Origin: a virus
Reading direction: 5' to 3' (one strand)
Length of the DNA: 64,000 bases
IMG/VR virus record: IMGVR_UViG_3300045988_078724
Coordinates: 31,033 to 95,032 of that record
Part shown: positions 1-64,000 of the stretch, in pieces
Layout: each line of letters opens with the position of its first letter
Numbering within the stretch: the first letter of the stretch is position 1
The notes under the pieces: model-generated
Database searches by the model: none
The model's input: only the letters and a program-made list of their open reading frames with translations
Told to the model about the DNA's origin: nothing
Translations under genes and position numbers: made by a program

Positions 1-3000
1 GAGTCTGATTTCAAGGATTATTATCGTAAGATTTATGGTCGTGATCCCAATGCAGAGGAAATGGCTGTTTTTCGTAATTCTAATGCTGATGTAGGTAGTG
101 CTATATTTGCCGCCAATATGGGTATAGTAGGATTATCTAACTGGCTTCTTTTTGGTAAGTATATAGGGTTAGGAGGCAAGGCTATACCAGGGTTGGAAAA
201 GAAGCTCAACAAGCATTTATTTGGATTAGGGACGGAAGTTGCGAAGCCGGGAGAGATGGCTATTAAAATAACCAATCCCAATATAGGACAAAAGATAGCA
301 GGCAATGTTTTCAATATCATGAAAAGGCCGGTGTCCGAAGGCTTATGGGAAGAAGGATCTCAAGGTGCTGTTCAGAATACGGCTGAGGAATATGTTAAGT
401 CAAGATATGATAATGTAGCCATGAACGGAGCCGTTGATGTTCTTGATGCTATTTCTGAAGGATTTAAAAAGCAATATACGTCTAAAGAAGGATGGACTGA
501 AATAGGAATCGGTGCTATTATCGGTTCTTTGTTTGGTATGAGGGAAGGCTTCTTTGGGGTTAAAGAGTATAGCAATAGTCAGATCTTGCTGGAAAGGCAA
601 GTGAATGAATACAACAAAGCATCTTCTAATCTTAACACGGCGGCTTTGAATACGTTGAAAAAATCAATGAGTTTAGGGCCTCAAGTTCGTTCCGATGCCC
701 AGTCTATGACTGGCAAGGAGCTTGATGATGCTATGTTTGAAAAGATGTCTATTGACAACCAAATGGGAACCTTAGAGGATTCGGCTGAAAATTTTAGGCA
801 GATGATTGATATGATGCCTATTTCGGAAATAGCCGAAGCTAATGGAATGTCTTTGGAAGAGGCAAAGAAATACAAGGATTCTATTATTGATAATTATAAC
901 AATCGTCTTTCGGATTTCAGATCTGCCCAGAGTTTTGCCGAAGATCTTATAGGTGATGATTCTAAGATTGAGTTTAGGAAATACGTGGCTCGTAATGCCT
1001 TCCTTGGTCTTCAATCAGAATCAAGAATGAAAGACATAGCTTCTGTCATAGAAACGCTTTCGGGGCAGCCTCGCGTGGCGGATGCTCTAAGTACGTTCTC
1101 CCGGCTGTCGGACAGGGCAAGGGAGCGGGCGATGGCTATCCGTGGCATACGGTCAAGAATAGAAGAACTTGAATCCGAAATAGAAGATCTTGCTACCCGC
1201 CCTCGCAACGTAGAAGGGAAAGATCCACAAGCTGAATCCATACAACGAAAAACCAAAGAATTGGGAAGCCTTAGAACCAATTACAATAATTCGTTGTCTG
1301 AGTTATCAACGTTAATAGGAAAAGAGTTTTCGATAGAAGAGCTGGTAAGTAAAACCGAATCTGTTTTATCATCTCCTCTTTCTCCCATAAGTTCACAAGA
1401 TGTGATAGAAGCCTATGATACGCTTGTGGCTTTTGATGATTATTTTAATGTAAAATCAAGACAGGAAAAGAAGTTTACAGCCAAAGACAAAGCCATGAGA
1501 TCCTTGGTAAATGAATACCGAAGAAGTTTGATGGACTATAGGAATATGAATAACTTCTTGTCTAAGATGCTTGATAAAAGATTCTTAGCTGAGGAAAACA
1601 GGGGGTTTTCAAAAGCGCTGTCTTCTCTATGGTCTACTCCTTATAAAGGGGATGACAAGGTTCCTGATTTTGCAGAGTCTAATAAAGTTGGTGAATATGA
1701 CACTGATGAGGTAGTAGATCAAGCTGTGTCAGAAGGTAAGATTTCGGAAGACGAAGCTTGGACTATCAAGGCTTTTATGCATGCTCTTGATAAAGTAAGG
1801 GAAGATAGGATGAAGGAAGCAGAAGATGATATAAAAGAGTCACCGCTTACGGAGTCTGTATCGGATGAAGATTATGAGGCTGCTATGGATAATCCTATTA
1901 TGGTTCCGGCCGTAAGGCAGTCTATAATTGATAAACTATATACAGGTAATGCCGATCTTCTTACTGAGAGAGAAAAAGATGTGTATGATAAATACAAACA
2001 AGATTTTGATGATTATGTATCGTCTTTGGGTGACAGTCCCGTTAATCTCATAAAATCATTATCTGAAAAGGCTGATAGGCTTACAAGTCCGAGATCTGTG
2101 TATGAGGATAATAAAGCTATTATTGATATGGCTAAATCCAATTTGGAACCAGATCAAAGGAAGGAACTTGATGATGCTATTTCTTCGTATGTTGATATAA
2201 TGAACAGACGGGACAAAGGGGAGAAAGTTGACGAAGATAAGCTTGCCGATTCGGTATTTACCATAGAAGATCTTGGCCAGGTTGGAAACATCACGGATCT
2301 CCTTCCTTATATCGAACAAAACAGGATTATTGATAAAGGTCGTATTTCCGAATCTACGTTAAGTAATTTTGGGGAGGATGATGCTAATATAGATTCTCTT
2401 GTAAATGAATTAGACGAATCTGATAATACGCCGGGAGCCAATATAGATAGCGCCCAGAATCCAGAGACGTTGATGGTAAGAAGAATCTCCAATGACGGCA
2501 ATGAAAGGTATGAAATTGCAGGTCTTAGAGCCGATAAATTTATATCTTCTATAAAATCATTGGTTCCTATTCAAATAAGCTCTGAAACGAACGCTAATGG
2601 CACTAAAAGGTATTCTCTTAATATAGGTGGAGAAACGGCTACTATAATTGAATTGCCTTATCATGCGAGATGGTCTATAGACAAAGAATCGGCTCGTGTT
2701 CTTAACCGTTACACAGACGTGTCTATTCAGGACGTGGGTAATTCCTATTCTTTGGTTTATAAGCGTCTTGATTCAGATGAGTTGGTTCCGTACAGAACAG
2801 GTGTTGGATTCGGAGAGAATGAGGTAGATAAAATAGATCAGGAAGCATTATCTTCTTTGAAAAAAGGAGATAAGGTTAATCTCGAAATAGATGTAAATGA
2901 TACCTATAATCAGTCTCTTTTTGCCGAATACAATGATGCTGTTCAGTCCGGCGATAAAAAAAGAATAGAATCTGCTGAGAATAAACTGGTGTCCAATATG

Positions 3001-5622
3001 GTTATCAAGGTCATGAGTGGGAACCGATTCGTTTCTGTTGTAAAAGCTGATACAGGAGGCATAGATGGTATAAGTAAAATAAGAAGAACGGCTTTCAACA
3101 AGTGGAAGAAGGATGCCGGCCGGTCGGCTACCATCGGCGTCGGCACGCATGTTGTTGCCCAGACCCTTCCCGGAAGACCGGTGTTTAACATGAAGGTGAA
3201 CGGTCAAGGATATGGCCAGGTAGAAAATCTCCCCATTACCGAAAAAGGTGCTGAAAAAATATCTGATGTAGGATATGTATTAAATGGCAAAGTCGTGCTT
3301 AAGAACGGATCTAAATACACAGGCTTCCCATTTGCTTATTCTATATTAAATGACAAGGGGAATAATTACAAAAATGTAAGAGTTCCGGTAGTCGTCATCA
3401 AAGGTAAAAACGGTCTTAATTATCTTTTCCCAGTTAGCCTACGTTCTGTAGAATCAGAGGAAGGGCAGAAATGGATGTCTTTTATAGATATGCTGCTTGA
3501 ATCTGGTGATTCTGAATTGCTACAGATGGGTCAAGATGACATACAAGATCTTAATGCGTATCTAACCAAGTTAGGTCTTGATCCGGCTTCGTATCAAGTA
3601 TCGTATTTGAATCCTATTTCAGGGCTTAGAAAAGCTCGTGAGGCTATAGAAAAATTATCTACGGTTCCTGATGTTGTTAAGTGGGTAGAAGATGGAAGTA
3701 GGAGCGTGAAAGACATTGTGACGTCTGAAGTAGAATCTGGAATAGATTTCGAAGGTGAGATGTTTGTCGCTCCTAAGATCAGGATTCAGTTTGGTAAATC
3801 ATCTTCCAGCCCTAAGTCGCTTATAGAGGATGATCTTCCTTTCTCTGATGAGGGTAAGACCGTTACTTCTAAAGAAGACGTGGATGTTTATGAAGAGGAA
3901 ATGCCAGAGGAAGGGGCTGTCTGGGAGACTCAGCCGGCGCCATTAGCTCAGCCGGCTCCTGCGGCACAAGCTGCGCAGTCTTTACCTGGCAAGAAGCGTA
4001 CCTCCAGGAAAAACTTCTCTCTTATGTTAAACGAAATAGAATCTCATATAGAAAAAGAAGGATTGCCGTCTTATGCTAATATTTTTGATTTTATAGCAAG
4101 GAAGATTGTAGGAGGTGATTTGAGGTTTCTTCGTGAGAGAGGTAATCCTAAAAGCCTTAAGGAAGAAATGGGATTAGAACCTAAAGGAACAGTAGGTGAT
4201 AAAATATCCACTCCTTCCAGTAAAGGTGGTAAGACCTTAGAAGAATACGTTTCTTGGCTTCGTTCTCAAACAGATCAGGTGGTGGTTGATTATGTTGGGC
4301 CAAGATCTGACGAACAAATTATATCAGAGTTGAAAAACTTTTTGAAATATATTAATTTTGTTCCAAGCAAGGCTTTGAATTATTCTCTTAGAGTCAATGG
4401 CATGGATACCCTAAAAGAATATGGCACAAAAGAGGAAGTAGAAAAAATGGAATCTGATATCAATAGTTTGGTTTCTAAAGTTTTGCCTACGGTGGATAAT
4501 AAAACTGTAGAAGATGTTTCTACTGCAATAAAATCAAACAACTTGCCTGCCATATGGGAGCCCGTGGAAAGCCTTGATATGACAAACGAGGAAAAAATAG
4601 AGTTTTTGAATAACGTAGCAGATTTCCTTAGCGGCATACCAGAGTATGATGCTGTAGTGGAGTCTATAGAGTCAGAATCAGATAATATTTTAAATGATGG
4701 AAAAGAAGGAAGTGCAGAAGGCGGTGCAGTACGCACTGAGGAAGATGGCGATAAAAAGGGAGATGGAGAAGGCAAAGGACAATCCAGAACAAATGTCGAA
4801 GTTAAAGGAAATGTCGAATTACCTGGATCTGAAGAAGGAAGAGTAGATAACTATAGGAAGAACGGAGATAAGTTCTCTGACATTGCTGAAGTTACTTTAT
4901 GGCTACTTAGAAGGGCTGCCGGCATAACCTCTATCCCGGAAGGAGAAGAGGTTTATGTAGAGGGGGATGAGGTTAATAGTATTATGACCGATATGGAATC
5001 AAAGTATGGTATAGACACCATCAATCACTCGCATACGACTAAGGCTATAAGGGATCTTAACGGCGTATCAGGTTATAAAGTAGAATACGGTTTAACCTTT
5101 TTGACATACGATCCTTTTATTAGAATATCCAATCCAAGGAAAGGATCTAAGGCTGCGAAAGACGAACCTCGTATATCCGAAGAGTCGCTTACTCACATAT
5201 CAAGGGTGACAACCCCTTATTTCCTGTACGGCGGTGATGAAGCATATACATCTGTTCCGGCTAAGGTAGAACCTATACCGGAGAAGATAATGGGTCGTAA
5301 TGGCATTAAATTTGGTATGAGTGTAGTCGAGCTAACCAAATTAGGATACAAAAAAGCTGGTGGAAACTGGATATATAAATTCTATATGAACTCAGGTGTG
5401 TATGATTTGTATAATATCAGTACCGGTGAAGCGTTTAGGGCAAAACCGGATCTTGGAGTTAAGATAAGTTCCAGTGCATTCATCCGCTCTTTATCTCAAT
5501 CTGGTAGAAAAATACAAAATATGATGAGTAATATGAGCCAGGAAGAGATAGATAGGAATAAGAATCTCGTAGAAGGTTCTGATAATTCGGATTCGATAAA
5601 TGAGTTAAATAAGGAGTGTTGA
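1..5622 (+). CDS. giant virion/ejected-type protein, 5' partial (frame open from base 1; >1870 aa), coiled-coil and low-complexity segments
   Basis: Uninterrupted frame-1 ORF from window start to 5622; no stop upstream of the first ATG at 61; Ser/Glu/Asp/Lys-rich with QPAPLAQPAPAAQAAQ stretch; no catalytic motif recognised. Confidence 0.7.
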   Translation, partial: ESDFKDYYRKIYGRDPNAEEMAVFRNSNADVGSAIFAANMGIVGLSNWLLFGKYIGLGGKAIPGLEKKLNKHLFGLGTEVAKPGEMAIKITNPNIGQKIAGNVFNIMKRPVSEGLWEEGSQGAVQNTAEEYVKSRYDNVAMNGAVDVLDAISEGFKKQYTSKEGWTEIGIGAIIGSLFGMREGFFGVKEYSNSQILLERQVNEYNKASSNLNTAALNTLKKSMSLGPQVRSDAQSMTGKELDDAMFEKMSIDNQMGTLEDSAENFRQMIDMMPISEIAEANGMSLEEAKKYKDSIIDNYNNRLSDFRSAQSFAEDLIGDDSKIEFRKYVARNAFLGLQSESRMKDIASVIETLSGQPRVADALSTFSRLSDRARERAMAIRGIRSRIEELESEIEDLATRPRNVEGKDPQAESIQRKTKELGSLRTNYNNSLSELSTLIGKEFSIEELVSKTESVLSSPLSPISSQDVIEAYDTLVAFDDYFNVKSRQEKKFTAKDKAMRSLVNEYRRSLMDYRNMNNFLSKMLDKRFLAEENRGFSKALSSLWSTPYKGDDKVPDFAESNKVGEYDTDEVVDQAVSEGKISEDEAWTIKAFMHALDKVREDRMKEAEDDIKESPLTESVSDEDYEAAMDNPIMVPAVRQSIIDKLYTGNADLLTEREKDVYDKYKQDFDDYVSSLGDSPVNLIKSLSEKADRLTSPRSVYEDNKAIIDMAKSNLEPDQRKELDDAISSYVDIMNRRDKGEKVDEDKLADSVFTIEDLGQVGNITDLLPYIEQNRIIDKGRISESTLSNFGEDDANIDSLVNELDESDNTPGANIDSAQNPETLMVRRISNDGNERYEIAGLRADKFISSIKSLVPIQISSETNANGTKRYSLNIGGETATIIELPYHARWSIDKESARVLNRYTDVSIQDVGNSYSLVYKRLDSDELVPYRTGVGFGENEVDKIDQEALSSLKKGDKVNLEIDVNDTYNQSLFAEYNDAVQSGDKKRIESAENKLVSNMVIKVMSGNRFVSVVKADTGGIDGISKIRRTAFNKWKKDAGRSATIGVGTHVVAQTLPGRPVFNMKVNGQGYGQVENLPITEKGAEKISDVGYVLNGKVVLKNGSKYTGFPFAYSILNDKGNNYKNVRVPVVVIKGKNGLNYLFPVSLRSVESEEGQKWMSFIDMLLESGDSELLQMGQDDIQDLNAYLTKLGLDPASYQVSYLNPISGLRKAREAIEKLSTVPDVVKWVEDGSRSVKDIVTSEVESGIDFEGEMFVAPKIRIQFGKSSSSPKSLIEDDLPFSDEGKTVTSKEDVDVYEEEMPEEGAVWETQPAPLAQPAPAAQAAQSLPGKKRTSRKNFSLMLNEIESHIEKEGLPSYANIFDFIARKIVGGDLRFLRERGNPKSLKEEMGLEPKGTVGDKISTPSSKGGKTLEEYVSWLRSQTDQVVVDYVGPRSDEQIISELKNFLKYINFVPSKALNYSLRVNGMDTLKEYGTKEEVEKMESDINSLVSKVLPTVDNKTVEDVSTAIKSNNLPAIWEPVESLDMTNEEKIEFLNNVADFLSGIPEYDAVVESIESESDNILNDGKEGSAEGGAVRTEEDGDKKGDGEGKGQSRTNVEVKGNVELPGSEEGRVDNYRKNGDKFSDIAEVTLWLLRRAAGITSIPEGEEVYVEGDEVNSIMTDMESKYGIDTINHSHTTKAIRDLNGVSGYKVEYGLTFLTYDPFIRISNPRKGSKAAKDEPRISEESLTHISRVTTPYFLYGGDEAYTSVPAKVEPIPEKIMGRNGIKFGMSVVELTKLGYKKAGGNWIYKFYMNSGVYDLYNISTGEAFRAKPDLGVKISSSAFIRSLSQSGRKIQNMMSNMSQEEIDRNKNLVEGSDNSDSINELNKEC

Positions 5623-5978
5623 GTATGAGAAGGAGATTTTTTAATGCTGCGGATAATTTCGTGGGAGGATGTTATAATAAGTTATCCAATGAAGATATAA
5701 AAAGGCTTGGAGGAAAAAGACCTTATGTATGTCAGTTTAATAAAATTCATATACATATAGGACCTGTATTAAAAGATCATGATTCTGATGTTAGTTACAT
5801 AATGTTTAATAGTAATTGGAATTATGGTGGTTATGAATCTATGGTTTATAATCATAGCAATAATGGTATTTTTATATTAGGTGAAAACAAAATTGGTAAC
5901 ATAGAAGATCATATACAAGATCTAACATATTGGTACGAATATGATCCAAGCATTAATGAAAATTATTGTTATTTTTAG
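5616..5978 (+). CDS. hypothetical protein (120 aa)
   Basis: ORF overlapping the giant ORF stop by 7 nt; its TAG stop directly abuts the right-end hairpin of TnpB element 1. Confidence 0.4.
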   Translation: MLSMRRRFFNAADNFVGGCYNKLSNEDIKRLGGKRPYVCQFNKIHIHIGPVLKDHDSDVSYIMFNSNWNYGGYESMVYNHSNNGIFILGENKIGNIEDHIQDLTYWYEYDPSINENYCYF

Positions 5979-5984
5979 GTGATT

Positions 5985-6021
5985 ATGTATTACTTTACAC
6001 CAAAAGCGTAAAGTAATACAT
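5985..6021 (-). repeat. subterminal hairpin (RE / omegaRNA 3' stem candidate) of TnpB element 1
   Basis: atgtattactttac-accaaaagc-gtaaagtaatacat: 14-bp perfect stem, 9-nt loop, immediately downstream of tnpB stop. Confidence 0.55.
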
Positions 6022-6023
6022 AT

Positions 6024-7286
6024 TTATACGGAAATCCGTACCGGGTTCCACCAAAACCCTCTACCTTTTGGTAACATCGTTACATCAAAGGATTCTTTTT
6101 CCGATTTACGGATGATGTTAAAAGCACCATTGATATCAGCATTAATAATACTACCAGAAGAAGTTTTAAACAATCCTCGTTTAATCCTTCTTCCTTTGTA
6201 AGATTCATGTTTACAAATCCGTTCATTATCCAAAAAGCTACATTTTGAAGTATAAGATTCTTCAACGATCTTAACATTAATACCTTCTAATGTCGCTTTA
6301 TACGATACCATACTGATAAACATATTAAAAGGAATAGATACAAAGTTTTGATTATTTCGTTTTCCGATATTGATCTCTTGTTTCCAGCATTTGTTATGAC
6401 CGATTATGATCGTATTAATACCATTGGAAACTACGTGATTAATCAATATCCTACTTGCCTTATGAAGATAATCCTTGATCTTGTTATTTCTTTTGTTGGT
6501 TAATGACCTGATTTGTTTTGAAATTTGTTTGTTATCTTTTAACTTAGATTTTAAGTATGCTAATTTCTTATTATAATACTGGTTGATAGACTTCAGTGGT
6601 CTACCATTGATGATAAAACAAGAACCGGTGTTTGAAACACAAGAGGCTAAATTATCTAATCCTATGTCGATACCAAGGTAGTTTCCATTATCTGACATAA
6701 GATTCTTTTCCTTCTTATTGTAAACTATTTCAAGAACAATATACCCATTCTTAGGAATGAATCTAAGTTGTTGAATATTTTGTTTATTGGTTCTTGTCGT
6801 GAAAGAGAATTGCTTAGGTAACTTAACAACACCTTGTTTTATCCATTTTTGAGAAAAAGCTATGGTTGTAAAAACAGCAGGAAACAAACCATCTTTGTTA
6901 AGATACTTAGGTATTCTAACAAATTCGGAATACTCACCTCTATTCCTTTTATTTAGAAGATTGAAGAAAGATTTGAAGTTTCTATCAACCATCATCAACA
7001 CTTGTTGAGCAACAGGTGTTGGTAAAGCACGATAGTCAACATCATTTTCTGCTCTTAGTTTCTTTTCAAGAGAATAGTAGTTGAGATATTTGTACTTTAC
7101 AGTATTATCATCCTTGTATTGAAAATAGTGTTGTCTAACAACATACAATCCTTTATTGTATAAGTTTTTACACTTATGCAATAGGTCATAAAGTTCATTA
7201 TAATAAACAGAACTTGGCTTGATTGTATGTTGTTCGACTAATCTCATGACACAAATGTAGGAATTATTATCTATATATAAAAACAA
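6024..7286 (-). CDS. tnpB: TnpB-like RNA-guided nuclease (IS200/IS605 OrfB family), 420 aa
   Basis: C-terminal RuvC-III-like motif [21 protein letters not shown] motif, [10 protein letters not shown] RuvC-I-like motif; paralogous to ORF 17149..18339. Confidence 0.85.
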   Translation of the reverse strand: [420 protein letters not shown]

Positions 7287-7337
7287 TTTCTTATATTTGT
7301 GGTGTAAAGTTGTATATAATCACCAAAGTTAATTATT

Positions 7338-9596
7338 ATGGGTGTCAAATGTCAGATAGAAAAGAAGGAAAATAAAATAAAACGGGTTAAGGCTCCTAAC
7401 GGGGAGCCTTCCGTTCTTTACGAAAGTGCTTTAAAAGTATTAGGAAACAGCGAGCGGGCTCTTCAGGTATGGGCTAAGGCTTACACTCCTGGTTTTTTGT
7501 CGTATTACGGTCATTGGAATAACCCGGCTCCAGGAGAGATGTTTAATACCGATCCCAATGGTGAACCTCTTTTAGAAGACGTGCTGTCGTATATGAAGCG
7601 TCAGACTTATTTTGCTGATCCTTTAACGGCTCAGGATGTTAAGGATGTAAGGGATTTCCTTTTGTCTACTCATTATTTTTTCAATGCGTCTTCATTGTCT
7701 AATGCTATTCTCTTCGATTTTTATGTAGATGGCAGTTTGATACTGAATGAGCAGAAATTAAGGAGATCCGGTTTGTATGATGAAACAGAAATAAGTCGTA
7801 TTTTATCCGATCCTTCTGTTTTAAACGAGGTTTCGACTTCCATGAGAAAGTTAATAGATTCTTCTATTAACGAACATGATAGGGAAAAAGATAATTATTT
7901 TATGTCTATTGACTATCAGTATGGTCCTATTGTTTACAAGGAGGGAGTGTTTAACCAATTTGGTAAAAAGGTACCATATAATCCTTCTGAGCTTTATTAT
8001 GCTATGCGTAAAACAGTAGCCGGCATAAAAAACTTTTCTGAATTTTCATCTGCTTTTGAATCGTTGAGAAACTCATACCCTGAACTGGTTGAGAAATTCG
8101 TTTCTGATAAAGAATTTGCCGAATCTATGTTTGATGAGTTCTCATCTACGAATAAGATTCCGGTAATAAACATAGAAGGGGATGATGTGGTAGAAGGCAA
8201 GAGAAGATCCTTGTCTAAGCTACAAGATCTGTCTTATTACAATCCTGGCAAAATAGAGTTCCTAAGAGCTCGTATATCAGCTTATTTACATAGGGCTAAT
8301 GCCGACACCGAATCCGACTTAAGAAGCATGATATGGGATATAGAAGAGGCTTGTACGTGGTTTGGCATAGATATAATAGGGACATCGGAAACTTATGATG
8401 GCACAGAAGAATCTTTGAATAAGATAGATAATTTGATGCTGGATCTTGATATTTATGTGGCCAGGCATAATGATGTAAATTATGCTCCAACGCTGGCATC
8501 TTCTATAGATGATATTCTTGGTGATAGCACAGATTATTATTTTGGATTATTACCGGAGTATATGGATAATTTGAATATCGTTTATTCTGAATCCGATATA
8601 GACCCAGTAGAGGCATTTGAGAAACATTCATTGCTTAAGGTAGGAGATAATCTATATCAAAGGATCAGCAAAGATGATCTTAACGAGATGTATCAAATAT
8701 CAACAGTATTAGCCAAGCACAACCTAACTCATTTTTCTACTAAAATATATCCTGAATCTTGTTTTAAGAACGGCGTTTTGGATAAAGAGAAAGTACGGAA
8801 CGTAGATAATAATACGCTCATGGATTCCATTAAAAAATACGTCAGATCGTTCATGGATTCTCAAAACACAGAGGACATGATAATGACCAGGATGGCGTTT
8901 GGGCACCCGGCGGTACTTGACATTTCTTACGCGGATATGGATCGGGAGTATAGTCGATACATGAACAAAAAACAAGATAGCGAAAACCCATTATCCTTAT
9001 TCGATTTATACCAATCTTACCTTGACAACAAACTCCATAAAACAAAATTATATGATAATGCCTATAAGTATCTTGACTTCAAACCTGGTCCATCTTTGGG
9101 CCTTATTTCTGATGATCCTGATATTTTGAAATCAATAGAATTATCTTTATCTGGAAAAGACAGGTTGATGTTGTTTGATTATAGCATGACCAGTACCGAC
9201 CCTTCTTTATCAGAATTGTTTTATTTGGAGAAGTATGACCCTTCGTATGCCGGGAATGATTTTGAACACTATTTTTACACCAGGCACCCGTATTTGTTAA
9301 AAGAAAAATCGGGCCCTAATATCGTAGAGCAAGATGGTGTTATAACAGCCGAAGGTATTTATGATAATTTTATAAGAGTAGGTAATAAGATATGGTCTAA
9401 AGTAAGCGAGAGTAGTTCCGGCTCTATCTACCAAAATCTGACAGGAACCGAATCAGAGGTGAAATACGATTCTACTCAGAAGGCTAAGACGGTAGAAACC
9501 GATTACGCTCCATACCAAAACAGATCTGGCTTGACGCAAGATATGATCGTAAGCAAGTCTGAATTGGATGATCTTAACAAATTAGAATGCAGGTAA
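7338..9596 (+). CDS. hypothetical protein (752 aa)
   Basis: Long uninterrupted ORF with protein-like composition; followed by hairpin+T-run terminator. Confidence 0.6.
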   Translation: MGVKCQIEKKENKIKRVKAPNGEPSVLYESALKVLGNSERALQVWAKAYTPGFLSYYGHWNNPAPGEMFNTDPNGEPLLEDVLSYMKRQTYFADPLTAQDVKDVRDFLLSTHYFFNASSLSNAILFDFYVDGSLILNEQKLRRSGLYDETEISRILSDPSVLNEVSTSMRKLIDSSINEHDREKDNYFMSIDYQYGPIVYKEGVFNQFGKKVPYNPSELYYAMRKTVAGIKNFSEFSSAFESLRNSYPELVEKFVSDKEFAESMFDEFSSTNKIPVINIEGDDVVEGKRRSLSKLQDLSYYNPGKIEFLRARISAYLHRANADTESDLRSMIWDIEEACTWFGIDIIGTSETYDGTEESLNKIDNLMLDLDIYVARHNDVNYAPTLASSIDDILGDSTDYYFGLLPEYMDNLNIVYSESDIDPVEAFEKHSLLKVGDNLYQRISKDDLNEMYQISTVLAKHNLTHFSTKIYPESCFKNGVLDKEKVRNVDNNTLMDSIKKYVRSFMDSQNTEDMIMTRMAFGHPAVLDISYADMDREYSRYMNKKQDSENPLSLFDLYQSYLDNKLHKTKLYDNAYKYLDFKPGPSLGLISDDPDILKSIELSLSGKDRLMLFDYSMTSTDPSLSELFYLEKYDPSYAGNDFEHYFYTRHPYLLKEKSGPNIVEQDGVITAEGIYDNFIRVGNKIWSKVSESSSGSIYQNLTGTESEVKYDSTQKAKTVETDYAPYQNRSGLTQDMIVSKSELDDLNKLECR

Positions 9597-9644
9597 TTTT
9601 TGTACATATATATAGTTTTTTCGTAGTTATAATTTGGGAAGTGA

Positions 9645-9682
9645 GGCTTGTGAAAGTCTCACTTTTCTCATATATGTACGTA
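9645..9682 (+). terminator. rho-independent terminator candidate
   Basis: aagtgag-gcttgtgaaagt-ctcactt stem followed by ttctc/T-rich tract, just after the 752-aa ORF. Confidence 0.45.
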
Positions 9683-9818
9683 TATCAATAACATACAAGA
9701 AAAGTTAGATTTTCATTGTTTATGAATTATTTTTATTAAGTTTGCAATATTAGTTTCAGGAAGGGATTATGGAAATAAGGAAAAAGTAAGAACCGAACGT
9801 AACTAATAACAGTAGGAA

Positions 9819-10016
9819 ATGAGAATCAGTACCATCAAACGTAACAACAGCATTCATCTTATGCATAAAAACATTATGAATGATTTAGGTCAATTAAGAA
9901 CTGTAGTTTCAAAATCCTATATTTATAATCTGATACAAAATCAAACCGGATTAAGTATCAGAACTATATCCCATGTCTTGAATCACACAAAAGAACAGGA
10001 TACAGATTCTTTGTGA
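9819..10016 (+). CDS. small HTH protein (LacI-type helix-turn-helix-like motif), 65 aa
   Basis: TGLSIRTISHVLNH resembles the LacI/GalR HTH signature (GVSxxTVSRVLN); sits in a 700-bp otherwise non-coding regulatory region. Confidence 0.35.
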   Translation: MRISTIKRNNSIHLMHKNIMNDLGQLRTVVSKSYIYNLIQNQTGLSIRTISHVLNHTKEQDTDSL

Positions 10017-10094
10017 AAAGCATACATTTTCATACATTTGTGTGTTCTTTAGTTTTTAGATTTAAGTTTTTCATGGTATTAGTTTAGATTAGTG

Positions 10095-10121
10095 TAGATC
10101 AGGGTTCGCAGTGATGCGGGC
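10095..10121 (+). other. strand-specific RNA hairpin with GUGA tetraloop
   Basis: cagggttcgca-gtga-tgcgggccctg: 11-bp stem incl. two G-U wobbles (only pairs on + strand RNA), GNRA-type loop. Confidence 0.35.
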
Positions 10122-10303
10122 CCTGGTTTGATTTAAAAAGTATTAAAATATTTGCTATTTAAGATCCTGTTCCTATCTTTGTTTCAGAAACAATGAACAA
10201 CGAGATCCCACCTCTGGTTGTTTGATGTTGAAAGATATTTTTGGCTCATTAGGGTTTGTCATAGTGGGATCTGACATTCTCTTTTGGGCCTATTTTTTTT
10301 ATC

Positions 10304-11188
10304 ATGGATAAAGTTTCTGTTTTTGAAAGTTCGGATTTTGGAGAGCTTAGAATTATTGTAGATCCAAAAGGAGATGTTTGGTTTGTGGCGTCAGATGTGG
10401 CTAAATCTCTTGGATATATAAATGCTAAAGATGCGGTAAAAAGACATGTAGATGATGATGATTCTATGCTTTTGCAAGTATCTGATAATCAATGGGGCGT
10501 AAAACGATCTATATTGAAAACCAGATATATAGATAGTATAAGAATAATTAATGAATCTGGTTTATATTCTCTTATATTATCTTCAAAATTAGAGTCTGCT
10601 AAGAGATTTAAGAAATGGGTAACATCTGAGGTTCTTCCTTCTATTCGTAAAACAGGAGAATATAAAACAAGTTCCGGTGGAAAGGGAATTTTGGTCCCTG
10701 ACTTTTCTAATCCGGCAGATGCAGCAAGAGCCTGGGCTGATCAATATGAAGCTGCTCAAAAAGCTATAGCCGAAAAGTCGCAGGCAGAGGCAGAGAAGCA
10801 ACAAGCTTTGAAAACAATAGAAGAACACAAGCCCGATGTAGAATTTGCCGAGTCTTTTAGGAAAGTAGACCATAACAATATGTGGCTGATTCGTGATATT
10901 GCAAAGAAGTTAGAGCAAAATGGTGTTATTATTGCTGAAAAGAATCTTCGCTCATTCCTTGAAGAAGCTAAATTCATGTTTAGGAACGGTCTTGGCAAAT
11001 GGGAGCTATATAGCAATGTTGTAGTTAAAGGGTATGGAGTGTATAGGTCTTATTTCATAGATAAGTATTCTGGTGATAGAATCAATCAACAAACCATATA
11101 CATGACAGGCTCCGGATATGAAGTGACCTTAAATGGTATAAAAGGAAAACTCAAAAATGTGTTTCTAAAATATGGCAAGTTTGCTTAA
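10304..11188 (+). CDS. Bro-N domain protein / phage antirepressor-like
   Basis: N-terminus FGELRIIVDPKGDVWFVASDVAKSLGY matches the Bro-N (phage antirepressor N-terminal) signature. Confidence 0.65.
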   Translation: MDKVSVFESSDFGELRIIVDPKGDVWFVASDVAKSLGYINAKDAVKRHVDDDDSMLLQVSDNQWGVKRSILKTRYIDSIRIINESGLYSLILSSKLESAKRFKKWVTSEVLPSIRKTGEYKTSSGGKGILVPDFSNPADAARAWADQYEAAQKAIAEKSQAEAEKQQALKTIEEHKPDVEFAESFRKVDHNNMWLIRDIAKKLEQNGVIIAEKNLRSFLEEAKFMFRNGLGKWELYSNVVVKGYGVYRSYFIDKYSGDRINQQTIYMTGSGYEVTLNGIKGKLKNVFLKYGKFA

Positions 11189-11196
11189 GTTTATTT

Positions 11197-11240
11197 ACAG
11201 GTGGTGTTTTGAAAGAATAAAAAACACTACCTTTTTTTGT
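11197..11240 (+). terminator. rho-independent terminator
   Basis: ggtggtgtttt-gaaagaata-aaaacactacc stem followed by ttttttt. Confidence 0.55.
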
Positions 11241-11363
11241 TTCTGTTTTTGCTGAAAATATTTCTCTTCTATAAGAAATAAACACACCTATATTCCACCT
11301 TACAATCATGAACTTTGTTACGTGCTTCATGCACGTATGTTTAACAATTAAATACTATAAATT

Positions 11364-12095
11364 ATGGGTGGTGATAAAATCGTCCTTTTAGATGGAGCCG
11401 GGGCTAACGGCGGTGGTGCAGCAGCTACCAACGGTCTTCTTTCAATGATTCCCGGCATGTTTGCTAATTTGATAGGTGGTAATAAAATGGATCCTAATCT
11501 GGTGGCGGCTTTGATGAACGGTCGTAACAACCAGGACGGTTTCGGCGGGGCTAACGGTTGGTGGCTCTGGATAATTGTTTTGTTCTGGCTGTGGGGTGGA
11601 CGCGGCTTCGGTAACGGTTTTGGAAATGGCGGTGATTGTTGTGCCAATGGTTTGCCGGCTCAGTTGAATAACGATTACGGTCGTGAACTTTTGATGCAGG
11701 CAATTCAAGGTAATCGTAGCGCCATAGATCAGATTGCTTCTGCTTTGAACTGTTCTACTACTCAACTTCAAAACGCTATCTGCAACGTACAGGGTGCTAT
11801 TGATAAAGTAGCTGGTCAGGTAGGTATGACTTCTCAGGCTGTTATCAACGCAGTTCAACAACAAGGTTGTGAAATAGGAAATCAAATCAGCTCTTGCTGC
11901 TGCAATTTGAGTTCGTTGATCAATCAAAGCACTTGCCAGACTCAGGGAATGATTACTCAGCAAGGTTTTGATAACCAGCTTCGCACGTTGGAACAAACCA
12001 ATATCTTGCAGAACGGTCTCAACCAAGGTCTGGCTAACAATCGAGAGCAAGCTACAAGCCAATTCAATATCTTGTCTGCGAAACTTGACGCCTAA
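11364..12095 (+). CDS. Gly-rich membrane protein with Trp-rich TM segment and Q/N-rich, Cys-containing C-terminal half
   Basis: GAGANGGGAAATNG..GWWLWIIVLFWLWGGRGFGNGFGNGGDCC then QQQGCEIGNQISSCCCNLSSLINQSTCQTQ; antisense ORF 11442..12161 looks spurious. Confidence 0.5.
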   Translation: MGGDKIVLLDGAGANGGGAAATNGLLSMIPGMFANLIGGNKMDPNLVAALMNGRNNQDGFGGANGWWLWIIVLFWLWGGRGFGNGFGNGGDCCANGLPAQLNNDYGRELLMQAIQGNRSAIDQIASALNCSTTQLQNAICNVQGAIDKVAGQVGMTSQAVINAVQQQGCEIGNQISSCCCNLSSLINQSTCQTQGMITQQGFDNQLRTLEQTNILQNGLNQGLANNREQATSQFNILSAKLDA

Positions 12096-12101
12096 ACCGT
12101 T

Positions 12102-12374
12102 ATGATCAACGACAAATTCTGTCAGTTGGAAATGAGGGAAATGCAGAACACTATTGCTCAACTTCGTGAAGAAAAAGCGGCTTTGACAGCTTCGGCATTA
12201 TCTCAGCAACAAACCCAGAATATCGTTGGTCAATTACGTCCGACGGCCGTCCCGGCCTACCCCTCTTGTTCTCCTTACCAGGCTTATACTTGGGGACAGG
12301 TATTCGGAGGAGGTTGCTGCAATAACGGATGTGGATGTAACAACGGATGTTGCAATAACAACGCTGCTGTCTGA
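12102..12374 (+). CDS. small Q-rich protein with C-terminal Cys-Asn-Gly repeats
   Basis: ends GGGCCNNGCGCNNGCCNNNAAV; starts 6 nt after previous gene. Confidence 0.45.
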   Translation: MINDKFCQLEMREMQNTIAQLREEKAALTASALSQQQTQNIVGQLRPTAVPAYPSCSPYQAYTWGQVFGGGCCNNGCGCNNGCCNNNAAV

Positions 12375-12397
12375 TTTTATTAAGAAAGGAGGCTAAT

Positions 12398-12811
12398 ATG
12401 GCTTGTGTTTCTAAAATAGGATCGTTGTATGAGATGGTTACGAAGAATGTTATTGTCAGTACGACAAATACAGTCTTCGGTATTAACCCACGGGCTTGGA
12501 TCGCCCTTCCGTGTGAGGGTCTTATCCTTCTTAAGATAAGGCAAGTAGTCCCCACAGCCGGAAGTGCTCTACCGGTACAGATTGCGGTCCCGGCAAACAG
12601 CACAGTTTCAACAGTAGGAGCCGACACCTGTTGCCCGGTTACGGGAGTGAATGTCGTGAACCCTATTAACGTAGCTGTCACGGGTGCTGCTATGGTAAAT
12701 GGCACAGAACGCCTTCTGTACTTCAATAAAGTTCGTGGCGTGTTAAGATTAATGGATTGTTGTGTTCCGACAACAACAGCCCAGGCATCTGAAGTTAAAG
12801 CAGGTAAATGA
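12398..12811 (+). CDS. hypothetical protein (137 aa), Val/Thr-rich, Cys pairs
   Basis: ORF with plausible start context after aaggagg; followed by strong terminator. Confidence 0.5.
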   Translation: MACVSKIGSLYEMVTKNVIVSTTNTVFGINPRAWIALPCEGLILLKIRQVVPTAGSALPVQIAVPANSTVSTVGADTCCPVTGVNVVNPINVAVTGAAMVNGTERLLYFNKVRGVLRLMDCCVPTTTAQASEVKAGK

Positions 12812-12817
12812 TTTCAG

Positions 12818-12852
12818 TAGGGTGATGAAGATCATCACCCTATTTTCACCTA
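12818..12852 (+). terminator. rho-independent terminator
   Basis: agggtgatga-aga-tcatcaccct perfect 10-bp stem then attttcacc. Confidence 0.55.
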
Positions 12853-12861
12853 ACTAATATT

Positions 12862-13356
12862 TTGATCATGTTTTCAGATTTGAAGAAAGGGTTTCAGGTA
12901 CATACCCTTGATACTAATACAGTACCTAAATACGAATTGGGAAAGGTAGTAGCCGTATCCGAACCCAGGTATCTTCCTCCTCAGCCAGGTCAGTATCAGG
13001 CGATGCAGACCCGCGTGGTGGATCTGACGGTAGAGCTCACTGGCGAAACCAAGACCTATACGGTCCCGGAATCCCAGAATGTGGCTAAGGCTATGGGCAT
13101 AACATTATCTACCAGCATAGATCCGATTATGAACGAACTGAATGCTATAAAAAACACCAGTCAAGACATAATAAACAGCGTAGATGCCCATCGTGCCAAG
13201 ATAGAGGCTTGTGAATCTATATTAGAAGATATCAATCCGGCATTCAAGCAAACGAGAGAGCAGGATCGTAAAATAGCTGGTATAGAAAATAAGGTGAATG
13301 ACCTTACTGATTCATTCGAAGATTTAAAGAAGTTAATTGTAGAACGTTTGAAATAA
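12862..13356 (+). CDS. hypothetical protein (164 aa) with C-terminal coiled coil
   Basis: ORF; C-terminal heptad-like NELNAIKNTSQDIINSVDAHRAKIEACESILEDIN. Confidence 0.5.
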   Translation: MIMFSDLKKGFQVHTLDTNTVPKYELGKVVAVSEPRYLPPQPGQYQAMQTRVVDLTVELTGETKTYTVPESQNVAKAMGITLSTSIDPIMNELNAIKNTSQDIINSVDAHRAKIEACESILEDINPAFKQTREQDRKIAGIENKVNDLTDSFEDLKKLIVERLK

Positions 13357-13363
13357 GTATAAT

Positions 13364-13732
13364 ATGATAGTATATGATTTAAATTCAGGACACAGAGAAT
13401 ATCCTGGATATGACGAGATAGAAGACAGACGAGGTGGAGGCAGAGGCAGAAGCCGGCGTTCTGATGGGACGTACATGGGGTATGGTGGTGGTATTTACGA
13501 CCATTACGGTATGCATGAGAAGATGAAGGAAATGGAAGAGCGCGAAAACGAGCTGGAAGAAAGGGAAAGAAGGCTCGAAGAGCGCGAACGTCGTCATGAA
13601 ATGGAGGACCGGGAATACCGGAGGATGGGTTACGAATCCTACCCGACCGATTACTATGGAGACGACAGATACTACGGTGACGGACCTCAGATGCGTAGAG
13701 GTCGCGGACGTGGCAGAGGTCGTTCTTATTGA
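13364..13732 (+). CDS. RGG/RG-rich low-complexity protein with central ER-repeat helix
   Basis: RRGGGRGRSRR ... ERENELEERERRLEERERRHEMEDREYRR ... RRGRGRGRGRSY; ends in TGA that is in frame with the next ORF. Confidence 0.5.
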   Translation: MIVYDLNSGHREYPGYDEIEDRRGGGRGRSRRSDGTYMGYGGGIYDHYGMHEKMKEMEERENELEERERRLEERERRHEMEDREYRRMGYESYPTDYYGDDRYYGDGPQMRRGRGRGRGRSY

Positions 13733-13825
13733 GGAGCAGACGCAGAGGATCCAGCTTATCAGAAATATGTAGATACTTACGGCTACCATTTTTCTAATGC
13801 TCTCGCTGATGAGGCGGTAAAGAAG

Positions 13826-14119
13826 ATGGTCAACGTCGATGGATCCAAGAGGATCTGGAAGCAGCCGGAAATAAAAGATATTTTTGAAAAGTGCGGAGCG
13901 AAGAAGCCGGATAAAGCGACATGGGGCGATGTCCAATATGTCTTTGCAATGTACTATTCGGATGGTTTTCCGAAGGTCTTCAAATGTGAGAACGAGTTGG
14001 TGAAAGCTACGTTAATGTATTTGGATGATCCGGATGCTCCCGAAGGAGTAGCCTTTATAAGATGGCTTGCCGTGCAAGATTACCTCGGCGAAAAAATAAA
14101 CTGGAAGGATCTGACCTGA
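13826..14119 (+). CDS. hypothetical protein (97 aa); same frame as preceding gene across a single TGA
   Basis: ORF; the 31 codons between TGA (13730-13732) and this ATG are stop-free and protein-like. Confidence 0.4.
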   Translation: MVNVDGSKRIWKQPEIKDIFEKCGAKKPDKATWGDVQYVFAMYYSDGFPKVFKCENELVKATLMYLDDPDAPEGVAFIRWLAVQDYLGEKINWKDLT

Positions 14120-14277
14120 GATCCAGATCCAGGTCCTTCCGGTGGTGCGGGAGCCATAGTAAAAAATATGATTCCCGCATTCCCGTTTTTCCCGTTTGGA
14201 AAAAAAGGAATAAAAATATTATACCGGTCGGCGGGCAATAGAATACCCGTGGCCGGTTTGTTTCACAGAACTTTTTT

Positions 14278-14460
14278 TTGGATATGAATATAGCACACGA
14301 ATCTAAATCGAATAAAACCCCATTGTATTTAATAGGAGAGTTGATTGGCGTACCGAATACGGTTATGGACTCAGCATTGCATGAACTGAAAGATAGAATA
14401 GACAAAGACCCTAAATATAAAGATGTTAAAAATTGGCTCGAATCTTTACCCAAGATCTGA
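14278..14460 (+). CDS. hypothetical small protein (60 aa)
   Basis: ORF followed by strong terminator. Confidence 0.35.
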   Translation: MDMNIAHESKSNKTPLYLIGELIGVPNTVMDSALHELKDRIDKDPKYKDVKNWLESLPKI

Positions 14461-14489
14461 ACCTATTTTTTTTCAATACCAGGCCCGAT

Positions 14490-14525
14490 GCGATTTTAAC
14501 GTATCGGGTTTTTATTTTAAATCTA
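14490..14525 (+). terminator. rho-independent terminator
   Basis: cccgatgcg-attttaa-cgtatcggg 9-bp stem followed by tttttatttt. Confidence 0.6.
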
Positions 14526-14568
14526 ATTAATTCATGAATGTCGTACTTTTGTTGAAAAAGTATTCTAT

Positions 14569-14796
14569 ATGGAAAATAAGGAAGATTACGTTGGTTACGA
14601 AGATCAAGAACTGTGTAACCGGTATTACAAAGAGGCTGAAGCCATGAGGCAAAAGCAGGACTGGTCTCGGCTTAGGGCTGTCCCTGCTCCGGCCAAGGGA
14701 ACGCCATCGCCCGGCTGGGGTCAGCTTGGACGTGGAAATGATGTCCGTGTTAAGTACGTTAGCATCAATTCAGGATTAGGAGGGGACAGATTATGA
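14569..14796 (+). CDS. hypothetical small protein (75 aa)
   Basis: ORF; stop overlaps next start (ATGA). Confidence 0.35.
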   Translation: MENKEDYVGYEDQELCNRYYKEAEAMRQKQDWSRLRAVPAPAKGTPSPGWGQLGRGNDVRVKYVSINSGLGGDRL

Positions 14797-15008
14797 CTGT
14801 AGAAGAATTGGCTAATAAAAGATACAGTGGCGAATTTGTTTTCATGCTTGGTCATTTGGAAGGTATAACAAGATTCGTTTTTGAATGTTTTGATCCCAGA
14901 CCTGATCACGAAGGTAAAAATACTTATATGGTTTCCTATTTTGATAAGGGACTTCGTAGAAGAGATGTGGTAGATGTGCCATGTTATATGAATGTTTTAG
15001 CAAAATAA
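14793..15008 (+). CDS. hypothetical small protein (71 aa)
   Basis: ORF translationally coupled to previous. Confidence 0.4.
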   Translation: MTVEELANKRYSGEFVFMLGHLEGITRFVFECFDPRPDHEGKNTYMVSYFDKGLRRRDVVDVPCYMNVLAK

Positions 15009-15028
15009 ATTAAAATATTGTAAATATC

Positions 15029-15664
15029 GTGGTTAGAATCGCATATTTCGGAACCGATGGCTGCCCTGGTCATTACGCTATTCCGATACGAGGTAAATTC
15101 ACAGAAGAGGATATTAAGGTAATAGAATCTGTAGATTGTGATGATTTCTATAAGGTATTTGACGTCATGCGTTTTAAGATAGCTGAGTTTAAAGGATGGA
15201 CGATATTGGGGATCCCGGCAAGCTTAGACGATCATAGACCTGGAAGCAAAACCGTTATCTTCATAGAGGGTGAAGCTAACGAAGCTGATTTTATAGAAGT
15301 CACACAAGAGTATTCTTTTCTTAAAAATAAGGTAAAGAAACTTGCCGAATTGTATCATGATGGAGAATGGCTTGCGACTGGTAAATTGAATCAAGATCCG
15401 CCTACTAACAAGGAGCGGTTTCAATTTACGTTAGACAAGGATGATATTATTAACATGATTAGGGGAGTCGATTTAGATCCTTATTCTGATGTGGCGAATG
15501 AAATGGAGAAAATCGGATTGGGATCATCATCTGATTCTTCATATGAGGGTCCCACATGGTCTTGGTTTGTTAACAAAGTAGAACTTTGGCAGAAGAATAA
15601 TGTATGGGATAGTTTCTCCGCTGAGTTTTTGTGGGGTTTGTATTGTAGGATAAAGAAAGTATAG
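15029..15664 (+). CDS. hypothetical protein (211 aa), GTG start
   Basis: ORF; preceded by gtggttaga motif also found before 15711. Confidence 0.45.
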   Translation: MVRIAYFGTDGCPGHYAIPIRGKFTEEDIKVIESVDCDDFYKVFDVMRFKIAEFKGWTILGIPASLDDHRPGSKTVIFIEGEANEADFIEVTQEYSFLKNKVKKLAELYHDGEWLATGKLNQDPPTNKERFQFTLDKDDIINMIRGVDLDPYSDVANEMEKIGLGSSSDSSYEGPTWSWFVNKVELWQKNNVWDSFSAEFLWGLYCRIKKV

Positions 15665-15722
15665 TAACAATTAATTTAAAACAAATCATGGAATTAAAAG
15701 ATTTTAAAATGTGGTTAGAGTA

Positions 15723-16550
15723 ATGACAAAAGAAGAGTTCGAATCAACAATCGAAGAAGATATTAAATTCGTTGAGGGATTCAAGAATTTCTTAAAACAT
15801 GATGATGCCACGAGGATAGTAGAGCATATCAAGTCTGTGTTAGAAGCATCAGTAGATTACTACTATCCTAATCATCCTGAAGTAGAATTTGAAAAAGATT
15901 TTAATATACAATACGATGTCAATAATATCTTGAACAAATACGGCCACACCGAAATGGGTATGTATAAAATACAGCTCTATATAGAGAATATTTTGGGTAG
16001 TATTCAAAACAAGAAGCCTGTAGACGTGGGAGAAGTCTCTGACGGATACCACACTTTCAATGAATTGTATCGGTATCGCATGTTGTATAACGCTGCCTTC
16101 TTTAATCTATTAGCCAGAAGCGGACAGGTTGAAGTTTGCAAATCAAGGAGACACAGCGACGGAGAAAAATGCTTCGGTTCTGATGATTGGTTTATTGTGA
16201 TGGCGATCCTACCTACCGGTCAGGTATCTAATCACTATGAAAGCAAATACTGGGATTTGTTTGATGTTCCTGAAAGAGAAACCGCTTTCGAATACGATGG
16301 CCATACACCAAATGAAGCCTCCGACAGACTTGAAAAGTATCTCAAACTGCCTCGTCATGGCATGACATTCGAACAGGCTTTAGAACGGCTTAAATTAGGT
16401 CGTAAGATAAAAAGAATCGATTGGGGTAAAAAGTATATCTGTATGTTTGACGTAAATATATTGATGATAGATACAGGTCAAAAAGTAGCATCAAATTGGA
16501 ATCCAACCGAACATGATATTATGTCTAATGACTGGGAGATTGCGGGATGA
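15723..16550 (+). CDS. two-domain protein: unknown N-terminal domain fused to C-terminal DUF2829 / Tad2-like (Thoeris anti-defense 2-like) domain
   Basis: C-terminal ~80 aa MTFEQALERLKLGRKIKRIDWGKKYICMFD...ASNWNPTEHDIMSNDWEIAG matches the DUF2829 pattern (M.F.EAL..LK.GKK..R..W ... AS...D.LA.DWEI) as I recall it; ATG at 15723 preferred over listed GTG 15711. Confidence 0.5.
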   Translation: MTKEEFESTIEEDIKFVEGFKNFLKHDDATRIVEHIKSVLEASVDYYYPNHPEVEFEKDFNIQYDVNNILNKYGHTEMGMYKIQLYIENILGSIQNKKPVDVGEVSDGYHTFNELYRYRMLYNAAFFNLLARSGQVEVCKSRRHSDGEKCFGSDDWFIVMAILPTGQVSNHYESKYWDLFDVPERETAFEYDGHTPNEASDRLEKYLKLPRHGMTFEQALERLKLGRKIKRIDWGKKYICMFDVNILMIDTGQKVASNWNPTEHDIMSNDWEIAG

Positions 16551-16822
16551 GTTTGTTTGTATGTTCAAAGTGTGGCTGTATAGATAATACAGCCACATCA
16601 TGTTACTGGGCTATTATAAGACCTTGTAAGAATCGTATTTACGATAAGTCGCTAAAGGGATATGAAGGCAAGCCTCTTTGTTCTGAATGCGCCGCTATTG
16701 AATATGATAAGGATGATAAACTGGTGGTAGTTCCTGGAACGTGGCATGGTAAGTTCAAGAAAGAATGGCCTACTGAAGAAGAAAAGAAGCATATTGGTAA
16801 AAACGGTATTTTAAATATGTAA
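16547..16822 (+). CDS. zinc-ribbon protein (91 aa)
   Basis: CSKCGC ... CSEC cysteine pairs; start overlaps previous stop. Confidence 0.45.
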   Translation: MSLFVCSKCGCIDNTATSCYWAIIRPCKNRIYDKSLKGYEGKPLCSECAAIEYDKDDKLVVVPGTWHGKFKKEWPTEEEKKHIGKNGILNM

Positions 16823-16825
16823 ATT

Positions 16826-17131
16826 ATGTGTGATAAGGAAATTGTTGTATGCGCAGCTATATGGGTTCAAGATCACAAGAACAAGCCTCACGGTCCAGTA
16901 AATATACCATCCGGAACCGTATTTTGTGGATTGAGGCATTGTTCCATAATATCGCAACTTGCGGCATACGGTATAGCCCATAAAAACCGCAGTGTTCAAG
17001 GATTTTTGACAAGCAAGAACCGGTTTTTAACAAGAGAGGAAGCGTCTGAACTTGTTAGAAACAATAATCAGGAAATGGTAGTAGATAGGAGTGCCATTAG
17101 AGAACAGTTGTATTCAGAAGATTTGTATTAG
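16826..17131 (+). CDS. hypothetical protein (101 aa)
   Basis: ORF, conserved-looking core IVVCAAIW..GLRH..QGFLTS..RFLTREEA. Confidence 0.45.
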   Translation: MCDKEIVVCAAIWVQDHKNKPHGPVNIPSGTVFCGLRHCSIISQLAAYGIAHKNRSVQGFLTSKNRFLTREEASELVRNNNQEMVVDRSAIREQLYSEDLY

Positions 17132-17148
17132 TGTATTAAAATGTTTAA

Positions 17149-18339
17149 ATGAAACTTGTTGAAAGACATATAGTTAAAGACAACTGGTTTGAGGATATAT
17201 GCCTCAAATCTGGTTTGTTGTACAATTATGTTCTTTACAACATTCGTCAAGGAGTCTTTTCTGGTAACTACTTAAAGGAGTTTGATTTATCAAACAAACT
17301 TTGCAAAGAAAACCAATTTGATTTCAGGAATTTACCTAATCATGTTTCACAGCAGGTGATTAAACAGGTATTTAAAAACATAAAATCCTGGATGAGATTA
17401 AAGAAAGATTTTGAAAAGAATCCTTCGAAATACGGTAATCATCGTCCTCATCTTCCTTCGTATAAGAAGGGCAAGAAACAAAACATGGTTGTTTTTACTA
17501 ACTGTGATTGTAGGATAAAGGATGATGGTTATATCCATTTTGTCAAAAACACAATTAAACCGATCAAAACAAATGTAAAGAAAGATGAATTAAAACAAGT
17601 TAGAATCATACCTCAAGCCACCTGTTATGTAGTAGAGGTAGTTTATGAAAGAAAGGAAATTGATCTTGGTTTAGATAAAGACAATTTTCTTTCGATTGAT
17701 TTAGGATTGAATAATTTATGTTCATGTATTAGCAATGTAGGATTAATTCCTTTCATTGTAAACGGACGGATTATGAAATCATTTAATCAATGGTACAATA
17801 AGAAGAAAGCTAAGTTGATGTCTTTTGTTGGTGATAGAGGATCTTCAAATAGGATAAGAAGAATCACTTTGTTTAGAAATTGTTGGATAGAAGACAAGTT
17901 GCATAAGATAAGCAGATATATTGTCAACTTCTGTAGATCAAACAACATAGGAACAATCATCATCGGATTAAATAAGGAATGGAAACAGGAAATCAATATT
18001 GGTAGGCGAAATAACCAACATTTTGTTTCTATTCCTCATTCAAAGTTAATAGATAAGATTGTTTACAAAGCAAAGTTATTAGGAATCAATGTTGTTATTC
18101 ATGAAGAATCCTATACATCAAAGATAGATCATCTTGCTTTTGAACCTCTAAAGAAACAGGAATCCTACTTAGGAAAAAGAAAGAAACGTGGATTGTTTCA
18201 AAGTTCAATTGGAAAACTGATCAATGCAGATATTAATGGATCAATTGGAATAGCAAGAAAAGTAATTGGTGATTCTTTTATTGGAAAGATAATCGATAGT
18301 GGATTTGTGTTTAATCCAATTAGAGTAAATACTTTGTGA
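17149..18339 (+). CDS. tnpB: TnpB-like RNA-guided nuclease (IS200/IS605 OrfB family), 396 aa, diverged paralog of 6024..7286
   Basis: [10 protein letters not shown] (RuvC-I), [49 protein letters not shown] (RuvC-III); ~50% identity by eye to TnpB-1. Confidence 0.85.
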   Translation: [396 protein letters not shown]

Positions 18340-18412
18340 TACAAGGTTGAATCTAATAAATAAAATGAGTAATTTTAATAACATTTGTATTAACTAAAAA
18401 AAATAAAACAAT

Positions 18413-18763
18413 ATGGGATTTATAATCAGAAAGTCAATATTTTATGATATGATGGACGGCAATCAGTTAGAGTATGAATTTGACAACATAAATTTAGATC
18501 ATATCACATTTAAAGGTAATGGTAAAGAACCTTTTTCATTTAACAGAGTCCTTGTTGAAAATTTAATTGAGACATTTGAGACTATGCAAGATATATACTC
18601 TGATAATTACGGAATTAAGGTTTATACCGGTAATTGCATAATTCAACTGAATGTAAATCCAAAGAACTTAAGTGAATCCTTTTTTGACGTATATGATAGA
18701 GATGGGATGAAATTGATATATAGCATACAAAATAGTATCTTGAAAGAAATGTTTGTCATATGA
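18413..18763 (+). CDS. hypothetical protein (116 aa)
   Basis: ORF. Confidence 0.45.
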   Translation: MGFIIRKSIFYDMMDGNQLEYEFDNINLDHITFKGNGKEPFSFNRVLVENLIETFETMQDIYSDNYGIKVYTGNCIIQLNVNPKNLSESFFDVYDRDGMKLIYSIQNSILKEMFVI

Positions 18764-19077
18764 TTACTAAACAAGATATACAAGCAGCAGCATCGTATAT
18801 TTTCCGAAGCAGTTTTGTCTCGGAGGACCAGGCAAGGAAAGCAATGGTAAAAGCCGGCAATAACGCTACCAAGATCCTCGTCAAGACCTTTAGAGGCAAG
18901 TTGTTCAAGAAAGCTTTTGAAAGAGCCCGTAGAGGAAAGGATATCAGTTCTTTTGAAAGACAGGAAAAAGAAAGTGGTTTCAATTTTCTACATAATCCTA
19001 ATAATGGTCGTATGCAAAGCGGTCATATTATAATAGATGGAATTGGTCTGTTTAAACAAATAATTCATGAAAGGTAA
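18760..19077 (+). CDS. hypothetical basic protein (105 aa)
   Basis: ORF overlapping previous stop. Confidence 0.45.
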   Translation: MITKQDIQAAASYIFRSSFVSEDQARKAMVKAGNNATKILVKTFRGKLFKKAFERARRGKDISSFERQEKESGFNFLHNPNNGRMQSGHIIIDGIGLFKQIIHER

Positions 19078-19240
19078 AAAAGTTGATATTCGTTTAGGCA
19101 GAGGTCTGGCGAATCAGATTAAGATAAACAAAACCATTCCAGTGTCTCATAAACCAAAAGAAGAACGTCGAATGATGTTTATTTGTGGTGATGATATTGC
19201 TTCTCTTATAAAGCGGTTTGAAAACGAATCAAAGTAATAT

Positions 19241-19278
19241 AAAGTCGGACATGTGTCTTGTCCGACTTTTTTTATATA
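19241..19278 (+). terminator. rho-independent terminator
   Basis: agtcggaca-tgtgtct-tgtccgact 9-bp stem followed by ttttttt. Confidence 0.65.
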
Positions 19279-19286
19279 TTTGTGGC

Positions 19287-19610
19287 ATGGCAAGAGGTTA
19301 TTATTGGATACCACAAACAGATGAAACGTTAAATGGCAGAAGCTATTACGTGGCTAAGATAGTAGGAGATATCACGTTTGATACTAAACGAAAAAGAATC
19401 GTATTTCAAGCTGATAGGTATTTCCCTGTAGGATCTGTTTTCCATTTTACGCACAATTGCTTCAATTATATCATAACTTGCCGACTTCGTAAGCCGGGGC
19501 TTTGGTTTGAAGCCAGGAGAGAGGATTCGGGCCCTATTTGCCCTGAAGATATTGAGCGCTTTGAATCGGGAAGGTTTATACACCGAGATGGGTACATGCA
19601 TTACATATAA
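19287..19610 (+). CDS. hypothetical protein (108 aa; listed ORF trimmed to ATG after terminator)
   Basis: Listed start 19218 would include the terminator hairpin; in-frame ATG at 19287 (MARGYYW...). Confidence 0.4.
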   Translation: MARGYYWIPQTDETLNGRSYYVAKIVGDITFDTKRKRIVFQADRYFPVGSVFHFTHNCFNYIITCRLRKPGLWFEARREDSGPICPEDIERFESGRFIHRDGYMHYI

Positions 19611-19694
19611 GCTGAACTTGACGATTTTTCGTCAGATTATAATTTTTTTTTTCATATTATTTTTAAGCCATCAGACTGAGAAGTTAGGTGGCTT

Positions 19695-19735
19695 TATTTT
19701 TTATGATATGCTTTATTTTTAACTACCTTTGTCTC
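19695..19735 (+). promoter_or_regulatory. Bacteroidetes-type promoter candidate for giant ORF 2
   Basis: TACCTTTG (TAnnTTTG -7 consensus) at 19724-19731, 24 nt upstream of ATG; -33 region TTTA rather than TTTG. Confidence 0.35.
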
Positions 19736-19754
19736 ATAACAAAAATGTTTTATC

Positions 19755-22700
19755 ATGGTATCAACGTGTATTATTAAAAGAGATAATAAAAAGAAAGTTG
19801 TTTCTGTCTCTACCAGATCAGGGGACAGGTCTATGTTGTTTGATAAGATAGCATCTATTCCTCTTATGGAGAACAGGGAACGGGCTACTACTGTTTTTAA
19901 AACCGTATTTTCTAATAAGTTCTTAAAGGATTTTGGCGACTGGAGAAAGAGAGTGCCTATCAACAAACCGGCTTATAATAAGGTTAAATCCAACATTGAT
20001 CTTATTCCGGAAGCTTATAGAGAAAGGGTACTGGATAAGGCTTCTAAGATGAGTAATCCTGTTCTTGTATCAAAATCAGATGCAACTTATGGGATTCAAG
20101 AATCAGGCTTCGGATTCTATAGCCAAGATCTGGGTGATAATATTATGTTGGTGGATGCTATGATCCCATCAAGTATTTCCGTACCGGAAGAACCAGGAAT
20201 AGACGCCGGGCAGTATTTACAAGATGCTATATCTTCGGACTTCACTCCCGTATCTGTGGTACAGGATAAGGGTGTTAATTATATGGTTATAAAAGACGGT
20301 CTTAAGATATTTAGCCCAGAAGAGCTACCAGAAACAGATTCTAATCCTGTGGGTGTAACGTATCAGACTGGAGAGCCTCGTTTGTTTTTCATGAACGATC
20401 GTAGTCAATTATTTGAAGATTACGGAGAAGCTCTTCGCTCTGGCGGGAATGATATTAGAATAGGATTCTTATCAGGAACCGTTCAAGAATCTACCGTGGA
20501 TGGCGTGGAAGACATTACTTACAAAGCTGGAAAGTATGTTCTTAATAATCCCAAGTCTTTTATACCGGTCATGACCGCTTCTGCTTCTACTTCTTTATCA
20601 ACAAAAGGCGGGATAATTAACTACCTTATAAAGAAAGGTCTTTTGTCAGGATCTAAGATATTCGATTCTGAAACAAGAAGCTATTATCTTACAGGAGAAG
20701 GTTATACAGGACAAATTAGACTTTTCAATTCAGCCTTATCATACACCGAGCTCCGTAATCATTTTGGTTCCGATGTTTCCATGAACGACCAAGGTATGAT
20801 AACCATAAGCTCGTTGGATAACAGTAAGGTAACTATGAGACTCGCCACCGGAGGAACGGAAAGGGTTAGCAAGGAACAGATAAAGAACGATCTTAAGTCA
20901 GGAAGATACAATGAATTGGACGCCAAGTACGATCATTTTGATGCGCTTGTAGTTTCATTCATATTAGAAGACAACGATCTTTATGCTGATACTAAAGCTA
21001 AGATCGTATCAGATTATAGCAGGCAGGAACGTGACCAACGAAATTCTATTGTCGAGATACTGAAAACTCTTGGCGTTAGCGTCATAGGTATGACCGACTA
21101 TATAGAGAAGTACCAAACCAAATACGGGCACGAACCTTCTGCTAAGGCATTGGCGGATATTGCTAATAACGTAATAGCAGTTGGTGAAGATGCTACTTTA
21201 TCTGATTTAGTAGAAGAAACAGCCCACTTCCTTGTAGAGGCATACAGAGATCAGAATGCTGTTGAGGCTGTTCTGCAAGATGTAGAAGGTACGGAAGAGT
21301 GGAACCAGTATGCAGGTCAGTATTATAATACATACGGTAAGGTATATGAAGGAGCTGAGCTTGATAATGCGGTTAGGAGAGAAATTCTTGGAAAGATCCT
21401 CGCCAGGGAGATGCAGACCGGCACAGCACAGGCGCCGGTAGAGCCCACCTCCTTCCTGGGGCGCGTCCGGCAGCTTCTCTCTGGAATCGTGAGCTGGCTT
21501 AAATCAGCTTTATCAACCCAAAGACAAGATTTGAATAACGTTATTAAAAACATTCGTGATCTTGCCATTACTGACATAGATAAAGGATTTGACACTTCTC
21601 TGTTAAAGGATAATGACTTTACATTATACTCCCTTTCTTCTATGAACAAGAACAAGTTTCTTGAGTCTAAGATCCTGGCATTAAGGAAAACATTAAGAGA
21701 CTTACGTCAGATAAGCTCTGATAGGGCTGTAACTACGTCTATGACCCTTGCGCAGCTTAAGACCATAGAAGATAAGATAAATAAAGTAGAGACCGAAATA
21801 GACAAGAATGAGATGGCGGCTGCCATGAACAGCATGATCTCTACAGCCGAAGCTCAGGTCAGATACTTAAGCAATGTGGTGAACACCATCCTTCATGGTG
21901 ATACCAAAGACGGTAAGCTTCACTTCAATACCAATGATCGAAAGAACGTAGATATTATCAACAATCAGGTTCTTCCGATCATGAACGATCTTCGAGGATA
22001 TATCCGTAACAGAAGTACCGAATTTGATGAACGTGAAAAGCAGGATTATACAAATAGGATCAATACCGTCATTGCCGACATCAATGGTATTCAGTCTGAT
22101 ATTAAATCAGTACAAGACCTTGATGAAAGTACGTTGCTTGATAAGTTAATGAACGAACTTCATGTGCCGGCAGATAAGGTAAAGAGAGTAAAAGAATTTT
22201 TCGACAAGGTTCAACACGATGTTTCTTGGATAAGTAGGTGGTTTGGTATATTAGAGCATTCTTCCAGTCCGTTCAATAACGCTCTTGGAGCTATGATTGC
22301 CAAAGACAATTACAATGCGATGGTGAATGCCCAGCCCGCCATATCCGACTTCCTGGCATATGCTAAAAAGCATGGTTTTAACAAATCTGAATTTGAAAAA
22401 CTGCTTCAGAAAGTAGACGGCAAAACTTCTAATTACCTTCGTAGTGCTCTTGATATGGCTAAATACGATCGTAATAAGAAGCTGGCGCAGATGCGAGCGT
22501 TTGCGACTGCCATGAACATAGAGATATCAGAAGAAGAAATTGGTGATGTGGTTGACAATAACCGTAATTACGTATTTAAAAGAGAAGTAGTTGACAAGGA
22601 TGGAAATACGGTTACTGAAAACGCTAAATTCAAACCATCGTCTGATAGGGTTAATACCGATATTTTTACCATCGAGCAGGAAAAGATCTATACGGAACAG

Positions 22701-25700
22701 ATGGAAAAGTGGGATGCTGAAAATTCGGAACTGGAATTTAGCGAAAGTTATGCCACAAGAATGGAATCCATATACAAAAAGGCTGAAGAAGAATTAGGGC
22801 ATCCGGTTTCTCAAACAACCAAAGAATACCTTAATGCCCTATCCAGGCAAAAACGGATATTGAGGCAGCCTTTTATTGATAGCGGTGGTAATTTTGATGA
22901 GGTTGCCTATTTTAAAAGCAGCAATTACGAAGAAGAAGGACTGCTTCGTAAACAACGTAAGGAAGCAGCTTCAGAATACATATATGTAGGAACCAGGAGA
23001 GTGGAAAAAACCGGCGACCAACTTAAGATGGCCAAAGAAATACAAGCCATAAATGAAGTTTGGAGAAAAGAATCAAATAATGCCACTAATGCCGTATCAG
23101 AATCGTTTTTGCAAAAATTAAGAACGATTCAGAGCGAGTCGGGAGGAGAAGCTGCGCTGAAGACACTTATGTTGGGGGGTCACCTGTCATTCAACGATCG
23201 GTTTTGGAATGACGTAGAATCGGAACAGTCGGCGCGTACCGAATCAAATAACAAGGCTTCGTATCTTAAAATGGCGCATGATATCATTAGTTCTACGACA
23301 AGTGATAGAGATGCGACTGACGTGGACTCGATTGTAAAAGATATAGAAAAAAATAAGGCCATTATCAAGGAAATAATCGGAAACAATCGCGATGTGGCTG
23401 ATATCGGAGAAATTAACGAAGCGACATTTACCTTATCTGAAAGAGATGCTTTTAGGGCCGCATCTGAAGCTATTGAAGCCGATTACGCTATCTTAATAGA
23501 TTATGCTAAGATGGTGGGTCTTGAAGATATTGATAAGTACCTTACTAAAAGCAGTAAGGCTGAAAACGAAGTAAATCAGTCTTATTTAAATGCTCTTGCT
23601 GACTCCAAGGAAGTGGAATGGAAGTTCGTACAACGTCATACTACGGCGAAGAAAGCAAAAAGGATTCAGGCTTTAAGGGATAAGCTGTTTAAGGCTGCTG
23701 ATAACCGATATCTGTTTACCGTATCTGAAACCAACTACCTGTCAGAAAAGCTTGGTATAAGCAAAGAATTAGACGGTAGAGATTTTAGGAATGCTGTTAA
23801 TGCTAAGATGGCCAGCTTATTTTTAAATAATACAAGGGAAGAGGGCATAGAAGAGGCCAATGCTATTGTTAATGAATTTGCCAGGAGCCAGGTTTTTTCG
23901 TACTATAAACGCATGACTCCTACCGGATATGCGGCTATGATCGACAAAATCGGTCGAGGTGAGATAGATGTGGCGCAGATGGTTAAGGACGTACAAAACG
24001 GTACATCCACCCAAGATTATGGCATGGACATATCGTACCTGTCTTTCGATCCTGCAAGGGCATGGGTGGCTGAATCTGAAGCCGAAAATAGCGGCCGTAA
24101 TCCTGATTTTGTAAAAGATCATGGGTATGGTCATCGAATGCCTAAGAAAAGCCTGTATCGTGATGAATCGTATTTCAATGACTTTGGTATCAAGTATGAT
24201 GCTGGCGGTAATGAAGTTGCTACTAAAAACGTAGAGCAGTGGAATATGATTCAAAAACTCAAGGAAATAAAAAGACAATCCCTTGATCTATACAAAGAGC
24301 AGAGTCCGAACCTGTATGCTATTCCACAGATATCCAAACAAGACATAGAACGTGTAGAAGGATTGGGTATTAACTTCAAAAATACAGTTCGTAATTTTGT
24401 ATCAGATTTGTGCCTGGACAGAGTAGACGATTCTTTATACGGTAAAACCAGGCAAGGAGAAGTGTATGATCCGGAAGACAGACTTAGGTCTATACCTAAA
24501 TACTACATATATGAATTGGAGAACCAAGATGATGTATCTCACGATTTTGGCTACTCTTATTCGATGCTTATGATGCAGTCATCGTTATACAACGAAAAGC
24601 AGAAGTCTATAGAGCTTGCCCAAGGACTGGAACAGATGTTACTGAACAAGCAATTTGAAGGCGGTAAGAAGGCTGAAGCAACCCAAGCATATCAGATGTT
24701 CAGGGACTTCTTCAACGATCATTATTATGGCATTAGGATGAACACCAAAAAACTTACAGTGAACATCGGAGGATATACGGTAGACCTTACAAGAATTATG
24801 ATGGCTGTTGAAAGGTTTATGTCGGTCATGAACCTGGCACTGTCTCCGTTTGTGGCAGCTACCGGCGCCTTAACAGGTCATATCAACCTCATCATGGAAT
24901 CTGCCGTAGGACAGTATATAAGCAAAGACTCCCTTAAATACGCATCGGCTGAGTTTTCACGCCTTGCGCCATCTTGTATAGCAGAAACCGGAGACATAGA
25001 TAGGAAAAGCAAATTATATGTCATAGGTGAGAGAATGGGGATATTCAATATCCGAAATCGTATGTATGGTGCCGGATACAATAGAGCGGCCAGGACCTTA
25101 ATGCGTTCACCTATGTATGCTTTTATGGAAATCCTGAACTACCCTCTTGATCCGCAGGTTATGATTGCTACTATGGACAATGTTCGTTATTACAAAGGCC
25201 GGTTCTACACGTTCCAAGATTTCAAGATGGAAAAAGAACGCAATAAAGAACAGAGTACCATAAAAAGAGAATGGAACGCATTAAAAGATCGTACTTTATG
25301 GAGTATGGTAGATGTCGTGGATGGGAAGGTGGTTGTAAAGCCCGGATCGGGTGTTACTGTTGAGGAAGTTGAAACCCAGATGGCTATAACCAGGAATCAA
25401 GTCCGTAGCTTGTCGCAGATATGTAACGGATCTTTGAATGAAGAAAACCGAACTGCCGCATCGCGCAACTGGATAGCCAGGTTCATGACCGCCCACCGAG
25501 GATGGTTGGTGCTGGCGGCTCAACGTCTGTGGAAAAGACGTGGCTTCAATTTCCAGACAATGCAAGAAGAGGAAGGACTGTCAATTACGTTAAAGAATAT
25601 GATAGCCAAAACATTTAGCCTGGCTTCCGAGTCTGGTATGAAAAACATCATAGATGCCTGGAACGAAAATAAAGACAATATGAATGAGGTAGAGAAAACC

Positions 25701-26177
25701 AATCTCAAACGCCTCAGTGTCTATGCCGGCACGTTCCTTATCATGCAAGCCGTATCTATGCTTCTTGCCGGATGGCGTGATGATGATGAAAACGAAGAAA
25801 GCTGGCTTACTCAATTTGGATCCTATGTCGGATTCAGAACCATAAACGAAATAGCTTCACAGATGCCGTTTATTATGGAGCTTAACGTTGTAGATATCAT
25901 TAACGACCCGTTTGTTATGGGAAGGAAGCTGAAGGATCTTACCGATCTTAGGAATTATTCACTTGATAAAGTAACATCCGGCACATACAAAGGAGAGTCT
26001 AAGCTATTTAGGCAACTCGCCAAACAGACGTTTATCAAACAATGGTATAATATCAAGACGCCGGAAGACATAGCGCGCGCCTATAATTGGTGGCAGCAGA
26101 CGAACAACAAGTCAATGATGTTCTTCATTGGCGCCACTCCTGATTCGGAAGGAGACGATGATGTTAGTTACAAATAG
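19755..26177 (+). CDS. giant protein (2140 aa), likely virion/ejected or tail-associated; no catalytic motif recognised
   Basis: 6.4-kb uninterrupted ORF; searched for DxDGD-type RNAP motifs, none seen. Confidence 0.75.
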   Translation: MVSTCIIKRDNKKKVVSVSTRSGDRSMLFDKIASIPLMENRERATTVFKTVFSNKFLKDFGDWRKRVPINKPAYNKVKSNIDLIPEAYRERVLDKASKMSNPVLVSKSDATYGIQESGFGFYSQDLGDNIMLVDAMIPSSISVPEEPGIDAGQYLQDAISSDFTPVSVVQDKGVNYMVIKDGLKIFSPEELPETDSNPVGVTYQTGEPRLFFMNDRSQLFEDYGEALRSGGNDIRIGFLSGTVQESTVDGVEDITYKAGKYVLNNPKSFIPVMTASASTSLSTKGGIINYLIKKGLLSGSKIFDSETRSYYLTGEGYTGQIRLFNSALSYTELRNHFGSDVSMNDQGMITISSLDNSKVTMRLATGGTERVSKEQIKNDLKSGRYNELDAKYDHFDALVVSFILEDNDLYADTKAKIVSDYSRQERDQRNSIVEILKTLGVSVIGMTDYIEKYQTKYGHEPSAKALADIANNVIAVGEDATLSDLVEETAHFLVEAYRDQNAVEAVLQDVEGTEEWNQYAGQYYNTYGKVYEGAELDNAVRREILGKILAREMQTGTAQAPVEPTSFLGRVRQLLSGIVSWLKSALSTQRQDLNNVIKNIRDLAITDIDKGFDTSLLKDNDFTLYSLSSMNKNKFLESKILALRKTLRDLRQISSDRAVTTSMTLAQLKTIEDKINKVETEIDKNEMAAAMNSMISTAEAQVRYLSNVVNTILHGDTKDGKLHFNTNDRKNVDIINNQVLPIMNDLRGYIRNRSTEFDEREKQDYTNRINTVIADINGIQSDIKSVQDLDESTLLDKLMNELHVPADKVKRVKEFFDKVQHDVSWISRWFGILEHSSSPFNNALGAMIAKDNYNAMVNAQPAISDFLAYAKKHGFNKSEFEKLLQKVDGKTSNYLRSALDMAKYDRNKKLAQMRAFATAMNIEISEEEIGDVVDNNRNYVFKREVVDKDGNTVTENAKFKPSSDRVNTDIFTIEQEKIYTEQMEKWDAENSELEFSESYATRMESIYKKAEEELGHPVSQTTKEYLNALSRQKRILRQPFIDSGGNFDEVAYFKSSNYEEEGLLRKQRKEAASEYIYVGTRRVEKTGDQLKMAKEIQAINEVWRKESNNATNAVSESFLQKLRTIQSESGGEAALKTLMLGGHLSFNDRFWNDVESEQSARTESNNKASYLKMAHDIISSTTSDRDATDVDSIVKDIEKNKAIIKEIIGNNRDVADIGEINEATFTLSERDAFRAASEAIEADYAILIDYAKMVGLEDIDKYLTKSSKAENEVNQSYLNALADSKEVEWKFVQRHTTAKKAKRIQALRDKLFKAADNRYLFTVSETNYLSEKLGISKELDGRDFRNAVNAKMASLFLNNTREEGIEEANAIVNEFARSQVFSYYKRMTPTGYAAMIDKIGRGEIDVAQMVKDVQNGTSTQDYGMDISYLSFDPARAWVAESEAENSGRNPDFVKDHGYGHRMPKKSLYRDESYFNDFGIKYDAGGNEVATKNVEQWNMIQKLKEIKRQSLDLYKEQSPNLYAIPQISKQDIERVEGLGINFKNTVRNFVSDLCLDRVDDSLYGKTRQGEVYDPEDRLRSIPKYYIYELENQDDVSHDFGYSYSMLMMQSSLYNEKQKSIELAQGLEQMLLNKQFEGGKKAEATQAYQMFRDFFNDHYYGIRMNTKKLTVNIGGYTVDLTRIMMAVERFMSVMNLALSPFVAATGALTGHINLIMESAVGQYISKDSLKYASAEFSRLAPSCIAETGDIDRKSKLYVIGERMGIFNIRNRMYGAGYNRAARTLMRSPMYAFMEILNYPLDPQVMIATMDNVRYYKGRFYTFQDFKMEKERNKEQSTIKREWNALKDRTLWSMVDVVDGKVVVKPGSGVTVEEVETQMAITRNQVRSLSQICNGSLNEENRTAASRNWIARFMTAHRGWLVLAAQRLWKRRGFNFQTMQEEEGLSITLKNMIAKTFSLASESGMKNIIDAWNENKDNMNEVEKTNLKRLSVYAGTFLIMQAVSMLLAGWRDDDENEESWLTQFGSYVGFRTINEIASQMPFIMELNVVDIINDPFVMGRKLKDLTDLRNYSLDKVTSGTYKGESKLFRQLAKQTFIKQWYNIKTPEDIARAYNWWQQTNNKSMMFFIGATPDSEGDDDVSYK

Positions 26178-26305
26178 ACGAAGAATATCGGACTTGAATT
26201 GTTTTTGTATGATTCCAATATGTTATATTAGCATCGTCAAAGAGTAGATTGTACGTTTTTTGTTCTTACTTGAAAGATTATGTAGGTTAAATTTTTTCTG
26301 AAATT

Positions 26306-26352
26306 GTTTTCTTACCGGTTCTCAGTCAGAGATGATAGGGAACCGGTTTCTT
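26306..26352 (+). terminator. terminator candidate
   Basis: accggttc-tcagtcagagatgatagg-gaaccggt 8-bp stem followed by ttcttttgtt. Confidence 0.35.
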
Positions 26353-26444
26353 TTGTTATGAAAAAAAATAGTATCTTGCAAAAAAAAAATGAGAAGAAGA
26401 TATCAAAATAATGCTAAACTATATGAGTATAAGATAGTTAGCAA

Positions 26445-27125
26445 TTGTATAGGGGGGGGGTAATCGTAGAAGGAAAGAAAGTAGGCACCATTCCACAGGG
26501 CGGGCAATTTATCTTTCTGTCTAAAAAAGAACGGCTGGATTCCATAAGTGTCCAAGGCGGTGTTCCAATGGAAGATAGGCAAGAGATCGATAGTCAGGTT
26601 GATACGACAGAGGAATTGCTTGAACAGGATTCGGTGGTTCTTGCTATTGCTTTAACAACCTCTCCTTATTATGGATTTAGAGTAAGTGTGATAGCACCTG
26701 ATGAGTTTACGCTAAGAACAACCAATAGGATTAATAGAACCTTTTTAATAACAAGCTTTACTCCACCTGCTGCTATATACGGTGTAAACTTTGGTGATCC
26801 TATTGTCCTTAATTATGATAGTTACCAATATGAGATGCCAGATCTTGTAATTGATGGACCTCATGATAGAATAGTTAGGGCAGATCCTAATCTTACTTGG
26901 GTTGTAAGATGTACAGACGCCGACTTTAAACCTTTGCCATATCCAGAATCATGGTCTGGCCAAGGTTTAAATTCTATGTTCTTATCAGATATGAAACGTC
27001 TTGCTCCTGGTGATCATCATGTATCATATACAGCTTATATTAATTTGGACTTGATAAATGATGGCGGAAGTAAAGTTCATACTGAATATCTGATATTAGA
27101 AAAAACACTTAATTTTACGATATGA
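26445..27125 (+). CDS. hypothetical protein (226 aa), candidate phase-variable (G9 tract at 5' end; +1 G fuses it to upstream ATG 26389)
   Basis: Listed with TTG start; with G10 the ATG at 26389 (MRRRYQNNAKLYEYKIVSNCIGGG) reads through into this frame. Confidence 0.5.
   Translation: MYRGGVIVEGKKVGTIPQGGQFIFLSKKERLDSISVQGGVPMEDRQEIDSQVDTTEELLEQDSVVLAIALTTSPYYGFRVSVIAPDEFTLRTTNRINRTFLITSFTPPAAIYGVNFGDPIVLNYDSYQYEMPDLVIDGPHDRIVRADPNLTWVVRCTDADFKPLPYPESWSGQGLNSMFLSDMKRLAPGDHHVSYTAYINLDLINDGGSKVHTEYLILEKTLNFTI
26452..26460 (+). repeat. G9 homopolymeric tract (candidate slipped-strand phase-variation site)
   Basis: aggggggggg in a genome otherwise poor in G runs; sits at junction of a 24-codon ATG-initiated leader ORF and the TTG-initiated 226-aa ORF. 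Confidence 0.7.
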
Positions 27126-27126
27126 C

Positions 27127-27171
27127 AACAATCCCCAACCGTACGCCTATTGTATGGTTGGGGATTGTTGT
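27127..27171. terminator. bidirectional terminator hairpin between convergent gene blocks
   Basis: caacaatccccaacc-gtacgcctattgtat-ggttggggattgttg, 15-bp perfect inverted repeat between + ORF end 27125 and - ORF end 27215. Confidence 0.55.
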
Positions 27172-27214
27172 AGTTACCATCTTTTCTTGTATAAGCAGAA
27201 CATGAAATAAGTTT

Positions 27215-27703
27215 CTAAGCATTAACTTCATGACCTCCCCTATCTGTGAAAACTAAACCAATACCTTCTATGATATGTCCTACTACAGGAGCTTTGTCAA
27301 ATTCCTCCTTCGTAGCCCAAGTAGCATTATCAGGCATAAGATCCTTGAATGCGTCCGAAACATCACCTTGACACCAGCAGTTATTTGATGTAACAATGCC
27401 TTTCCCTTCGATATTGATATACATTTTTCTTCCACCACATCCAAGGCTGTTCCATCCGCTCGGTACGTTTTCCACCATAGGCTTAAGCACCCAGCTTACA
27501 CCGTCTATCCTAACCCATCCAGGATCGTCTTTGTGCTTGTCGTACAAGTTTTGCCAAAAAGAGCATTCGTAGCACCATCCCCTGTCTTCCATGACAGTTC
27601 TTATCTCACTCCTTTCAAATCCATCTGCATCCATCGTGTGCGGAGAATGAGGCTGGTGAGGGGTGCCACATTTTGGACATATGAGTTTTAAATTCTTTTC
27701 CAT
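27215..27703 (-). CDS. Cys/His-rich hypothetical protein (162 aa)
   Basis: CPKCGTPHQPHSPH zinc-ribbon-like N-terminus. Confidence 0.5.
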   Translation of the reverse strand: MEKNLKLICPKCGTPHQPHSPHTMDADGFERSEIRTVMEDRGWCYECSFWQNLYDKHKDDPGWVRIDGVSWVLKPMVENVPSGWNSLGCGGRKMYINIEGKGIVTSNNCWCQGDVSDAFKDLMPDNATWATKEEFDKAPVVGHIIEGIGLVFTDRGGHEVNA

Positions 27704-27704
27704 A

Positions 27705-27941
27705 TTATTTAACTTTTACGATCTTAATAGAATCTCCGATATTGTATTCCCCTTGGTATCCAACGAATTTTATAAGCCTATTATTATAAAATATTGAAAT
27801 TCTTTCGTCTTCACCATAATACATTATACATCCATCTTCTAAAGGAAGTAGATCATATATAACCCATCCGTTATTAACCTGACTATCATCATGCGAACAT
27901 GATGATAACACAAGTGCCATCAATAAAATAAAATACCTCAT
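27705..27941 (-). CDS. putative lipoprotein (78 aa)
   Basis: MRYFILLMALVLSSCSHDD: signal peptide with lipobox LSSC. Confidence 0.55.
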   Translation of the reverse strand: MRYFILLMALVLSSCSHDDSQVNNGWVIYDLLPLEDGCIMYYGEDERISIFYNNRLIKFVGYQGEYNIGDSIKIVKVK

Positions 27942-27948
27942 ATTATTT

Positions 27949-28140
27949 TCAACATAAAAATTTATAACCTGTTTTTACAGCTTCCGCTTCTTCTCTCGTA
28001 TCAAACATTAAGGTAGTGACAGCTCCTATTCCTTCACAAACGTAAGACACTTTCACCCACCACCTAAAAACCCCAGAGCCATAATCGTCATAGTACGGCT
28101 CAGAAAGAACTTCTTCTACATACCCATCCAAATAATTCAC
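27949..28140 (-). CDS. hypothetical small protein (63 aa)
   Basis: ORF. Confidence 0.35.
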   Translation of the reverse strand: MNYLDGYVEEVLSEPYYDDYGSGVFRWWVKVSYVCEGIGAVTTLMFDTREEAEAVKTGYKFLC

Positions 28141-28850
28141 GATTGCTCCTCCTTATTTTTAGATTCTGCCTCTTCGAGTATGTTGATCACCTTATCGACA
28201 ATATCCGAATCAGACATTTTCTCAATAAAAACATCCATTGCCTTAGTTATGTCATTGGCTTCTTTTTCTTCAAGAGCTATTTCTCCACCGGTAATAGCAT
28301 CAGATAATGATGTAGATAAGTGTCTTATCTTATCAATGCTCATAAACGTAAATGGATTACCACCCCATCCACCACCCATTTCTTTCATGATCTGATATCC
28401 ACCTGAAATAAGTCTGCCTGATGTCGTGGCCAAGGAGGATACGATTAGGGACAGTACCGCCACCTCCGTCCGCTCCTCGGATACACCCCTCGACCACACG
28501 GCTGCCCTTATAGCGCCGGCCAGGTCGTCTATGTATGGCATGAGGTAATCTTCCATCGCTTGTGTTATATCAGCTATAACCTCACTATGCTCTTTATTTA
28601 TGTAGTAGATAGAAGCATTGTACCTCTTTATCTCTTTGTCCATGTCATTTAAAAGACGCTTGATATTGTGCTTATACATAGGACTGGTTTTAATTACCTC
28701 CTTTAGCTTAAGAATGTAATTATAAGCCTGGTCGTTTACGAACAACGTCATGGTCTCAACCGTTGAATGAAGCGTGTTAAGACTGTTAAGAATCTTATCG
28801 AAATTGTTTATCAAATAAGCTTTTCTGGCTTTTGCTGCGTAATTTATCAT
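28137..28850 (-). CDS. hypothetical protein (237 aa)
   Basis: ORF with start overlapping next gene stop. Confidence 0.5.
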   Translation of the reverse strand: MINYAAKARKAYLINNFDKILNSLNTLHSTVETMTLFVNDQAYNYILKLKEVIKTSPMYKHNIKRLLNDMDKEIKRYNASIYYINKEHSEVIADITQAMEDYLMPYIDDLAGAIRAAVWSRGVSEERTEVAVLSLIVSSLATTSGRLISGGYQIMKEMGGGWGGNPFTFMSIDKIRHLSTSLSDAITGGEIALEEKEANDITKAMDVFIEKMSDSDIVDKVINILEEAESKNKEEQS

Positions 28851-28852
28851 GA

Positions 28853-29161
28853 TTATTCTACTTTTTTTATCTCACTTAAATCGCCTTCATACACCAAATA
28901 AGATCCTCTTCCAGGTCTTCCTTCTTTATTAACTTCCTGGATTGTAAATATAACTGTTCCAGTATTCATGATTTGAACGCTCTTGAAGAAACCAACAAGA
29001 GGCTCTTTCGAACGTTTGTAAATAACGCTCACTTTATCTCCCTTCTTCAATCCATAAACAGAATCGAAATACTCTTTTTTAATTCTTTCAATATTACTTC
29101 TATGTTTGTTCATTGCATCAAGCTCTGTGTCTAACAGTTGAATCATTTGTTCTTTTGTCAT
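28853..29161 (-). CDS. hypothetical protein (102 aa)
   Basis: ORF. Confidence 0.45.
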   Translation of the reverse strand: MTKEQMIQLLDTELDAMNKHRSNIERIKKEYFDSVYGLKKGDKVSVIYKRSKEPLVGFFKSVQIMNTGTVIFTIQEVNKEGRPGRGSYLVYEGDLSEIKKVE

Positions 29162-29715
29162 TTCTTTTCCTCCTTATTTAATGATATTAATCCTTTCCCA
29201 TGCTTATCATACCACAGCATAGCTATACAATTCCATGCACATTGTGCAAGATGAAAAGCTCCTGTATCTGAGTCTATTCTTTCTCCTTTCATGTATTCCA
29301 TTAGGTGTCTAAACATCGCCGATCTATACCGTTCAAACCCATTGTCAAGATTCTGCCAATTGTTAGGTCCGTACTTCTTGGCTCCGGCATGATAGACTCT
29401 TACAATATCCTCAATCTCTTCCATCGGAAGCAAATCCCATCGTAGTTTATCATCAATGATGTCATTTTTCACCGATTTGTTTCCTATGGGGTCTTTGGTA
29501 AGAATAATATCCATAATATCCGTTTCTATGACGAACGTCTCCCCATTACAACAAACCTCAGCATATTTATCATTTACTTCTATGTCTGATACTGCCTCCG
29601 CTATAGCTCCTTTGGCTATTTTAAATTCGGCACTGATTATATCATCTTTTAATATGCGAAAAATAGATCCTTTTGGATAAAGGACGTTTTTAGTGTTATC
29701 ATCCATCTTTTCCAT
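29158..29715 (-). CDS. DUF5664-like / dATP-dGTP diphosphohydrolase N-terminal-like domain protein (tentative)
   Basis: LRWDLLPMEEIEDIVRVYHAGAKKYGPNNWQNL ... DTGAFHLAQCAWN resembles a phage-common domain family from memory; assignment uncertain. Confidence 0.35.
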   Translation of the reverse strand: MEKMDDNTKNVLYPKGSIFRILKDDIISAEFKIAKGAIAEAVSDIEVNDKYAEVCCNGETFVIETDIMDIILTKDPIGNKSVKNDIIDDKLRWDLLPMEEIEDIVRVYHAGAKKYGPNNWQNLDNGFERYRSAMFRHLMEYMKGERIDSDTGAFHLAQCAWNCIAMLWYDKHGKGLISLNKEEKK

Positions 29716-29767
29716 TGTTTTATCGTTGTTTTACCTCATTTCTATAGTAATATAATCCATCTTCGTC

Positions 29768-30055
29768 TTACACTCTATCATTCCTGTTATTCTCAAAATA
29801 TTGTCTTACGGCTTCAATCGCCTTATCGTCATCAAAAACCTCTACAAATTCCTCATAGAATCTATTTCGTTCCATAGAGAACGTGTTGCTTCCTTCCGGA
29901 ATGGTCCTGAATACAACTACCTTCTCTCCATCTACGTTCGTTCCTATGATGTTATTGTGAAGAATAATAGAATAGCGCCCAGAGCTTTTGTTCTGGACGA
30001 CACTATGTTCGAGATTGTAGAGTCTAAGTAGTTCTCTTATTTCTTTTACTCCCAT
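29768..30055 (-). CDS. hypothetical protein (95 aa)
   Basis: ORF. Confidence 0.4.
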   Translation of the reverse strand: MGVKEIRELLRLYNLEHSVVQNKSSGRYSIILHNNIIGTNVDGEKVVVFRTIPEGSNTFSMERNRFYEEFVEVFDDDKAIEAVRQYFENNRNDRV

Positions 30056-30056
30056 A

Positions 30057-30773
30057 TTATTTTACTTTTTTAGAGGTTACAGTCTCTTCTCCCCATTTCT
30101 TTACATATATAGATCTCATCATGTTCATTAAATCGGAAAAAGAGGATATGGTTCCCATTTCTATACAAAATGCAAGATTAGATTGAAGCGTTTCAAGTTC
30201 TTTTAACTGCTCTTGGGTTGCTCTGTTATCTAAAACATATTTATGTTTATTGAATACAATCCAGTTTAATTTATCAGCCATTTCTATGTAATCAACATCT
30301 TCAAATTTTGATACAGACCTTGAAAGAGTATTGTATTTATCTCCTATCTCTATTCTATCCAAAATAAGTTTATCATTTAACCATCCAGTAACTTCTGCAT
30401 ACAGCATAGGATTTAATTCTATAGCGACTAATACCCATATGTAGGGATCACACATGACATTCCTGTTTGTTCCTCTTCCTGTAGTCTTATAGGCATTATA
30501 CCACTTCATTACTTTTATCAAAGAGTTGTTTTCCACTATATCCATAAACTCTTTCAAGGTTTCACTTTTTATGTATTTCTGTTTTTTAAGAATATAAAAT
30601 ATCCTTTCTGCACTCTCCTTGTTCGAAAGAATATTTTCTATTCTCTTATCATTCCACCCCATCTCCACTCTTTTTCTTGTATATGCCTCTTGTAATCCAG
30701 TTAATGACATAAAGGAAGTTTTAATGTCCTGTCTGATTACCACTCCATACAATAACCTGTCTTTAGAAATCAT
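30057..30773 (-). CDS. KilA-N domain protein
   Basis: GRGTNRNVMCDPYIWVLVAIELNPMLYAEVTGWL matches KilA-N C-terminal core (G..GTWVHP.LAI.FA.WLSP.F..WV). Confidence 0.55.
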   Translation of the reverse strand: MISKDRLLYGVVIRQDIKTSFMSLTGLQEAYTRKRVEMGWNDKRIENILSNKESAERIFYILKKQKYIKSETLKEFMDIVENNSLIKVMKWYNAYKTTGRGTNRNVMCDPYIWVLVAIELNPMLYAEVTGWLNDKLILDRIEIGDKYNTLSRSVSKFEDVDYIEMADKLNWIVFNKHKYVLDNRATQEQLKELETLQSNLAFCIEMGTISSFSDLMNMMRSIYVKKWGEETVTSKKVK

Positions 30774-30893
30774 ACCTTTTAAATTATTTAATAAAATACG
30801 CTTGTATTAAAATTACACGACGTAAAAATATAGATTGTGCAACTTTAATACAAGCGCATTATGTTAAATTTTACTTATAGTGTTTTTATGTGT

Positions 30894-31250
30894 TCATATT
30901 ATTCCTTCCAAATTTACTTTAATAGAACCATTTATGGTTTTAATGCTCCCATCTATGGTTGAAATCACATCATCTATATCATTTATAATGCCTTCCATGT
31001 CATCAACCACCTCCTCCATATCAGTTACAGCCCGATCTGATTCCCAATATCTTTCTGAGTCTTGTAACGATTCCGGTATATTATCTCTCGCCTCCGTCTC
31101 TTCATCTAAAATCATATCAATATCATCTTTGGCTGAATTTATGTTGTGCTTTAACTCCGATAACTTTGATTTGATGTATTCAAAATCTGTTTTATACTTA
31201 TTTACATTGTTAATAACATCTAATATTCTTTTTCTTCTCTTGTTGTTCAT
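30894..31250 (-). CDS. acidic coiled-coil protein (118 aa)
   Basis: ORF, Asp/Glu/Ile-rich. Confidence 0.4.
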   Translation of the reverse strand: MNNKRRKRILDVINNVNKYKTDFEYIKSKLSELKHNINSAKDDIDMILDEETEARDNIPESLQDSERYWESDRAVTDMEEVVDDMEGIINDIDDVISTIDGSIKTINGSIKVNLEGII

Positions 31251-32671
31251 GCCTTTATCCTATTATAATATTCGATAATCTTTTCTTTCCTATCTCCCGG
31301 TTTTACTGTCATATTCTCAGCCAAGAACCTAAAATACGACACCGGTATGTCCTTGAATCTAATTCCTTCATATTTTCCAAACCACATTATTATACTGTCA
31401 AGATCGTCTTCTCTCCTACCATCTCCATTCACAGATTTAAGCGAGGCTGCCCGGCGAAGGATCTCGTCTTTGGTAATAATATCCCCCATCCTTATATTGG
31501 ATAGAAGCTGATTGCCGGCAAACATACACCAGCCCTTAGAAGGGAATTGCTCGATTGTCAGGTCTTCTATCCGACCGAAACGCCTCATGTTGTCGCAGCA
31601 ATCAACTATTAACGCCTCTTTCTTGTCAGGATGGATGCGGACGGCTCGGCCTAATATTTGGTAATATGTTGAATATGAGAACGTTGGGCGACCAAACATC
31701 ACACAATCAAGTTCAGGAAAGTCAAATCCGGTAGCAAGCGTTGAATAATTAAAAACCACCTTCAACTTACCTTCTTTGAAATCGGATATGATTTGCTCTC
31801 TTTTCTTTTTGGTTGTTAGCGATGTTACGACACCAGTTATGGCTCCCATCCTGGCATTCATAAACTCTGATATTCTATTACATGATTCGATAGAATCCAT
31901 GCATACTAAAATGGCCTTACGCTCGTTCATAAGCTGAAGAAGACGCTTATAGATAGAGTTGTTTAAGCCGTTTCGTACAATACTTTCTTTAATAGATTCG
32001 TTGGTGTATTCGGCTCCGGTACTGTTTAACATCAGAGCCGATTCATCAAACGACCATCGTTCGTACTTAAGTGGACACCAAAACCCTTGAGAAGTTAGTT
32101 CTTGTATTTGAGTCACATGAACTATTTTCTTGAAGAAGTTATGCTCGTCTTTCGTCAGCATATTGAGCTTGCTATAGTTCCCTTCCAGCATGGAACTGTA
32201 GGTTCGGAGGCGGCAGGGAGTGGCGGTGAAGCCCAGCACCTTCGCCTCTGGAAACCCGTTCATAAACTCCATAAATTCAGAACCTTCCTCCGGGGAATAC
32301 CCCGAGTGGCATTCGTCCACCAATAAGGTGTCTATCCCTATATCTTTCAACCTTGCTACGTCTTTCTTTATGCTCTTTAATGTTGCATAAGTCATAGCCG
32401 ACAGCTCCTTTATACCACATGAAGCAGAATATATAGTAGGTTTAGAACCGAATGATACGGCCTTTGCATAATTCTGCTCCAGAATCTCTTTTGAGGGCTG
32501 TAATACTAATGTCGGTCTATTTATTTCATGTGCTATCTTGGATATCAGAAGGCTCTTTCCACATCCGCATGGAGCTACGATTATGCCAGGCTTCTTAGAT
32601 CTTCCTGTAAGAAACTTAAGCCCGGCATCTACTGCCTCTTTCTGGTAAGGTCTAAGTTCAAAGCCCATCAC
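31247..32671 (-). CDS. SF2 DEAD/DEAH-box (DExH) helicase
   Basis: Walker A APCGCGKS, Walker B DECH, helicase C-terminal domain; C-terminal DUF3820-like tail MWFGKYEGIRFKDIP. Confidence 0.8.
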   Translation of the reverse strand: MMGFELRPYQKEAVDAGLKFLTGRSKKPGIIVAPCGCGKSLLISKIAHEINRPTLVLQPSKEILEQNYAKAVSFGSKPTIYSASCGIKELSAMTYATLKSIKKDVARLKDIGIDTLLVDECHSGYSPEEGSEFMEFMNGFPEAKVLGFTATPCRLRTYSSMLEGNYSKLNMLTKDEHNFFKKIVHVTQIQELTSQGFWCPLKYERWSFDESALMLNSTGAEYTNESIKESIVRNGLNNSIYKRLLQLMNERKAILVCMDSIESCNRISEFMNARMGAITGVVTSLTTKKKREQIISDFKEGKLKVVFNYSTLATGFDFPELDCVMFGRPTFSYSTYYQILGRAVRIHPDKKEALIVDCCDNMRRFGRIEDLTIEQFPSKGWCMFAGNQLLSNIRMGDIITKDEILRRAASLKSVNGDGRREDDLDSIIMWFGKYEGIRFKDIPVSYFRFLAENMTVKPGDRKEKIIEYYNRIKA

Positions 32672-33044
32672 AATCTATTATATTATTTTTTGAAAGTTCT
32701 ATTATCGCCTCTTTCAACATCTCCCTTGCTTTATTCTCATTATCTTCAAACAGGCATACACTGCATGTAGCACCTTTGGAGGGGTAGTCTCTGTAGGCTT
32801 CTGCTCTTTCTACAACGTACTCACAACAATAGTCGTGACTCATGTCTTTTGCTATACTTATAAAATGATCTTCTCCATCCATCAACACGCAATATTCAGC
32901 ATCGTTTTCGCATGCAATAACACCTTTGTTTTTTAAAATGGATAGCACTTTATTTCCAAAAAGTCCAATATAGACCCATATATCTTTCCCTGCATTTTTG
33001 TAAAAAATACCCATCCCTTCTTTGATTGTGACTTTCTTTTCCAT
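32658..33044 (-). CDS. hypothetical Cys-rich protein (128 aa)
   Basis: ORF. Confidence 0.45.
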   Translation of the reverse strand: MEKKVTIKEGMGIFYKNAGKDIWVYIGLFGNKVLSILKNKGVIACENDAEYCVLMDGEDHFISIAKDMSHDYCCEYVVERAEAYRDYPSKGATCSVCLFEDNENKAREMLKEAIIELSKNNIIDCDGL

Positions 33045-33050
33045 AACCCC

Positions 33051-33374
33051 TTATTTTATATCAGTAATTAAAATATATTTTTCAACAATATCTTCAAGCT
33101 CCATAGAAAATAATAAACTTGGGCTTTTTTCGTACTCGTACAGGGCGAACCCTTCCTTTATGCCTAATATCTTAATCACATGCTTGCCTCTTTCAAATGG
33201 ATCCATGAAGTAGCCTTCGTATTCGTATCTTTGACCGACTTTTATTTTGTCAGTTTTCTTCTTCATCTTATAACGATCTACTGCTCTACATGTTTTTATG
33301 AAAGTTGTCATGAGCAAGTATAATAAAACTAAATACAAAAGGAGCATCACTCCACATGTTAGATCTTCTTTCAT
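33051..33374 (-). CDS. small membrane-anchored protein (107 aa)
   Basis: N-terminal hydrophobic segment GVMLLLYLVLLYLLMTTFI. Confidence 0.45.
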   Translation of the reverse strand: MKEDLTCGVMLLLYLVLLYLLMTTFIKTCRAVDRYKMKKKTDKIKVGQRYEYEGYFMDPFERGKHVIKILGIKEGFALYEYEKSPSLLFSMELEDIVEKYILITDIK

Positions 33375-33540
33375 TGGACTCCCTTTAAGTAGTTAAACCA
33401 TATATCCTCCAGTCTTTCCTGAAGCTCAAATGCTTTCTTAAAATTCCCGCTTCTTACAGCAACGTCTCTCATGTATTCTACGTTTATAACTTCCGGATCT
33501 TGCCGGTATTTCGTTCTTAACTTTTGAACATCCTCGTATT

Positions 33541-34560
33541 TCATCGTTTTATCTTTTTAGACGGATCCCAATCTGAAGAGAAAGGGCATTCGTTTTTGTT
33601 ATGTAATCCAAAGTCACAATAATAACACAGCGCCGACGGGCAGGGTAGCTTGTTTTGCGAAACAGGCTGGCTTAGGGTGGCGCGCCGCTTGCTATACCTG
33701 GATCCTTCTGCTCCCTGGATGTACGCTTGAAATGATTTTACACTATTATCTTCAAAATCATACATTTTAGACAAAGTGTCATTTAGCATTTCTATAGATT
33801 TTGTTTTACGCTCTTCATCTACCTTAACCTTTTGGTACTGCCTGGTTCTGGTAAAGAAATAGATGTTCATATCTGGCAGAACTCCACCATATTTTCTATA
33901 GATGTAAAATGAATATATAGGATGCTGTAAATTCGTTTCCAACTTCTTAGAATCAAAAACCTTATTCCCTGATTTCCAATCTATGACATAATGGTGAACT
34001 ACGTTCTTGCTTTTTATAGCCAGATGAAGGTCTACCGATCCTACTATGTACACATGAGTATGAACGGTCCCATTTATATCAACAGGCTTAGGAAGACGGT
34101 ACGGCAGCACAAAATCTTCTTCGACTCCAACTATGGCGCCGTGTCTGATAAGTTTCTCGCAGGGATTAAGATCACTATCAGCTATCATAAACCTATTCCC
34201 GTCTTTTTTAAACAGATCCACAATCCAAGCAAGAAGTTCTCCAGATTGTTTCATGGCTATCATCATATTTTCCGGTGATTGCCAAGGTATGTCTTCTTGA
34301 TAGGAATAGTAACTTATCGCTTCTCCAAGGTCTTTACCAGAAGGCTGTCTTCCGTTCTTAAAGAAGTATTCCAGTGTTTTATGGATAACCGTACCATAAG
34401 ATGTAGCTTCTTGTTTTTCTGTAGACCTTTTACCCTCTACGTAAGTCTTATACCATTTCATTGGACAAGTAAGAAACGTATCTATCTGGGAATAAGATAT
34501 GGCAAGACGTTTCACACCATTAAACTCCTTATATAGCAAATGTGTTTCCGGGACCATCAT
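33541..34560 (-). CDS. Cas4-like / RecB-family PD-(D/E)xK exonuclease with 4Fe-4S cysteines
   Basis: N-terminal Cys in TFLTCPMKWYKTYV, motif II GSVDL, motif III VIDWKSG, C-terminal CPCPSALCYYCDF...ECP. Confidence 0.7.
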   Translation of the reverse strand: MMVPETHLLYKEFNGVKRLAISYSQIDTFLTCPMKWYKTYVEGKRSTEKQEATSYGTVIHKTLEYFFKNGRQPSGKDLGEAISYYSYQEDIPWQSPENMMIAMKQSGELLAWIVDLFKKDGNRFMIADSDLNPCEKLIRHGAIVGVEEDFVLPYRLPKPVDINGTVHTHVYIVGSVDLHLAIKSKNVVHHYVIDWKSGNKVFDSKKLETNLQHPIYSFYIYRKYGGVLPDMNIYFFTRTRQYQKVKVDEERKTKSIEMLNDTLSKMYDFEDNSVKSFQAYIQGAEGSRYSKRRATLSQPVSQNKLPCPSALCYYCDFGLHNKNECPFSSDWDPSKKIKR

Positions 34561-34916
34561 AAGTCATTGTCTTTAAATCCTTCCGGGTAATATACGACAT
34601 ACTTCTTACCGTCTTCTGGTGTCATGGCAAACTGCATGTAGTTATTACGATTACGATGCTTACCATCTAATCCTCGCTTCCAATACAGAATCCCGTCTAT
34701 ATCCACATAAGACCGTCCGCGTTCGGCTCTAACTACGTCCGTGTGCAGCAGATACCCGTCGGAAGACACAATCCATACTTTATCTCCTTTGTTTAAATAA
34801 GATATTCTTTTTCTTACAACAACCTTTTTCTTATTATCCAATACAAATTCCTCGTCAGTCATACTCTTCATCCTCCTCTTCTTCTGTTTCAAAATCAATT
34901 CCATAACACTGATCAT
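34557..34916 (-). CDS. hypothetical protein (119 aa)
   Basis: ORF. Confidence 0.45.
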   Translation of the reverse strand: MISVMELILKQKKRRMKSMTDEEFVLDNKKKVVVRKRISYLNKGDKVWIVSSDGYLLHTDVVRAERGRSYVDIDGILYWKRGLDGKHRNRNNYMQFAMTPEDGKKYVVYYPEGFKDNDL

Positions 34917-35079
34917 AATGCTTGTTCAGTTCTTCTGGTTCTAAATCTTGTCCAAAATCCATGTTAAAAATATCGTAATTAGTAAAGCACTTAAAATCAC
35001 TGTCCCTGCCGGCAGGAAATCTATGAATGCTGCTTTTATTTCTTCAATTAGGCCCAAGTGTAACCTTGGGCCATTGTAT

Positions 35080-36768
35080 TTATTTTTTGTCATCTCCTTT
35101 TAACTTCTTTAAAGTATCTGCAATCGGAAGCTGATCAATGACTCCCAATGCCGGAGCGACGGTCTTGACAACATTGTTAAGGAAATTACCGGTACTGTTC
35201 TGACCGCCGTCAAATACCGTGATATTTCCGAGGTTAATGTGCTCAAATGCTTTAACCTGTTCTCCAGCAATTTCTTTCCACTGATTAACCATCTTGTACT
35301 GGATGGCGATCTGAGGATTGGATTCTGCTGCTTCCACCATAGCCTTAAATCCGTCGGCTTCTGCCATTAACGACTTTTTCTTACCTTCGGCTTCTGCCTC
35401 CAGCTTCATCTGAATAGCTTTTGCCTCTGCCTCAGCTTTTGCCAAATGTGCTGCTGCCTCAGCCCGGCGTTTGATCTTCTCGGCCTCGGCATCAGCTTGC
35501 AAGATAGCCTCTTCCTTCTGGGTTTCAGCCGGCACAATCTTTTCAGCCTTAAGCGCAGCCTGAACTTTCTTAGCCTTAGCTTCTTCCACTTCTTTGTCGG
35601 CAAGCTCTTTTGCTGTTTTTACAGCCGCTTCCGATTTAACTTTTTCTTCTCCGGCCTTCTTCTCTGATTGAGCTTTGATGATCTGTAGTTCTGATACTGA
35701 CACAGCAACCTCCTTCTGGGCATTGTTGTATCCTATAGACGCATTTTTCTCAGCCTTCTTAATCTGAGCTTCAGAGTCTTGTATTGCTATAGCTGCTTCC
35801 TTGTCAGCTTCAGCCTTATTCTTTCCGACTTCTTCCATCCTTTCAGCCTCGGCTTTATTTACTTCAAGTTCTGCCTTAGATCTTACGATCGCCGATTCCT
35901 TGTCGGTTAAAGTTTTTGCGATAACCGCAGCCCTGTCTCTATCTGCTTGAGCTACACCGATCTGTTTCTCTTTATCGGTTAAAGCTAAAGCTATTTCTTT
36001 TTCTTTCTTCGTTTCAGCTACTATCGTTTCCTTTTCTTTTTCAGTACAAGCAATTTGAATCTCTTGTTCTTTTTTGGTATTAGCTACAGCCGTTTCTTTC
36101 TCCTTCTGCTGTACAGCAATCTTAATAGCACCCAGCTTCTCCTGTTCTTCGATATTAGCCTGTGCTTCGTTCAGAGCCCTACTTTCGGCTTCCTTACCAA
36201 GGTTCATAATATAACCGGCTTCGTCTCTAATGTCACTGATGTTGATGTTCAGGAGGTAAAGACCTAACTTATTAAGCTCGTTATCAATGTTCTTTCTTGC
36301 CTTATCTAAAAACTCATCCCTGTCAGAATTAAGTTTTTCGATCGTCATTTCGGCAATAATCAAACGCATTTGACCGTAAACGATGTCCGTAATAAGATTT
36401 TCAGTAGATTCGGTATCCATTCCCAAAAGTCTTTCTGCCGCATTTTGCATGATTTCGGGATTTGTACTGATAGCTACTGTAATGGTTGTAGGTACATCTA
36501 CTCTAATATTCTGAGATGACAAAGCACCGGTAAGCTTGCAATCTATTTGCATAGGCTCCATTGACAAAACATCATAGCTTTGAATAATAGGCAAGACAAA
36601 TGCCGCTCCACCATGATATAATTTCGCCGACTTCTTTTCCCCACCTGTCTTACCGTAAACAACCAAGACCTGATTAGGCTTACATCTACGATACCTTGAT
36701 AAGACTCCGATGATTGTTAAAATAATCACTACAGCTAAGATAGCTGACACGTACATGATTGTTGTCAT
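35080..36768 (-). CDS. flotillin-like SPFH/band-7 protein (FloT/YqiK-like)
   Basis: N-terminal TM, SPFH domain, long Glu/Ala/Lys repeat coiled coil, C-terminal NPQIAIQYKMVNQWKEIAGEQ flotillin tail. Confidence 0.8.
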   Translation of the reverse strand: MTTIMYVSAILAVVIILTIIGVLSRYRRCKPNQVLVVYGKTGGEKKSAKLYHGGAAFVLPIIQSYDVLSMEPMQIDCKLTGALSSQNIRVDVPTTITVAISTNPEIMQNAAERLLGMDTESTENLITDIVYGQMRLIIAEMTIEKLNSDRDEFLDKARKNIDNELNKLGLYLLNINISDIRDEAGYIMNLGKEAESRALNEAQANIEEQEKLGAIKIAVQQKEKETAVANTKKEQEIQIACTEKEKETIVAETKKEKEIALALTDKEKQIGVAQADRDRAAVIAKTLTDKESAIVRSKAELEVNKAEAERMEEVGKNKAEADKEAAIAIQDSEAQIKKAEKNASIGYNNAQKEVAVSVSELQIIKAQSEKKAGEEKVKSEAAVKTAKELADKEVEEAKAKKVQAALKAEKIVPAETQKEEAILQADAEAEKIKRRAEAAAHLAKAEAEAKAIQMKLEAEAEGKKKSLMAEADGFKAMVEAAESNPQIAIQYKMVNQWKEIAGEQVKAFEHINLGNITVFDGGQNSTGNFLNNVVKTVAPALGVIDQLPIADTLKKLKGDDKK

Positions 36769-36801
36769 AACTTTTAAAATTTAATTGTTGATATAAAAAA
36801 A

Positions 36802-37296
36802 TTAGATACTTAATCCTCCTTCTTCGTATTTTATGTTCACCTTGTCACCATTTTTGTAATTTTTCCCAGACAAGCACCTTACTCTCATCTGTTCCTGTCT
36901 CTCGTTTTTCACAATATTTACCATATAATGGTTCTTTCCTGATCTAAATACTATCTCCACCTCTCTGCCATTTAAATTTTCTGGACATTCGTACACCATT
37001 TCTTGTTTTAACTTAAGAAGTAACTTATATACGTAAAACAAAACGATAAAGAAAAACGACCCTATCACAACCCCTACTAAATGAGAACCCGAAAAGTAGG
37101 TAGTCCAGCTATATCCAAGGATGAAATGTGTTATGCCCTTGAATGATATGATGTCCGACAAAGACATACTTAAATCAGAAGCACTGTCAATGTCAATATC
37201 CGTATCCAGATCAGATCCTAATATCGACAACAAAAACTGTATAACAAAAGCAAATGACGCTATTAAAGCCATGCATAAAATTATGTCACTTCCCAT
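36802..37296 (-). CDS. NfeD-like membrane protein (YuaF/YqiJ-like) with C-terminal OB-fold
   Basis: Membrane N-half plus C-terminal beta-rich GREVEIVFRSGKNHYMVNIV...KNGDKVNIKYEEGGLSI; immediately upstream of SPFH gene as in floT/yqiK operons. Confidence 0.55.
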   Translation of the reverse strand: MGSDIILCMALIASFAFVIQFLLSILGSDLDTDIDIDSASDLSMSLSDIISFKGITHFILGYSWTTYFSGSHLVGVVIGSFFFIVLFYVYKLLLKLKQEMVYECPENLNGREVEIVFRSGKNHYMVNIVKNERQEQMRVRCLSGKNYKNGDKVNIKYEEGGLSI

Positions 37297-37329
37297 ATCC
37301 TTCTGTTATTATTTTGTAAACAAGATCAG

Positions 37330-37536
37330 TCATATCTTTGATGGTCTCCATATCATAATCAATAATAACAATATTGAATTTTTGTCCACCATCACATCAA
37401 GCTCAATCCGATCAACAGAATCTAATCCAAGTTCTTTAAACGACACATCTTCTTCATGAACTATATCTATTTCCGAATTAAGAAACTGAGTAATAATTAT
37501 ATCCTCTATTATCTTTCTGATTCTTACTTTTTCCAT
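37330..37536 (-). CDS. hypothetical small acidic protein (68 aa)
   Basis: ORF. Confidence 0.3.
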   Translation of the reverse strand: MEKVRIRKIIEDIIITQFLNSEIDIVHEEDVSFKELGLDSVDRIELDVMVDKNSILLLLIMIWRPSKI

Positions 37537-38237
37537 TGCTTTCTAATTTTGTTAAATAAATACGTTTTTATGTTTTTCAATCGCTCTTTATCTGTCTCCG
37601 AGCTTCCGGTAAACAAATAATCCGGATTGCCTTTAGCCGGCGGCGTAGGCAATTTAGATACGGCAAACAACCAATCCATTTCCTTATTCTTCTTAGACTC
37701 CAAATAAGGCTCGGTAGCGATCTTAAATTTTTCAGCTATTAAGTCAAAGAGCTTTGAATTTTTAAGGTTCATATGGACTGAAAAAGCCTGAGAAGGCGGT
37801 TTCCATATGAAGTTACATAAGCTCATTGTATAATCTCCTGACTCTGCTATATAAGATTCCGTTACCTGAAGTATGACCTCTTTCTTGAATGAGGTGTTAC
37901 CCATAAACCAACACAATCTGGATTCCGCTTCTTTTCTGCTGACACCTATGTCTTTTGAATATGATTCGTACATTCCTATCATAATCTTCAACGTTTCCAG
38001 AACCTCGTCTGTCATCTCCGGTGTCTCTATATAATTCACAAAAGACGTTCCTTTGTTGGTCAATCTCATCACGCCTGATTTTAATTTCTCAACCAGGCCA
38101 AGCTCTATATATCTACCAGCATCTTCTTCCGGCATGGCTTCGATCATAACCGAATCCTTCTGTCTTATGGCAAGAAGATTGGCAAGATCATTAGGAGTCA
38201 TGTCTGATGCTGCAAGTTGTCTGAAATTGATGTACAT
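37524..38237 (-). CDS. hypothetical protein (237 aa)
   Basis: ORF. Confidence 0.5.
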   Translation of the reverse strand: MYINFRQLAASDMTPNDLANLLAIRQKDSVMIEAMPEEDAGRYIELGLVEKLKSGVMRLTNKGTSFVNYIETPEMTDEVLETLKIMIGMYESYSKDIGVSRKEAESRLCWFMGNTSFKKEVILQVTESYIAESGDYTMSLCNFIWKPPSQAFSVHMNLKNSKLFDLIAEKFKIATEPYLESKKNKEMDWLFAVSKLPTPPAKGNPDYLFTGSSETDKERLKNIKTYLFNKIRKQWKK

Positions 38238-38452
38238 TCTTAATCAGCTTTAATGAAAATAACATTCTTGTTATCTTGTCTATCAATATGTTCACATGGA
38301 CCAATAATCATGTCTGTACATGAACAATAATTGTATTTTTCGAATATACACCTATCGCATGTATCACCTTCCACACATTTTAATCTTACAAGTCCGGCAG
38401 TAAATACTTCTCCTACTTTAAATTCCTTCTTTTCCCTATTCCCTCCTTGTTT

Positions 38453-39055
38453 TTAACTGTTGTACCCTTCTTTAATAATCGAATTTCTACCGGTAGATAC
38501 CGACTGGCGAAGATCGTCATGTACAGAATCTACCGTAGAATACTTGTTTCTGGTTGTAAAAATCACTTCCAGCATCTCCTTGTAATCACCTAAAGCTACT
38601 TCGTATCTCGGATCTACTTTGGCTTTTCTTTCAGCCTCAGCATTACTTTTAGCCAGCTCCCGGTCGAGGAGGTCTTCTTTGATTCGGTCAGCAATCATAT
38701 CAAGTTCTTTTTTAATAACTTCTCCTGCTGCCCGAAGTTGACCTTCTACGTCACCAAGCTGGTCTTGGACGGTTCCTATTTCTTTCTTTAGGCGATCGTA
38801 TTCGTTAATCATACCCATATCACCTGCATAGCCGGAAAAGTCCTTGATTATTCTGGTTCCTTCTTTAAGGAGTTCAATAACTCGTCTTTTACGTTCTCTG
38901 CTTATTAAAGACGGAAGACGATAATTCATATCCGCCACCGCCTTATCATGTATGGAGTTGATTAAAAACATCTCTCTTTCATCCCCTGCAAACTCAGTAA
39001 GAACCAAAAGGAACTTACTTATCAGGTATTCGTTTTCTTCTACTGTTAGTCTCAT
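38453..39055 (-). CDS. hypothetical coiled-coil protein (200 aa)
   Basis: ORF. Confidence 0.5.
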   Translation of the reverse strand: MRLTVEENEYLISKFLLVLTEFAGDEREMFLINSIHDKAVADMNYRLPSLISRERKRRVIELLKEGTRIIKDFSGYAGDMGMINEYDRLKKEIGTVQDQLGDVEGQLRAAGEVIKKELDMIADRIKEDLLDRELAKSNAEAERKAKVDPRYEVALGDYKEMLEVIFTTRNKYSTVDSVHDDLRQSVSTGRNSIIKEGYNS

Positions 39056-39070
39056 GGTTCTTATTTTTTT

Positions 39071-40204
39071 TTAATACAATGACTGTTCTTCTTTTGTCTC
39101 TTGTTCTTGTTCCTGATTGTCCGTAACGTCTTCCACAGTATAGAGCTTGGGCGGCGTCGGCGGCTGGTTGGGGTTCACGAACTTCGTCCCGCCCTCCCCG
39201 TACATCCATCCATGCCCCGGCAGAATCTCTGGGTGGATTGTATTAGTAAGCTCTTCCATACTAACTTGCCTTACCTTCAGTATATGATGAAACACCAGTC
39301 CGGCTGTCCTGAATGATGTTTTGTTTTCAGTTTTAAACCTATCAAGAGTCTGATACCAATCTTTCCCAAATATCATATACTTATCCAGCCCGTACCTACG
39401 AGGATTGTGCAAACCTATCATTAACGTACATAACTGACCCAGCGTATCAGATTGGTAAAAATCAGAAAGACGCGGAGGCTGCTCTTGTGGGCTTTTTATC
39501 CTTCCTTCTATCTCTCTGTTGAATTGTGATATGATGAGGAAAAATATGTTTTTATATACTAATTTAGCTTCGTTCATAACCGCCACCAAATCATCTATAG
39601 CCGACTTAGGATCTAACCCCATTCTTTTTATCAAAGCAATATGATCGACTTTAAATATTATAAGACGTTTGTCTTTGTGTTTGGTAGCTATATGATACAC
39701 AGCCGCCTCAAACTCTTTTACCGTACACGGAGCATCGATGTATATTATATTATTCCTGATTTCACCTTGAAGGATTTCAAACATCCTCATCTCTTCCACT
39801 GTATTAGAATCTTGCCTTCTTAATATTTCAGGAGCCCGCTTTTTCATATCCTGGCTCATTCTACGAAGAAGAAGATCTTGAGGATTCATTTCGAACTCGC
39901 AATTAACAAGAAAATAATCTTCTGCTTGCGGGTTGATCATCGGATTCATCACATTTTCCAATATCTTTTGGGCCACATACGATTTACCTACAGATGGCCG
40001 GGCTCCTATGGCAATAGCATGCTGAGGGAAAATACCTCCAAGCAAAGCCTCATCAATATAATCGTATCCGGTTTTAGCGGGGATAAGCTCTCCCCGCCTG
40101 TATTTCAAGATATTCTCATACGCCTCTTCCATGACCTGTTTAGAGGTCTTGAATATTCTTCTTATATCTATCCTATTTGCTATCTCCTCGTGCATTTTTG
40201 TCAC
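39071..40204 (-). CDS. DnaB-like replicative helicase (C-terminal RecA-like domain)
   Basis: AIGARPSVGKS Walker A, IIFKVDHIALI Walker B, ISQFNREIEGR (DnaB SQLNR arginine-finger motif). Confidence 0.7.
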   Translation of the reverse strand: MTKMHEEIANRIDIRRIFKTSKQVMEEAYENILKYRRGELIPAKTGYDYIDEALLGGIFPQHAIAIGARPSVGKSYVAQKILENVMNPMINPQAEDYFLVNCEFEMNPQDLLLRRMSQDMKKRAPEILRRQDSNTVEEMRMFEILQGEIRNNIIYIDAPCTVKEFEAAVYHIATKHKDKRLIIFKVDHIALIKRMGLDPKSAIDDLVAVMNEAKLVYKNIFFLIISQFNREIEGRIKSPQEQPPRLSDFYQSDTLGQLCTLMIGLHNPRRYGLDKYMIFGKDWYQTLDRFKTENKTSFRTAGLVFHHILKVRQVSMEELTNTIHPEILPGHGWMYGEGGTKFVNPNQPPTPPKLYTVEDVTDNQEQEQETKEEQSLY

Positions 40205-40493
40205 CTTTTGTATCCGATTTGGATCCCCTATTAGCTTTTACTGATTTATACCTAAGACCGTTCTTGGTATGAGAACAATCCTTGCCTTTTCTCCAGCCCT
40301 TACCCTTCTTCTTGTCCGTTTCGTAGTTTTTACGACCAAGCTCCCGGCGTTTGGCTTTCTGTTCCGGTCTGGCATTTATCTCCTTGTCTTTTTTAGCCTT
40401 TTTCTTCCTGGCTTCGGGATGAGTCCTGTAGTACTCTGTTGATCTGCCCATCTTCTTACATTTTTTGATTGATAATAGCACAAAGATAGGCAA
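40173..40493 (-). CDS. Lys/Arg-rich basic protein (106 aa), possible DNA-binding
   Basis: ORF, ~35% K/R. Confidence 0.4.
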   Translation of the reverse strand: MPIFVLLSIKKCKKMGRSTEYYRTHPEARKKKAKKDKEINARPEQKAKRRELGRKNYETDKKKGKGWRKGKDCSHTKNGLRYKSVKANRGSKSDTKGDKNARGDSK

Positions 40494-40501
40494 TTCTCGC
40501 C

Positions 40502-41023
40502 CTATTTCAACCTGCCGTAACTCATATCAGGATCACACCAGACATACCCGTCTTTCTCATCATGAAGATACTCAGGACATCCTCTACATGCGCTACTTCC
40601 TGACACTATTTGATTGTTTTTATTAGGGCACTTATCTCCAGGTTTATGCCATTCTATTCTCGAACCTGATCGCTCTTTGTTTACATGACAGAACTGAAAG
40701 ATTTTCCCCATCGTCTTCTCGCCGAACATACCTATATGTGTGTACTCTTCCGGTATAGAGAGAAATTCAGATAAATCTTTATACATCCTTTCCCGTTCCT
40801 CTGGCGTAGACCATAGTCTATCAAGTTCGGCATGGACTCTTATCTTAAGAGACCTCAGTGATGGCCCCGCAAGCCGGCCTTTAGCTTTTCCCTTATTCGG
40901 CCCTGATTCATGAACACCGACATAAGCGTTGCATGGTTTGCACATCATAACCATCCCTAAGCCTTTTCTGCTATATATTTTTCGGCATTGACCAGCTCGG
41001 TTTCCCTTCCGCAATAAGGACAA
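40502..41023 (-). CDS. Cys-rich zinc-binding protein (173 aa)
   Basis: CKPCNAY, CPNK, CRGCPEY clusters. Confidence 0.45.
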   Translation of the reverse strand: MSLLRKGNRAGQCRKIYSRKGLGMVMMCKPCNAYVGVHESGPNKGKAKGRLAGPSLRSLKIRVHAELDRLWSTPEERERMYKDLSEFLSIPEEYTHIGMFGEKTMGKIFQFCHVNKERSGSRIEWHKPGDKCPNKNNQIVSGSSACRGCPEYLHDEKDGYVWCDPDMSYGRLK

Positions 41024-41033
41024 ATTTCGCCTC

Positions 41034-41309
41034 TTAAAACCCGTTGTTGGCGCTCATTAAGTTCCATACCCTATTCTTTTGTTTTTCTTTAAACTTTTCA
41101 TACAAACTGCTTTCAGTTTCCATTTCTGAGATCTCTACCTCTACGTCCTCTCTTTTGAAAATTACTTTCTTGGCTGTCGGATACGCACATTTAGAGATAC
41201 GAATAGCATTACGAATAGCGTAAACAAAATACGTTTCTGGCGACGATTCAATCACCACTACCTCGTTTAAAGTGTTTTTGTAATTTTCCATATTATCTAC
41301 TTGCTTCAA
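41034..41309 (-). CDS. hypothetical protein (91 aa)
   Basis: ORF. Confidence 0.4.
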   Translation of the reverse strand: MKQVDNMENYKNTLNEVVVIESSPETYFVYAIRNAIRISKCAYPTAKKVIFKREDVEVEISEMETESSLYEKFKEKQKNRVWNLMSANNGF

Positions 41310-41643
41310 TTATATAACCCGGATGATCTTCACACGCCTCTTTATATTCGATAAGAAACTTAAGAAATGAATCATAAGACCCCCATCCGTTTTCCGGCTC
41401 GTATCTCAAAAGACTTTTTCTCTTAGAGATCATAATACATATGCCTTTTGTAAGTACATTCTTCATCTCATCGGTATCTATTTCCCTACCCAATTCTTCT
41501 GGTCTCCAAACATAATCGTACAGCGTTTCTTTATTTTCTGATACGAATATTCTTTGTGCCATCTTGTTCATGTTGTGGGTGATGTTCGCAACCCATTCAC
41601 GATCTTCTTTCTTCTTGTTCTTAATATAAACATCCAGGCTCAT
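41293..41643 (-). CDS. hypothetical protein (116 aa)
   Basis: ORF. Confidence 0.4.
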   Translation of the reverse strand: MSLDVYIKNKKKEDREWVANITHNMNKMAQRIFVSENKETLYDYVWRPEELGREIDTDEMKNVLTKGICIMISKRKSLLRYEPENGWGSYDSFLKFLIEYKEACEDHPGYIIEASR

Positions 41644-42634
41644 GATATTTTTCTTTTATCTTGTTACTAATTATCAAATCTGCCACATCATCTCCGTCTC
41701 CTACATTTTCAACATTTTGAAGATAGTCCGATACTTTTATCCTTGACTTCATCATCATCCCATCTATCTTTTTACTCCATGTCTCAAATGCTTGTCCTTT
41801 GTCCGGAAAAGCTACGGTCTTTCTATCTTTTAAAACATCTATCACTTCCGGTCTTAGATTCTGCAACCCACCGGTAGCTACAAATAACTCATCCGGTTTA
41901 TTCACAGCGCATATAATAGCCGTCTTTTCTGATTCCACCAAATTAACCACCTTATCCGGATATTGGCTTAGAAGATGTTCTCCGAACAGGCATTGTCTAA
42001 ACAAGAAGTCTCTTGCATGCAACGAGTGATAAAACATAACATGAGGCCGCTCATTGTCACCGTCTTTTTCTTTCACTCTTTTTACATCAATCTCATTCCC
42101 CTGGCTGTCGGTCTTTATATAAAAGTCCATGATCTTGCCGGTTCTACATACAAAATCTTTGTCTATCTGCCAGAATATACAACACCCTTTCCATCCCCAT
42201 AAGTCCATTGTTCCGACATGATACCTTCTGAACACATCAGATACCCTTTCTTTTCCCCATAGAGACGATAAAAATCTAAATACGGTGTTTCTATCGTCTG
42301 GAACCACAGTCCTCTCAAACTCGCTAAAAGGTATGTAATTTACAACGTCAGGATTTACAGGAGGACGATAAGCTCTTATACACTTGTTTCCCGAGATCCA
42401 AAGATCTTTGTCACCTACATCCTTACCAGTAGGTCGTTTATCGTAACCGCAAGTCCGTTCATGATCGCATCTTCCGAACTCGTTGCCAACAACCTGGCCT
42501 GTTGCCACATCAATATAAGGGGTGAGACACCGGCTTTTCCCGCAAGCTGGGCAGGTTAGCTTCAGTCGGCTCCTTCCGGGCCTGCGGTCAAGTTGAAACC
42601 GGGGTACGTTTTCGTATCTTCTGAAATCAAGCAT
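41621..42634 (-). CDS. DnaG-like primase (zinc ribbon + TOPRIM)
   Basis: CPACGKSRC...C zinc ribbon near N-terminus; TOPRIM-like VNLVESEKTAI (Glu motif) and VAFPDKGQA (DxD-like). Confidence 0.55.
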   Translation of the reverse strand: MLDFRRYENVPRFQLDRRPGRSRLKLTCPACGKSRCLTPYIDVATGQVVGNEFGRCDHERTCGYDKRPTGKDVGDKDLWISGNKCIRAYRPPVNPDVVNYIPFSEFERTVVPDDRNTVFRFLSSLWGKERVSDVFRRYHVGTMDLWGWKGCCIFWQIDKDFVCRTGKIMDFYIKTDSQGNEIDVKRVKEKDGDNERPHVMFYHSLHARDFLFRQCLFGEHLLSQYPDKVVNLVESEKTAIICAVNKPDELFVATGGLQNLRPEVIDVLKDRKTVAFPDKGQAFETWSKKIDGMMMKSRIKVSDYLQNVENVGDGDDVADLIISNKIKEKYHEPGCLY

Positions 42635-42977
42635 TTTTAACTCCTCTCATTGCTTCTATGATTCTATCCGCTATAGTTATAGACCATGACACCACATCTG
42701 GTATATATACTCCGCAATCTATTTCTCCTTTTCTATCTTGCATTTTAATGAACTCAATAGAATAAGCCTTAACAAGATCGAATCTACGTTGTTCCCAGTC
42801 TACATCTTTGTTCTCATCATCCACAGGAAGGGTATCGAGATAATAATTTAAACTCTCATTTATCACACTTCCGTTGCTGTCATAGAATTGTATTTTGTCA
42901 TAGTCTCTTCTTATAGTTGAACCATTGAAGGTGATTACGTCTATTATCTCCCCGGTTCTTCTAATTTTTCTTTTCAT
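42627..42977 (-). CDS. hypothetical protein (116 aa)
   Basis: ORF. Confidence 0.4.
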   Translation of the reverse strand: MKRKIRRTGEIIDVITFNGSTIRRDYDKIQFYDSNGSVINESLNYYLDTLPVDDENKDVDWEQRRFDLVKAYSIEFIKMQDRKGEIDCGVYIPDVVSWSITIADRIIEAMRGVKNA

Positions 42978-43207
42978 ACTCTTCTTGTGTTTCTAACCAG
43001 TATAGGCATTGTCACATTAACAGTCTTGCCATATTTCTCGTAAGATGTGAGTATGCATATTGCATACTTATCCCCTATTTTCAAATCTTTCGATAATCTT
43101 AATCTTGAACCCCTTTTGATGTTAATAAAATAATCACCAAAAGGATTGATACATATCGGTTTTACGATTTCCACATAATCTCCTTTAGGAATAACAATAT
43201 CACTCAT
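42974..43207 (-). CDS. hypothetical protein (77 aa)
   Basis: ORF. Confidence 0.4.
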   Translation of the reverse strand: MSDIVIPKGDYVEIVKPICINPFGDYFINIKRGSRLRLSKDLKIGDKYAICILTSYEKYGKTVNVTMPILVRNTRRV

Positions 43208-44520
43208 ATTACGAATCTTTTAGACATTTCCTCAGCAATATCATATACGACAATATGATCCTCTTCATTGTACGGCTTATTGATATTCAGCACTCCTTTT
43301 CTCACTTTAAACCTCTTATCTTTTCTGATATGATTCAACATCCCTTGTTGGAACACACAGTCCGCTTTCTCCATAGCAGCATTTTTATCAGACCATTCTT
43401 TTAGCGTATAACCTTTACTGTTCGTGCTTTTTGGAGAAAAATTCATAATACGTGCATCAATTCCGTACCAGTTTTTAACCATTCTCCTTTCAGCCTCCAA
43501 TTGAAAAGCATGTTCATTTCGTATGTCACCTGATTTAAAATCTAAGATAACAATCTCTTCTTTCTCCACTTCTCTTACTTCCTTCTTCGGATCTCCTTTT
43601 TTGAACTGCCCCGTAGCCCTTTGATACACGGCTCCAAAATAACCTTCTTCTTTGTATTTGAATGTCATTTTAACCATCGCATCTATCGGCGTAGCTACCA
43701 AATAATCTTCTAATGACAATATTCTTTCAATCATCATCGGCTTAACCTTATACTCCGAACAAAACTTAGCAAACTTCATAACTCTGACAATCATATCGTC
43801 AAGATCATCTATGCTACCAAAGAATTTGTCAAGATTCTTTTTTGATATTTTAAGCTTGCCTTCTTGCACTGTCTTAACTATAAAACTTCGATTTAAGACC
43901 ATATCTCTACCTGTCAAGTATAATCCGTATAGGTAGTGCATGATCGTTCCTTTATCTGCATCATATTCTGATACTTCTTCCGGATTGCGACCAATCATCC
44001 TCATCTCCTGTCTCCATTCTTGAAGAGCCGTTTTGTCATCTACGAATCCGTCTCTTATCATGGTTGTTACCGAGGCGTATATCTTGGCTGTCCCATCGTC
44101 CATCTTTCTTACATAAAAACGATTACCGTCTAATGTCAATCTTACGAATTTGGGAGTCTCGATCTTCTTTAACTCATCACAGATATAAAACGGCTCTAAC
44201 GTTTCCTGATTTTCTGTAAACGGATTCGAATCTTCTTCTCCAGGGTTAGGAGCGGCTTCCTCCGCCGGAGCTTCCGGTTCCTCCTTCTGGGCCTGCTCTG
44301 TCTCAGGCGCCGGCTCTTCAACTACTGGAACCTGTCCGCCTCTTTCTGCTATGTCTCTGTTCTTTATTAAAGACATAACCTCCTTCTTCAACTGCTCTGG
44401 TGTTTGGTTAGGATCTGACACCGACATCACAACATCGTTCATTCTAAACAACGTATTTCCTTCTCCTTCCACCATAGGGACAAATCCTAAATCTGTCAAT
44501 ATTTTTATTTTCTCTTTCAT
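43204..44520 (-). CDS. hypothetical protein (438 aa), possible PD-(D/E)xK nuclease fold
   Basis: EEIVILDFKSGDIRNEH resembles hhDxK(S/T)G motif; acidic Pro-rich linker near N-terminus. Confidence 0.45.
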   Translation of the reverse strand: MKEKIKILTDLGFVPMVEGEGNTLFRMNDVVMSVSDPNQTPEQLKKEVMSLIKNRDIAERGGQVPVVEEPAPETEQAQKEEPEAPAEEAAPNPGEEDSNPFTENQETLEPFYICDELKKIETPKFVRLTLDGNRFYVRKMDDGTAKIYASVTTMIRDGFVDDKTALQEWRQEMRMIGRNPEEVSEYDADKGTIMHYLYGLYLTGRDMVLNRSFIVKTVQEGKLKISKKNLDKFFGSIDDLDDMIVRVMKFAKFCSEYKVKPMMIERILSLEDYLVATPIDAMVKMTFKYKEEGYFGAVYQRATGQFKKGDPKKEVREVEKEEIVILDFKSGDIRNEHAFQLEAERRMVKNWYGIDARIMNFSPKSTNSKGYTLKEWSDKNAAMEKADCVFQQGMLNHIRKDKRFKVRKGVLNINKPYNEEDHIVVYDIAEEMSKRFVI

Positions 44521-44702
44521 GATCTTCCTCTAATCAATTCTTCTTTAATACAATGTAACACTGTTTCCACTTCATCTTTATCTCTATCTTTCACTGCGAT
44601 AGCTATATCCTTACCATAACTCTCTCTCTGTATGTGAGCATAAAAGATAGTTTCATCGTCAGCTTCTATTCTTATTTTATAAAGTTTTCTCATATCTGTC
44701 AA
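44517..44702 (-). CDS. hypothetical small protein (61 aa)
   Basis: ORF. Confidence 0.35.
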   Translation of the reverse strand: MTDMRKLYKIRIEADDETIFYAHIQRESYGKDIAIAVKDRDKDEVETVLHCIKEELIRGRS

Positions 44703-45192
44703 TTATTTCAATAATTAATCTACCTCTTTCTTTAATCATTCCCCTGCTTTCCATATCCAGTACCTTCTTTACCGCATACTTCCATACAAAAGGAAATTCT
44801 GTTTCAAGTTTATCAAATTCCATCCGGTCAAGATACATGTCGAATACCGTATGCTCCGATTCATGAAGGAAAACTATATTATCCCTGCAAGTAGCAACCG
44901 ACTTATATATCCTTTTCGGAAGTATGTGACAGACGTTACATACTGTAGGAAAATGAATAGCCTTACCAGTCATAGATATTCGAATACTACCCAACTCCTC
45001 CAACATAAGACGAAAAAACCCGGATAAATCCGGGTTCTCTAACTTTTTCTTCTTGCTGCTGTTTTTAATGGATGTAATTCTGTCTTTTTTCTTCGGAGTC
45101 AACTCTTTGCTCCTGCAAGCCTGGCATAAGCCATGACTTCTTATCATTACTTTTCGTCCGCATCTTTCGCAGACGTACAATTTCTTTTCCAC
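44677..45192 (-). CDS. zinc-ribbon protein (171 aa)
   Basis: CERCGRK...CQAC N-terminal zinc ribbon. Confidence 0.45.
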   Translation of the reverse strand: MEKKLYVCERCGRKVMIRSHGLCQACRSKELTPKKKDRITSIKNSSKKKKLENPDLSGFFRLMLEELGSIRISMTGKAIHFPTVCNVCHILPKRIYKSVATCRDNIVFLHESEHTVFDMYLDRMEFDKLETEFPFVWKYAVKKVLDMESRGMIKERGRLIIEIIDRYEKTL

Positions 45193-45380
45193 TCTTTATA
45201 ATATCTCGATATAAGTGATATAGTTGAAAAGAATACCGCCGTTAAAGATAACGTATATGGTAAGTTCATCAACCATTTTGGCACCTCTTCTGTCTTAATC
45301 ACTATCAGCAAAGTAGCACCTGCCACTACCAATAATACAATTGCCGTCGCAAGTGCTACACGGGAAATAACATCACTCAT
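45147..45380 (-). CDS. small two-TM membrane protein (77 aa), holin-like topology
   Basis: two hydrophobic segments and charged C-terminus KEWKRNCTSAKDADEK; function not established. Confidence 0.35.
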   Translation of the reverse strand: MSDVISRVALATAIVLLVVAGATLLIVIKTEEVPKWLMNLPYTLSLTAVFFSTISLISRYYKEWKRNCTSAKDADEK

Positions 45381-45843
45381 CAGTTTTCTTTTCTCCCAAT
45401 TTTTCTACGCCTTTTTGCAGATCGTATTTAAACACTTCAATGATTTTCGTTTCCGCAATAGACTCGCAATTCCAGTCTCCTAACGTGCCCTGCATACCTT
45501 TAGTCAACACAGCTTCGGCATCCTTAGGATTGCCGGCCTGGACATACATATAGCATGGCGTTTTCCTTTCCTTACCTTTCTTTTCATCCAGTGTAATGTA
45601 ATTCACCTTACACTTATACCAGTACTCAGCTTCTCCGTTGAAGAAGATTTCCGACACTTTAATAGGATTTATTTTAACAATGTCGAACACTTGAAATAAA
45701 TCCTTGAAAATCTCTAAAGATCTTGATTCTGCCTCTGTATAAGACAAGGCATCTACCAAATACTTTTCAGTTACTTTCTTTTTTTTGCCGTTCTCGATAT
45801 TATCAATCTCGGCTTTTACCGTAATTTCAAACCATCTATTCAT
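45373..45843 (-). CDS. hypothetical protein (156 aa)
   Basis: ORF. Confidence 0.5.
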   Translation of the reverse strand: MNRWFEITVKAEIDNIENGKKKKVTEKYLVDALSYTEAESRSLEIFKDLFQVFDIVKINPIKVSEIFFNGEAEYWYKCKVNYITLDEKKGKERKTPCYMYVQAGNPKDAEAVLTKGMQGTLGDWNCESIAETKIIEVFKYDLQKGVEKLGEKKTDE

Positions 45844-45854
45844 TGTATTAATAT

Positions 45855-46109
45855 TTAATTAGTTGATTTCTTTCCTTTCTCTATACTATTTTTAAGTCTT
45901 TCAGAACACCACTGCAAAACGTCCATCATCATCATCTCATTATTAGATAAGATGCCTTTTATAACTAACGCCAATTGATACTGTGACATTCTTAGGCTCA
46001 TATCAAATCTTCTTTCCTCTTCATTTACTATCGTAGCCACGAAATACTTACACCCCTCTAAATGCGTCAGGGCTTCAATCATAGCTTCTTTTATCTCTTT
46101 TTCTTCCAT
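45855..46109 (-). CDS. hypothetical protein (84 aa)
   Basis: ORF; A9 tract in its 5' leader (46118-46126 on + strand as T9). Confidence 0.4.
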   Translation of the reverse strand: MEEKEIKEAMIEALTHLEGCKYFVATIVNEEERRFDMSLRMSQYQLALVIKGILSNNEMMMMDVLQWCSERLKNSIEKGKKSTN

Positions 46110-46184
46110 TCTGTTTGTTTTTTTTTGGACAAAGATATGTCTTTTGATAATAAAAAAGATTCAAAATGATTTAATTTAGCTTAA

Positions 46185-46853
46185 TTACTGCTCTTTTGAT
46201 TCGTCCGGTATAGGCATGTCAAACTTTTTTCTGATAAACGACTCTGTTTCTTCATTGAATGGATAGGCCTCCTTAATAAAATTCATAGCTACCTCCATAT
46301 CACCATCTGCTATATCTTTATACCTTTCAAAGATGCCAACCAGGTCATTGTTATATGAACGCTCTTGTTTTATGTTGTACACGTATTTCAACACCCTGTC
46401 TTTAATTTCATTGGCATTTTTCAAAGTGTTATTGAAGGAATTTATACTTTCCAATTCTGGATCTTTGTTTTCCTTGTTTACCTTATCAAACTCTTCCTTG
46501 CTATATCCTGCTTCTCCTGTAATGGCTGGGCAAACACTTCCATTTATGATCCAAAACTGTTCATACGATCCTATCAGAAACTTTGATTCCATTTTAAATG
46601 CATTATATTTAACAAGCAAATTAGCCACCTCAGTTGCACCTTCTACGGTTCTAAAACCGATGCCGATATCTTTTAACATAAATACTGGAACTCCAGTTCT
46701 TGGATACACGACTTCTTTTTTGTTCTTTATATTCCAGTTTTTAGCTTCAATTGGAATACCTTTACCAGCAAGCTCTTTGTCTATATACAGATATATCTCT
46801 TTGCATGTCAATGACACAATCTCATCTCTGCTTAAATCAAAAACTGTTTTCAT
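46185..46853 (-). CDS. hypothetical protein (222 aa)
   Basis: ORF. Confidence 0.5.
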   Translation of the reverse strand: MKTVFDLSRDEIVSLTCKEIYLYIDKELAGKGIPIEAKNWNIKNKKEVVYPRTGVPVFMLKDIGIGFRTVEGATEVANLLVKYNAFKMESKFLIGSYEQFWIINGSVCPAITGEAGYSKEEFDKVNKENKDPELESINSFNNTLKNANEIKDRVLKYVYNIKQERSYNNDLVGIFERYKDIADGDMEVAMNFIKEAYPFNEETESFIRKKFDMPIPDESKEQ

Positions 46854-47053
46854 TTCTTTTTATTTATTAAATTAAACAATCTACCTCTTTGTTCAGGCTC
46901 CGTATATTCCACCCATATATCGGCTGCCACATTTCTAAGAAATTCCATAAAGTCTTGATGATCCCTGTATTCAACAGAGTCAACTTTTCTCACAAAACTT
47001 AGAATTTCCTTTAACATCTTATTGTTTTCTTCAAGAAGTTCTCTGTCGGTCAT
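46850..47053 (-). CDS. hypothetical protein (67 aa)
   Basis: ORF. Confidence 0.4.
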   Translation of the reverse strand: MTDRELLEENNKMLKEILSFVRKVDSVEYRDHQDFMEFLRNVAADIWVEYTEPEQRGRLFNLINKKK

Positions 47054-47267
47054 AACCTTTCAAATTTTCTTCTTAGTTCATTAGACCATTGATGATCATA
47101 ATCTGCCAATAATGATCCCATTTCCATTATTAAGGAATAAACTTCTTCTTTTCTTGCTAAAAAAGATTGTTTGTCTTTTTCTTTTAATGTTTTCATGACT
47201 GTAACTTAAAAATGAATAATTAATTGATTTATAAAAAATGTGTTAAAATGACATATAAATGCCTTGA

Positions 47268-48065
47268 TCAATTGGACACAAATGTACAAGTTTTATTAAG
47301 ATACCCTTCTGTCATCTCTATGAAATTCACACAATCTAATTTGCTTAACTTGTAAATCAATGCCGGATTGTGTACTATGGCTATAATTTGTGTTTGTGGT
47401 TTATGGAATGACAATACATTATAAATTTGCATTATGTTGTCAATGTCAAGATTCCTATCTGGCTCATCCATGAGAACCGTGTATTCAAAACTGCTTTCTG
47501 TTAATGTTATGCGGTTTCTTTCATAATACTTCAACAGGTTATCAATTCTTTTAATCCAAAACGCATTTGATTTTTTCTTGTATTCTACAAGATCTTGTAT
47601 TGGAAATGTATAATCCTTTTGACCGAACATTAAATTGAAAAGTGATTCCAATGATAACACCACTTTCTCTCCATAAGATCTTCGAATATTATTCACATAC
47701 AAATCTAAGTTGCTGATGTTTTTTAATACACTATCTCGATTCATCTCCGCCGATGGCAATAAACGGAATACCTTTCCTGCATAATCGGATAATATGTCAA
47801 TCCCATCAAGAACCTTGTCATCATCATCAAATATAGGTGGAAAATCCAGTGCCTCGATTGGTATTTCAGAGCACATGGACTTCTCGCATAACGCATACAT
47901 TGATATGATGTTAAGCAAGGTTGATTTTCCACTACCGTTTTTCCCTATAATCACATTCACTCCTGGCTTGAAAATAAATTCTCTGCCATTTTCAAATGCT
48001 TCTATATCCGAAACATATTCAAATGGAGTTTTCGTATTGTCTTTTATTTTTACTGATGTTATCAT
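47268..48065 (-). CDS. compact ABC-type (OLD/RecF/SMC-like) ATPase, 265 aa
   Basis: Walker A IIGKNGSGKSTLLN, signature-like RRSYGEKVVLSL, Walker B/D-loop LMDEPDRNLD, H-loop IAIVHN. Confidence 0.7.
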   Translation of the reverse strand: MITSVKIKDNTKTPFEYVSDIEAFENGREFIFKPGVNVIIGKNGSGKSTLLNIISMYALCEKSMCSEIPIEALDFPPIFDDDDKVLDGIDILSDYAGKVFRLLPSAEMNRDSVLKNISNLDLYVNNIRRSYGEKVVLSLESLFNLMFGQKDYTFPIQDLVEYKKKSNAFWIKRIDNLLKYYERNRITLTESSFEYTVLMDEPDRNLDIDNIMQIYNVLSFHKPQTQIIAIVHNPALIYKLSKLDCVNFIEMTEGYLNKTCTFVSN

Positions 48066-48076
48066 TGTAATCCTTT

Positions 48077-48916
48077 TTAAAAATCAATTACCGCCCGAAC
48101 CCTGCTACTGTTGTACTTGTCACTGTAGTACGCGCTACCAATGGAGAAGTCCACGTACCACGCGACGCTCGGGCTGCTCTCGGTACTGGACCTATACCAC
48201 GTCGAGGAGAGGGGAGATGCCGAAACATAAGCTAATGCTTTGTTTAGTTCGTCCATATAATGGGCCATTAAATTTAATTGACCAAGAGATGGTATATACT
48301 CGCCATCTTTCAGCAAATTTTTCAACTTTGGATTTCTGGCCACAAGGCGTTCCGTATTGCCGCGTCCGTCAATGTCAAACAGCGCATCACATTTACGTTC
48401 GTAATATGTCTCACTTCCGGATTTTTCACGGCTATCATCGTCAAGCAATTGTACGCTATCATGCTCCGTCAGTGAGATAGCAAACGATACGTCTTTGTGC
48501 TTTAATCCGATATAACGCACATTCTTTTTGAAATTCTCTCCAGCAAACGGCTCAGCGTGTCCGTTTCCGTAGATTAGATACAAACCATCTTTTCTTGATG
48601 GTACTCTATTTTCACATACGCATCTTTCATTTTTTGGTCTTACAATTATGTTCAACTCATTCAACACATGATCTTTTATAACCTCCCCACATATTTTCCT
48701 TACAAAACCATAGCCTTCTTTTTGTTTAAGTTCGTCATTTACCATACATCTGATCCAATTTTCTATCTGATTGTTTCCTCCGTATGTATTATGCATGCAC
48801 CTTTTTACAAGCTTTTCCAATAATGGTTCTATGTTTTTGATTATATCTTCTTTGGTAAGGTGAAGTTCATTTAGTATGCAGTTTCTTACCGCCTTGTATT
48901 CTTTACTTGTGCTCAT
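48077..48916 (-). CDS. partner protein of ABC ATPase (279 aa), Cys/His motifs, function unknown
   Basis: 12-nt gap to ATPase gene; RCMHNTYGGNNQIENWIRC and ERCVCENR motifs; GC-rich 3' end. Confidence 0.5.
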   Translation of the reverse strand: MSTSKEYKAVRNCILNELHLTKEDIIKNIEPLLEKLVKRCMHNTYGGNNQIENWIRCMVNDELKQKEGYGFVRKICGEVIKDHVLNELNIIVRPKNERCVCENRVPSRKDGLYLIYGNGHAEPFAGENFKKNVRYIGLKHKDVSFAISLTEHDSVQLLDDDSREKSGSETYYERKCDALFDIDGRGNTERLVARNPKLKNLLKDGEYIPSLGQLNLMAHYMDELNKALAYVSASPLSSTWYRSSTESSPSVAWYVDFSIGSAYYSDKYNSSRVRAVIDF

Positions 48917-49071
48917 AATATATCTACTTAATACTGTGAATTATATTTTTTTCTCTCTCCCACTATCTTCCCCTATAGGATTATTCCATCCGTATTTTAC
49001 AGCCGTAGCTCTAAATAGAGGAAGTCTATAAAATCTATAATCATTCTCAAGATGAGCATATACTGTTGATT

Positions 49072-49734
49072 TCATTTCAGTTCTTTAACTAAAGCATCCG
49101 CATATATTACAGCTAATTCAGCCGCCTTATCACACGCTTCCAATATTAATTCACCGTGAGGTCCACGTCCTGATACGGATGTGATCGGAAGCATGGTTTT
49201 TGCCATCTCGTATCTACGTTGTTCCCAATCTACATGGGTGTTACACGGTTCTTGATTGACCTGTATATATCTTCCTTCAATATTAGAAGATCTTAATGTT
49301 TCCGCATTCTCTTCGCCGAATGCAACCAGAATAGACCCACATCCTGGACTTTCACCTATTGTTCCATCTTCTCTGTGGAATTTTATCCTTCCTTTCATGA
49401 ACAATATACCTTTTGCTTTCGGGAATACAACATCCTGAAACATCTTATTGTCAAGACGATTAAAAAGAAGAGCTATTCCGTTATTGTGCTCTACCATACG
49501 AGTAATAAAATGCTCTATAGTCGGTCTTGAATAAGGTGGGTTTAACCATACCCTTCCTTCCCATTTTTGTTTTAATCCATCTTGCTCTTTGTTATACATA
49601 ACCCTGGCTGTCCTCCATAACGGACGCATAGGCGCACATGGATCTAAATCAAATTCCCCTAAAGCGTCTATAATTTCTTTAGGTGTGTACCATTCATCTG
49701 TACTGTTTTTAGATTTCTCAAATGATGTATTCAT
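49072..49734 (-). CDS. dam: DNA N6-adenine methyltransferase (phage Dam family)
   Basis: DEWYTPKEIIDALGEFDLDPCAP ... GRVWLNPPYS: DPCA and NPPY motifs. Confidence 0.85.
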   Translation of the reverse strand: MNTSFEKSKNSTDEWYTPKEIIDALGEFDLDPCAPMRPLWRTARVMYNKEQDGLKQKWEGRVWLNPPYSRPTIEHFITRMVEHNNGIALLFNRLDNKMFQDVVFPKAKGILFMKGRIKFHREDGTIGESPGCGSILVAFGEENAETLRSSNIEGRYIQVNQEPCNTHVDWEQRRYEMAKTMLPITSVSGRGPHGELILEACDKAAELAVIYADALVKELK

Positions 49735-49752
49735 ATATCTATGTTTTATAAG

Positions 49753-50415
49753 TTAATCCCATCCTCTAGTAGTGTACAAAGATACATCTTCCTCCTCTAC
49801 GTTTACACCTTTAATAGCCTGTAGAAGTTTTTTCTTTGTCTCCCGGCACATATTGTAACCATATCCTTTATACCGATATGAGCGCTCCCATGTGCTTACT
49901 GGAAAAGGAATATTTTCGTCAATGACCAGCCTCTTCATATGAAGATGTTCGAAGAATTTCTCATGATAGAGTAGTTTGTACTCGTATGCTACTATACTTG
50001 CAGATGAGAATGGAAAATAATCATCTTCTTTTTCTTCGTATTTGGGCTCCTTGTAGTAGGCCATTTTTGCCACAGTAAAATCGAAGCTCCTAAGAATCTC
50101 TTCTGGCTTTCCAAACTCTGACTCTATGAACTCTATCCATACCTTTTCTCCCTCTTTCTGGAACGCACATACCTTCTCATTTCTGTACTTAAATTTCCAT
50201 CCTTCTTTCTGATGTTTTTCATCATTGAACAAATCAATAGCTTCCTGAAAATTGCTTTCGCTTTCAAAGAAAATATCAATGTCTTTTACTTTTTCTCCGG
50301 AAAGAATATTCTTAAAACATCCACCAGCTATGAATCCTTTGTGGCCTTCCATATACTTGTCAAGCCATCTTATTTGCCAGAAATTATCTGGAGTATCTAT
50401 TACAAAATTATTCAT
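49753..50415 (-). CDS. minimal pol-beta-superfamily nucleotidyltransferase, CCA-adding/poly(A) polymerase head-like
   Basis: GGCFKNILSGEKVKDIDIFF matches GGxVRDxLLGxxxxDxDI head motif of CCA-adding enzymes; only 220 aa. Confidence 0.5.
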   Translation of the reverse strand: MNNFVIDTPDNFWQIRWLDKYMEGHKGFIAGGCFKNILSGEKVKDIDIFFESESNFQEAIDLFNDEKHQKEGWKFKYRNEKVCAFQKEGEKVWIEFIESEFGKPEEILRSFDFTVAKMAYYKEPKYEEKEDDYFPFSSASIVAYEYKLLYHEKFFEHLHMKRLVIDENIPFPVSTWERSYRYKGYGYNMCRETKKKLLQAIKGVNVEEEDVSLYTTRGWD

Positions 50416-50433
50416 ATTGTTTATGTTTTGCCG

Positions 50434-50688
50434 TTACCAAGCGAGATAAAAATTCCGCTTCACAATAATACAGTGAGTGTAATTGCTCAGGTTGATTCCG
50501 TTGTCCGTAAATGTATCCAGGACTCGTTTTTCCACGTATTTGAGTTTTACCATTATCCCCTTCTTAAACACTTCTATTAACTTCTCATTGCACTCAATAG
50601 GCCCAATAAGACAGTATCTATTCGAAGGACTGTCTGATATACAATATGTCTGACATCCTAACATGTTGCTTAAAATATTCTCATACAT
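50434..50688 (-). CDS. hypothetical protein (84 aa)
   Basis: ORF. Confidence 0.4.
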   Translation of the reverse strand: MYENILSNMLGCQTYCISDSPSNRYCLIGPIECNEKLIEVFKKGIMVKLKYVEKRVLDTFTDNGINLSNYTHCIIVKRNFYLAW

Positions 50689-50783
50689 GTTTTTATGATT
50701 TTAATATGATATTTACAAACGTCGAAACTGATAGTGATTCGCCGTATTTGCATTGCTGATTTTGCTCCTTGATTTACCCGTTT

Positions 50784-51521
50784 TCATTCTTCTGAATTTT
50801 CAGCAGTTCCTAAAAGATATTCATTGCCCTCAAAAGGAATGCAACAATCCCATAATGTTCCATTGGAACATTCATGCTTATAAGACAATCCATCAGAATC
50901 GTCCACAATTTCCCTTGCAAACAAGCTGATATGCCATTCTTTATCGTCCTCGTCTCTTACCAGCACTTTGTCAAACGGCTTAAAATCATATTTCGGCTCT
51001 TCTTTAATCCCGAAGAAGCGTTTCAGATATTCTTTTGCTTTAGGATTTTCGCTTTTCTTTAACGCTTTAATCATCTTCTGTTTTTCCGAATCTGTTGCAA
51101 GTCTATAACATTCTATGTGGTTTTCGTGTGCAGCCAAATCATCCAATATATTAAGACTTGTTCCCGCTGCAAGACTCGCATACAAAGATGTTAAATATTT
51201 CCCATGCATATTTAAAATAAAAATATAACTTCCATCTTTGTTGCTTAACACATCTCCATCTTTAAATGTAGTATATTCCGGGACTTCAAGAAGGAGGCGA
51301 TTTTCGCTGCTAAATGCTTTTCCTGTAGCAGAAAACCAATCTGCCGATACAGAAATAGAATGAATTACAACCAATAACGGACAAATTGACGAATTGTCTT
51401 CATATACTATTTCTGCTCTATTTCGTCCTTTCTCTGTCACAATACGACCTGCTATTTCCCCTATGTTTATTTTTTTCGCCGTTTCTAAATCAAACGGGAT
51501 TGTTACCATTTTATATTCCAT
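50784..51521 (-). CDS. hypothetical protein, paralog A of tandem pair
   Basis: Shares PKYDFKPF(D/E)(K/R)VLVR ... CIP(F/Y)EGNE(Y/H)LLGT and N-terminal motifs with 51871..52662. Confidence 0.55.
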   Translation of the reverse strand: MEYKMVTIPFDLETAKKINIGEIAGRIVTEKGRNRAEIVYEDNSSICPLLVVIHSISVSADWFSATGKAFSSENRLLLEVPEYTTFKDGDVLSNKDGSYIFILNMHGKYLTSLYASLAAGTSLNILDDLAAHENHIECYRLATDSEKQKMIKALKKSENPKAKEYLKRFFGIKEEPKYDFKPFDKVLVRDEDDKEWHISLFAREIVDDSDGLSYKHECSNGTLWDCCIPFEGNEYLLGTAENSEE

Positions 51522-51870
51522 AATCTTATTTGTTTTAGTAATTATATACTATTTTACGACATCTATGTTATAAAACATACAGATGTTATTTAATTTCATA
51601 TTCTTCTTTTCTAACTTTGTTTTACTCAATCGAATCACTCAGTCCCTTGTTTCGGACAAGACGGTTGAGTAAAAGAGGTCTTTGATATAAGGTTCCGTCT
51701 TGAAAACGTAAGATGGGTAAAATCAAAAACGTTTTATTCAGTAAAAGAATCCGGTGATCTCACTTTCGAGCAACCGGTAGAGGGTATTGGTGATACCCAG
51801 TATGATACTTCGTACAAATGTATATTGTTTTTCATCTTTGATATAAAATGGTGTATAATCACCTTAGTTC

Positions 51871-52662
51871 CTAAAAATGTTTGTTAGTTCCTAAAAGATG
51901 TTCGTTCCCTTCGTATGGGATACATTGACTAAATCCTACCCCTCCTAAGCATTCGTATTTATTATCTCCTCCTGATTCTCTGGAAAATAGATGCAATTTC
52001 CACCTCTCTTGGTTAGTTCTTCTTACCAGCACCCGTTCAAATGGTTTGAAGTCATATTTCGGCATCTCATCTAATAGATACTCATATTCACTTAAATATC
52101 GTTTTATTATATCTATTTTTCTACTGTCTTCGGCTTTTATAATCTTTTCTGCTAAAAATTTCTTCTCTTCTTCTATAGCCTTTCTTACATACCGATTTTT
52201 ATCTCCGTTATACACATTAGTCCATGTTTTGATATAATCAAACACAATATCTCCAGATGTTACCATTCCACATATACTTCCCATTACCCCTTTGGTAATA
52301 AGTCCATCATATATGAATTGATATCCATTAGCGCTTGTTAATACATCTCCTTTCTTGAAATACGCTCCAGCCTCTACCCTCAATTCCAGAGTGGTGCCGC
52401 CAATAATACAACCTTCCGTGTTGGCATATATAGCACTTATCCCATATCCATCTTTTTTTACAAAAAGCAAATTATAAGGACCTGCACAGTCTTTCGACTC
52501 ATATACAAATTCTATTTCAATATTATCAATTAATACCGAACCTTCTATTTCTCCGCTTTTAATTTTTCTCGCCGTATTTAAATCAAACGGAACAATAATT
52601 GCATTTTCCATATTTTTCTTGTTTTTAGTTGTTATAAAATAAGATGGGTTACTTAAACCCAT
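51871..52662 (-). CDS. hypothetical protein, paralog B of tandem pair
   Basis: see paralog A; 3' end carries a 21-bp tandem duplication. Confidence 0.55.
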   Translation of the reverse strand: MGLSNPSYFITTKNKKNMENAIIVPFDLNTARKIKSGEIEGSVLIDNIEIEFVYESKDCAGPYNLLFVKKDGYGISAIYANTEGCIIGGTTLELRVEAGAYFKKGDVLTSANGYQFIYDGLITKGVMGSICGMVTSGDIVFDYIKTWTNVYNGDKNRYVRKAIEEEKKFLAEKIIKAEDSRKIDIIKRYLSEYEYLLDEMPKYDFKPFERVLVRRTNQERWKLHLFSRESGGDNKYECLGGVGFSQCIPYEGNEHLLGTNKHF

Positions 52663-53714
52663 CCCAGTTGTTTTGCTATTCTCTCCATTTCGTTATATGC
52701 TATCCTATGACATCCAGCGGTTAGCAAATCGTTTTCGTACCGATTTAGACTCCACTGGTGACCGGTGATGTCCTCCACCAGACCGTGCCGAAACTCGGCG
52801 CCCCGGTGCATTGCCGACACAGCCCGCCACAGTTTTCTGGCTTCTGCTATTCCAATCTTTATCTGTTTACTTGTCTCAATAATATTTCCTTTTATACGAA
52901 TCCAGGCGTTAGGTTTTTCACCAGGAATATAGAAAGGTGTATTCAAGAAATTGATTTCTCCTGACTTCCACTCTTCCAGTTTTTCATCAAAATCCTTGTA
53001 ACGGGCTTCTTCTTCCTTTCTTAATCTCTCTAATTTTATTCTTTCTCTTTCTTCCTCACCCTTTCTCCATCTTTCAGATCTTTCTGAATACTTAATCCAT
53101 GTACCTTCCCCGCAAACTTCATCAACAATCACATTTACGGTCCCTAACACTTTTAATCCTTGATGATCTAATAAAATTTGAAAGATGCGTTTTAATTCAT
53201 GTACGTGCTTACGCTTGATACTATCTCCGCTCTTGGATAATTCATGATTGGTTCCAAGCCAATCATTAGCACTCTTTTTAAGGATACTCTTAGCAGTCCC
53301 CATGTTAAAGAACTGAATGTAATCCATCATATTCCCAAAAGCGCCCCAAATATCTGTATAAGATAATTCTGTTTTAGCTCTTTTGTATTTTTCAATAGAC
53401 TTCTTAATTGATTCCAGTTTGCTGGCAACAAACCTCATATTACCAGTATCCGATATATTATCCCCTACACTGAAAACCATTGCCCAAGTTGGTATCGCAT
53501 TACGAACATAGCATTGATGTTTGCTCGTGGTAGCAGAATAATAATCTTCATTTATCAGGTATGCTTTCTTCCCTTGTTTGTTTTTTACTATTCTCCCGAC
53601 TTCAAAGTGATGCCCATAAGAATAAATACTTGTACCTTCAAAGAAGAAATTGCTCCCTGATGCTGATTCTTCTTGTTCATGAGCCCACAAGTGAGCGACC
53701 ATTGAATTGTTCAT
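52653..53714 (-). CDS. hypothetical protein (353 aa) with conserved-looking N-terminus and ER-rich central helix
   Basis: MVAHLWAHEQE...NFFFEGTSIYSYGHHFEVGRI ... GCHRIAYNEMERI. Confidence 0.55.
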   Translation of the reverse strand: MNNSMVAHLWAHEQEESASGSNFFFEGTSIYSYGHHFEVGRIVKNKQGKKAYLINEDYYSATTSKHQCYVRNAIPTWAMVFSVGDNISDTGNMRFVASKLESIKKSIEKYKRAKTELSYTDIWGAFGNMMDYIQFFNMGTAKSILKKSANDWLGTNHELSKSGDSIKRKHVHELKRIFQILLDHQGLKVLGTVNVIVDEVCGEGTWIKYSERSERWRKGEEERERIKLERLRKEEEARYKDFDEKLEEWKSGEINFLNTPFYIPGEKPNAWIRIKGNIIETSKQIKIGIAEARKLWRAVSAMHRGAEFRHGLVEDITGHQWSLNRYENDLLTAGCHRIAYNEMERIAKQLGWV

Positions 53715-53726
53715 ATAAATATCTTT

Positions 53727-54134
53727 TTAATTGTTTAACTTACCTTTATCATATGACATTCTCTTTTCGTATTTTTCAATACGTTCGGTTATCATATCGC
53801 AGAAGACTTGCCCCTCTTTTTCGGAACCTCTGAAGTAACCAACCATCTTCAGAATATTTCCGTCAAATTCATGGACAAACTTGTTATAATAATGTTCACC
53901 CATTACCCGTCCGTATTTTTCTACGAACAAATCCTTGTCCAGTGATTCATCCTTAAAGCAACGGTTGTAATCCCATCTTACGATACGAAACAATGTTTCA
54001 AAATTCAATCTTTCCATATCTTGTATTTTATGGATTTCCTCACATTCTTCATCCGTTAATCCAGTGTAATCATCATTGATTAACGGACAAGCCCAACAAG
54101 ATGGCAACCTGTATCTTATTACTTTTATGCTCAT
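53727..54134 (-). CDS. hypothetical protein (listed ORF trimmed to internal ATG MSIKVIRYRL; upstream extension overlaps TnpB-3 insertion)
   Basis: First ~50 codons of the listed ORF overlap the LE/5' end of TnpB element 3 on the other strand. Confidence 0.45.
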   Translation of the reverse strand: MSIKVIRYRLPSCWACPLINDDYTGLTDEECEEIHKIQDMERLNFETLFRIVRWDYNRCFKDESLDKDLFVEKYGRVMGEHYYNKFVHEFDGNILKMVGYFRGSEKEGQVFCDMITERIEKYEKRMSYDKGKLNN

Positions 54135-54149
54135 AGTTTTATGATTATT

Positions 54150-55385
54150 TAACCAACAAAACCACCATACTTTAGAAGGTAGATGAATTGGTTTGATTAA
54201 TTTTGAATCAAAATTACAGATAAAAAAAATGATTTCATACAAATACAACATATACCATTCCAGGAAAACGAAGTATCTTGTCAAGATGCTTCGTGAATGT
54301 TGTTTTGTATGGAATCATGCGTTAGCTCTACAACGTAGGTATCACAAACTGTTTGGGAAATATATCTCAGTTGGCAAAATGAAGAAGTATTTTGCCAAAA
54401 GAATTAAAAGAAATCTTCTTCATTCTCAAACAACACAAGAAATACTTGAACGTCTTGATGAATCTTATAATCGTTTCTTTAAGAAGTTAGCTAAACGACC
54501 TCCTAAGTTTAAATCACCGGAGAAATTCAACTCTTTTGTTTTCAAACAAGGTGGGTTTACCCTAAATGGTAATAGTCTAACAATTAACAAAGGAAAGAAA
54601 CGATTTAGATTTTCATACAGTAGAGTCTACGAAGGTAATGTTAAACAAATTAGAATAGTTAGAGAAACCTGTTCACGTTTTAGTTTGATTGTAGTTACAG
54701 ATCATAATCCTATAAGCTCTTATAGAAAGACACATGATGGTGCATCTATCGGATTGGATTTTGGACTAAAAACTTATTTAACTAAAAGCGATGGTAGCAA
54801 AATTGATTCTCCTCTATTCTTCAAACAATATCAAAATAAGATTAGAAAACTAAACAAACGGTTTTCTAATACAAAGAAAGGATCCAATAATAGAAGAAGA
54901 AAACTGTTTGAACTCCAACAAACGTATCGTAAAATAAACGATCTTCGATCGGATTTTCAATGGGGATTAGCACACCAGTTATGCAAACAGTATGATTATA
55001 TTTTTATTGAAGATCTAAACATTGAAGGAATGAAACGTTTGTGGGGAAAGAAAGTTTCCGATCTTAGTCATTCTTCTTTTATTGATAAACTAATGTATGT
55101 TTCTTCAAAGTATGGAGTAACGATACACAAGATTGACAAATGGTATCCTTCTTCCAAAACTTGCGAATGTGGCTGCATTAATAAAGGTCTGTCGTTACGC
55201 GACCGCACGTGGGTGTGCCCAGCGTGCGGCGCAATTAACGACCGTGATGCTCTTGCAGCCCGTAATATACTTCGGAAGGGCATTTCCGAATTGGAGAGCA
55301 AGAGTAATTCCAGCGATAGCAACATCGGGGTTTCTTGCGCTTGTATCCAAGAATCCCATTTGCTTTAGCGATGGGAGTATGTCAA
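54150..55385 (+). mobile_element. IS200/IS605-family TnpB-only element 3 (no tnpA)
   Basis: LE-side hairpin ggtttgattaattttgaatcaaaatt (contains TTGAT); right end defined by loss of similarity to the orphan copy after ...gagtatgtcaa (55385). Confidence 0.5.
54229..55368 (+). CDS. tnpB: TnpB-like RNA-guided nuclease with C-terminal zinc finger
   Basis: CECGCINKG...WVCPACGAINDRDALAARNILRKG (zinc finger + RuvC-III); ATG 54229 preferred over listed TTG 54193. Confidence 0.85.
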   Translation: MISYKYNIYHSRKTKYLVKMLRECCFVWNHALALQRRYHKLFGKYISVGKMKKYFAKRIKRNLLHSQTTQEILERLDESYNRFFKKLAKRPPKFKSPEKFNSFVFKQGGFTLNGNSLTINKGKKRFRFSYSRVYEGNVKQIRIVRETCSRFSLIVVTDHNPISSYRKTHDGASIGLDFGLKTYLTKSDGSKIDSPLFFKQYQNKIRKLNKRFSNTKKGSNNRRRKLFELQQTYRKINDLRSDFQWGLAHQLCKQYDYIFIEDLNIEGMKRLWGKKVSDLSHSSFIDKLMYVSSKYGVTIHKIDKWYPSSKTCECGCINKGLSLRDRTWVCPACGAINDRDALAARNILRKGISELESKSNSSDSNIGVSCACIQESHLL

Positions 55386-55405
55386 TAATCTACAGTTACT
55401 ATCTT
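55244..55405 (+). ncRNA. omegaRNA (reRNA) scaffold of TnpB-3 plus candidate guide
   Basis: 3' end of tnpB through right end; ~130 nt repeated with compensatory changes at 61837-61967; guide candidate taatctacagttactatctt (55386-55405). Confidence 0.45.
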
Positions 55406-55766
55406 CAAATACCGGAACCTTCCCTTGTTCTCTAAAATAAGCAGTGGCCACCTTGAAAGCATAAAGCGGATTTACTTTCTGGATTTCTTGTTGTGATTTA
55501 TAGAAAGATAGCGGCTTACATACATAGAAATTTTCATTGCCAAGACTTCCAAAAAGCCAATCCATACCACCTTCATCACAATTAGTGCCACCCAGTATTA
55601 TTAAATCACATCCGGTCTTCCGGGTTCCCAAAATAAATGCCTTGTTCTTATTCTCTGGCTGCATAAATATCTCCTTGTCGATTTTAAACCAGTCGCTCTG
55701 GCGACTCTCCACATCCCGGCGAACTATTTCGTCAATTTCAAGTGCATATTCTTCTTGTGTTTTCAT
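55365..55766 (-). CDS. hypothetical protein (133 aa); last 6 codons encoded by the IS right end
   Basis: C-terminal LTYSHR* is read from 55368-55385, which is part of the repeat shared with the orphan omegaRNA copy. Confidence 0.5.
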   Translation of the reverse strand: MKTQEEYALEIDEIVRRDVESRQSDWFKIDKEIFMQPENKNKAFILGTRKTGCDLIILGGTNCDEGGMDWLFGSLGNENFYVCKPLSFYKSQQEIQKVNPLYAFKVATAYFREQGKVPVFEDSNCRLLTYSHR

Positions 55767-55834
55767 AAGATATGTTATTAAATGTAGTTATATAATTTCT
55801 GGATAAAATCACTCATGGCATCAGCATACACAAC

Positions 55835-56644
55835 CTATTCTTCTAAGCCATTCTCTATCATGACTTCCTTTATCAATTCATCTGTCTCCTCGTAACATCC
55901 CCAGCAAGAATCAACCTCTTCCCATTCTTCGCAATCTTCATCCTCTCTTGATTCGTCTTTGTATTTCTTGGTAAATGCTACCTTCTTTTCAAGAACGTAC
56001 CCTTTTACATCTCCCCACATCCACATACCTATGGACTTTACCTCATTATCTATAATCTTGGCACAATCTTCTTTCCAGTTCTCTTTTTCATTATATATTT
56101 TTTCATATCTATCTTTTGTGACATACGCTATCCCCTCCACATAATCTCCTTGACTATGACCCCTTGTTGACCACTCTTTTACTAATACGTCTTTTTCGTA
56201 TTCGTTTATGATTTTTAATAGATCTTCGTCATCTAAGCATTCTATTAATTCCGTCTTATAATCCAAATCCTCCAAATCTTCTGGAAGAAATTCTTCTTGC
56301 ACGTATGAAAAGCTCTCATGCCTCAATTCCCACAAATGAGTACTTCCATTGTATATAAATGAAACATTATTTGCTTTTCCTTCTTTTAGGTATTTTATAA
56401 TATCTTCCTGCTTTACATGCTCCACCACAATAGCTTCAAGCACATCTCTTAATCTATGATTATTATTGTAGAAGAAAGTTTTCCAATTGCATTCATCATG
56501 TAATCTACTGGTATCGGAATATTCAAAAAAATACAATCCGCACATATCCCAATTAATTATAGGACTTTCACCGCTATAATCGTCATAATAGATCTTAATG
56601 CGATAATTGCCTACTTCTTTTGTTGTAATAATTCTGTCTTCCAT
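55835..56644 (-). CDS. hypothetical acidic protein (269 aa)
   Basis: ORF. Confidence 0.5.
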   Translation of the reverse strand: MEDRIITTKEVGNYRIKIYYDDYSGESPIINWDMCGLYFFEYSDTSRLHDECNWKTFFYNNNHRLRDVLEAIVVEHVKQEDIIKYLKEGKANNVSFIYNGSTHLWELRHESFSYVQEEFLPEDLEDLDYKTELIECLDDEDLLKIINEYEKDVLVKEWSTRGHSQGDYVEGIAYVTKDRYEKIYNEKENWKEDCAKIIDNEVKSIGMWMWGDVKGYVLEKKVAFTKKYKDESREDEDCEEWEEVDSCWGCYEETDELIKEVMIENGLEE

Positions 56645-56650
56645 GTCTTT

Positions 56651-56903
56651 ATGTTTTAAATAGTTCCTAACTTTTTATCAATAAATTCATCTATTGCATC
56701 ATAGTATGAGCCATCACAATTTCCATATTTTTCTGTAAACTCTTTAGCCCACTCTCGAATGATGTTAAACGCCTGTTCCCTGCTATACCTCCTATCCTTC
56801 CAATAATGGTATCATCTCCGTACTTTGTGCTAATTTTATCAGGCATTTCGTCGAAGACAAGGAACTTCGATTCTCCTGACTCTACTAAATATAATAGCTT
56901 CAT
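56651..56903 (-). pseudogene. small gene with apparent frameshift (or sequencing error) near 56815
   Basis: Listed frame ends MAHTMMQ*; alternative frame gives clean helical ...REQAFNIIREWAKEFTEKYGNCDGSYYDAIDEFIDKKLGTI* through 56651. Confidence 0.3.
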
Positions 56904-57024
56904 GATTTATCTCTTTAGATGTGAGTTATGCTGATTTGTATTGTTTTCGTCGTTCACTATCTGACTAATATACGACCCTGGCCACAAACAGGCGGACCGA
57001 CCTCATGGCAGGGCAGGCGCCGCC

Positions 57025-57213
57025 TTACTCTGGCTGTTCTACCCACTCCCTGTATCCTACATTAAAACCAATAGGATCATACCTTTTGATCATAGTGCCA
57101 TAATTCTCTCTACCGCAATACCTGTCCTTTCCTCCAATGATCCATGCCTCATCGTCTCTATCTGGAGATATTGAGTTAAGATACTTCTCATAATCTTTTC
57201 TACTCTTTCCCAT
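57025..57213 (-). CDS. hypothetical protein (62 aa)
   Basis: ORF; GC-rich motif GGCGGCGCCT right after stop. Confidence 0.4.
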   Translation of the reverse strand: MGKSRKDYEKYLNSISPDRDDEAWIIGGKDRYCGRENYGTMIKRYDPIGFNVGYREWVEQPE

Positions 57214-57553
57214 CTTTGTCTTGATTTAAGCAATAGTTAATAAAATAAGCAACCTGTTCATTTTCCCCTGGATTGCTATAATCATAAAAAGTCATATCAG
57301 TATAATCCAGCATGACTACACGAAAATCGTTTTTTTTGGCATACACTTCCGTTAAATACATAGGATTTTCATCAATTTCTATTACCACCGGAAACTGATC
57401 ATCAAAGTCAAATACATCATTAGTTTCTTTAAATTCTTTAAACTCTTTAAATTTTAGCTTTATAATTCCATTGTTTTCTGCTAATGCTTCTTTGATGTAC
57501 TTTAATCTTTTTGCATTCAGACTGGCCTCTGCTTCTTCTATTTCTTTATACAA
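57200..57553 (-). CDS. hypothetical protein (117 aa)
   Basis: ORF. Confidence 0.45.
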   Translation of the reverse strand: MYKEIEEAEASLNAKRLKYIKEALAENNGIIKLKFKEFKEFKETNDVFDFDDQFPVVIEIDENPMYLTEVYAKKNDFRVVMLDYTDMTFYDYSNPGENEQVAYFINYCLNQDKDGKE

Positions 57554-57562
57554 TTTAAGATG

Positions 57563-57907
57563 TTAAAACTCTTGCAGGTTACACTTTACAAGCCGCTTCC
57601 CGTCGTGGAAAAAGTAAGAGTGGTTGCCAAAAGAAAGGAAAATAAGTTCTTTAATACAAGCTTTTGGTATGGTCATTATACCAGAAGCTTGTTCTAATGT
57701 ATTGGAATTACCAACAGCATAATGACCAGCTACAGATATAGATCTCTCATTTTCATGTACAACAATACCATAGCTCTCTATTTCTGATATATCTGTTTCG
57801 TAATCCTCCAGATCTACCCATGTTCTTTCTGATAGGTTGGAATCTATCCACTTAACTAATACCCGCTTGTTTAAAAGCGATTCTTTTTTATGTCTATTCT
57901 TTTTCAT
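57563..57907 (-). CDS. hypothetical protein (114 aa)
   Basis: ORF. Confidence 0.45.
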   Translation of the reverse strand: MKKNRHKKESLLNKRVLVKWIDSNLSERTWVDLEDYETDISEIESYGIVVHENERSISVAGHYAVGNSNTLEQASGIMTIPKACIKELIFLSFGNHSYFFHDGKRLVKCNLQEF

Positions 57908-57943
57908 AACTTGTTATATTGATTTTTTAGTAAACGAAAAGAG

Positions 57944-57975
57944 ATTGTGCCAGCATTTTGACACAATCTCAATTA
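57944..57975 (-). terminator. rho-independent terminator (minus strand)
   Basis: gagattgtg-ccagcattttga-cacaatctc 9-bp stem; on minus strand followed by ttttcgttt. Confidence 0.5.
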
Positions 57976-58030
57976 TATGGGAATAATACTAAGGAAAAGT
58001 GTAAAGTGGTATATAATTACCACAATTTAT

Positions 58031-58558
58031 TTAGAACCATATTCCACTATATTCCACTATATTTATGTTATCGAATTTTTCTTTTATAATATCCAAGACT
58101 CCGTACTCGTTTGTTATCATAACATGCTTCCCTGGCTTCATTCTCCACAGATTAAAATACCTTGTCACATTCATAGTGGCATTAAATAATGATATTTCAT
58201 ATCTTGTGTTTCCATTTTTATCACGCCCTATGTTTTTAATATAACATATGTCTGGCTTGTATTTGAAATAATTAAAAAGCCTATACCATCCCTTCCCGTT
58301 ACATGTTTCACGATTCCATATTCCAGCAAGCTTCCTATATCCCCTTACCGGTATTTTCTCTATTTCTTTTGGTACGATCTTGACATACTCTCCTTCTCCG
58401 ATTGGTATGGTCATATTACCTGCCTCTTCCGTGCAAAAGTATTCTATTTCAGATGCCATTCCTTTATACACATAGAACCGGTATAGGTTCCCGTCAGGGT
58501 CTACCCGATCCATATAGTATAATATCACTTTGTCTACTTCTATTCTTATTTTCTCCAT
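58031..58558 (-). CDS. hypothetical protein (175 aa)
   Basis: ORF. Confidence 0.5.
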   Translation of the reverse strand: MEKIRIEVDKVILYYMDRVDPDGNLYRFYVYKGMASEIEYFCTEEAGNMTIPIGEGEYVKIVPKEIEKIPVRGYRKLAGIWNRETCNGKGWYRLFNYFKYKPDICYIKNIGRDKNGNTRYEISLFNATMNVTRYFNLWRMKPGKHVMITNEYGVLDIIKEKFDNINIVEYSGIWF

Positions 58559-58635
58559 CTTTGTCCTCCTTTCTTGAATAAAAAAACGGCACCTATCTTC
58601 GCAGACCAGTGCCGGTAACTAACTTACATGGAAAA

Positions 58636-59040
58636 CTACTTAACCTCAACTAATTCTACAGAGTTGTAGAATTTAGTGAAGCTACCAACAAATTCTCTTA
58701 TATTTTTATATTCTTCTGGTCGTTTTCTGTTACCATCTTTTATGTAATTAACCCACAGTCTATCCCCTATGTTCTTAATCGCATTTTCTATAGTAAATTC
58801 GTCGCTGACACACATTAAACACGAAGATCCGGTTTTCTTATGTGGTTTATATATCCTTGAAAAAGACCACATCTTTATCCTGTCGTATATATATCCGTTG
58901 TTGGGATAAACGAATCCTATCCGGCTGTCACCTTCTTTGGCGTAAAACACACCTGGTTCCTTTCCGCCTTTCTTATACACAATAAATCCTTTTTCTTTTA
59001 AGATCTTAGCTATCTTATTTATCTTGTTCTCTACGTTCAT
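58636..59040 (-). CDS. hypothetical protein (134 aa)
   Basis: ORF. Confidence 0.5.
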   Translation of the reverse strand: MNVENKINKIAKILKEKGFIVYKKGGKEPGVFYAKEGDSRIGFVYPNNGYIYDRIKMWSFSRIYKPHKKTGSSCLMCVSDEFTIENAIKNIGDRLWVNYIKDGNRKRPEEYKNIREFVGSFTKFYNSVELVEVK

Positions 59041-59497
59041 TGTAATGCAAGTATTTAAAAACGACCCTCATTATAGTTGCGAAGTTCTCCACCTTAACCC
59101 ACTCATGAGCTACTGCTCTAAGTACGGATGTTTCGTATGTCGGAATATCGTCTTCTTCAATCACCTTACAAGAAGCCAGAACTCCTTCAGTCGGCTTTAG
59201 TCCACGGTCATGCAGCTCGCAGAGACCGTCCGGCTGGCGGAATGCGCACCACCCGTCTTTCTCTGTTGGCTGGATCATCGCTATTGGTTTTTCTTTCACT
59301 GCAAGATACCCTACCATCCACATCGTTTCTTTTAACCTGTCAGCGTATCCGGCATCTATGATAGCCTCTATGTCTTTTGGCGTACCAATACAAGGAACCT
59401 TACACATATTCTTACATTTATCACATGTACAAGGTTGCTCCCATTTGTTATGATCTATGCCTACCAACTTCTTTATCCGTTCTACTTCTTCTTTCAT
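59015..59497 (-). CDS. YkgJ/CxxCxxCC-family-like zinc/iron-chelating domain protein (tentative)
   Basis: CTCDKCKNMCKVPC cluster and DGWCAFRQPDGLCELHDRGLKP...C second cluster. Confidence 0.4.
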   Translation of the reverse strand: MKEEVERIKKLVGIDHNKWEQPCTCDKCKNMCKVPCIGTPKDIEAIIDAGYADRLKETMWMVGYLAVKEKPIAMIQPTEKDGWCAFRQPDGLCELHDRGLKPTEGVLASCKVIEEDDIPTYETSVLRAVAHEWVKVENFATIMRVVFKYLHYNERREQDK

Positions 59498-59498
59498 A

Positions 59499-59783
59499 TT
59501 ATACTATTTCTGTTAGTTTTTCATAATACAACTTCATTTCCGGTGAAGCGTATTCCATGAATGCTTCGAATAAGTAGGGTACCTCTATTATCATATTCAC
59601 ATTGCAACCTTCTGCCTGTGAAAGCGATTCAAGATCATTGCTGTACGAACACGTTACATAAGCTCCTACATTAAACACATGCAAATCTAATCTTGCATAT
59701 TCCATACATAAATCTAACGCCTTAAACAAGTTCTCTACCTCAATCTCCTGAAATAGGTTTATAAACATTCTTAAATCCATCAT
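59499..59783 (-). CDS. hypothetical protein (94 aa)
   Basis: ORF. Confidence 0.45.
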   Translation of the reverse strand: MMDLRMFINLFQEIEVENLFKALDLCMEYARLDLHVFNVGAYVTCSYSNDLESLSQAEGCNVNMIIEVPYLFEAFMEYASPEMKLYYEKLTEIV

Positions 59784-60163
59784 TTTATCACCCTTTCTAC
59801 GTGTTTAATTAATACTGCCGCCATTCCATTGCCGGTTTTTATCGCACATTCCGACCCTTTTATCCATTCTACACATCCTACATACGTTTCCGTAGCATGA
59901 AATCCGGGATTATATTTTCCAGATGTAGTGAACTCTACTGTATCCCCCACCTTCAGATCATCAAAAGCAATAGACCACGTGGTCCAAATTCTGTCATGTC
60001 TCCCAGGCTGAATGGCCCCGATTACGCCTTTTTTACGACCGTTTTTTATTGCCCTTAGTATTATCTTCCTATCACCTTCGATAAGGCTGCAAAAGCGCCC
60101 GTAAAAGGTTAAATCAACCTGTTTTCCTCCTATTTCTTCTCTTATTTTTGTTATTCTGTTCAT
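59780..60163 (-). CDS. hypothetical protein (127 aa)
   Basis: ORF. Confidence 0.45.
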   Translation of the reverse strand: MNRITKIREEIGGKQVDLTFYGRFCSLIEGDRKIILRAIKNGRKKGVIGAIQPGRHDRIWTTWSIAFDDLKVGDTVEFTTSGKYNPGFHATETYVGCVEWIKGSECAIKTGNGMAAVLIKHVERVIK

Positions 60164-60407
60164 TTTCTGATTTTGTTTTATTTTTTTCTTTGTTTTTTCT
60201 ATCTTCTATAGAAGATGATAATAACATTATCTTTTCTATGTTACTTTTTGACTGTAAAAAAGAATCGCATTTCATTACTACTACCACCTTCTTAAGTTTC
60301 CCATTATCGTATAGCGATACACGCATCATGTTTTGCACCTCGTCCACTATCAGACCTGGAGTAGTCTTAGCCATTTTGCGTAGTTTATTATACTCCGGTC
60401 TTTCCAT
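60114..60407 (-). CDS. hypothetical protein with K/N-rich low-complexity tail (97 aa)
   Basis: ORF overlapping both neighbours; doubtful. Confidence 0.3.
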   Translation of the reverse strand: MERPEYNKLRKMAKTTPGLIVDEVQNMMRVSLYDNGKLKKVVVVMKCDSFLQSKSNIEKIMLLSSSIEDRKNKEKNKTKSENEQNNKNKRRNRRKTG

Positions 60408-60699
60408 TTCCTCTGTTTATTACTCTATAGTATTTATCCTTATCCCCTTCTTCCAACTTCTCCAAGTAGAAAATTCCATCATGCAAATGAGACAAACAAA
60501 ATCTGTATCCGTATTTCTGCGTTCTTCTTACATGATCCCGCAATCTTATCTCTTCACTTTTGTCTTGTACTTTGATTTTAATACTGTCTCCTTCTTTGAT
60601 TGTGTATAAAATAGTTTGAATCTCTTCTTTTTTCATCTTATAAAATATTTTAACGGCAGCACCTATGCTCACGCACCAATACTGCCTTATGTTTAACAA
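60388..60699 (-). CDS. hypothetical protein (103 aa)
   Basis: ORF. Confidence 0.45.
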   Translation of the reverse strand: MLNIRQYWCVSIGAAVKIFYKMKKEEIQTILYTIKEGDSIKIKVQDKSEEIRLRDHVRRTQKYGYRFCLSHLHDGIFYLEKLEEGDKDKYYRVINRGNGKTGV

Positions 60700-61509
60700 T
60701 TAAATACTTAACTCTTCAATGGTCAAGCCTTTTTCTTTTGCCCATTTTAACATTGCGCATAATTCTGTTTCTGACTTATATTTCGGATCACGCCACGCCC
60801 ATCCGTATTTATCCAGAACATGGTGATATAATTCGTCGGCTTCTGCTGTATGCACGTCATTGAATAAATACTCCGAACCTTCTGGTATAAGCGTTTCTGT
60901 TGTTGCGAAATCATGATATTGTAGATAATGGAAGGCGTTCAATACTACACCATGCCACGCATCTTCAGCTACGAACCCAAATTCTTTTACAAAAGCCAAA
61001 GATAGATACATATTTAATAGCACTGCCGGATCATATCCTGAATTTGGATTCTTTTCTATTATCTCTTTCTCAAATTCCTTTAGATTTTCAGGCCCGAAAA
61101 ATATGTAACCCTGAACTGATTTATAATTTACCTCAGCATATTTTTTACACCTATCATCATCAATGATCTTACCAATGTTGGATAACATCGCCTGTCGCCA
61201 CCCATCACAGAACTCCACCTCTACCTCCATCCAATCAGTACCATAGTTATACTCTCTTGGGTGTCCGACTGATGTTACCTTTATATCTTTTACACCATAT
61301 ACTAAAAGACGTTTTTTAACCTCGTCCGCCCATTCTTGCACATAAGGCATGAACGCATTACAATAAGAATCAAAATCAAAATCCGATTCCTCTTCATATT
61401 CCGGCATCTCATCATATTTCTGTGAAAAGAAATGACGCGGGTCTGCTACTGTTTCATAAAAACTTACGTTAATGAAACAAAATTCGTTGGTTGTCGTTTT
61501 TAATATCAT
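60700..61509 (-). CDS. hypothetical protein (269 aa)
   Basis: ORF. Confidence 0.5.
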   Translation of the reverse strand: MILKTTTNEFCFINVSFYETVADPRHFFSQKYDEMPEYEEESDFDFDSYCNAFMPYVQEWADEVKKRLLVYGVKDIKVTSVGHPREYNYGTDWMEVEVEFCDGWRQAMLSNIGKIIDDDRCKKYAEVNYKSVQGYIFFGPENLKEFEKEIIEKNPNSGYDPAVLLNMYLSLAFVKEFGFVAEDAWHGVVLNAFHYLQYHDFATTETLIPEGSEYLFNDVHTAEADELYHHVLDKYGWAWRDPKYKSETELCAMLKWAKEKGLTIEELSI

Positions 61510-61760
61510 AACTTTTTGTATTTACGTACATTTTTCTTGCCATAGAATCTACACATGGCACGAATCTGACTATAAAATACTTTTGTCCTCCTGGCCTCAA
61601 AGTATTTAAACATTTCTTCATTCTTTGTTTCCCACACGTAATCCGTTTGAGAACTCATATGATTTTTATCCTTGCGTGAATAATGGTAATATGATACCAC
61701 AACTCGTTTCGCACCATTCCTTACAGGTACGATATTCACATCTATGTTATTATCTGTCAT
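61506..61760 (-). CDS. hypothetical protein (84 aa)
   Basis: ORF. Confidence 0.45.
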   Translation of the reverse strand: MTDNNIDVNIVPVRNGAKRVVVSYYHYSRKDKNHMSSQTDYVWETKNEEMFKYFEARRTKVFYSQIRAMCRFYGKKNVRKYKKL

Positions 61761-61836
61761 CTTATTATTGTTTTATGTTATTTAATGGTAATACTGATCC
61801 CATTTATGTGTCAGATGATAATTAAACATTATATTT

Positions 61837-61987
61837 GCCCTGTCTTGCGACCTCGGAAGGGCATTTCCGAGTTGGAAAGTACGGGTGATTCCAACGATTG
61901 TAAAACCGGGGGTTCCGTACGTTTGTATCCAAGAATCCCGTTTGCTTTAGCGATGGGAGTATGTCAAGCATTATACAAATACAAAGA
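61837..61987 (+). ncRNA. orphan omegaRNA-like element (TnpB-3 right-end/omegaRNA scaffold copy without nuclease gene) plus distinct candidate guide
   Basis: ~130 nt alignable to 55258-55385 incl. cggaagggcatttccga, tttgtatccaagaatccc, tttgctttagcgatgggagtatgtcaa; stem halves gcaaga/tcttgc replaced by gtacgg/ccgtac; downstream 20 nt differ. Confidence 0.5.
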
Positions 61988-62070
61988 GCGCATACCTTCA
62001 CAGGCCGGCGCTCCTTTCAATAAAAATGAAAAAACTAACATTACATAAACATATTGTTTTCTGCTCTTTA

Positions 62071-62304
62071 TTACAATACTTTTGTCCCACAATTGTTATA
62101 TCGTCCGTACTCTTTTTTCGTATCATTCAAGATTTCAAACACCATCTTCTTATGATCTTTGTTTGGTAACTTGTCTTTAACAGCCGATATCACGCTCGCT
62201 ATAGACGTAAAGCCTGAATCTGTTATTGAACACAACAACAAACCTCTGTCGTCGTCTGTGCTTATCGCTGACGCCTTTATAATATCATTCTTATATATTC
62301 TCAT
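62071..62304 (-). CDS. hypothetical protein (77 aa)
   Basis: ORF. Confidence 0.45.
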   Translation of the reverse strand: MRIYKNDIIKASAISTDDDRGLLLCSITDSGFTSIASVISAVKDKLPNKDHKKMVFEILNDTKKEYGRYNNCGTKVL

Positions 62305-62327
62305 AACTCTTTTATTTTATTGTTTGT

Positions 62328-62422
62328 GAGATACCCAGAATCGAACCAGGACCGGCACATACATACCGGCACGCCGCGTCATCCCCTCTATGATACAGAA
62401 ATAGGCATGTCTATCCTCACGA
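62328..62422 (-). tRNA. tRNA-like element (T-arm GGTTCGATTC, acceptor-like pairing, long GC hairpin resembling a type II variable arm); cloverleaf not completed by eye
   Basis: minus strand ...gccggtatgtatgtgccggtCCTGGTTCGATTCTGGGtatctcac; 5' tgaggat pairs with 3' atctca; ~93 nt; D-arm unclear. Confidence 0.3.
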
Positions 62423-62479
62423 ACCGACATGCCAAAACCCAAACTTAATTTGATGAATAAAATAGATTAACAAAAAATA

Positions 62480-62794
62480 CTATTCTAACTCTTTTATAAT
62501 ATCTTTCACAATATTCAGCCGCACCTCCTTCGTTTCTGGACTAAGACAACCAAACCACCCATAAAACGTTCTTGTTTCCTCTGGTTCTGTGGCCATACTT
62601 ATCTTCTCCTCCAATTCCGGGAAATATATTCTCACCATTTCGTCTGAACGAAACCCATAGATATTTTTATGTTTTTTGAAATACATAAACACTACATTTC
62701 TTAACGCAACACATATGTATTCCCCATCCTCTTGCCTATCAATCATCTCATATACCTTTTTCCATATGAATAATCGCTCTTCTTTTGTAAACAT
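62480..62794 (-). CDS. hypothetical protein (104 aa)
   Basis: ORF. Confidence 0.45.
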   Translation of the reverse strand: MFTKEERLFIWKKVYEMIDRQEDGEYICVALRNVVFMYFKKHKNIYGFRSDEMVRIYFPELEEKISMATEPEETRTFYGWFGCLSPETKEVRLNIVKDIIKELE

Positions 62795-62809
62795 GTCTCT
62801 CTTCGTTTT

Positions 62810-63152
62810 TTATAGTATTATTAGACTGTATGCAGACTTTTCCATGTACACAATATTATGCTCCTGTCCAAATAGCTTCTTCGCTGCCTCTTTCTTTATC
62901 GCACAATATCTCCCTGTACGATACGGATTCTTTTGATCTGATCCATCCTCGACTTCGATAATAAAACAACCTCCATCATCTATTATCTTTTTGCAATTGT
63001 CACATACTTCGCCCGTGCATATATGATGCGGCGCCTGCCCTTTAATCCCATTTCCTAATAAAGCAATCCCCATCTCTTCACCGCATACTATACATATTTC
63101 TATGGATGGATTAACTCCATACTCTGGGTGTAATACAATTCCGTCTTTCATT
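62810..63152 (-). CDS. zinc-ribbon protein (listed ORF trimmed to MKDGIVLH... after ggagg RBS-like motif)
   Basis: CIVCGEE...CTGEVCDNC; listed longer ORF would overlap the tRNA-like element. Confidence 0.45.
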
Positions 63153-63181
63153 TTTCTTTCCTCCTTTATTTTTAATATTGT

Positions 63182-63270
63182 GTGAGATCGTCGGAATCGA
63201 ACCGACCTGTTGCACCATGAATCCCATAAAGCAAATGCTCCGATCTTCGCAGACGGGAGCATTCTGTCTA
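63182..63270 (-). tRNA. tRNA-like element (perfect T-arm GTCGG-TTCGATT-CCGAC + 7-bp hairpin); non-canonical
   Basis: minus strand ...atgctcc-cgtctgcgaagatc-ggagcat...caacagGTCGGTTCGATTCCGACgatctcaca; no matching 5' acceptor strand found. Confidence 0.25.
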
Positions 63271-63485
63271 AAGCATAAGAAAATTAATGAAGAAAATTCT
63301 TCTCACGCCATAGCGTCTAAAATAGATATCAATACCATTTCAATAACGAGCATGATAGAAAATATCTTAAATGCCTTTTTCATGTTATTTCCTCCTTTTT
63401 ATTTTTACATTCCACAATAAACTGTCCTGGCTCTGCTCCGACCTACGCTCTACCTACGACCGCAGGCCTTAGCCCAAGGCGCCGC

Positions 63486-63746
63486 CTACTCCCCCTCTAT
63501 GGCAGCCTGTTCGTACCTACAACACCAGTCTCTATCTATACAACTATCACTACGCGATAACAAACATTTATCCTTATAACAATCATAAAAAATACACCTA
63601 TCACAACTGTAATCCTTAACTTCTGCACAGCTAACTACCTTAGCATATACTATACCATCACTACCTTCTATTCCTTTCACCCCAAAAATAGAACCTTCTC
63701 CCTCCTTACTCAAATCTAAGTCAGGTGCAAAATCATATACGTTCAT
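63486..63746 (-). CDS. Cys-rich small protein (86 aa)
   Basis: ORF; GGCGGCGCCT motif right after stop. Confidence 0.45.
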   Translation of the reverse strand: MNVYDFAPDLDLSKEGEGSIFGVKGIEGSDGIVYAKVVSCAEVKDYSCDRCIFYDCYKDKCLLSRSDSCIDRDWCCRYEQAAIEGE

Positions 63747-63817
63747 GTTGTTTATGTTTTAATTGTTATACATTCCGATTACTACTAATCTATAGAATAT
63801 AGTTTTCAACTCCCAAC

Positions 63818-64000
63818 CTATTGAATTTTGTAGAATAAACTCACATTATGCTGTTTTAAAGCACTGTAAGTCTTAATTTTGTAGGAAAACCCTACATAAC
63901 GCTGTTTTAAAACGCTGATCTGTTGAATTTTGTTGGAAAACCCTACATAACGCTGTTTTAAAACGCTGATCTGTTGAATTTTGTTGGAAAACCCTACATA
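63818..64000. repeat. tandem direct repeat array, 51-bp unit, >=3 copies, truncated by window end
   Basis: unit ctgttgaattttgttggaaaaccctacataacgctgttttaaaacgctgat repeated exactly 63920-63970 and 63971-64000(partial), with degenerate copies upstream; each unit has palindrome gttttaaaac flanked by acgctg direct repeats. Confidence 0.7.

Follow-up and report, generated by a model that had tools for sequence, protein, structure and literature searches.

The window analysed here, a stretch of 64,000 nucleotides from a crAss-like human-gut phage genome, codes for a 279-aa protein whose C-terminus resembles the Tad2 family, and this raises the question of which parts the protein is built from and whether they could act together against host immunity. 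In a Pfam search two domains were found, WDGH (PF25311) and, following it, a Tad2-like domain (PF11195), and the gene product is best described as a modular accessory protein of the phage in which WDGH is joined to a minimal Tad2-like domain (Table 1). Neither the 279-aa protein nor the neighboring genes gave a match in searches of NCBIfam and PADLOC, and the PHROGs matches of the protein were to families of unknown function only. Phage csAssE-Sib (OR575929.1), which was used for comparison, is 95.7% identical to window positions 12000-20000 over 72% of the length, and its orthologue is already labelled "protein of unknown function (DUF2829)" in GenBank.

The gene was further compared with 80 related IMG/VR genomes, which were obtained by a viral-contig scan and all belong to the same clade as the window. 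In these relatives the protein starts with MELKDFKDVVRVMTKEEF, while the window gene starts differently: at ~15703-15710 it shows a 1-nt deletion (TTTAAAGATG in the relatives, TTTAAAATG in the window). Because this deletion puts the usual start of the relatives, ATG 15688 (MELKDFK...), out of frame, translation of the window gene probably begins at GTG 15711 or ATG 15723, with an N-terminus that is 8-12 residues shorter. The deletion could be real or a homopolymer sequencing error. As the window gene carries this indel at its 5' end, and as a few relatives have the parts as separate calls (for example Tad2-only ORFs of 62-66 aa, or a frameshift of the type found in the related locus L038), it was considered whether the fusion itself is an artefact, in which adjacent genes were merged by frameshift, assembly or gene-calling error. 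However, the frame is continuous in 74 of the 80 independent related genomes, in csAssE-Sib and in distant lineages of different sequence, and the two parts are connected by a short, conserved linker. So far as sequences can tell, these population data refute an artefact, which is effectively excluded.

Table 1. Features of the WDGH-Tad2 gene with their positions in the window, and equivalents of SPO1 Tad2 residues in the encoded protein.
Feature	Position	Strand	Evidence or outcome
Whole ORF, 279 aa from GTG 15711	15711..16550	+	ORF list, sequence; stop TGA 16548-16550
Alternative start of the ORF, likely	ATG 15723	+	Start-codon comparison with the 80 relatives
N-terminal region, residues 1-104, predicted helical	15711..16022	+	Pfam/NCBIfam, AF2, family comparison
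In-frame insertion of ~43 aa, residues 58-100	15882..16011	+	blastn against csAssE-Sib, alignments
WDGH domain (PF25311), residues 107-209	16029..16337	+	Pfam
Minimal Tad2-like (DUF2829) domain, residues 218-279, helix alpha1 and antiparallel sheet	16362..16547	+	Pfam, phmmer, Foldseek
SPO1 Tad2 W25, here W238			Kept
SPO1 Tad2 W73, here W263			Kept
SPO1 Tad2 D79, here D269			Kept
SPO1 Tad2 I63, here I253			Kept
SPO1 Tad2 T65, here T255			Kept
SPO1 Tad2 S76, here T266			Conservative change
SPO1 Tad2 N26, here G239			Lost
SPO1 Tad2 T78, here H268			Changed
SPO1 Tad2 D67, here Q257			Changed
SPO1 Tad2 H71, here S261			Changed

The C-terminal ~62 residues are a genuine Tad2-like/DUF2829 domain. 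PF11195 matched residues 218-277 with an E-value of 6.9e-11 and 43 bits (curated cut-off 25 bits), covering profile positions 1-72 of 73. The full-length AF2 model has a mean pLDDT of 61.9, but residues 220-279 reach ~90 and adopt the Tad2 fold. In a Foldseek search with this model the 17 best PDB matches were all Tad2 structures, with E-values down to 1.9e-4 and target TM-scores of 0.5-0.75; they include SPO1 Tad2 (8smf, 8sme, 8smg, 8wje), ModTad2 (9eib, 8v3e), AcrIIA7/HgmTad2 (8kbi) and SptTad2 (8wjd). An earlier note on this DNA had placed the C-terminus in this family and had proposed an HMM search and a full-length structure prediction as checks, both of which agree with the assignment; the Tad2-like part that it put at ~80 residues is shorter, with ~62. 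Used as the sole query, the minimal domain retrieved nothing beyond calls of this one locus that were split or truncated and nearly identical.

To map functional residues, the domain was aligned to 8sme by phmmer, and residue roles were taken from the literature (10.1101/2023.05.01.538930; PMC10680739). With Tad2 (SPO1 gp34.65, HgmTad2/AcrIIA7, ModTad2) the window protein shares the fold, helix alpha1, the sheet, the C-terminal D-W motif and the equivalents of W25, W73, D79, I63 and T65. In SPO1 Tad2, W25, W73 and D79 belong to the gcADPR pocket and touch the ligand, while N26 makes a polar phosphate/hydroxyl contact (10.1101/2023.05.01.538930). The equivalent of N26 in HgmTad2 is N22, and a W21A/N22A double mutant is binding-defective (PMC10680739). 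In the window copy N26 and T78 are replaced by Gly and His, respectively. Furthermore, Tad2 is a stand-alone protein of 89-170 aa, whereas the window copy forms only the C-terminal part of a larger protein. The window copy lies in a phage accessory-gene region, and its phage belongs, like that of HgmTad2, to the Bacteroidota-infecting gut group.

The largest difference concerns the insert between beta2 and beta3, which comprises 2 residues in the window protein compared to 24 in SPO1 Tad2 and 41 in HgmTad2. Residues 36-59 of SPO1 Tad2 carry helix alpha2 in this segment, which builds a V-shaped dimer (10.1101/2023.05.01.538930), and residues 32-72 of HgmTad2 form the cyclic-dinucleotide pocket (PMC10680739). 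The window copy has neither the alpha2 dimer interface nor the region of the cyclic-dinucleotide/cUMP pocket. Judged from its sequence, a domain without this insert cannot build the canonical tetramer by the same contacts, and it cannot contain a cyclic-dinucleotide pocket. With the insertion absent and N26 lost, the idea of an expanded sponge that would take up cGAMP-type signals through its Tad2 module, raised in the earlier note, is unlikely. SPO1 Tad2 is a homotetramer with inter-protomer ligand pockets, and the protomers that form a pocket are the "non-dimeric" pair packing along helix alpha1 (10.1101/2023.05.01.538930). Since helix alpha1 is present in the model of the window protein, an ADPR-type pocket could survive in the minimal domain. 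This insert-less Tad2 offers a natural way to find out on which parts of Tad2 oligomerisation and the capture of an ADPR signal depend. A 4-aa indel (IVES or IAES; window 16450-16460, residues ~247-248), polymorphic in the related loci L009-L088, falls exactly at the beta2-beta3 turn, the site of the canonical long insertion.

The same pattern was observed when 77 distinct Tad2 domains fused to WDGH were compared. Of these, 75, 70 and 72 retain the equivalents of W25, W73 and D79, respectively, while the rest of the domain diverges strongly. The N26 equivalent is Asn in only 23 of the 77. The beta2-beta3 insert spans 0-38 residues, with the window copy among the shortest, and the long-insert copies P0113, P0114 and P0102 carry the canonical WNG motif. 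Between the window and csAssE-Sib the Tad2 segment shows 0 synonymous and 4 non-synonymous differences, which are too few sites for a dN/dS value.

Upstream of the Tad2-like module, PF25311 matched with an E-value of 5.7e-36 and 123 bits (cut-off 27 bits), covering profile positions 1-96 of 97. The stretch GYHTFNELYRYR...WFIVMAILPTGQ, quoted in the earlier note as sequence of a domain of unknown function, lies inside this WDGH match (residues 107-209). The 200-aa N-terminal domain proposed there is therefore uncharacterised, as stated, but not a single domain: it consists of two parts, a helical region and the named WDGH domain. The partner of the significant PF11195 match is not a well-known enzyme.

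The window protein is a full-length, high-scoring member of the WDGH family (PF25311; PHROGs 3392, 3769, 21846). Across 148 sequences 22 residues are invariant, all of which are present in the window protein: D111, G112, H114, F116, E118, L119, Y120, R123, N132, K144, S145, H148, F155, F161, L167, G170, Q171, N174, H175, Y176, D196 and H198. It differs from the family in the name-giving motif, which here reads YDGH (Y195-D196-G197-H198) with Tyr in place of Trp, and in its surroundings, with a clade-specific helical region on one side and a Tad2 module on the other. Two similar motifs, DGYHTFNE and DGHTPNE, each mark the N-terminal end of a helix. When 1.84 billion representative proteins were searched exhaustively with HMMER, there were 3,706 WDGH matches at E≤1e-3, of which 2,213 remained at E≤1e-10 and 415 at E≤1e-30. 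The domain is 60-75% identical within proteins of 110-640 aa that are otherwise <50% identical, and stand-alone WDGH proteins of 110-140 aa exist. WDGH was found in 197 complete phage records, where it is annotated "hypothetical" every time. Among the carriers are the Listeria phages A511 (gp21) and P100 (gp128), Tsamsa-like and Bastille-like Bacillus phages, Lak megaphages, P22-like Salmonella phages (ST64T, ε34, phage L Orf186) and phages of Streptococcus, Lactococcus and Klebsiella. Compared with csAssE-Sib, the WDGH segment has a dN/dS of 0.09, and it is far more strongly conserved than the Tad2 part of the protein. Given the stand-alone proteins, the 3,706 clusters, the ~22 invariant residues and this low dN/dS, WDGH behaves as an autonomous unit.

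In the full-length AF2 model, which was built from 26 close homologs, WDGH reached a pLDDT of only 33-56. When the domain was modelled alone from an alignment of 117 sequences, the pLDDT rose to 94.3 with a pTM of 0.83. The model shows a small α+β unit in which a three-stranded sheet is combined with one long and two further helices. A profile search of PDB sequences gave no structural relative of WDGH, and a BFVD search returned other WDGH proteins only. No match was obtained for WDGH in PADLOC and no mention of WDGH or PF25311 was found in the literature searched. Invariant His, Asp, Lys and Ser residues are so dense in WDGH that a catalytic or small-molecule site may be suspected. Several more specific assignments were considered and dismissed. 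A Cys/His zinc site formed by C143, H148 and C154 was rejected, as C143 and C154 vary across the family. The window protein does not show two H-x-T/S motifs on a 2H fold, as an Acb1-like 2H phosphoesterase would. Lockin and Acb5 (Tal et al.) differ from WDGH in fold description and in phage distribution. The likeness of WDGH to the 2H phosphoesterase Acb1, to Apyc1 and to Acb5 is one of functional analogy only, in that WDGH is small, has invariant His residues and accompanies sponge modules.

The region in front of WDGH showed no match to a Pfam or NCBIfam family (residues 1-~105) and is predicted by AF2 to form four helices with a pLDDT of 54-79 (residues 1-104). It is shared by none of 147 diverse WDGH representatives and confined to close crAss-like relatives. 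The in-frame insertion of ~43 aa that distinguishes the window from csAssE-Sib lies within this region and is carried by 58 of the 80 related genomes. An Acb4-like nature (PF13876) of the N-terminal modules of the WDGH-Tad2 relatives P0113, P0110 and P0085 found no support in Pfam and PDB searches. PF13876 did not match the window protein or the N-terminal modules of its relatives even at E≤1, and PDB sequences likewise gave nothing.

The combination of WDGH and Tad2 is present in 98 of the 120 best homolog clusters, compared to only 3 of the 147 diverse WDGH representatives, which shows the fusion to be typical not of WDGH overall but of this gut-phage clade and a small number of others. It is kept with few substitutions in 74 of the 80 related genomes, and the exact Tad2 sequence of the window is the commonest variant (25/80). 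Together with the existing GenBank label, these frequencies do not agree with the unusual architecture that the earlier note had expected. In 6 of the 80 genomes the Tad2 part was lost while WDGH stayed intact, either by a deletion beside an inserted RRXRR+HNH endonuclease gene, by a stop after GMTF or by a frameshift; since WDGH is kept in these genomes, the two modules are separable.

This separability bears on the possibility that the Tad2-like domain is no longer a sponge but an appendage for oligomerisation or ligand sensing, with the real activity residing in WDGH. Tad2 is natively oligomeric, WDGH is much more conserved than the Tad2 part and persists where the latter is deleted or interrupted, and with N26 and the entire beta2-beta3 insert lost the window copy stands at the extreme minimal end of the 0-38-residue range. 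The lost part is, however, exactly the dimerisation helix of SPO1 Tad2, which does not fit a role in oligomerisation. W238, W263 and D269, whose counterparts contact the ligand in SPO1 Tad2, are near-invariant across divergent fused copies, and since the majority of WDGH proteins do without a Tad2 domain, WDGH assembly would be independent of it. An appendage is thus unlikely, albeit worth keeping in mind.

The fusion recurs in distant lineages, where the N-terminal modules differ and the Tad2 domains are of the canonical WNG kind with a long insert (for example P0113, P0114 and P0102). In P0110 and P0116-P0120 the architecture is N-module–WDGH–PF21825–Tad2; a Pfam search found no PF21825 in the window protein. 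In Pfam no other domain is fused to Tad2 as often as PF21825, which corresponds to Sequestin, a validated 3'cADPR sponge that was discovered via its fusion to Tad2 (10.1101/2025.07.12.664507). As relatives of the window protein carry this arrangement, WDGH is, at the level of protein sequence, physically linked to two validated sponge families. Tad2 is also frequently fused to the sponge Acb4, and such a fusion blocks Thoeris and CBASS (10.1101/2025.07.12.664507). The fusions Tad2-Acb4 (Pasteurella phage Pm86) and Tad2-Sequestin (Tal et al. 2025) resemble the window protein in that Tad2 is joined to a small, mostly phage-borne module that also occurs alone. They differ in that both of their domains are validated sponges, whereas here Tad2 is the validated family and WDGH the candidate partner. 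Compared to known sponges, WDGH is much more conserved and has enzyme-like invariant polar residues. WDGH is not mentioned in Tal et al. 2025 (10.1101/2025.07.12.664507).

The reading that we tentatively prefer, as the best one available, is that the window protein counters host defence and that its Tad2 module is still able to capture an ADPR-type signal; this is quite possible but short of probable. It would then be a counter-defence protein of a crAss-like gut phage with modules that work independently. In the minimal Tad2 domain the aromatic and acidic residues at the core of the pocket for ADP-ribose signals are kept, as is helix alpha1, and the domain might pair up and sequester a TIR-derived ADPR-type signal (Thoeris-like), though not cyclic dinucleotides. 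WDGH would bind or chemically modify either a small molecule of universal occurrence or a host target that is conserved, for which NAD/ADP-ribose-based immunity is a plausible setting. The result would be a two-way attack on host immunity, as in the documented Tad2-Acb4 and Tad2-Sequestin fusions. Counting against an anti-defence protein of this kind are the replacement of N26 by Gly together with the changes of T78, D67 and H71, the missing alpha2 dimer helix, the presence of Tad2 in only 3 of the 147 diverse WDGH representatives, the loss of Tad2 with retention of WDGH in 6 of the 80 relatives, and the lack of a PADLOC match, of a mention in the literature searched and of a structural analogue for WDGH.

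A further step would be to regard WDGH itself as an anti-defence enzyme or sponge of a new fold that acts on NAD/ADP-ribose-derived or other nucleotide immune signals, which would make the window protein a two-pronged inhibitor. We consider this doubtful. If true, thousands of phages would carry this anti-defence family, with A511, P100, the P22-like phages and Tsamsa among them. One new sponge family, Sequestin, was already discovered through its fusion to a known sponge, and the WDGH family is much larger than most anti-defence families and also more strongly conserved. A role of WDGH in manipulating immune signalling would add a major family, would give a function to orphan genes of several model phages and would possibly reveal a new signal or target. 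Tad2 fusion proteins as such are already known, and the WDGH family is the more interesting part.

The other partners of WDGH are heterogeneous and comprise Bro-N, sigma-70 region 4, Myb-like, YccV-like, FaeA-like, GNAT and RRXRR domains; the WDGH-Tad2 relatives P0007 and P0052 have an N-terminal Bro-N domain of their own. Such partners, DNA-binding domains included, do not point specifically to immune signalling. They would be expected if the protein were a shuffled regulator or host-takeover factor of the Bro-N/KilA type, in which the target of WDGH is DNA or a conserved host protein, with no more than an incidental link to immune signalling. The presence of a Bro-N/KilAC antirepressor gene 4.5 kb upstream and WDGH fusions to RRXRR nuclease segments are in line with a regulator, and the 60-75% identity of WDGH across phages of different bacterial phyla would fit a universal macromolecular target. 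Yet each of the DNA-binding partners occurs once only among 148 proteins, and at least one of the WDGH-RRXRR fusions (P0094) probably reflects an endonuclease gene inserted beside the WDGH gene. In this clade it is two validated sponge families that recur as partners, and the invariant His, Asp, Lys and Ser set seems more like a small-molecule site than a DNA-binding surface. We judge a regulator to be unlikely.

In cultured phages WDGH is found among small accessory genes. The 186-aa WDGH protein of the P22-like phages (ST64T, epsilon34, phage L Orf186) is encoded between the coat gene and gene 4 (gp56 in ST64T, L002 3821-4381), which is a typical moron position inside the late operon. In the Bacillus phages Nate and Tsamsa the WDGH gene is directly followed by a NADAR gene (PF08719, E=8.9e-39). 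In Nate (gp134-gp135, L089 3348-4548) there is an overlap of the two, and in Tsamsa an endonuclease gene is inserted between them (gp135-gp137, L091 1836-3566). The adjacency of NADAR, an ADP-ribose-processing protein, hints weakly at an immune link of WDGH, since it comes from a single phage lineage. The neighborhoods of stand-alone WDGH genes contained only small unannotated accessory genes and a dUTPase and were thus uninformative, and neither a stand-alone Tad2 nor a Sequestin neighbor was seen in those examined.

The window gene itself lies in an accessory island riddled with mobile endonucleases, and the locus is a hot spot for them, with HNH genes in 9 and TnpB genes in 9 of the 80 related genomes. 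In 9 of the 80 relatives an RRXRR+HNH endonuclease gene is located directly downstream of or inside the Tad2-like coding region (among others in L007, positions 4416-5636, and in L022, L061 and L077); in three relatives the insertion is accompanied by deletion of the Tad2 C-terminal part and of the next gene. In the window a TnpB-like gene (396 aa, OrfB_IS605 and a Cas12f1-like TNB domain; ORF 17149..18339, +, window 17131-18379) is inserted relative to csAssE-Sib and occurs in only 9 of the 80 related genomes. Further upstream, the Bro-N and KilAC (ANT) antirepressor-type protein is encoded at 10304..11188 (+).

Directly upstream of the WDGH-Tad2 gene lies a 211-aa ORF (15029..15664, +; window 15020-15655) without a match in Pfam, PHROGs or PADLOC, which is missing in csAssE-Sib and present in 57 of the 80 relatives. 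In the related locus L008 the WDGH gene has a chimeric N-terminus, as the first ~30 codons of this ORF are fused to it. Downstream, a 91-aa Cys-rich protein (CxxC...CxxC, phrog_11861; 16547..16822, +) is encoded, which is found in 64 of the 80 relatives. Its start overlaps the stop codon of the WDGH-Tad2 gene (ATGA), which suggests translational coupling of the two genes. It is followed by a 101-aa ORF (16826..17131, +) that corresponds to phrog_839 and whose orthologue in L007 is tagged PF26092 (T4_Y16D).

What the first reader, a model, noticed from the sequence alone, without database searches (positions are those of the whole stretch)
17149..18339. TnpB-2: diverged paralog of TnpB-1 with no recognisable IS ends
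This 396-aa TnpB is roughly half identical to TnpB-1 by eye ([18 protein letters not shown] versus [45 protein letters not shown] versus [27 protein letters not shown]). It is co-oriented and tightly packed with its neighbours (18 nt after the previous gene). I could not find terminal hairpins like those of elements 1 and 3. Two old, diverged TnpB paralogs plus a third unrelated one in a single phage suggest long-term retention. Retention could reflect homing-nuclease-like drive or a co-opted RNA-guided function, rather than recent transposition.
Basis: partly seen in the sequence, partly recalled or inferred. Interest (0 to 1): 0.55.

Follow-up and report, generated by a model that had tools for sequence, protein, structure and literature searches.

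The report
Guide-RNA nuclease gene spreading between phages
TnpB-2 is not an ancient resident gene but a 1.26-kb transposon remnant (an RNA-guided nuclease plus its guide RNA, with no transposase and a cut-down left end) that only a minority of closely related gut crAss-like phages carry, and it seems to spread between them by copying itself into the matching empty site.

Summary
In detail: a 396-aa TnpB ORF at 17149-18339, 44% identical to TnpB-1, 17 nt after the upstream gene. The window is an epsilon crAss-like phage about 96% identical to csAssE-Sib, which lacks TnpB-2. There the flanking genes are 17 nt apart, so TnpB-2 lies in a 1262-bp insertion (17123-18384). It belongs to an IS607-family lineage; relative L071 still has the serine-recombinase tnpA. 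The lineage has 248 relatives in viral contigs; the 80 examined occupy about 24 sites. Ends exist. The right end is sharply conserved (...AATTTTAATAACAT, ending at 18384) and overlaps a covariation-supported guide-RNA scaffold. The left end is truncated to 18-26 nt instead of about 60. The insertion follows AAGAT, with AT at both junctions. The predicted guide (18385 onward) matches the empty allele for 17 nt. In IMG/VR, 85 contigs are empty and 7 filled. Intact copies are 99.5-100% identical although their flanks differ by 4-10% and resemble empty alleles. Diverged and deleted copies also occur. The RuvC residues (D184, E320, D361) are invariant and dN/dS is 0.03-0.18. Most likely it is a transposase-independent, RNA-guided homing cassette; nuclease activity and drive are inferred, not shown.

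The parts
17118..17122 (+). Left-flank motif AAGAT (candidate TAM). Its last two bases, AT (17121-17122), are the putative crossover dinucleotide shared with the right-end terminus.
   Evidence: The empty site in csAssE-Sib reads ...CAGAAGAT|TTGTATTAACT.... The same ..GAT| or ..TAT| precedes the left end at other sites, including the verified pair L009 versus window 10061|10062 and the autonomous copy L071 (AAGAT|GGTACG...).
17123..17131 (+). Left copy of the target's first 8 nt (TTGTATTA) plus a G. It rebuilds the last two codons and the stop (L Y TAG) of the upstream 101-aa ORF (16826-17131).
   Evidence: Read directly from the junctions against the empty site. Base 17125 is G in the window and A in L003-L006; empties are 57 G and 5 A.
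17131..17148 (+). Remnant of the left end (GTGTATTAAAATGTTTAA). About 40 nt of the canonical ~60-nt left end, including its TTTG...TAnnTTTG promoter-like boxes, are missing.
   Evidence: Alignment A1 with 11 related left ends. Verified full left ends are 59-60 nt in L009 and L072. L071's left end is shown.
17149..18339 (+). tnpB ORF, 396 aa. RuvC-I D184 (17698-17700), alternative RuvC-II E320 (18106-18108), RuvC-III D361 (18229-18231). No zinc-finger cysteines.
   Evidence: D184 124/124, E320 123/124, D361 124/124, G273 124/124. AF2 model pLDDT 91.7. Foldseek hits to Cas12f, ISFba1 TnpB, ISDra2 TnpB and Fanzor2.
18255..18384 (+). omegaRNA scaffold, 3' module. Helices: 18266-18270/18292-18296, 18274-18279/18284-18289, 18301-18305/18313-18317, 18319-18324/18352-18357, 18333-18337/18341-18345, 18361-18366/18372-18377. 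It overlaps the last 85 nt of the ORF. A further long-range helix (18129-18143 with 18233-18249) may extend it 5'.
   Evidence: RNAalifold on 24 sites, pair counts, covariance model R1, out-of-sample hits at tnpB 3' ends. In alignment A6, 27 of 33 pairs are compensatory.
18380..18384 (+). Right-end terminus AACAT. Family homology stops after 18384.
   Evidence: All 80 loci end ...TTTTAATAAC(A/G)T and then diverge. Homology with the MT835500 copy ends at 18384.
18385..18404 (+). Predicted guide-encoding flank and right copy of the repeat (TTGTATTAACTAAAAAAAAT). It is identical to the empty allele for the first 17 nt. The A8-9 run is linked to the element, whereas empties mostly have A6.
   Evidence: no other exact match in the window. 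That this stretch is used as a guide is inferred from the known architecture of TnpB/IS607 elements (PMC10711439, PMC11061315).
17123..18384 (+). The whole 1262-bp insertion relative to csAssE-Sib. Its register is ambiguous by up to 10 nt because of the direct repeat.
   Evidence: GC drops to 0.31 at 17-19 kb.

Best explanation
TnpB-2 is the cargo of a non-autonomous IS607-family element. It has lost its serine-recombinase gene (tnpA) and most of its left end, but keeps an intact tnpB, an intact right end and an omegaRNA. SHOWN: it is a 1262-bp insertion after AAGAT, in the last codons of a small phage gene, and closely related phages lack it. SHOWN: it belongs to a lineage that is very abundant in epsilon crAss-like phages. 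SHOWN: its 3' end encodes a conserved structured RNA that ends exactly at the element boundary. INFERRED MECHANISM: the mRNA 3' end is processed into an omegaRNA whose guide is the 16-20 nt right of the boundary (TTGTATTAACTAAAAA...). The TnpB-omegaRNA complex recognises AAGAT plus that sequence, a combination found only in phages without the insertion, and cuts about 16-22 nt downstream. During co-infection the broken genome is either repaired from the filled genome, which copies the cassette in ('non-restorative homing'), or is lost, which gives a competitive advantage. The filled allele is immune: the left junction matches the guide for only 8 nt, and the right junction is preceded by AACAT instead of the left-flank motif. 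No transposase is needed. That explains how a copy with a truncated left end occupies one single site in several diverged haplotypes. The odd left junction rebuilds the upstream gene's C-terminus and stop codon. It probably arose by illegitimate recombination between the target and the promoter box of the left end (both contain ATTTGT), and was kept because it is harmless.
For: IDENTITY. Pfam TnpB domains. High-confidence AF2 model with TnpB/Cas12f/Fanzor2 fold matches. L071 carries a Resolvase+HTH tnpA overlapping a tnpB 77% identical to TnpB-2, and has the same AAGAT|LE junction. INSERTION AND POLYMORPHISM. Base-level empty site in csAssE-Sib. 85 empty versus 7 filled IMG/VR contigs. ENDS. 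Right end conserved in all 80 loci. Clean insertions without a target-site duplication in L009 and L072, with AT or T shared at both junctions, as PMC10711439 describes for the IS607 dinucleotide crossover. omegaRNA. On A2, 96.9% of cells are paired, and 48 cells have double changes against 25.9+/-4.7 in shuffles. Model R1 finds the same module at the 3' ends of TnpB-1 and of Helicobacter, Campylobacter and Bacteroides-phage tnpB genes that were not used to build it. On those sequences, 27 of 33 pairs have compensatory changes, with covariation 0.657 against 0.06-0.12 for slid partners. NUCLEASE COMPETENCE. D184, E320 and D361 are invariant in 124 diverse homologues, in the 'alternative E' arrangement (PMC10711439). 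dN/dS is 0.03-0.18, and 23 of 24 site representatives have intact ORFs. HORIZONTAL SPREAD WITHOUT A TRANSPOSASE. The element is 99.5-100% identical among five phages whose +/-600-nt flanks are 90-96% identical to each other but 98.3-99.6% identical to particular empty alleles. There is no tnpA in the window. This sublineage is found at this one site only. The A8-9 run 12 nt from the right end travels with the element. Decayed copies coexist with intact ones, as in the life cycle of homing-endonuclease genes. The guide matches the empty allele for 17 nt.
Against: No experiment or RNA data: omegaRNA processing, the TAM and cleavage are all inferred. The clade lacks the zinc-finger cysteines of characterised TnpBs. 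No member of this exact clade is known to me to have been tested. The motif ..GAT differs from the G-rich TAMs and GG crossover reported for IS607 (PMC11061315, PMC13565253). General homologous recombination between co-infecting, highly mosaic crAss-like phages could move the insert between haplotypes with no nuclease. A clear co-conversion tract was not demonstrated: only the A-run next to the right end is element-linked, and the junction-proximal left variants are common among empties. A ~93%-identical lineage shares the same junction, so part of the distribution is vertical. Many IMG/VR contigs come from one dataset (3300045988), so the counts are not independent. The origin of the 8-10-nt direct repeat is unresolved.
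Confidence: 0.62

Rival explanations
1. Immobilised relic that hitch-hikes. The cassette is a dead-end IS607 fragment. Its presence in several haplotypes reflects only the frequent general recombination of crAss-like phages, and TnpB activity plays no part in its distribution.
For: The left end is truncated and there is no tnpA. Flank polymorphisms begin 16-28 nt from the element, and no long co-conversion tract is seen. Deleted derivatives exist (L171, L173). The allele is in the minority, 7 versus 85.
Against: The ORF is intact in all five full copies, and the only differences among them are a handful of substitutions. The catalytic residues and the omegaRNA are intact. There is family-wide purifying selection. 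An element 99.5-100% identical inside flanks that differ by 4-10% needs repeated recent transfer of just this ~1.3-kb block, which a neutral passenger would achieve only slowly.
Confidence: 0.22
2. Co-opted phage function without drive. The TnpB-omegaRNA serves the phage, for example as a weapon against competitors that carry the empty allele, or as an RNA-guided regulator that binds the 8-nt seed match at its own left junction. On this view it is not a selfish homing element.
For: The guide targets a sequence present in most related phages. The left junction places AAGAT plus 8 matching nt 26 nt upstream of the tnpB start codon. Junctions in this family are built so that host genes stay intact: the start codon is rebuilt at 14 of 24 sites. 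TnpB-derived regulators (TldR) are known (PMC10705468).
Against: The catalytic triad is invariant, unlike in TldRs. The gene is absent from most relatives, so it is not an essential phage function. Killing a competitor and homing use the same cut and cannot be told apart from sequence. An 8-nt match is short for stable R-loop binding (inference from PMC11061315, where the characterised IS607 TnpB is reported to tolerate guide-target mismatches less well than Cas9 or Cas12a).
Confidence: 0.1
3. Ordinary active IS copy. The element is still mobilised by an IS607 TnpA supplied in trans, from another phage or the host, and reached this site in each phage by independent transposition.
For: The autonomous relative L071 exists. 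The family occupies about 24 sites, with clean insertions that share a dinucleotide at both junctions.
Against: All filled alleles share the same aberrant, truncated left junction, which independent insertions would not reproduce. This sublineage occurs at no other site. No full-left-end version exists at this site. There is no tnpA in the window, and there are almost no close relatives in 185,579 bacterial species genomes.
Confidence: 0.05

Closest known systems
IS607-family insertion sequences (serine-recombinase TnpA + TnpB + right-end guide RNA), e.g. ISXfa1 and ISFba1 (PMC10711439, PMC11061315, PMC6188088)
   Same: A family member (L071) has a Resolvase/HTH tnpA overlapping tnpB. Canonical copies have no terminal inverted repeats and no target-site duplication. 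The same dinucleotide is found at the left flank and at the right-end terminus. TnpB is about 390 aa. The guide-RNA scaffold overlaps the 3' end of tnpB and ends at the element boundary.
   Different: The crossover dinucleotide is AT, with an A/T-rich flank motif (..GAT or ..TAT), instead of GG with G-rich TAMs (AGGAG, GAGGG, GGG). The RuvC-II glutamate is in the alternative position, and the zinc-finger cysteines are missing. There is no Rfam RAGATH-18 match. The window copy lacks tnpA and about two thirds of the left end, and carries an 8-10-nt direct repeat.
TnpB-driven transposon homing (IS605-family GstIS/ISDra2 work: PMC10055086; 'non-restorative homing' discussed in PMC13565253)
   Same: The guide is specified by the flank next to the right end. 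The target is recreated only where the element is absent. A double-strand break plus homologous repair copies the element.
   Different: In the experimental systems the target is the donor site after TnpA excision, on a sister chromosome or a plasmid. Here there is no TnpA, and the proposed targets are empty alleles on co-infecting phage genomes. This has been proposed theoretically but, as far as the papers I read show, not documented in phage populations.
Free-standing homing endonuclease genes of phages (T4 Seg/Mob; intron endonuclease competition, cited in PMC13565253)
   Same: A small nuclease gene wedged between conserved phage genes. Presence/absence polymorphism among relatives. Mosaic flanks. 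Intact and degenerate copies coexist.
   Different: Target recognition would be by a guide RNA, not by the protein. Self and non-self are told apart by the insertion itself, not by sequence differences in a nearby gene.
The two TnpB-family genes reported in phage crAssE-Sib (PMC11054128)
   Same: Same phage group (proposed genus Epsilonunovirus). The paper notes that TnpB genes occur in only some members.
   Different: crAssE-Sib lacks TnpB-2. The paper did not define ends, guide RNA, family (IS607) or mobility. TnpB-1 of the window is not at the position of the crAssE-Sib homologue.
TldR, nuclease-dead TnpB-derived repressors (PMC10705468)
   Same: A TnpB homologue without a transposase that keeps its guide RNA.
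   Different: TldRs have lost RuvC catalytic residues and are fixed next to the genes they regulate. TnpB-2 keeps D184, E320 and D361 and is polymorphic.

Membership tests
TnpB (OMEGA RNA-guided nuclease) | OrfB_IS605 / RuvC-like domain plus the TNB domain, with a TnpB/Cas12f fold | tested here: met
   Pfam PF01385 2.9e-15 and PF07282 5.2e-07. AF2 pLDDT 91.7. Foldseek: AsCas12f 3e-17, ISFba1 TnpB 4e-13, ISDra2 TnpB TM 0.65.
TnpB (OMEGA RNA-guided nuclease) | RuvC catalytic triad D-E-D | tested here: met
   D184 124/124, E320 123/124 and D361 124/124 in diverse homologues. The canonical-E position is always Gly (G273), so this is the 'alternative E' arrangement of PMC10711439. Spatial convergence of the three residues in the model was not measured.
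TnpB (OMEGA RNA-guided nuclease) | CxxC...CxxC zinc finger between RuvC-II and RuvC-III | tested here: not met
   TnpB-2 has no Cys in this segment. Clade-wide, only the first Cys is frequent (83/124), and the second CxxC is replaced by KRGLF. This is a clade trait, not decay of this copy.
TnpB (OMEGA RNA-guided nuclease) | Structured omegaRNA/reRNA overlapping the 3' end of tnpB and ending at the right end, followed by the guide | tested here: met
   Covariation on A2 and A6, plus out-of-sample detection by model R1. Transcription, processing and guide usage cannot be tested with these tools.
TnpB (OMEGA RNA-guided nuclease) | RNA-guided, TAM-dependent DNA cleavage | not testable with these tools
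   Needs biochemistry. The candidate TAM ..GAT was only inferred from about 13 left flanks.
IS607 family | Serine-recombinase TnpA (HTH + Resolvase catalytic domain) upstream of tnpB | tested here: not met
   Absent from this copy and from the whole window (tblastn). Present in the family member L071 (Resolvase 6.8e-20), with a remnant in L002. So the window copy is a non-autonomous derivative of an IS607-family lineage.
IS607 family | No terminal inverted repeats and no target-site duplication; the same dinucleotide at the left flank and the right-end terminus | tested here: inconclusive
   Met by the canonical relative L009 (AT at both junctions, clean insertion; L072 shares only T), and by the AT at both junctions here. 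However, the window copy also has an 8-nt repeat of target sequence at its left junction, and the dinucleotide is AT, not the usual GG (PMC13565253).
IS200/IS605 family | Y1 HUH TnpA with subterminal hairpins at both ends | tested here: not met
   The only tnpA found next to a family member is a serine recombinase. No left-end hairpin partner is present. I did not run an HMM search for Y1 transposases over all loci.
RAGATH-18-type IS607 reRNA (Rfam) | Match to the Rfam covariance model | tested here: not met
   No Rfam hit at E<=1 in 16800-18800.
TldR (nuclease-dead TnpB repressor) | Loss of RuvC catalytic residues or C-terminal truncation | tested here: not met
   Catalytic residues retained and full length.
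Homing endonuclease gene (functional class) | Presence/absence polymorphism at one conserved site, with the nuclease's target being the empty allele | tested here: met
   85 empty and 7 filled contigs. The guide equals the empty-allele sequence for 17 nt after AAGAT. That this sequence is the target is inferred from the architecture.
Homing endonuclease gene (functional class) | Co-conversion of flanking markers and super-Mendelian inheritance | tested here: inconclusive
   Element and flank phylogenies are incongruent, and the A8-9 run travels with the element. Other junction-proximal variants are not element-specific. Inheritance bias needs experiments.

The most novel reading that the evidence does not exclude
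A TnpB-omegaRNA cassette that has shed both its transposase and its left end works as a free-standing, RNA-guided homing endonuclease gene in crAss-like phages. It cuts the empty allele of co-infecting relatives. It then either copies itself in or eliminates the competitor, while its junctions are shaped to rebuild the stop or start codons of the neighbouring phage genes. This would be natural, population-level evidence for transposase-independent ('non-restorative') TnpB homing. It would also show a route from transposon accessory gene to autonomous selfish nuclease or inter-phage weapon.
Probability: 0.45. Interest if true: 0.7.

Novelty: new variant of a known kind. Interest (0 to 1): 0.5.

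Why it matters
TnpB nucleases are the ancestors of Cas12, and their natural role is still being worked out. Experiments show that they restore a transposon after TnpA excision. Homing into empty alleles of co-infecting phages or plasmids has been proposed mainly in theory (PMC13565253).

Here a TnpB/omegaRNA unit that no transposase can move is found at a single site in several diverged genomes of one of the most abundant human-gut phage groups. Empty, intact and decayed alleles coexist. That makes the idea directly testable, because the guide, the candidate TAM and the target are all defined.

It also shows that the TnpB genes noted in epsilon crAss-like phages belong to a phage-resident IS607 lineage with unusual properties: an AT crossover, the alternative glutamate and no zinc finger. 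This may interest people looking for compact genome-editing nucleases with A/T-rich TAMs.

For annotation, it warns against reading multiple TnpB genes in a phage as anciently retained paralogs.

Tried and rejected
1. Rfam scan of 16800-18800 at E<=1: nothing. The omegaRNA is not a described family such as RAGATH-18.

2. The single-sequence RNA fold is not more stable than shuffles (z=-0.42), so thermodynamics alone is uninformative in this AT-rich region. Covariation was needed.

3. phmmer of TnpB-2 against the PDB gave only a weak dead-Cas12f hit. A profile and a fold search were needed.

4. General TSD hypothesis: I tested whether the flank after the right end recurs upstream of tnpB at all ~24 sites. 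It does not rise above the mismatched-pair control, and verified pairs L009 and L072 have no TSD. The window's repeat is therefore a peculiarity of this copy. L054 (9 nt) and L071 (8 nt) are chance or within coding sequence.

5. Search for a full-length-left-end precursor at this site: 38 exact hits, all unrelated chance matches.

6. Search for the copy's own 5' sequence elsewhere: only the same 7 contigs. The parent copy was not found.

7. Co-conversion: the L004-versus-csAssE-Sib differences cluster next to the insertion. But the left-side variants are common among empties, so I do not count them as element-linked.

8. Bacterial reservoir: the genome-contig scan found only 6 loci, none a convincing host copy. 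The method finds close relatives only.

9. IS200/IS605 (HUH) classification was considered first, because of the 'insertion 3' of a motif' pattern. I dropped it when the serine recombinase turned up in L071.

10. Canonical RuvC-II glutamate: the position aligned to AsCas12f E324 is an invariant Gly. I first suspected an inactive nuclease. I rejected that after finding the invariant E320 in the alternative position described in PMC10711439.
Full report
**1. Observation.** The ORF 17149-18339 (+) encodes 396 aa. It matches Pfam OrfB_IS605 (2.9e-15) and Cas12f1-like TNB (5.2e-07). TnpB-1 is 6024-7286 (-). TnpB-3 (54193-55368) is unrelated at the BLASTP level. The upstream ORF ends at 17131, 17 nt before the ATG.

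**2. Context.** The window is about 96% identical to phage csAssE-Sib (OR575929.1). This is an epsilon crAss-like phage in which two TnpB-family genes, 18% identical to each other, were noted as present 'only in some members' (PMC11054128). csAssE-Sib has no TnpB-2. The homologues of window ORFs 16826-17131 and 18413-18763 lie 17 nt apart there.

Base-level comparison gives the empty site ...CAGAAGAT|TTGTATTAACTAAAAAATAAAAC... In the window there is a 1262-bp insertion flanked by the 10-nt direct repeat ATTTGTATTA (17121-17130 and 18383-18392). The upstream gene's stop codon changes from TAA to TAG. GC falls to 0.31 across 17-19 kb.

**3. The family and its ends.** A scan of IMG/VR found 248 relatives. 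The 80 fetched loci (71-100% aa identity) occupy about 24 distinct insertion sites, and some contigs carry two copies.

- Right end: every copy ends ...AATTTTAATAAC(A/G)T and diverges immediately afterwards. This puts the window's right end at 18384.
- Left end: most copies have a left end of about 60 nt (AGT/GGT/GAT..AAT..TTTG...TAnnTTTG..ATG) preceded by ..GAT or ..TAT.
- Filled/empty pairs found among the fetched loci, and in the window itself, verify this at base level. L009 is inserted at window 10061|10062 (TTTAGAT|TTAAG) with a 59-nt left end and no target-site duplication. L072 versus L038 (AATAT|GCAAAC) has a 60-nt left end.
- Other copies (L031, L070) have truncated left ends, like the window's, which keeps only 18-26 nt before the ATG.

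**4. Family assignment.** L071 carries a 194-aa ORF that overlaps the tnpB start and has Resolvase (6.8e-20) and HTH domains. It is an IS607-type serine recombinase. Its left end is AAGAT|GGTACGAAAATTTG.... L002 (MT835500) keeps a tnpA 3' remnant. The lineage is therefore IS607-family, and nearly all phage copies are tnpA-less derivatives.

PMC10711439 states that IS607 elements integrate by crossover between matching dinucleotides at the ends, usually GG, and lack inverted repeats and target-site duplications. Here the shared dinucleotide is AT (AAG[AT]|LE ... AAC[AT]|flank) in the ACAT subfamily to which the window copy belongs. In the ACGT subfamily the flank always starts with G.

A consequence is that the junction codon (ATG or GTG) opens a phage ORF of at least 60 aa at 14 of 24 sites. 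These elements sit in start codons and rebuild them. The window copy instead sits two codons before a stop, and its left junction (TTGTATTA+G) rebuilds L-Y-stop.

**5. Protein.** D184, E320 and D361 are invariant across nine family members and across 124 diverse representatives (36-51% identity). The position aligned to the canonical RuvC-II glutamate of AsCas12f is always Gly. The zinc-finger cysteines are largely absent across the whole clade. This is the 'alternative E' arrangement described for Fanzors and some TnpBs (PMC10711439), so it is not a sign of decay.

The AF2 model is confident (pLDDT 91.7, pTM 0.87). It matches AsCas12f, ISFba1 TnpB (8iaz), ISDra2 TnpB (8h1j) and mimivirus Fanzor2 (9b0l). 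dN/dS between the window copy and 22 other site representatives is 0.03-0.18.

**6. omegaRNA.** RNAalifold on the last 260 nt of 24 site representatives predicts helices with compensatory changes, even inside the coding region.

| Alignment | Cells paired | Double (compensatory) changes | Covariation score (slid partners) |
|---|---|---|---|
| A2, 24 family sequences | 96.9% | 48 cells vs 25.9+/-4.7 in shuffles (0/500) | 0.229 (0.04-0.07) |
| A6, 8 divergent sequences | 95.9% vs 64.2% shuffled | 27 of 33 pairs (0/500) | 0.657 (0.06-0.12) |

Two caveats apply. The A2 structure was derived from the same alignment, and A6 is fitted to the model.

A covariance model of the 130-nt 3' module (R1) scores 131 bits on 18255-18384. 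Out of sample, it finds the same architecture in these places:

- the 3' end of TnpB-1 (5977-6102, -, E=6e-5);
- an orphan site at 51740-51864;
- a Helicobacter-phage IS607 (53 bits);
- Helicobacter and Campylobacter genomes (46 and 41 bits);
- a Bacteroides phage (30 bits).

Rfam has no match.

**7. Guide and target (inferred).** By the known architecture, the guide is the flank after 18384: TTGTATTAACTAAAAAAAAT. The empty allele reads AAGAT+TTGTATTAACTAAAAAAT, identical for 17 nt.

In the filled allele the left junction matches for only 8 nt. The right junction is preceded by AACAT, which differs from every observed left-flank motif of this subfamily at position -3. This would provide self-immunity. 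No other exact target exists in the window.

**8. Population pattern.**

- IMG/VR holds 85 contigs with the intact empty site and 7 with the filled left junction.
- Five intact copies (the window and L003-L006) differ at 0-7 of 1262 positions, while their flanks are 90-96% identical to each other.
- Each filled allele's +/-600-nt flanks are closest to an empty allele (98.3-99.6%). For example, L004 is 99.6% identical to the empty csAssE-Sib.
- This sublineage and its aberrant left junction occur at no other site. No version with a full left end exists at this site. The window has no tnpA.
- The copy therefore moved between haplotypes by recombination at the same site, not by transposition.
- The A8-9 run 12 nt from the right end is element-linked: present in at least 4 of 5 filled alleles but 3-6% of empties. 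Other proximal variants are not, so evidence for co-conversion is limited.
- Three further carriers of the same junction are not intact. L171 is a deletion derivative (17518-18504) of the sweeping variant. L173 has two deletions and is 93% identical. L168 is about 94% identical.
- So the insertion has some age, and intact, diverged and decayed copies coexist with a majority of empty sites. This is the pattern expected of a homing-endonuclease-gene cycle.

**9. Interpretation.** I am about 90% confident of the identity: an IS607-family, tnpA-less, left-end-truncated TnpB/omegaRNA cassette that is a polymorphic insertion.

I am about 55-60% confident that its spread is driven by RNA-guided cleavage of the empty allele during co-infection (non-restorative homing and/or competitor killing). 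The main rival is passive transfer by the general recombination of mosaic crAss-like phages.

TnpB-1 also fails the synteny test: window 5638-7328 is replaced by a 192-aa gene in csAssE-Sib, whose own TnpB-1-like gene lies about 27 kb away.

**10. Unresolved.** The origin of the 8-10-nt repeat is not explained. The left end's promoter box and the target both contain ATTTGT. My inference is that illegitimate recombination between a full-length insertion and an empty allele replaced the outer left end with target sequence, and that the product was favoured because it restores the upstream gene's C-terminus.

The close-relative scan of 185,579 bacterial species genomes found no convincing host copy. 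The lineage therefore appears to be resident in phages, within the limits of that method.

Noticed in passing
window 51740-51864 (+): An orphan omegaRNA-like element with no adjacent tnpB, in the intergenic region between the minus-strand ORFs 50784-51521 and 51871-52662. R1 scores it 36 bits (E=2e-4). It is 69% identical over 123 nt to the TnpB-1 3' RNA, with compensatory stem changes and the same terminus, AATCACCT. It could be a right-end remnant, or a second guide RNA usable by TnpB-1 in trans.
   Followed up: partly
window 5977-6102 (-) and 5638-7328: TnpB-1 has a homologous omegaRNA module ending at 5977 (R1, 39 bits). The whole 5638-7328 block is not syntenic with csAssE-Sib, which has a 192-aa gene there and carries its TnpB-1-like gene about 27 kb away. 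So TnpB-1 is also a variable insertion. The + strand at about 7314-7323 carries TATAATCACC, an inverted copy of the right-end terminus.
   Followed up: partly
window 10061|10062; ~39053-39108 (-); 19743-19757: The window holds the empty versions of sites that are occupied by TnpB-2-family elements in other phages (L009, L063, L070). In L070 the right end's GT plus the flank's G replaces the ATG of the 2140-aa gene (19755) with GTG.
   Followed up: yes
loci L007-L082 (24 insertion sites): At 14 of 24 sites the last two bases of the right end plus the first flank base form an ATG or GTG that opens a phage ORF of at least 60 aa. The family habitually inserts inside start codons (target A[T|G]) and rebuilds them, an intron-like way of being harmless in a compact phage genome.
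   Followed up: partly
L003 (35-nt deletion, equivalent to window 18387-18421), L171 (17518-18504), L173 (18359-18491 and 17234-17838): Three of the eight carriers (seven IMG/VR contigs plus the window) have independent deletions that all remove the right-end/guide junction region and the start of the downstream 116-aa gene. This overlaps the predicted TnpB cut zone, about 16-22 nt past 18384. The deletions could be scars of (self-)cleavage, ordinary decay or assembly artefacts.
   Followed up: partly
window 15711-16550 (+): The 279-aa ORF two genes upstream of the insertion has a WDGH domain (5.7e-36) fused to a Thoeris anti-defence Tad2-like domain (6.9e-11). It is a candidate anti-defence gene.
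   Followed up: no
L010 2750-3000 and its right flank: In L010 the element is flanked on both sides by diverged copies (~85%) of the same hairpin-containing phage sequence (CAGGGCTCGCAGTGATGCGGGC...). This suggests it arrived together with donor flank DNA, or that the target region was duplicated.
   Followed up: no
L175 (NZ_JBHMEP010000019.1, 'Vibrio olivae', 20-kb contig): An 80%-identical TnpB with a perfect R1 match sits on a 20-kb contig of a Vibrio assembly. Given that the lineage is otherwise found in gut phages, this contig is probably phage contamination or mis-binning.
   Followed up: no

Follow-up and report, generated by a model that had tools for sequence, protein, structure and literature searches.

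Does the length of a G run near the 5′ end of a small phage gene decide whether that gene is expressed? The locus that raises the question lies in a 64,000-nucleotide stretch of viral DNA, called the window here (IMG/VR record IMGVR_UViG_3300045988_078724, positions 31,033 to 95,032); coordinates below are window positions unless another locus is named. A gene downstream of a giant virion protein gene is broken off after 24 codons by a stop lying immediately behind nine consecutive G, and a first-pass annotation, made from the letters alone, proposed that such a run is a slipped-strand switch. We consider it probable that the run is a polyG contingency locus, working by strand slippage, at the 5′ end of a late-module gene that is not essential, and that the gene is off in the window.

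In the mechanism that we propose, polymerase slippage during phage replication would lengthen or shorten the tract, for the most part from G9 to G10 and back. A G10 tract, or an interrupted one that keeps the frame, would let translation from the ATG at 26389 run on to a 245-aa tandem Ig-like protein (on). With G9 the ribosome would meet a TAA right after the tract and make a 24-residue peptide only (off), so that presumably no functional protein results. Each population would carry, or quickly regenerate, both expression states.

The tract, its frames and its start codon

A run of ten A occupies 26380-26389, and its last A is the A of the ATG at 26389; among the loci fetched, this A10 run is specific to the arrangement in the window. 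From the ATG a plus-strand segment of 24 codons, MRRRYQNNAKLYEYKIVSNCIGGG, runs to a TAA (26389-26463 with the stop) and has the N-terminus found in 245-aa homologues. The G9 homopolymer (26452-26460, plus strand) makes up codons 22-24, and the TAA at 26461-26463 abuts its 3′ end with no gap. An overlapping plus-strand ORF of 226 aa (26445-27125) has a TTG start in the ORF list, and its frame is entered by adding one G: a G10 version fuses the ATG to this ORF as a single 245-aa gene, of which the body (26460-27125) supplies codons 25-245 (VIVEGKK...NFTI) and the stop. The first-pass annotation had already named the A10, the ATG, the G9, the TAA, the 226-aa ORF and the fusion by one G, and its coordinates held throughout, which establishes the frame logic.

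It had also called G9 exceptional for an AT-rich genome. The run is indeed the sole G or C run of seven or more in the 64-kb window (37.5% G+C), but 9 of 100 dinucleotide shuffles of the window hold a G9 or C9, and a chance origin by composition alone is not negligible. The case for the tract is therefore made from its position and its conservation in relatives, not from its rarity. Part of that case is codon usage: GGG is the rarest Gly codon of the genome (13.9%), yet the run is retained in three diverged alleles, from which we conclude that it is kept against codon bias. The string G(n)TAAT, with the stop directly after the tract, is conserved in distant family members as well.

A protein search gave 227 homologues of the fused protein, and we tallied length and start in the best 120 clusters of these. 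About 106 of the 120 are 242-249 aa long, most of them 245 aa, and start MRRR[FY]..YKIVSNCIGG; the other 14 are 221-227 aa and start at the TTG or just past the tract. We read the shorter products as gene calls on out-of-frame tracts. Judged from this comparison the ATG at 26389 is the real start, because most homologues are 245 aa and begin MRRR[FY], and the single-frame gene is the normal form.

Genomic context

The gene upstream (19755-26177, plus strand) encodes a giant virion structural protein of 2140 aa and is the last large gene of the late/structural block; its place ahead of the polyG gene, also noted in the first pass, is borne out by the ORF list. The protein matches phrog_37651 'virion structural protein' (1.9e-75) and is 98% identical to a 'structural protein' of phage csAssE-Sib. 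Identity to the virion structural proteins of Cellulophaga phages phi17:2 and phi4:1 is lower, about 22% across 87% of the protein, and parts of crAss-like cr52_1 and others match as well.

The flanks of the window match GenBank phage csAssE-Sib (151 kb, human gut) at 94-95% identity; the locus of that phage holds two other MRRRF-start genes and lacks the polyG gene. We regard the phage as probably crAss-like from this similarity, since ring, muzzle, BACON and tail-lysozyme proteins are annotated in csAssE-Sib; the ring, muzzle and BACON tail hallmarks are absent from the 64-kb window itself, and the crAss-like annotation comes from csAssE-Sib. The host is probably a member of the Bacteroidota, and GTDB genome representatives contained no relative, so that prophages offer no pointer to it.

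The likely terminator of the giant gene is a hairpin (26314-26347, plus strand; -19.6 kcal/mol, z -3.5) with a U-rich tail, UUUCUUUUGUU; it lies ahead of the polyG gene and is conserved in csAssE-Sib and other relatives. It is followed by a promoter-like TATCTTGCAAAA (26372-26383, plus strand), which resembles the Bacteroidota -7 element TAnnTTTG, lies 6-17 nt before the ATG and has one match in the whole window. A conserved TATCTTGCAAA motif stands about 10-20 nt before the first MRRRF gene in csAssE-Sib and in related loci (L001, L030, L054, L058-L063), and in a distant crAss-like contig (L056) every polyG gene has TATCTTTG..CAAAA in front of it. We infer that the TATCTTGCAAA motif is a promoter, and its position would imply a very short leader.

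At the other end, a strong hairpin lies between the convergent genes (27125-27171; -35.1 kcal/mol on the plus strand, -30.1 on the minus strand, z -8.5). The first-pass annotation had the gene ending at a convergent terminator. The very stable hairpin agrees with this, but it has no U-tract and a consensus terminator scan gave no call there; we take it as a likely bidirectional terminator.

Several other genes of this phage group were noted in passing. The window carries a TnpB/IS605 OrfB-type gene (17149-18339, plus strand) with OrfB_IS605 and Cas12f1-like TNB domains. TnpB copies are found near the locus elsewhere (L057 4622-5854, L059 4520-5752, L056 11244-12383), and these elements appear mobile within the group because their place and orientation differ among relatives. 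A 279-aa protein (15711-16550, plus strand) with a WDGH domain (5.7e-36) and a Tad2-like (Thoeris anti-defence 2) domain (6.9e-11) is a candidate anti-defence protein. A 562-aa protein (35080-36768, minus strand) has SPFH/Band 7 and flotillin domains, an unusual cargo for the replication-module region of a phage.

Tract length in related phages

Tract lengths were taken from assembled consensus contigs in IMG/VR, ENA/JGI and Logan. Stretches were found by exact-flank and anchor scans and then by a wider one that looked for G9 behind an MRRRF start. The exact-flank and anchor scans of IMG/VR and ENA/JGI contigs returned G10, G9, G8 and G12 as well as interrupted 10-mers. In all there were about 72 unique related stretches, 35 on and 37 off. 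G9 accounts for 32-33 of them and G10 for 27-28; G8 and G12 were each found once and G11 twice, while six or seven tracts are interrupted in frame and one or two out of frame. G10 and the in-frame interrupted tracts open the 245-aa frame, and G9 leads to the stop after 24 codons. Off contigs came from ERR13898685, ERR10744939, ERR11457581, ERR11457203, SRR33660375 and ERZ28595211, among others, and an on contig from ERR13909659.

For the allele of the window itself, the exact 226-aa off product was found on 154 public contigs (225 index blocks) and the exact 245-aa on product with the same body on 76, an off:on ratio of 2:1. Of these two widespread states the window has the commoner, so its G9 is no private error. 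The tract is also present in the same place, with the same 5′ module, in a diverged allele (P0122-type) that is 41% identical over its whole length; here we counted G10 five times, G9 nine times, G11 once and two tracts interrupted in frame. A third allele (P0121-type) has G10. Its protein shares 56% of residues with P0001, and P0001 in turn is the nearest full-length homologue of the window protein, with 97% identity.

These counts support the proposed slipped-strand switch: G9 and G10 are about equally frequent, G8, G11 and G12 occur, and the length heterogeneity across populations that the first-pass annotation had suggested looking for is there at the level of assembled contigs. As is looked for in a contingency locus, G9 exceeds the seven or so G or C of a length-variable homopolymer in a coding region or promoter, its length differs between close relatives whose flanks are the same, and the change of length toggles the frame of an otherwise intact ORF.

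One locus (L097, IMG/VR 3300045988_124887) has G10 together with a separate 1-nt deletion in its A-rich codons 6-8, giving MRRRFEIMLNYMSIR and then a stop; because of that deletion its polyG gene is off by a different lesion.

Control homopolymers

Library PCR and several sequencing platforms are prone to errors in long G runs, and the true tract might be G10 everywhere, with G9 a product of homopolymer errors in sequencing or assembly. The sole G12 does come from a contig with 1.1x coverage. The identical G9 product, however, is present on all those 154 contigs from many independent runs and assemblers, and consensus calls of this kind would require more than 50% erroneous reads.

Neighbouring homopolymers bear on the same point. 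An intergenic T10 upstream of the giant gene (19643-19652) is T8, T9 or T10 in relatives, which makes it a poor control, and the adjacent giant gene took its place. Since this T run varies, a variable homopolymer is no peculiarity of the G tract, and unconstrained homopolymers of the phage group seem also to drift in length. The last 4 kb of the giant gene holds a G6 at 23174 and an A7, which serve as control runs; for G-specific error no essential gene offers a homopolymer equal in length to G9. In 76 alignments (230 kb) this 4-kb region shows no 1-nt homopolymer indel, the G6 is invariant in all 76 sequences, and the 18 gap openings are nearly all multiples of three.

A second kind of control is a 205-aa gene that sits between the giant gene and the polyG gene in most relatives and is absent from the window. 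It is a homologue of csAssE-Sib WOZ57324 and has a comparable design, ..ATA GGG ATG GGG GTA AAT.., in which five G are followed by TAA in the -1 state. The G5 run (for example near 2323-2360 in L058-L063 and at 8493-8535 in L001) varies in length, with 4, 5, 6 or 8 G. Among 49 unique loci it has 6 G in eight, 4 in one and 8, which is in frame, in two, so that it differs from five in 11 of the 49. This variation in an accessory gene, set against the invariant G6 of the essential one, fits selection rather than chemistry; a contrast between constrained and unconstrained sequence is what would be expected of real mutations filtered by selection. We regard error as the source of G9 as very improbable.

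Further 1-nt indels of the 205-aa gene recur about 137-144 codons in, apparently at a nearby T8 run, and several loci carry larger deletions; in all, the gene is disrupted in about 40% of the 49 unique loci. By hand count, all four on/off combinations of the polyG gene and the 205-aa gene occur at similar frequency.

State changes and selection on the gene

Neighbour-joining trees were built on the gene with the tract removed. At least 9 on/off changes (Fitch minimum) are needed for 29 tips, against 9.9 for random labels, and in the second allele 5 for 16 tips, against 5.5, giving at least 14 independent changes among 45 contigs. On these trees the on/off state shows no phylogenetic signal. 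The recurrent change of the tract between near-identical genomes is seen directly where genes without a single substitution differ in it: two loci with G10 (L037, L042) and two with G9 (L043, L044), and a pair with G10 (L022) and G12 (L027). The state changes far faster than point substitutions build up. From such comparisons of consensus contigs we infer that switching goes on within populations and is reversible.

The frame behind the tract is preserved in genomes that are off. In a set of 54 loci the body of 220-222 codons is intact in 23 of 24 off loci. There are no nonsense changes among at least 99 substitutions in 23 complete sequences, where 4.1 would be expected under neutrality (P about 0.016). 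Because of these two results, the off genes appear not to be decaying. The gene body has a pN/pS of 1.55 when all pairs are pooled, 3.55 among on-on pairs and 0.89 among off-off pairs, with peaks in codons 165-225.

Since many alignment positions vary, a diversity-generating retroelement was also considered. It was rejected: the variable sites have no A bias (the majority base in variable columns is G in 30, A in 25, T in 23 and C in 21) and no template repeat was found in the window. A second copy of the polyG gene was likewise not found in the window. An excess of nonsynonymous change without adenine bias points to diversifying selection and not to a retroelement.

A different reading of the same data is that the run is a mutational hotspot with no function as a switch, in an accessory gene that is often useless, the off genomes being recurrent loss-of-function mutants that are about to lose the gene. 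The locus is unstable, as the disruption and absence of the 205-aa neighbour show, csAssE-Sib does without the polyG gene, and both the ratio of 0.89 among off-off pairs and an off state as common as or commoner than the on state would fit a gene that is often dispensable. Mere loss, on the other hand, sits badly with 9-10 G retained in three diverged alleles in spite of the codon bias, with off loci that, but for one, carry no second lesion, with the lack of nonsense mutations in the gene, and with the ratio of 3.55 among on-on pairs. Nor do off lineages persist as clades, given the missing phylogenetic signal. We think a hotspot of this kind quite unlikely and keep to the contingency locus.

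The protein

An AF2 model of the 245-aa protein (pLDDT 92.2) shows tandem Ig-like beta-sandwiches. In a profile search, residues 1-62, which span the tract, form one conserved module. The model puts a beta-strand at residues 12-17, ahead of the tract, so that a protein begun at the TTG would be missing part of the first domain. The profile search of 1.84 billion representatives returned a narrow family of 43 clusters. The 1-62 module also heads other small MRRR-start proteins and recurs as internal repeats in BACON-domain proteins of 650-1270 aa.

Pfam and PHROG gave no hit to the window protein, other MRRRF proteins or the csAssE-Sib cassette proteins, and a PDB profile search with the window protein found no relative. 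Neither PEGA (PF08308) nor BACON (PF13004) exceeds the gathering threshold in the window protein and its close relatives; in the large distant proteins that share the 1-62 module, BACON passes the threshold and PEGA remains below it. A search of viral contigs for relative loci with P0121, P0138 and P0157 found none.

The evidence suggests a putative, dispensable virion-surface or host-interaction protein, because of the late-module position, the BACON-domain relatives, the promoter-like TATCTTGCAAA and a pN/pS above 1. The first-pass annotation had proposed a receptor-binding or host-range factor, and such a role is indirectly supported by the Ig-like fold, the location in the virion module, the same pN/pS and the distant BACON-protein relatives of the N-terminal module. 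The presence of a factor of this type would sometimes be favoured and sometimes be costly.

MRRR[FY]-start genes and arrays

The small genes behind giant virion-protein genes all start MRRR[FY] (ATGAGAAGAAGAT..). They stand singly or in tandem, in arrays of one to three, and their content differs between close phages. Examples are the polyG gene itself (window 26389) and genes at 8493-9110 and 9115-9564 in L001 and 1821-3735 in L054. The window has a second such gene (5625-5978, plus strand; 117 aa, MRRRFFNAADNF..), right after a 1853-aa ORF (61-5622). Cassettes may be gained and lost by recombination between the repeated MRRR[FY] 5′ ends.

More elaborate is the distant crAss-like contig L056 (Logan SRR33454295 contig 4076), in which four genes start M[RIA]RRFYN and have a G run near the 5′ end; they adjoin CrAss_Ring_1 and CrAss_Ring_2 genes. 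The runs, on the minus strand, are G9 (14195-14203), G9 (13656-13664), G10 (13063-13072) and G11 (9894-9904). As assembled, none of the four genes is in frame. A change of one G opens ORFs of 167, 183, 184 and 243 aa; three of the genes need one G more and one needs one G fewer.

The window gene, the 205-aa neighbour with its G5 and second indel site, and the four L056 genes are leads towards a wider reading, namely that crAss-like phages carry arrays of MRRRF-start Ig-like virion or tail genes, each with its own promoter and its own 5′ G tract, that are phase-variable in combination. We put this forward tentatively, as a possible extension that we do not at present favour.

Recoding at the tract

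The G9 template might itself be expressed, by a -1 ribosomal slip or by RNA-polymerase stutter, with tract length setting the level. A -1 slip of tRNA-Gly on GGG GGG GGG beside the TAA would give the identical protein, IGGGVIVE. Recoding would also explain why G9 is the commonest state for the window allele, why off is as common as or commoner than on, with four of four genes off in L056, why the frame behind G9 is intact and under selection, and why G8, G11 and G12 are rare, as if only G9 and G10 were tolerated.

As a programmed -1 frameshift site, the tract was rejected. Formally G GGG GGG is a slippery heptamer (X XXY YYZ), but there is no downstream stimulatory structure (a fold of 26389-26480 has z -1.05, with no stable hairpin past the tract) and no Rfam family or element. 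The frame is single in about half of the relatives and in all but one or two of the interrupted tracts, so that the out-of-frame arrangement is not conserved. The L056 genes need opposite shifts, and no single direction of slippage fits them. Against recoding there is also the stop itself, UAAU being an efficient, strong termination context, and to our knowledge the documented cases of bacterial transcriptional slippage involve A or T runs. We hold recoding of G9 to be unlikely, and compare the slipped-strand contingency locus with known systems below.

Comparison with known systems

Campylobacter phages have hypermutable polyG tracts (Sorensen et al. 2021, Cell Rep 35:109214; as reported in PMC12823448 and PMC10877375). 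There, as here, a long G run inside coding sequence varies in length and shifts the frame; in the Campylobacter phages this is reported to give phenotypically different sub-populations, with host-recognition genes involved. Those phages are Eucampyvirinae on Campylobacter, whereas here we have a crAss-like phage, probably of a Bacteroidota host, and metagenomic consensus only. The polyG protein described here has no sequence relation to the Campylobacter phage target genes as given in those accounts.

A preprint by Gomez, Barrick and Waters (2025, PMC12633550) describes homopolymer contingency loci in T-even phages and others. Slippage there causes reversible frameshifts in non-essential genes such as agt and rIIA, which the authors view as bet-hedging against host defence. 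Most of those tracts consist of 6-9 A, and mutants occur in reads at about 1e-4 to 1e-3, whereas the tract here is G9/G10 and both states are found at consensus level, in about half of natural assemblies.

Bacterial contingency loci (polyG/polyC in Neisseria, Haemophilus and Campylobacter; PMC6321876, PMC5084427) resemble this one in having a 5′-proximal run of 8-11 G that puts the frame on or off, and concern surface and host-interaction genes under diversifying selection. Here, unlike there, the carrier is viral, with phage-encoded replication machinery and no cellular mismatch-repair context. Programmed -1 frameshifting and transcriptional slippage (dnaX, IS elements, the phage tail chaperone G/GT) also use a slippery homopolymer to join overlapping frames, but dnaX-type systems have a fixed, conserved out-of-frame layout and usually a stimulatory element, whereas the present family has many in-frame alleles and a search for an element of that type came up empty.

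At the level of the protein, T4 Hoc-type decoration proteins and crAss-like BACON proteins resemble the window protein in their tandem Ig-like fold, here a predicted one, and in belonging to a structural or late module. BACON-domain proteins carry distant relatives of the N-terminal module as repeats, while the window protein reaches no Pfam family above threshold.

By analogy with these systems the mechanism would be that of a classical simple-sequence contingency locus, already known in phages. The population-level support for this polyG switch is unusually strong. In the literature searched we found no paper tying crAss-like or other gut Bacteroidota phages to homopolymer switches, and a search on csAssE gave unrelated papers only.

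Biological meaning

There is a practical warning in these results: gene callers split or truncate the polyG gene in about half of assemblies.

CrAss-like phages are among the most abundant human gut viruses. Earlier work on how they persist beside their hosts has drawn attention to phase variation in the hosts. If the phage, too, carries a hypermutable switch, crAss-like phages would hedge their bets as well. Hundreds of public assemblies show the putative switch, the gene that holds it is under diversifying selection, and it may recur in arrays. If the array reading is true, a single phage lineage would hold a combinatorial set of surface or host-interaction proteins, the viral counterpart of the phase-variable capsules of Bacteroidota, and this may help explain the long-term coexistence of crAss-like phages and their hosts.

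Follow-up and report, generated by a model that had tools for sequence, protein, structure and literature searches.

A flotillin gene and a small membrane protein gene are paired in the phage replication block

The window, meaning the whole 64,000-nt stretch of viral DNA analysed here (positions 31,033 to 95,032 of IMG/VR virus record IMGVR_UViG_3300045988_078724), carries adjacent genes for a 164-aa NfeD-like protein and a 562-aa flotillin (Table 1). Both ORFs were verified in the window ORF list at the tabulated positions, with a spacer of 33 nt between them, compared with 35–89 nt in viral loci and 36–172 nt in bacterial loci. On a single strand, the genes follow each other in the order DnaB, two unknowns, an ACP-like gene, the NfeD-like gene, flotillin, a small ORF with a transmembrane (TM) segment, exonuclease and helicase. 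An earlier note on this DNA, made from the letters alone, had placed the pair within the replication block, and this setting was borne out by a PD-(D/E)XK exonuclease and a helicase downstream and a DnaB-like helicase and a primase upstream. The gene order of bacterial nfeD-floT operons, which had likewise been pointed out, is indeed present, with the partner gene directly 5′ of flotillin and co-oriented with it.

Surveying related phages for the pair revealed co-orientation in 80/80 viral loci and the same phage flanks in 80/80 IMG/VR contigs, and the pair was also found in a second phage lineage, on a 150-kb contig. The flotillin is already labelled 'flotillin family protein' in GenBank OR575929.1. 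The operon is presumably co-transcribed with the tightly packed replication genes on the same strand. A scan of positions 34400–39200 for sigma-70 promoters and terminators yielded 18 and 5 predictions, respectively, versus 13±3.8 and 2.7±1.5 in shuffled sequences, and thus no excess under a sigma-70 model that is unsuited to Bacteroidales promoters.

Table 1. Features of the nfeD-like–flotillin locus (window coordinates)
Feature	Position	Strand	Remark
50-aa ORF, C-terminal TM segment	34941..35093	(-)	overlaps flotillin stop by 14 nt
Flotillin, 562 aa	35080..36768	(-)	operon gene 2
Flotillin C-terminal domain, aa 446-555	35104..35433	(-)	PF15975
E/A/K-rich coiled-coil region, aa 212-445	35434..36135	(-)	from translation; conserved in relatives
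SPFH/Band_7 domain, aa 30-211	36136..36681	(-)	PF01145
Flotillin N-terminal membrane anchor, aa 5-24	36697..36756	(-)	hydrophobic MYVSAILAVVIILTIIGVLS, kept in relatives
Intergenic spacer, 33 nt, T-rich	36769..36801	(-)	upstream breakpoint of commonest flotillin deletion
NfeD-like partner, 164 aa	36802..37296	(-)	operon gene 1
C-terminal OB-like beta-barrel, aa 105-164 (beta domain 112-163 in model)	36805..36984	(-)	
Membrane-anchor part, aa 2-96 (TM1, acidic loop, TM2, TM3)	37009..37293	(-)	structure model
Acidic DxDxDxD loop, aa 28-45	37162-37215	(-)	

A 52-aa counterpart of the small ORF occupies the corresponding place in the second phage lineage; the ORF was not found in the bacterial operons compared. 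It is phage-specific and is co-deleted with flotillin (see below), and its coding status is uncertain because of a between-lineage dN/dS of 0.81.

The 562-aa protein is a flotillin family member

The predicted architecture of an N-terminal anchor, an SPFH/Band_7 domain, a stretch rich in Glu, Ala and Lys and a flotillin-type C-terminal domain held up. Searching with the SPFH profile matched Band_7 (PF01145) at aa 30-211 with an E-value of 7.5e-26 and 91.7 bits (cut-off 23.6), and the Pfam Flot model (PF15975) matched aa 446-555 with an E-value of 2.3e-9 and 37.8 bits (cut-off 27). The closest solved structures were human flotillin-2 and flotillin-1 (9bq2; E 7e-23 over aa 30-305), and all five PDB sequence matches were flotillin-1 or flotillin-2 chains (9bq2, 9l3g, 1win) rather than HflK/C, stomatin or prohibitin. 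The FloT equivalog model (NCBIfam NF058507) reached 138.6 bits, against a cut-off of 700 and over the N-terminal half only, indicating a flotillin family member that is no FloT equivalog; the chromosomal flotillin of P. vulgatus likewise remained below this cut-off, with 141 bits. No PHROG family matched the crAss-like flotillin.

The coiled coil is the most diverged and most length-variable part of the protein, and proteins that are otherwise at least 98% identical carry in-frame coiled-coil length variants of ~70–100 aa. Since Tandem Repeats Finder detected no DNA tandem repeat underneath the coiled coil, these variants do not stem from simple repeat slippage.

The partner protein is probably of the NfeD type

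The structure model of the 164-aa protein (mean pLDDT 89.5) displays TM helices at residues 2-25, 52-69 and 72-96, a predicted multi-pass membrane anchor that precedes the OB domain as in short-form NfeD proteins. Its C-terminal domain is predicted to form a five-stranded OB-like barrel resembling solved NfeD C-domains such as that of YuaF (2k14), and in an alignment of 72 family sequences residues D33, S51, K53, G54, H57 and F58 were nearly invariant. Of the NfeD assignment made in the earlier note, the membrane anchor, acidic loop, OB-like domain and operon position therefore stood, but not the match to the NfeD profile PF01957, which was not obtained in Pfam even at E<=10 and which only one of the 72 family members matched (6e-5).

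The YqiJ models (YqiJ_N PF21001 and YqiJ_OB PF07290), both of which match E. coli YqiJ, failed to match the phage protein as well, and nothing meaningful emerged from Pfam at E<=10, NCBIfam or PHROGs; weak SpoIIAA matches, located in the TM and loop region, were put down to chance. Aligning the family profile with YuaF 2k14 gave a weak match in the correct register (E 0.72), and aligning it with E. coli YqiJ by hhalign again gave the correct register at a non-significant E of 0.05 and a probability of 1%. Foldseek searches of the model against the PDB returned generic OB folds only, none of them significant (E>0.03), and the acidic-loop motif was sought in YqiJ and is not present there. These results would fit a small membrane protein that is unrelated to NfeD, carries a generic OB-like barrel and accompanies Bacteroidota flotillins by chance, which we nevertheless hold to be very unlikely. 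Homologues bridge the gap to named proteins, as a viral one (34% identical) bears the name 'NfeD-like C-terminal domain-containing protein' and one from B. xylanisolvens is given the COG name NfeD by one source. The NfeD-type assignment is thus partly supported, by predicted structure, operon position and bridging homologues.

Bacterial operons with nfeD followed by flotillin have been described, and in S. aureus the NfeD OB domain binds the FloA coiled coil, with holdase activity being reported (PMC11222466). By analogy, we infer that the OB domain of the phage partner is the flotillin-binding domain. The partner family comprises 399 clusters at 50% identity, without a Pfam model. Three frameshifted database proteins had raised the possibility of phase variation at a T-rich tract of the NfeD-like gene; the runs in this tract do not exceed 5 T and show no variation across ~160 viral loci, and this possibility was rejected.

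The operon derives from Bacteroidales

The phage flotillin is 62–67% identical over its full length to chromosomal flotillins of Bacteroidales, and the partner is 29–41% identical to its counterparts there. In 79/80 Bacteroidales loci the homologues of both genes are adjacent and co-oriented, and a median of 44 nt separates them. Epsilon crAss phages are predicted, with host range taken from CRISPR spacers, to infect Bacteroides, Parabacteroides and Porphyromonas (PMC11054128), and the nearest non-viral relatives of the pair are thus chromosomal genes of the host clade. Judging from these sequence relationships, the operon is Bacteroidales-derived as a whole, which goes beyond the reading of the earlier note. 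Neighbour-joining trees of both genes are concordant and place the phage clade, which is monophyletic, outside the sampled Bacteroidales crown group; median flotillin identity amounts to 88% between bacterial genera versus 67% between phage and bacteria. An ancestor of this epsilon crAss-like lineage would then have acquired both genes together, in a single capture long ago from a Bacteroidales-type host.

In B. xylanisolvens XB1A and Phocaeicola vulgatus ATCC 8482, the operon consists of a gene for a 165–177-aa membrane/OB protein followed by one for a 550–566-aa flotillin, and it shares with the phage locus its two genes, their order, strand and similar spacing, and full-length homology. However, the phage coiled coil is ~30 aa longer than the host version, the Lys/Pro-rich C-terminal tail of host flotillins is missing, and the overlapping 50-aa TM ORF and the upstream ACP-like gene of the phage have no counterpart in the bacterial loci. 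Divergence from the host is distributed unevenly over the two proteins. The SPFH/Band_7 and C-terminal domains of flotillin are 74–76% and 77–80% identical to those of the host and retain 88% and 97% of the host-invariant residues, respectively, while the coiled coil is 46–50% identical, retains 74% of these residues and accounts for 20/32 phage-specific changes. In the NfeD-like protein, TM2-TM3 retain 92% of the Bacteroidales-invariant residues and the OB domain 50%.

Both genes are under purifying selection and flotillin is recurrently deleted

Since dS between the two phage lineages is saturated, dN/dS values between them were set aside and comparisons within the lineage were used. These yielded 0.027 for flotillin and 0.076 for the NfeD-like gene, versus 0.050 for DnaB and 0.052 for the exonuclease, showing that both genes are under strong purifying selection where present.

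Intact flotillin was nevertheless missing in 19/78 neighbour-anchored contigs (~24%). The commonest deletion spans window positions ~34969–36798, whereby flotillin and the small ORF are lost together. Deletion junctions differ among contigs, share at most a few nt of microhomology (0–6 nt) and are seen repeatedly across IMG/VR, ENA and Logan; such short homologies are far below assembler k-mer length, and assembly artefacts were consequently rejected as their cause. The common deletion allele is scattered over flank backgrounds, many junctions are independent, and additional fusion proteins are present in other datasets. A later insertion of flotillin into an ancestral locus without it was rejected as well, because the pair is adjacent in both phage lineages and in the bacterial donors, the gene trees agree, and the flotillin-less contigs nest inside the flotillin-bearing lineage. 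In 16 flotillin-less genomes the NfeD-like gene is intact, with a dN/dS of 0.088. Flotillin is therefore a useful yet optional accessory gene that is dispensable for the core replication cycle, and its absence from ~24% of genomes argues against an essential role in replication or assembly.

Because the flotillin is host-like and often deleted, the locus could be suspected to be mis-assembled host DNA, a chimera that the earlier note had itself considered, or a recent, decaying fragment without function. However, 80/80 independent viral contigs, as well as a deposited complete genome, show the same junctions with phage genes on either side, and the pair is carried by two lineages between which synonymous sites are saturated. 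Its dN/dS of 0.03–0.08 moreover equals that of core replication genes, and its identity to any sampled bacterium is just ~65%, which indicates that the pair is no recent contaminant. An artefact or neutral passenger is thereby already refuted, with a negligible probability left to it, and the operon is a stably embedded, host-derived accessory module of the phage.

Possible roles of the captured operon

The best explanation, to which we assign a probability slightly above even (roughly 0.55), is that a captured Bacteroidales nfeD-flotillin operon provides a membrane scaffold that helps the phage conditionally. By analogy with bacterial FloA/FloT-NfeD, such a scaffold would operate in an infected or persistently carried Bacteroidales cell, where the N-terminal anchor and the SPFH domain would mediate membrane insertion of flotillin, and the coiled coil and C-terminal domain its oligomerisation on the cytoplasmic side of the inner membrane. 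The NfeD-like OB domain would bind the flotillin coiled coil and promote assembly, after which the scaffold may organise or stabilise membrane proteins (as a microdomain or holdase) and keep the host envelope working to the benefit of the phage. This benefit may be conditional, for example on host or stress, which under our proposal would leave the flotillin gene either intact or cleanly lost.

Alternatively, the phage proteins might co-assemble with the host flotillin-NfeD complex or displace it, thereby re-targeting or disabling microdomains in a dominant-negative or hijacking manner, with envelope stress responses, secretion or membrane-bound proteases as examples of targets and the NfeD-like protein as the main effector, directed at host flotillin. 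The hosts possess a flotillin operon of their own, and the host-like SPFH and C-terminal domains (74–80% identical, with 88–97% of invariant residues retained) make mixed phage/host oligomers plausible; the constraint on the NfeD-like gene in flotillin-less genomes is also expected if host flotillin can be used. However, the parts that make contact in S. aureus, i.e. OB domain and coiled coil (PMC11222466), are the most diverged ones, with 50% and 74% of invariant residues retained, a divergence pattern that fits a self-contained, co-evolved pair better than a host mimic. We therefore regard such subversion as fairly unlikely. In a reading that remains an unlikely one, the contact surfaces of NfeD-OB and coiled coil may have diverged from those of the host to yield a co-evolved, self-contained membrane cage that sequesters specific host membrane proteins during persistent infection, for instance FtsH or another protease, or a defence effector acting at the membrane. 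Such a cage may be sensed or costly in some hosts, resulting in recurrent clean deletion of flotillin, and the spared NfeD-like protein might then act on host flotillin.

The pair might also be a conflict module that mediates superinfection exclusion at the membrane, protects from membrane-targeting abortive-infection effectors or is itself a trigger sensed by some host defences, in which case its liability in some hosts would explain the recurrent deletions. Accessory or conflict genes that are costly under some conditions typically show this pattern, in which a gene is either intact under strong purifying selection or cleanly deleted, and exclusion genes are common in phages with a persistent lifestyle. 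Nevertheless, the gene lies inside the replication block and outside any recognisable moron or immunity region, and PADLOC (5027 models) gave 0 matches for flotillin, partner, small ORF and two neighbours. Literature searches turned up no exclusion or anti-defence system based on flotillin, nor do we know of one. Epsilon crAss phages do carry genes for a repressor and for anti-repressors and possibly persist in their host cells (PMC11054128), and overall we deem a conflict module quite unlikely.

Independently of its exact role, a very abundant human-gut phage lineage keeps a complete, diverged host operon under selection as strong as that on its replication genes, while the role of bacterial flotillin/NfeD itself is debated between microdomain scaffold, membrane fluidity and ATP-independent holdase. 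Intact and clean flotillin-minus phage genotypes offer a ready comparison in the Bacteroidales-crAss system; if the membrane cage described above exists, they would amount to a natural plus/minus genetic experiment on the role of bacterial flotillin, and the phage would be the first viral system to build or re-wire SPFH microdomains. In addition, a large unmodelled family, mostly annotated as 'hypothetical' or 'transmembrane protein', is now defined as the probable NfeD-type partner of Bacteroidota flotillins. Novelty is limited by the existing GenBank flotillin label, by SPFH genes in other phages and by host-gene capture being commonplace.

Comparison with known flotillin systems

The eukaryotic flotillin-1/flotillin-2 complex (9bq2, 9l3g) follows the same plan of SPFH domain, coiled coil and C-terminal domain. 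Eukaryotic flotillins are hetero-oligomers and are anchored by acylation and hairpins instead of a TM helix. They lack an NfeD partner, as NfeD is exclusive to prokaryotes (PMC11222466).

Among phages, SPFH genes have been described in Vibrio phage KIT04 ('flotillin family protein') and in Schitoviridae phage GIB1 (an SPFH lipoprotein), and the PaP3-like, KPP10 and PAK_P3 Pseudomonas phages likewise carry SPFH proteins (PMC13239085, PMC8540360). These other phage SPFH proteins are just 24–31% identical to the crAss-like flotillin over the SPFH half, which marks them as independent acquisitions. KIT04 encodes a small acidic-loop protein with three TM segments directly upstream, yet without an OB domain, and for none of the other phage SPFH genes has a complete NfeD-type OB partner been reported. 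Of these phage SPFH genes, the crAss-like flotillin is the one with population data on gain or loss.

Among bacteria, sequence likeness to Firmicute and enterobacterial flotillins is low (23% identity to YqiK), and the partner differs from YqiJ in its DxDxDxD loop and in its profile matches, as detailed above. Nevertheless, B. subtilis yuaF-floT (yuaG), S. aureus nfeD-floA and E. coli yqiJ-yqiK all follow the same logic of an OB-fold membrane partner preceding flotillin, and the domain architecture of both proteins is shared with the phage pair, down to the predicted likeness of its OB domain to that of YuaF.

The window encodes a flotillin preceded by a small membrane protein

The 562-aa product of the window matched Band_7/SPFH (aa 30–211, E = 7.5e-26) and the flotillin C-terminal domain PF15975 (aa 446–555, E = 2.3e-9), both past the curated Pfam thresholds, and its sequence matches among solved structures were flotillin-1 and flotillin-2 only (9bq2, 9l3g, 1win; best E 7e-23). 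The flotillin gene and upstream small ORF described in the earlier note were thus both present. The NCBIfam model for the FloT equivalog gave it 138.6 bits where 700 are required, so that by sequence it belongs to the flotillin family but does not qualify as the equivalog of FloT from B. subtilis. No PHROG family matched it.

Features of the flotillin locus (window positions)
Feature	Position	Strand	Description
NfeD-like protein	36802–37296	–	ORF, 164 aa; first gene, upstream of flotillin
Flotillin	35080–36768	–	ORF, 562 aa; second gene, 33 nt after the NfeD-like ORF
Small ORF with C-terminal TM segment	34941–35093	–	50 aa; overlaps the flotillin stop codon
Coiled-coil length variants	35434–36135	–	Homologues P0146, P0148, P0150, P0155; long contigs, up to 151 kb

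In-frame deletions of ~70–100 aa were found in the coiled coil, differing among proteins otherwise ≥98% identical; if real, they would alter the size of any flotillin assembly. No DNA tandem repeat was found beneath this region. The small TM ORF (50–52 aa) and the flotillin stop codon overlap in each of the two phage lineages (L163 9694–9852 in a second-lineage contig). The ORF is 34% identical between them with a dN/dS of 0.81, and is absent from bacterial operons; we regard it as no more than a putative gene.

Across the full length of window 33000–40500, the epsilon crAss-like phage CrAssE-Sib (OR575929.1; 151 kb; human gut) was 96.7% identical, and a 149.5-kb metagenome contig encodes proteins identical to the window's. 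The OR575929.1 record labels the large gene 'flotillin family protein', the small gene 'transmembrane protein' and the gene upstream 'acyl carrier protein'. The CrAssE-Sib genome paper makes no mention of flotillin, SPFH, NfeD or membranes (PMC11054128), and our literature search found no paper treating crAss-like phages and flotillin together.

The upstream protein is NfeD-like by predicted structure and context

The proposal that the upstream protein is an NfeD stood as far as structure and context go and failed by sequence models: the 164-aa protein matched nothing in Pfam, PF01957 included, even at E ≤ 10, nor any PHROG, and nothing meaningful in NCBIfam. A profile search over 1.84 billion representative proteins (E ≤ 0.001) defined a coherent family of 399 clusters, mostly 160–180 aa, in which PF01957 touched only one of 72 sampled members, at 6e-5. 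The family profile aligned to the YuaF NfeD domain (2k14) at the right position with an E of 0.72, and to E. coli YqiJ, which itself matches the YqiJ_N and YqiJ_OB models, with an E of 0.05 and a probability of 1%.

From a 72-sequence alignment, AlphaFold2 produced a confident model (pLDDT 89.5) in which three TM helices and an acidic loop precede a small β-barrel at the C-terminus. From the PDB, Foldseek returned generic OB folds only. A viral structure library yielded a 175-aa 'NfeD-like C-terminal domain-containing protein', 34% identical over its full length (E 1.3e-12). The B. xylanisolvens homologue bears a COG NfeD name in one database source, and is 'hypothetical' or 'transmembrane' in NCBI and UniRef. 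Given the modelled fold and gene context, rather than sequence models, we call the 164-aa protein NfeD-like and place it among short flotillin partners of the NfeD type, in a Bacteroidota branch that no sequence model covers.

Directly upstream of the NfeD-like gene lies an ACP-like gene (37330–37536, –), frameshifted near 37385/37386 by the loss of 1 nt ('GGTGG-ACAAAAA') that CrAssE-Sib and the second lineage retain, which leaves 68 instead of 83–88 aa and no overlap with the NfeD-like start. This frameshift is either a sequencing error or marks a pseudogene in this genome. In relatives the product matches PF00550 (PP-binding) and carries the DSxD serine motif; the gene is absent from bacterial flotillin loci. 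Between DnaB and a 237-aa gene sits a 200-aa protein (38453–39055, –) without Pfam, PHROG or PADLOC match, whose median identity over 79 viral contigs is 100% and whose dN/dS of 0.003 is ten-fold below that of DnaB.

The gene pair resides in phage genomes and is under purifying selection

The concern that the locus might be host DNA in a chimeric assembly was dispelled by 80 IMG/VR contigs retrieved with the flotillin gene, in all of which the pair is flanked on either side by an unchanged set of phage genes (exonuclease, DnaB, unknowns) at 95–100% identity. Surveyed among related phages, the pair was present in these contigs as well as in a second phage lineage (contigs up to 150 kb) with an identical order of DnaB, 200-aa, 237-aa, ACP, NfeD-like, flotillin, 52-aa ORF, exonuclease and helicase genes. 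Its flotillin and partner are 82% and 62% identical to those of the window, and synonymous sites between the lineages are saturated.

In two of three otherwise collinear second-lineage contigs, an IS605-family OrfB/Cas12f-like TnpB gene (PF01385, PF07282; L162 15180–16034, L164 15183–16037) lies just upstream of a NAMPT/NAPRTase (NAD salvage) gene. It is absent at the same site in the third (L163), constituting an insertion polymorphism within a crAss-like phage genome. The NAMPT/NAPRTase product is 820 aa in L163, and shorter or cut in L162 and L164.

Within the window's lineage, dN/dS was 0.027 for flotillin and 0.076 for the partner, versus 0.050 for DnaB and 0.052 for exonuclease. Within-lineage dS of the two genes (0.21–0.25) was about twice that of flanking replication genes (0.10–0.13); recombination could account for this, as could a separate history of the cassette.

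Of the residues that 22 Bacteroidales sequences share without variation, TM+SPFH of the phage flotillin kept 88%, its C-terminal domain 97% and its coiled coil 74%; the partner kept 92% of invariant residues in TM2–TM3 and only 50% in both the OB domain and the acidic loop. Because FloA of S. aureus is bound at its coiled coil by the OB-like domain of NfeD (PMC11222466), the most diverged regions, OB domain and coiled coil, are the presumed contact surfaces. Their divergence suggests a co-evolved pair, the same regions also being generally the least constrained.

The operon probably derives from Bacteroidales

With one genome per GTDB species, 107 flotillin relatives were found, all in Bacteroidales (Bacteroides, Parabacteroides, Phocaeicola, Prevotella and allies) and 62–67% identical over their full length. 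The gene directly upstream of flotillin in B. xylanisolvens XB1A and P. vulgatus encodes a partner homologue of 165 or 177 aa. Such a homologue likewise precedes flotillin in 79 of 80 fetched bacterial loci; the two genes invariably share a strand, the gap between them has a median of 44 nt, and the partner is 29–41% identical to the phage protein. None of the phage flanking genes occurs in these 80 loci. One database flotillin of Bacteroides type (P0159; 659 aa, 33-kb ENA contig) has the end of its SPFH domain tandemly duplicated ('STDPEVMQNAAERMLGL...' repeated), either as a real variant or as an assembly artefact of a bacterial contig.

Neighbour-joining trees of flotillin and partner agree in uniting both phage lineages in one clade, branching outside the sampled Bacteroidaceae, Tannerellaceae and Prevotellaceae. 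Flotillin identity has a between-genus median of 88% among bacteria versus 67% between phage and bacteria. The simplest reading of these sequences is that the whole operon was captured once, long ago, from a Bacteroidales-type host, although a closer donor among unsampled bacteria, or acceleration after capture, may also be at work. A Bacteroidales-type donor agrees with the CRISPR-predicted hosts of epsilon crAss-like phages, being Bacteroides, Parabacteroides and Porphyromonas (PMC11054128).

Flotillin is frequently lost from natural genomes

Among database homologues of the partner are truncated forms, some of which join its N-terminus in frame to the C-terminus of flotillin. Two contigs with such variants had intact phage context and deletions of 1572 nt and 1740 nt, without microhomology at the junctions. 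To avoid ascertainment bias, IMG/VR was sampled via the conserved neighbouring 237-aa gene, yielding 78 contigs with both flanks. Both genes were intact in 57, and flotillin was split or frameshifted in 2. Intact flotillin was missing from the other 19 (24%), 17 of which kept a full-length NfeD-like ORF. IMG/VR totals of 203 contigs with the neighbour gene versus 165 with a flotillin relative agree with this sample.

Fourteen of the 19 flotillin-less contigs had essentially one common junction, and the other 5 unique ones. The common deletion (window ~34969–36798) removes flotillin and most of the 50-aa ORF, running from the T-rich spacer past the NfeD-like stop codon to the T-run ahead of the next small ORF's ATG, and has at least two sub-forms. 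Since this allele is scattered across flank-sequence backgrounds (8 Fitch changes, 14 leaves), it must either have recurred or have spread through recombination. The NfeD-like gene had a dN/dS of 0.088 in flotillin-less versus 0.049 in intact genomes, with no internal stops in the former. The flotillin pair is kept by purifying selection yet dispensable, and the frequent loss of flotillin contradicts an essential role.

Just downstream of the cassette is a second indel hotspot (window ~34903–34905), where several contigs (L176, L180, L187, L189, L205, L219, L242) carry ~360 nt not aligning to the window, called as 35-aa and 101–104-aa ORFs, between the small TM ORF and a 119-aa gene.

Possible roles of the pair

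The operon is embedded in the replication-gene block and leaves no room for a promoter of its own, because the ORFs overlap or are closely spaced. By analogy with bacterial systems (PMC11222466, PMC13086221), flotillin would anchor in the inner membrane and oligomerise, the partner's OB domain would bind the coiled coil and promote assembly, and the assembly would organise or stabilise membrane proteins. In this phage lineage a repressor and anti-repressors are present and an integrase is missing, and carrier states are a known trait of crAss-like phages (PMC11054128). Because the lineage thus appears to persist in its host, it could plausibly benefit, under some conditions, from helping the envelope to stay functional while infected cells live on. 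While identity and origin of the pair are near-certain, its physiological role is much less so, and we give a host-derived operon supporting the infected cell's envelope a probability of roughly 0.55.

Alternatively, the pair might subvert the host's own flotillin system, which would fit both a partner that is kept when phage flotillin is gone and assembly domains so close to those of the host; however, the diverged contact surfaces speak against it, and we deem this unlikely. A part in exclusion or defence conflict would fit the keep-or-delete pattern in the population, but has neither a PADLOC match nor a precedent, making it improbable. It is quite improbable, too, that the partner is unrelated to NfeD. 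An artefact or neutral passenger has a negligible chance, being ruled out by the phage flanks in 80/80 contigs, the second lineage and the low dN/dS.

Comparison with known systems

Other phages reported to carry SPFH or flotillin genes include Schitoviridae phage GIB1 and several Pseudomonas phages, for reasons their authors considered unclear (PMC13239085, PMC8540360). The T5-like Vibrio phage KIT04 (LC487410.1) encodes a 473-aa protein annotated as flotillin (L247 2929–4350), ~29% identical and independently acquired. The 82-aa protein encoded upstream of it (L247 2680–2928) has an acidic loop ('LTDLDDV') and three hydrophobic segments but lacks an OB domain, and may be a truncated NfeD-type anchor. 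As SPFH/flotillin genes of other phages are only 24–31% identical to the crAss-like one, which matches no PHROG, sequence comparison argues for its independent acquisition.

The pair belongs to a known kind, that of host-derived accessory genes and phage-borne SPFH proteins, and we claim no new principle. Its value lies in defining an unmodelled NfeD-like family and in a natural comparison of flotillin-plus with flotillin-minus genomes in a dominant gut phage-host system. As far as we found, it is the only phage flotillin with a complete NfeD-type partner and population-level gain/loss data. Its nearest counterpart is the operon on Bacteroidales chromosomes, whereas the functionally characterised yuaF-floT, nfeD-floA and yqiJ-yqiK share architecture and operon logic with the phage pair but little sequence likeness (23% identity for YqiK).
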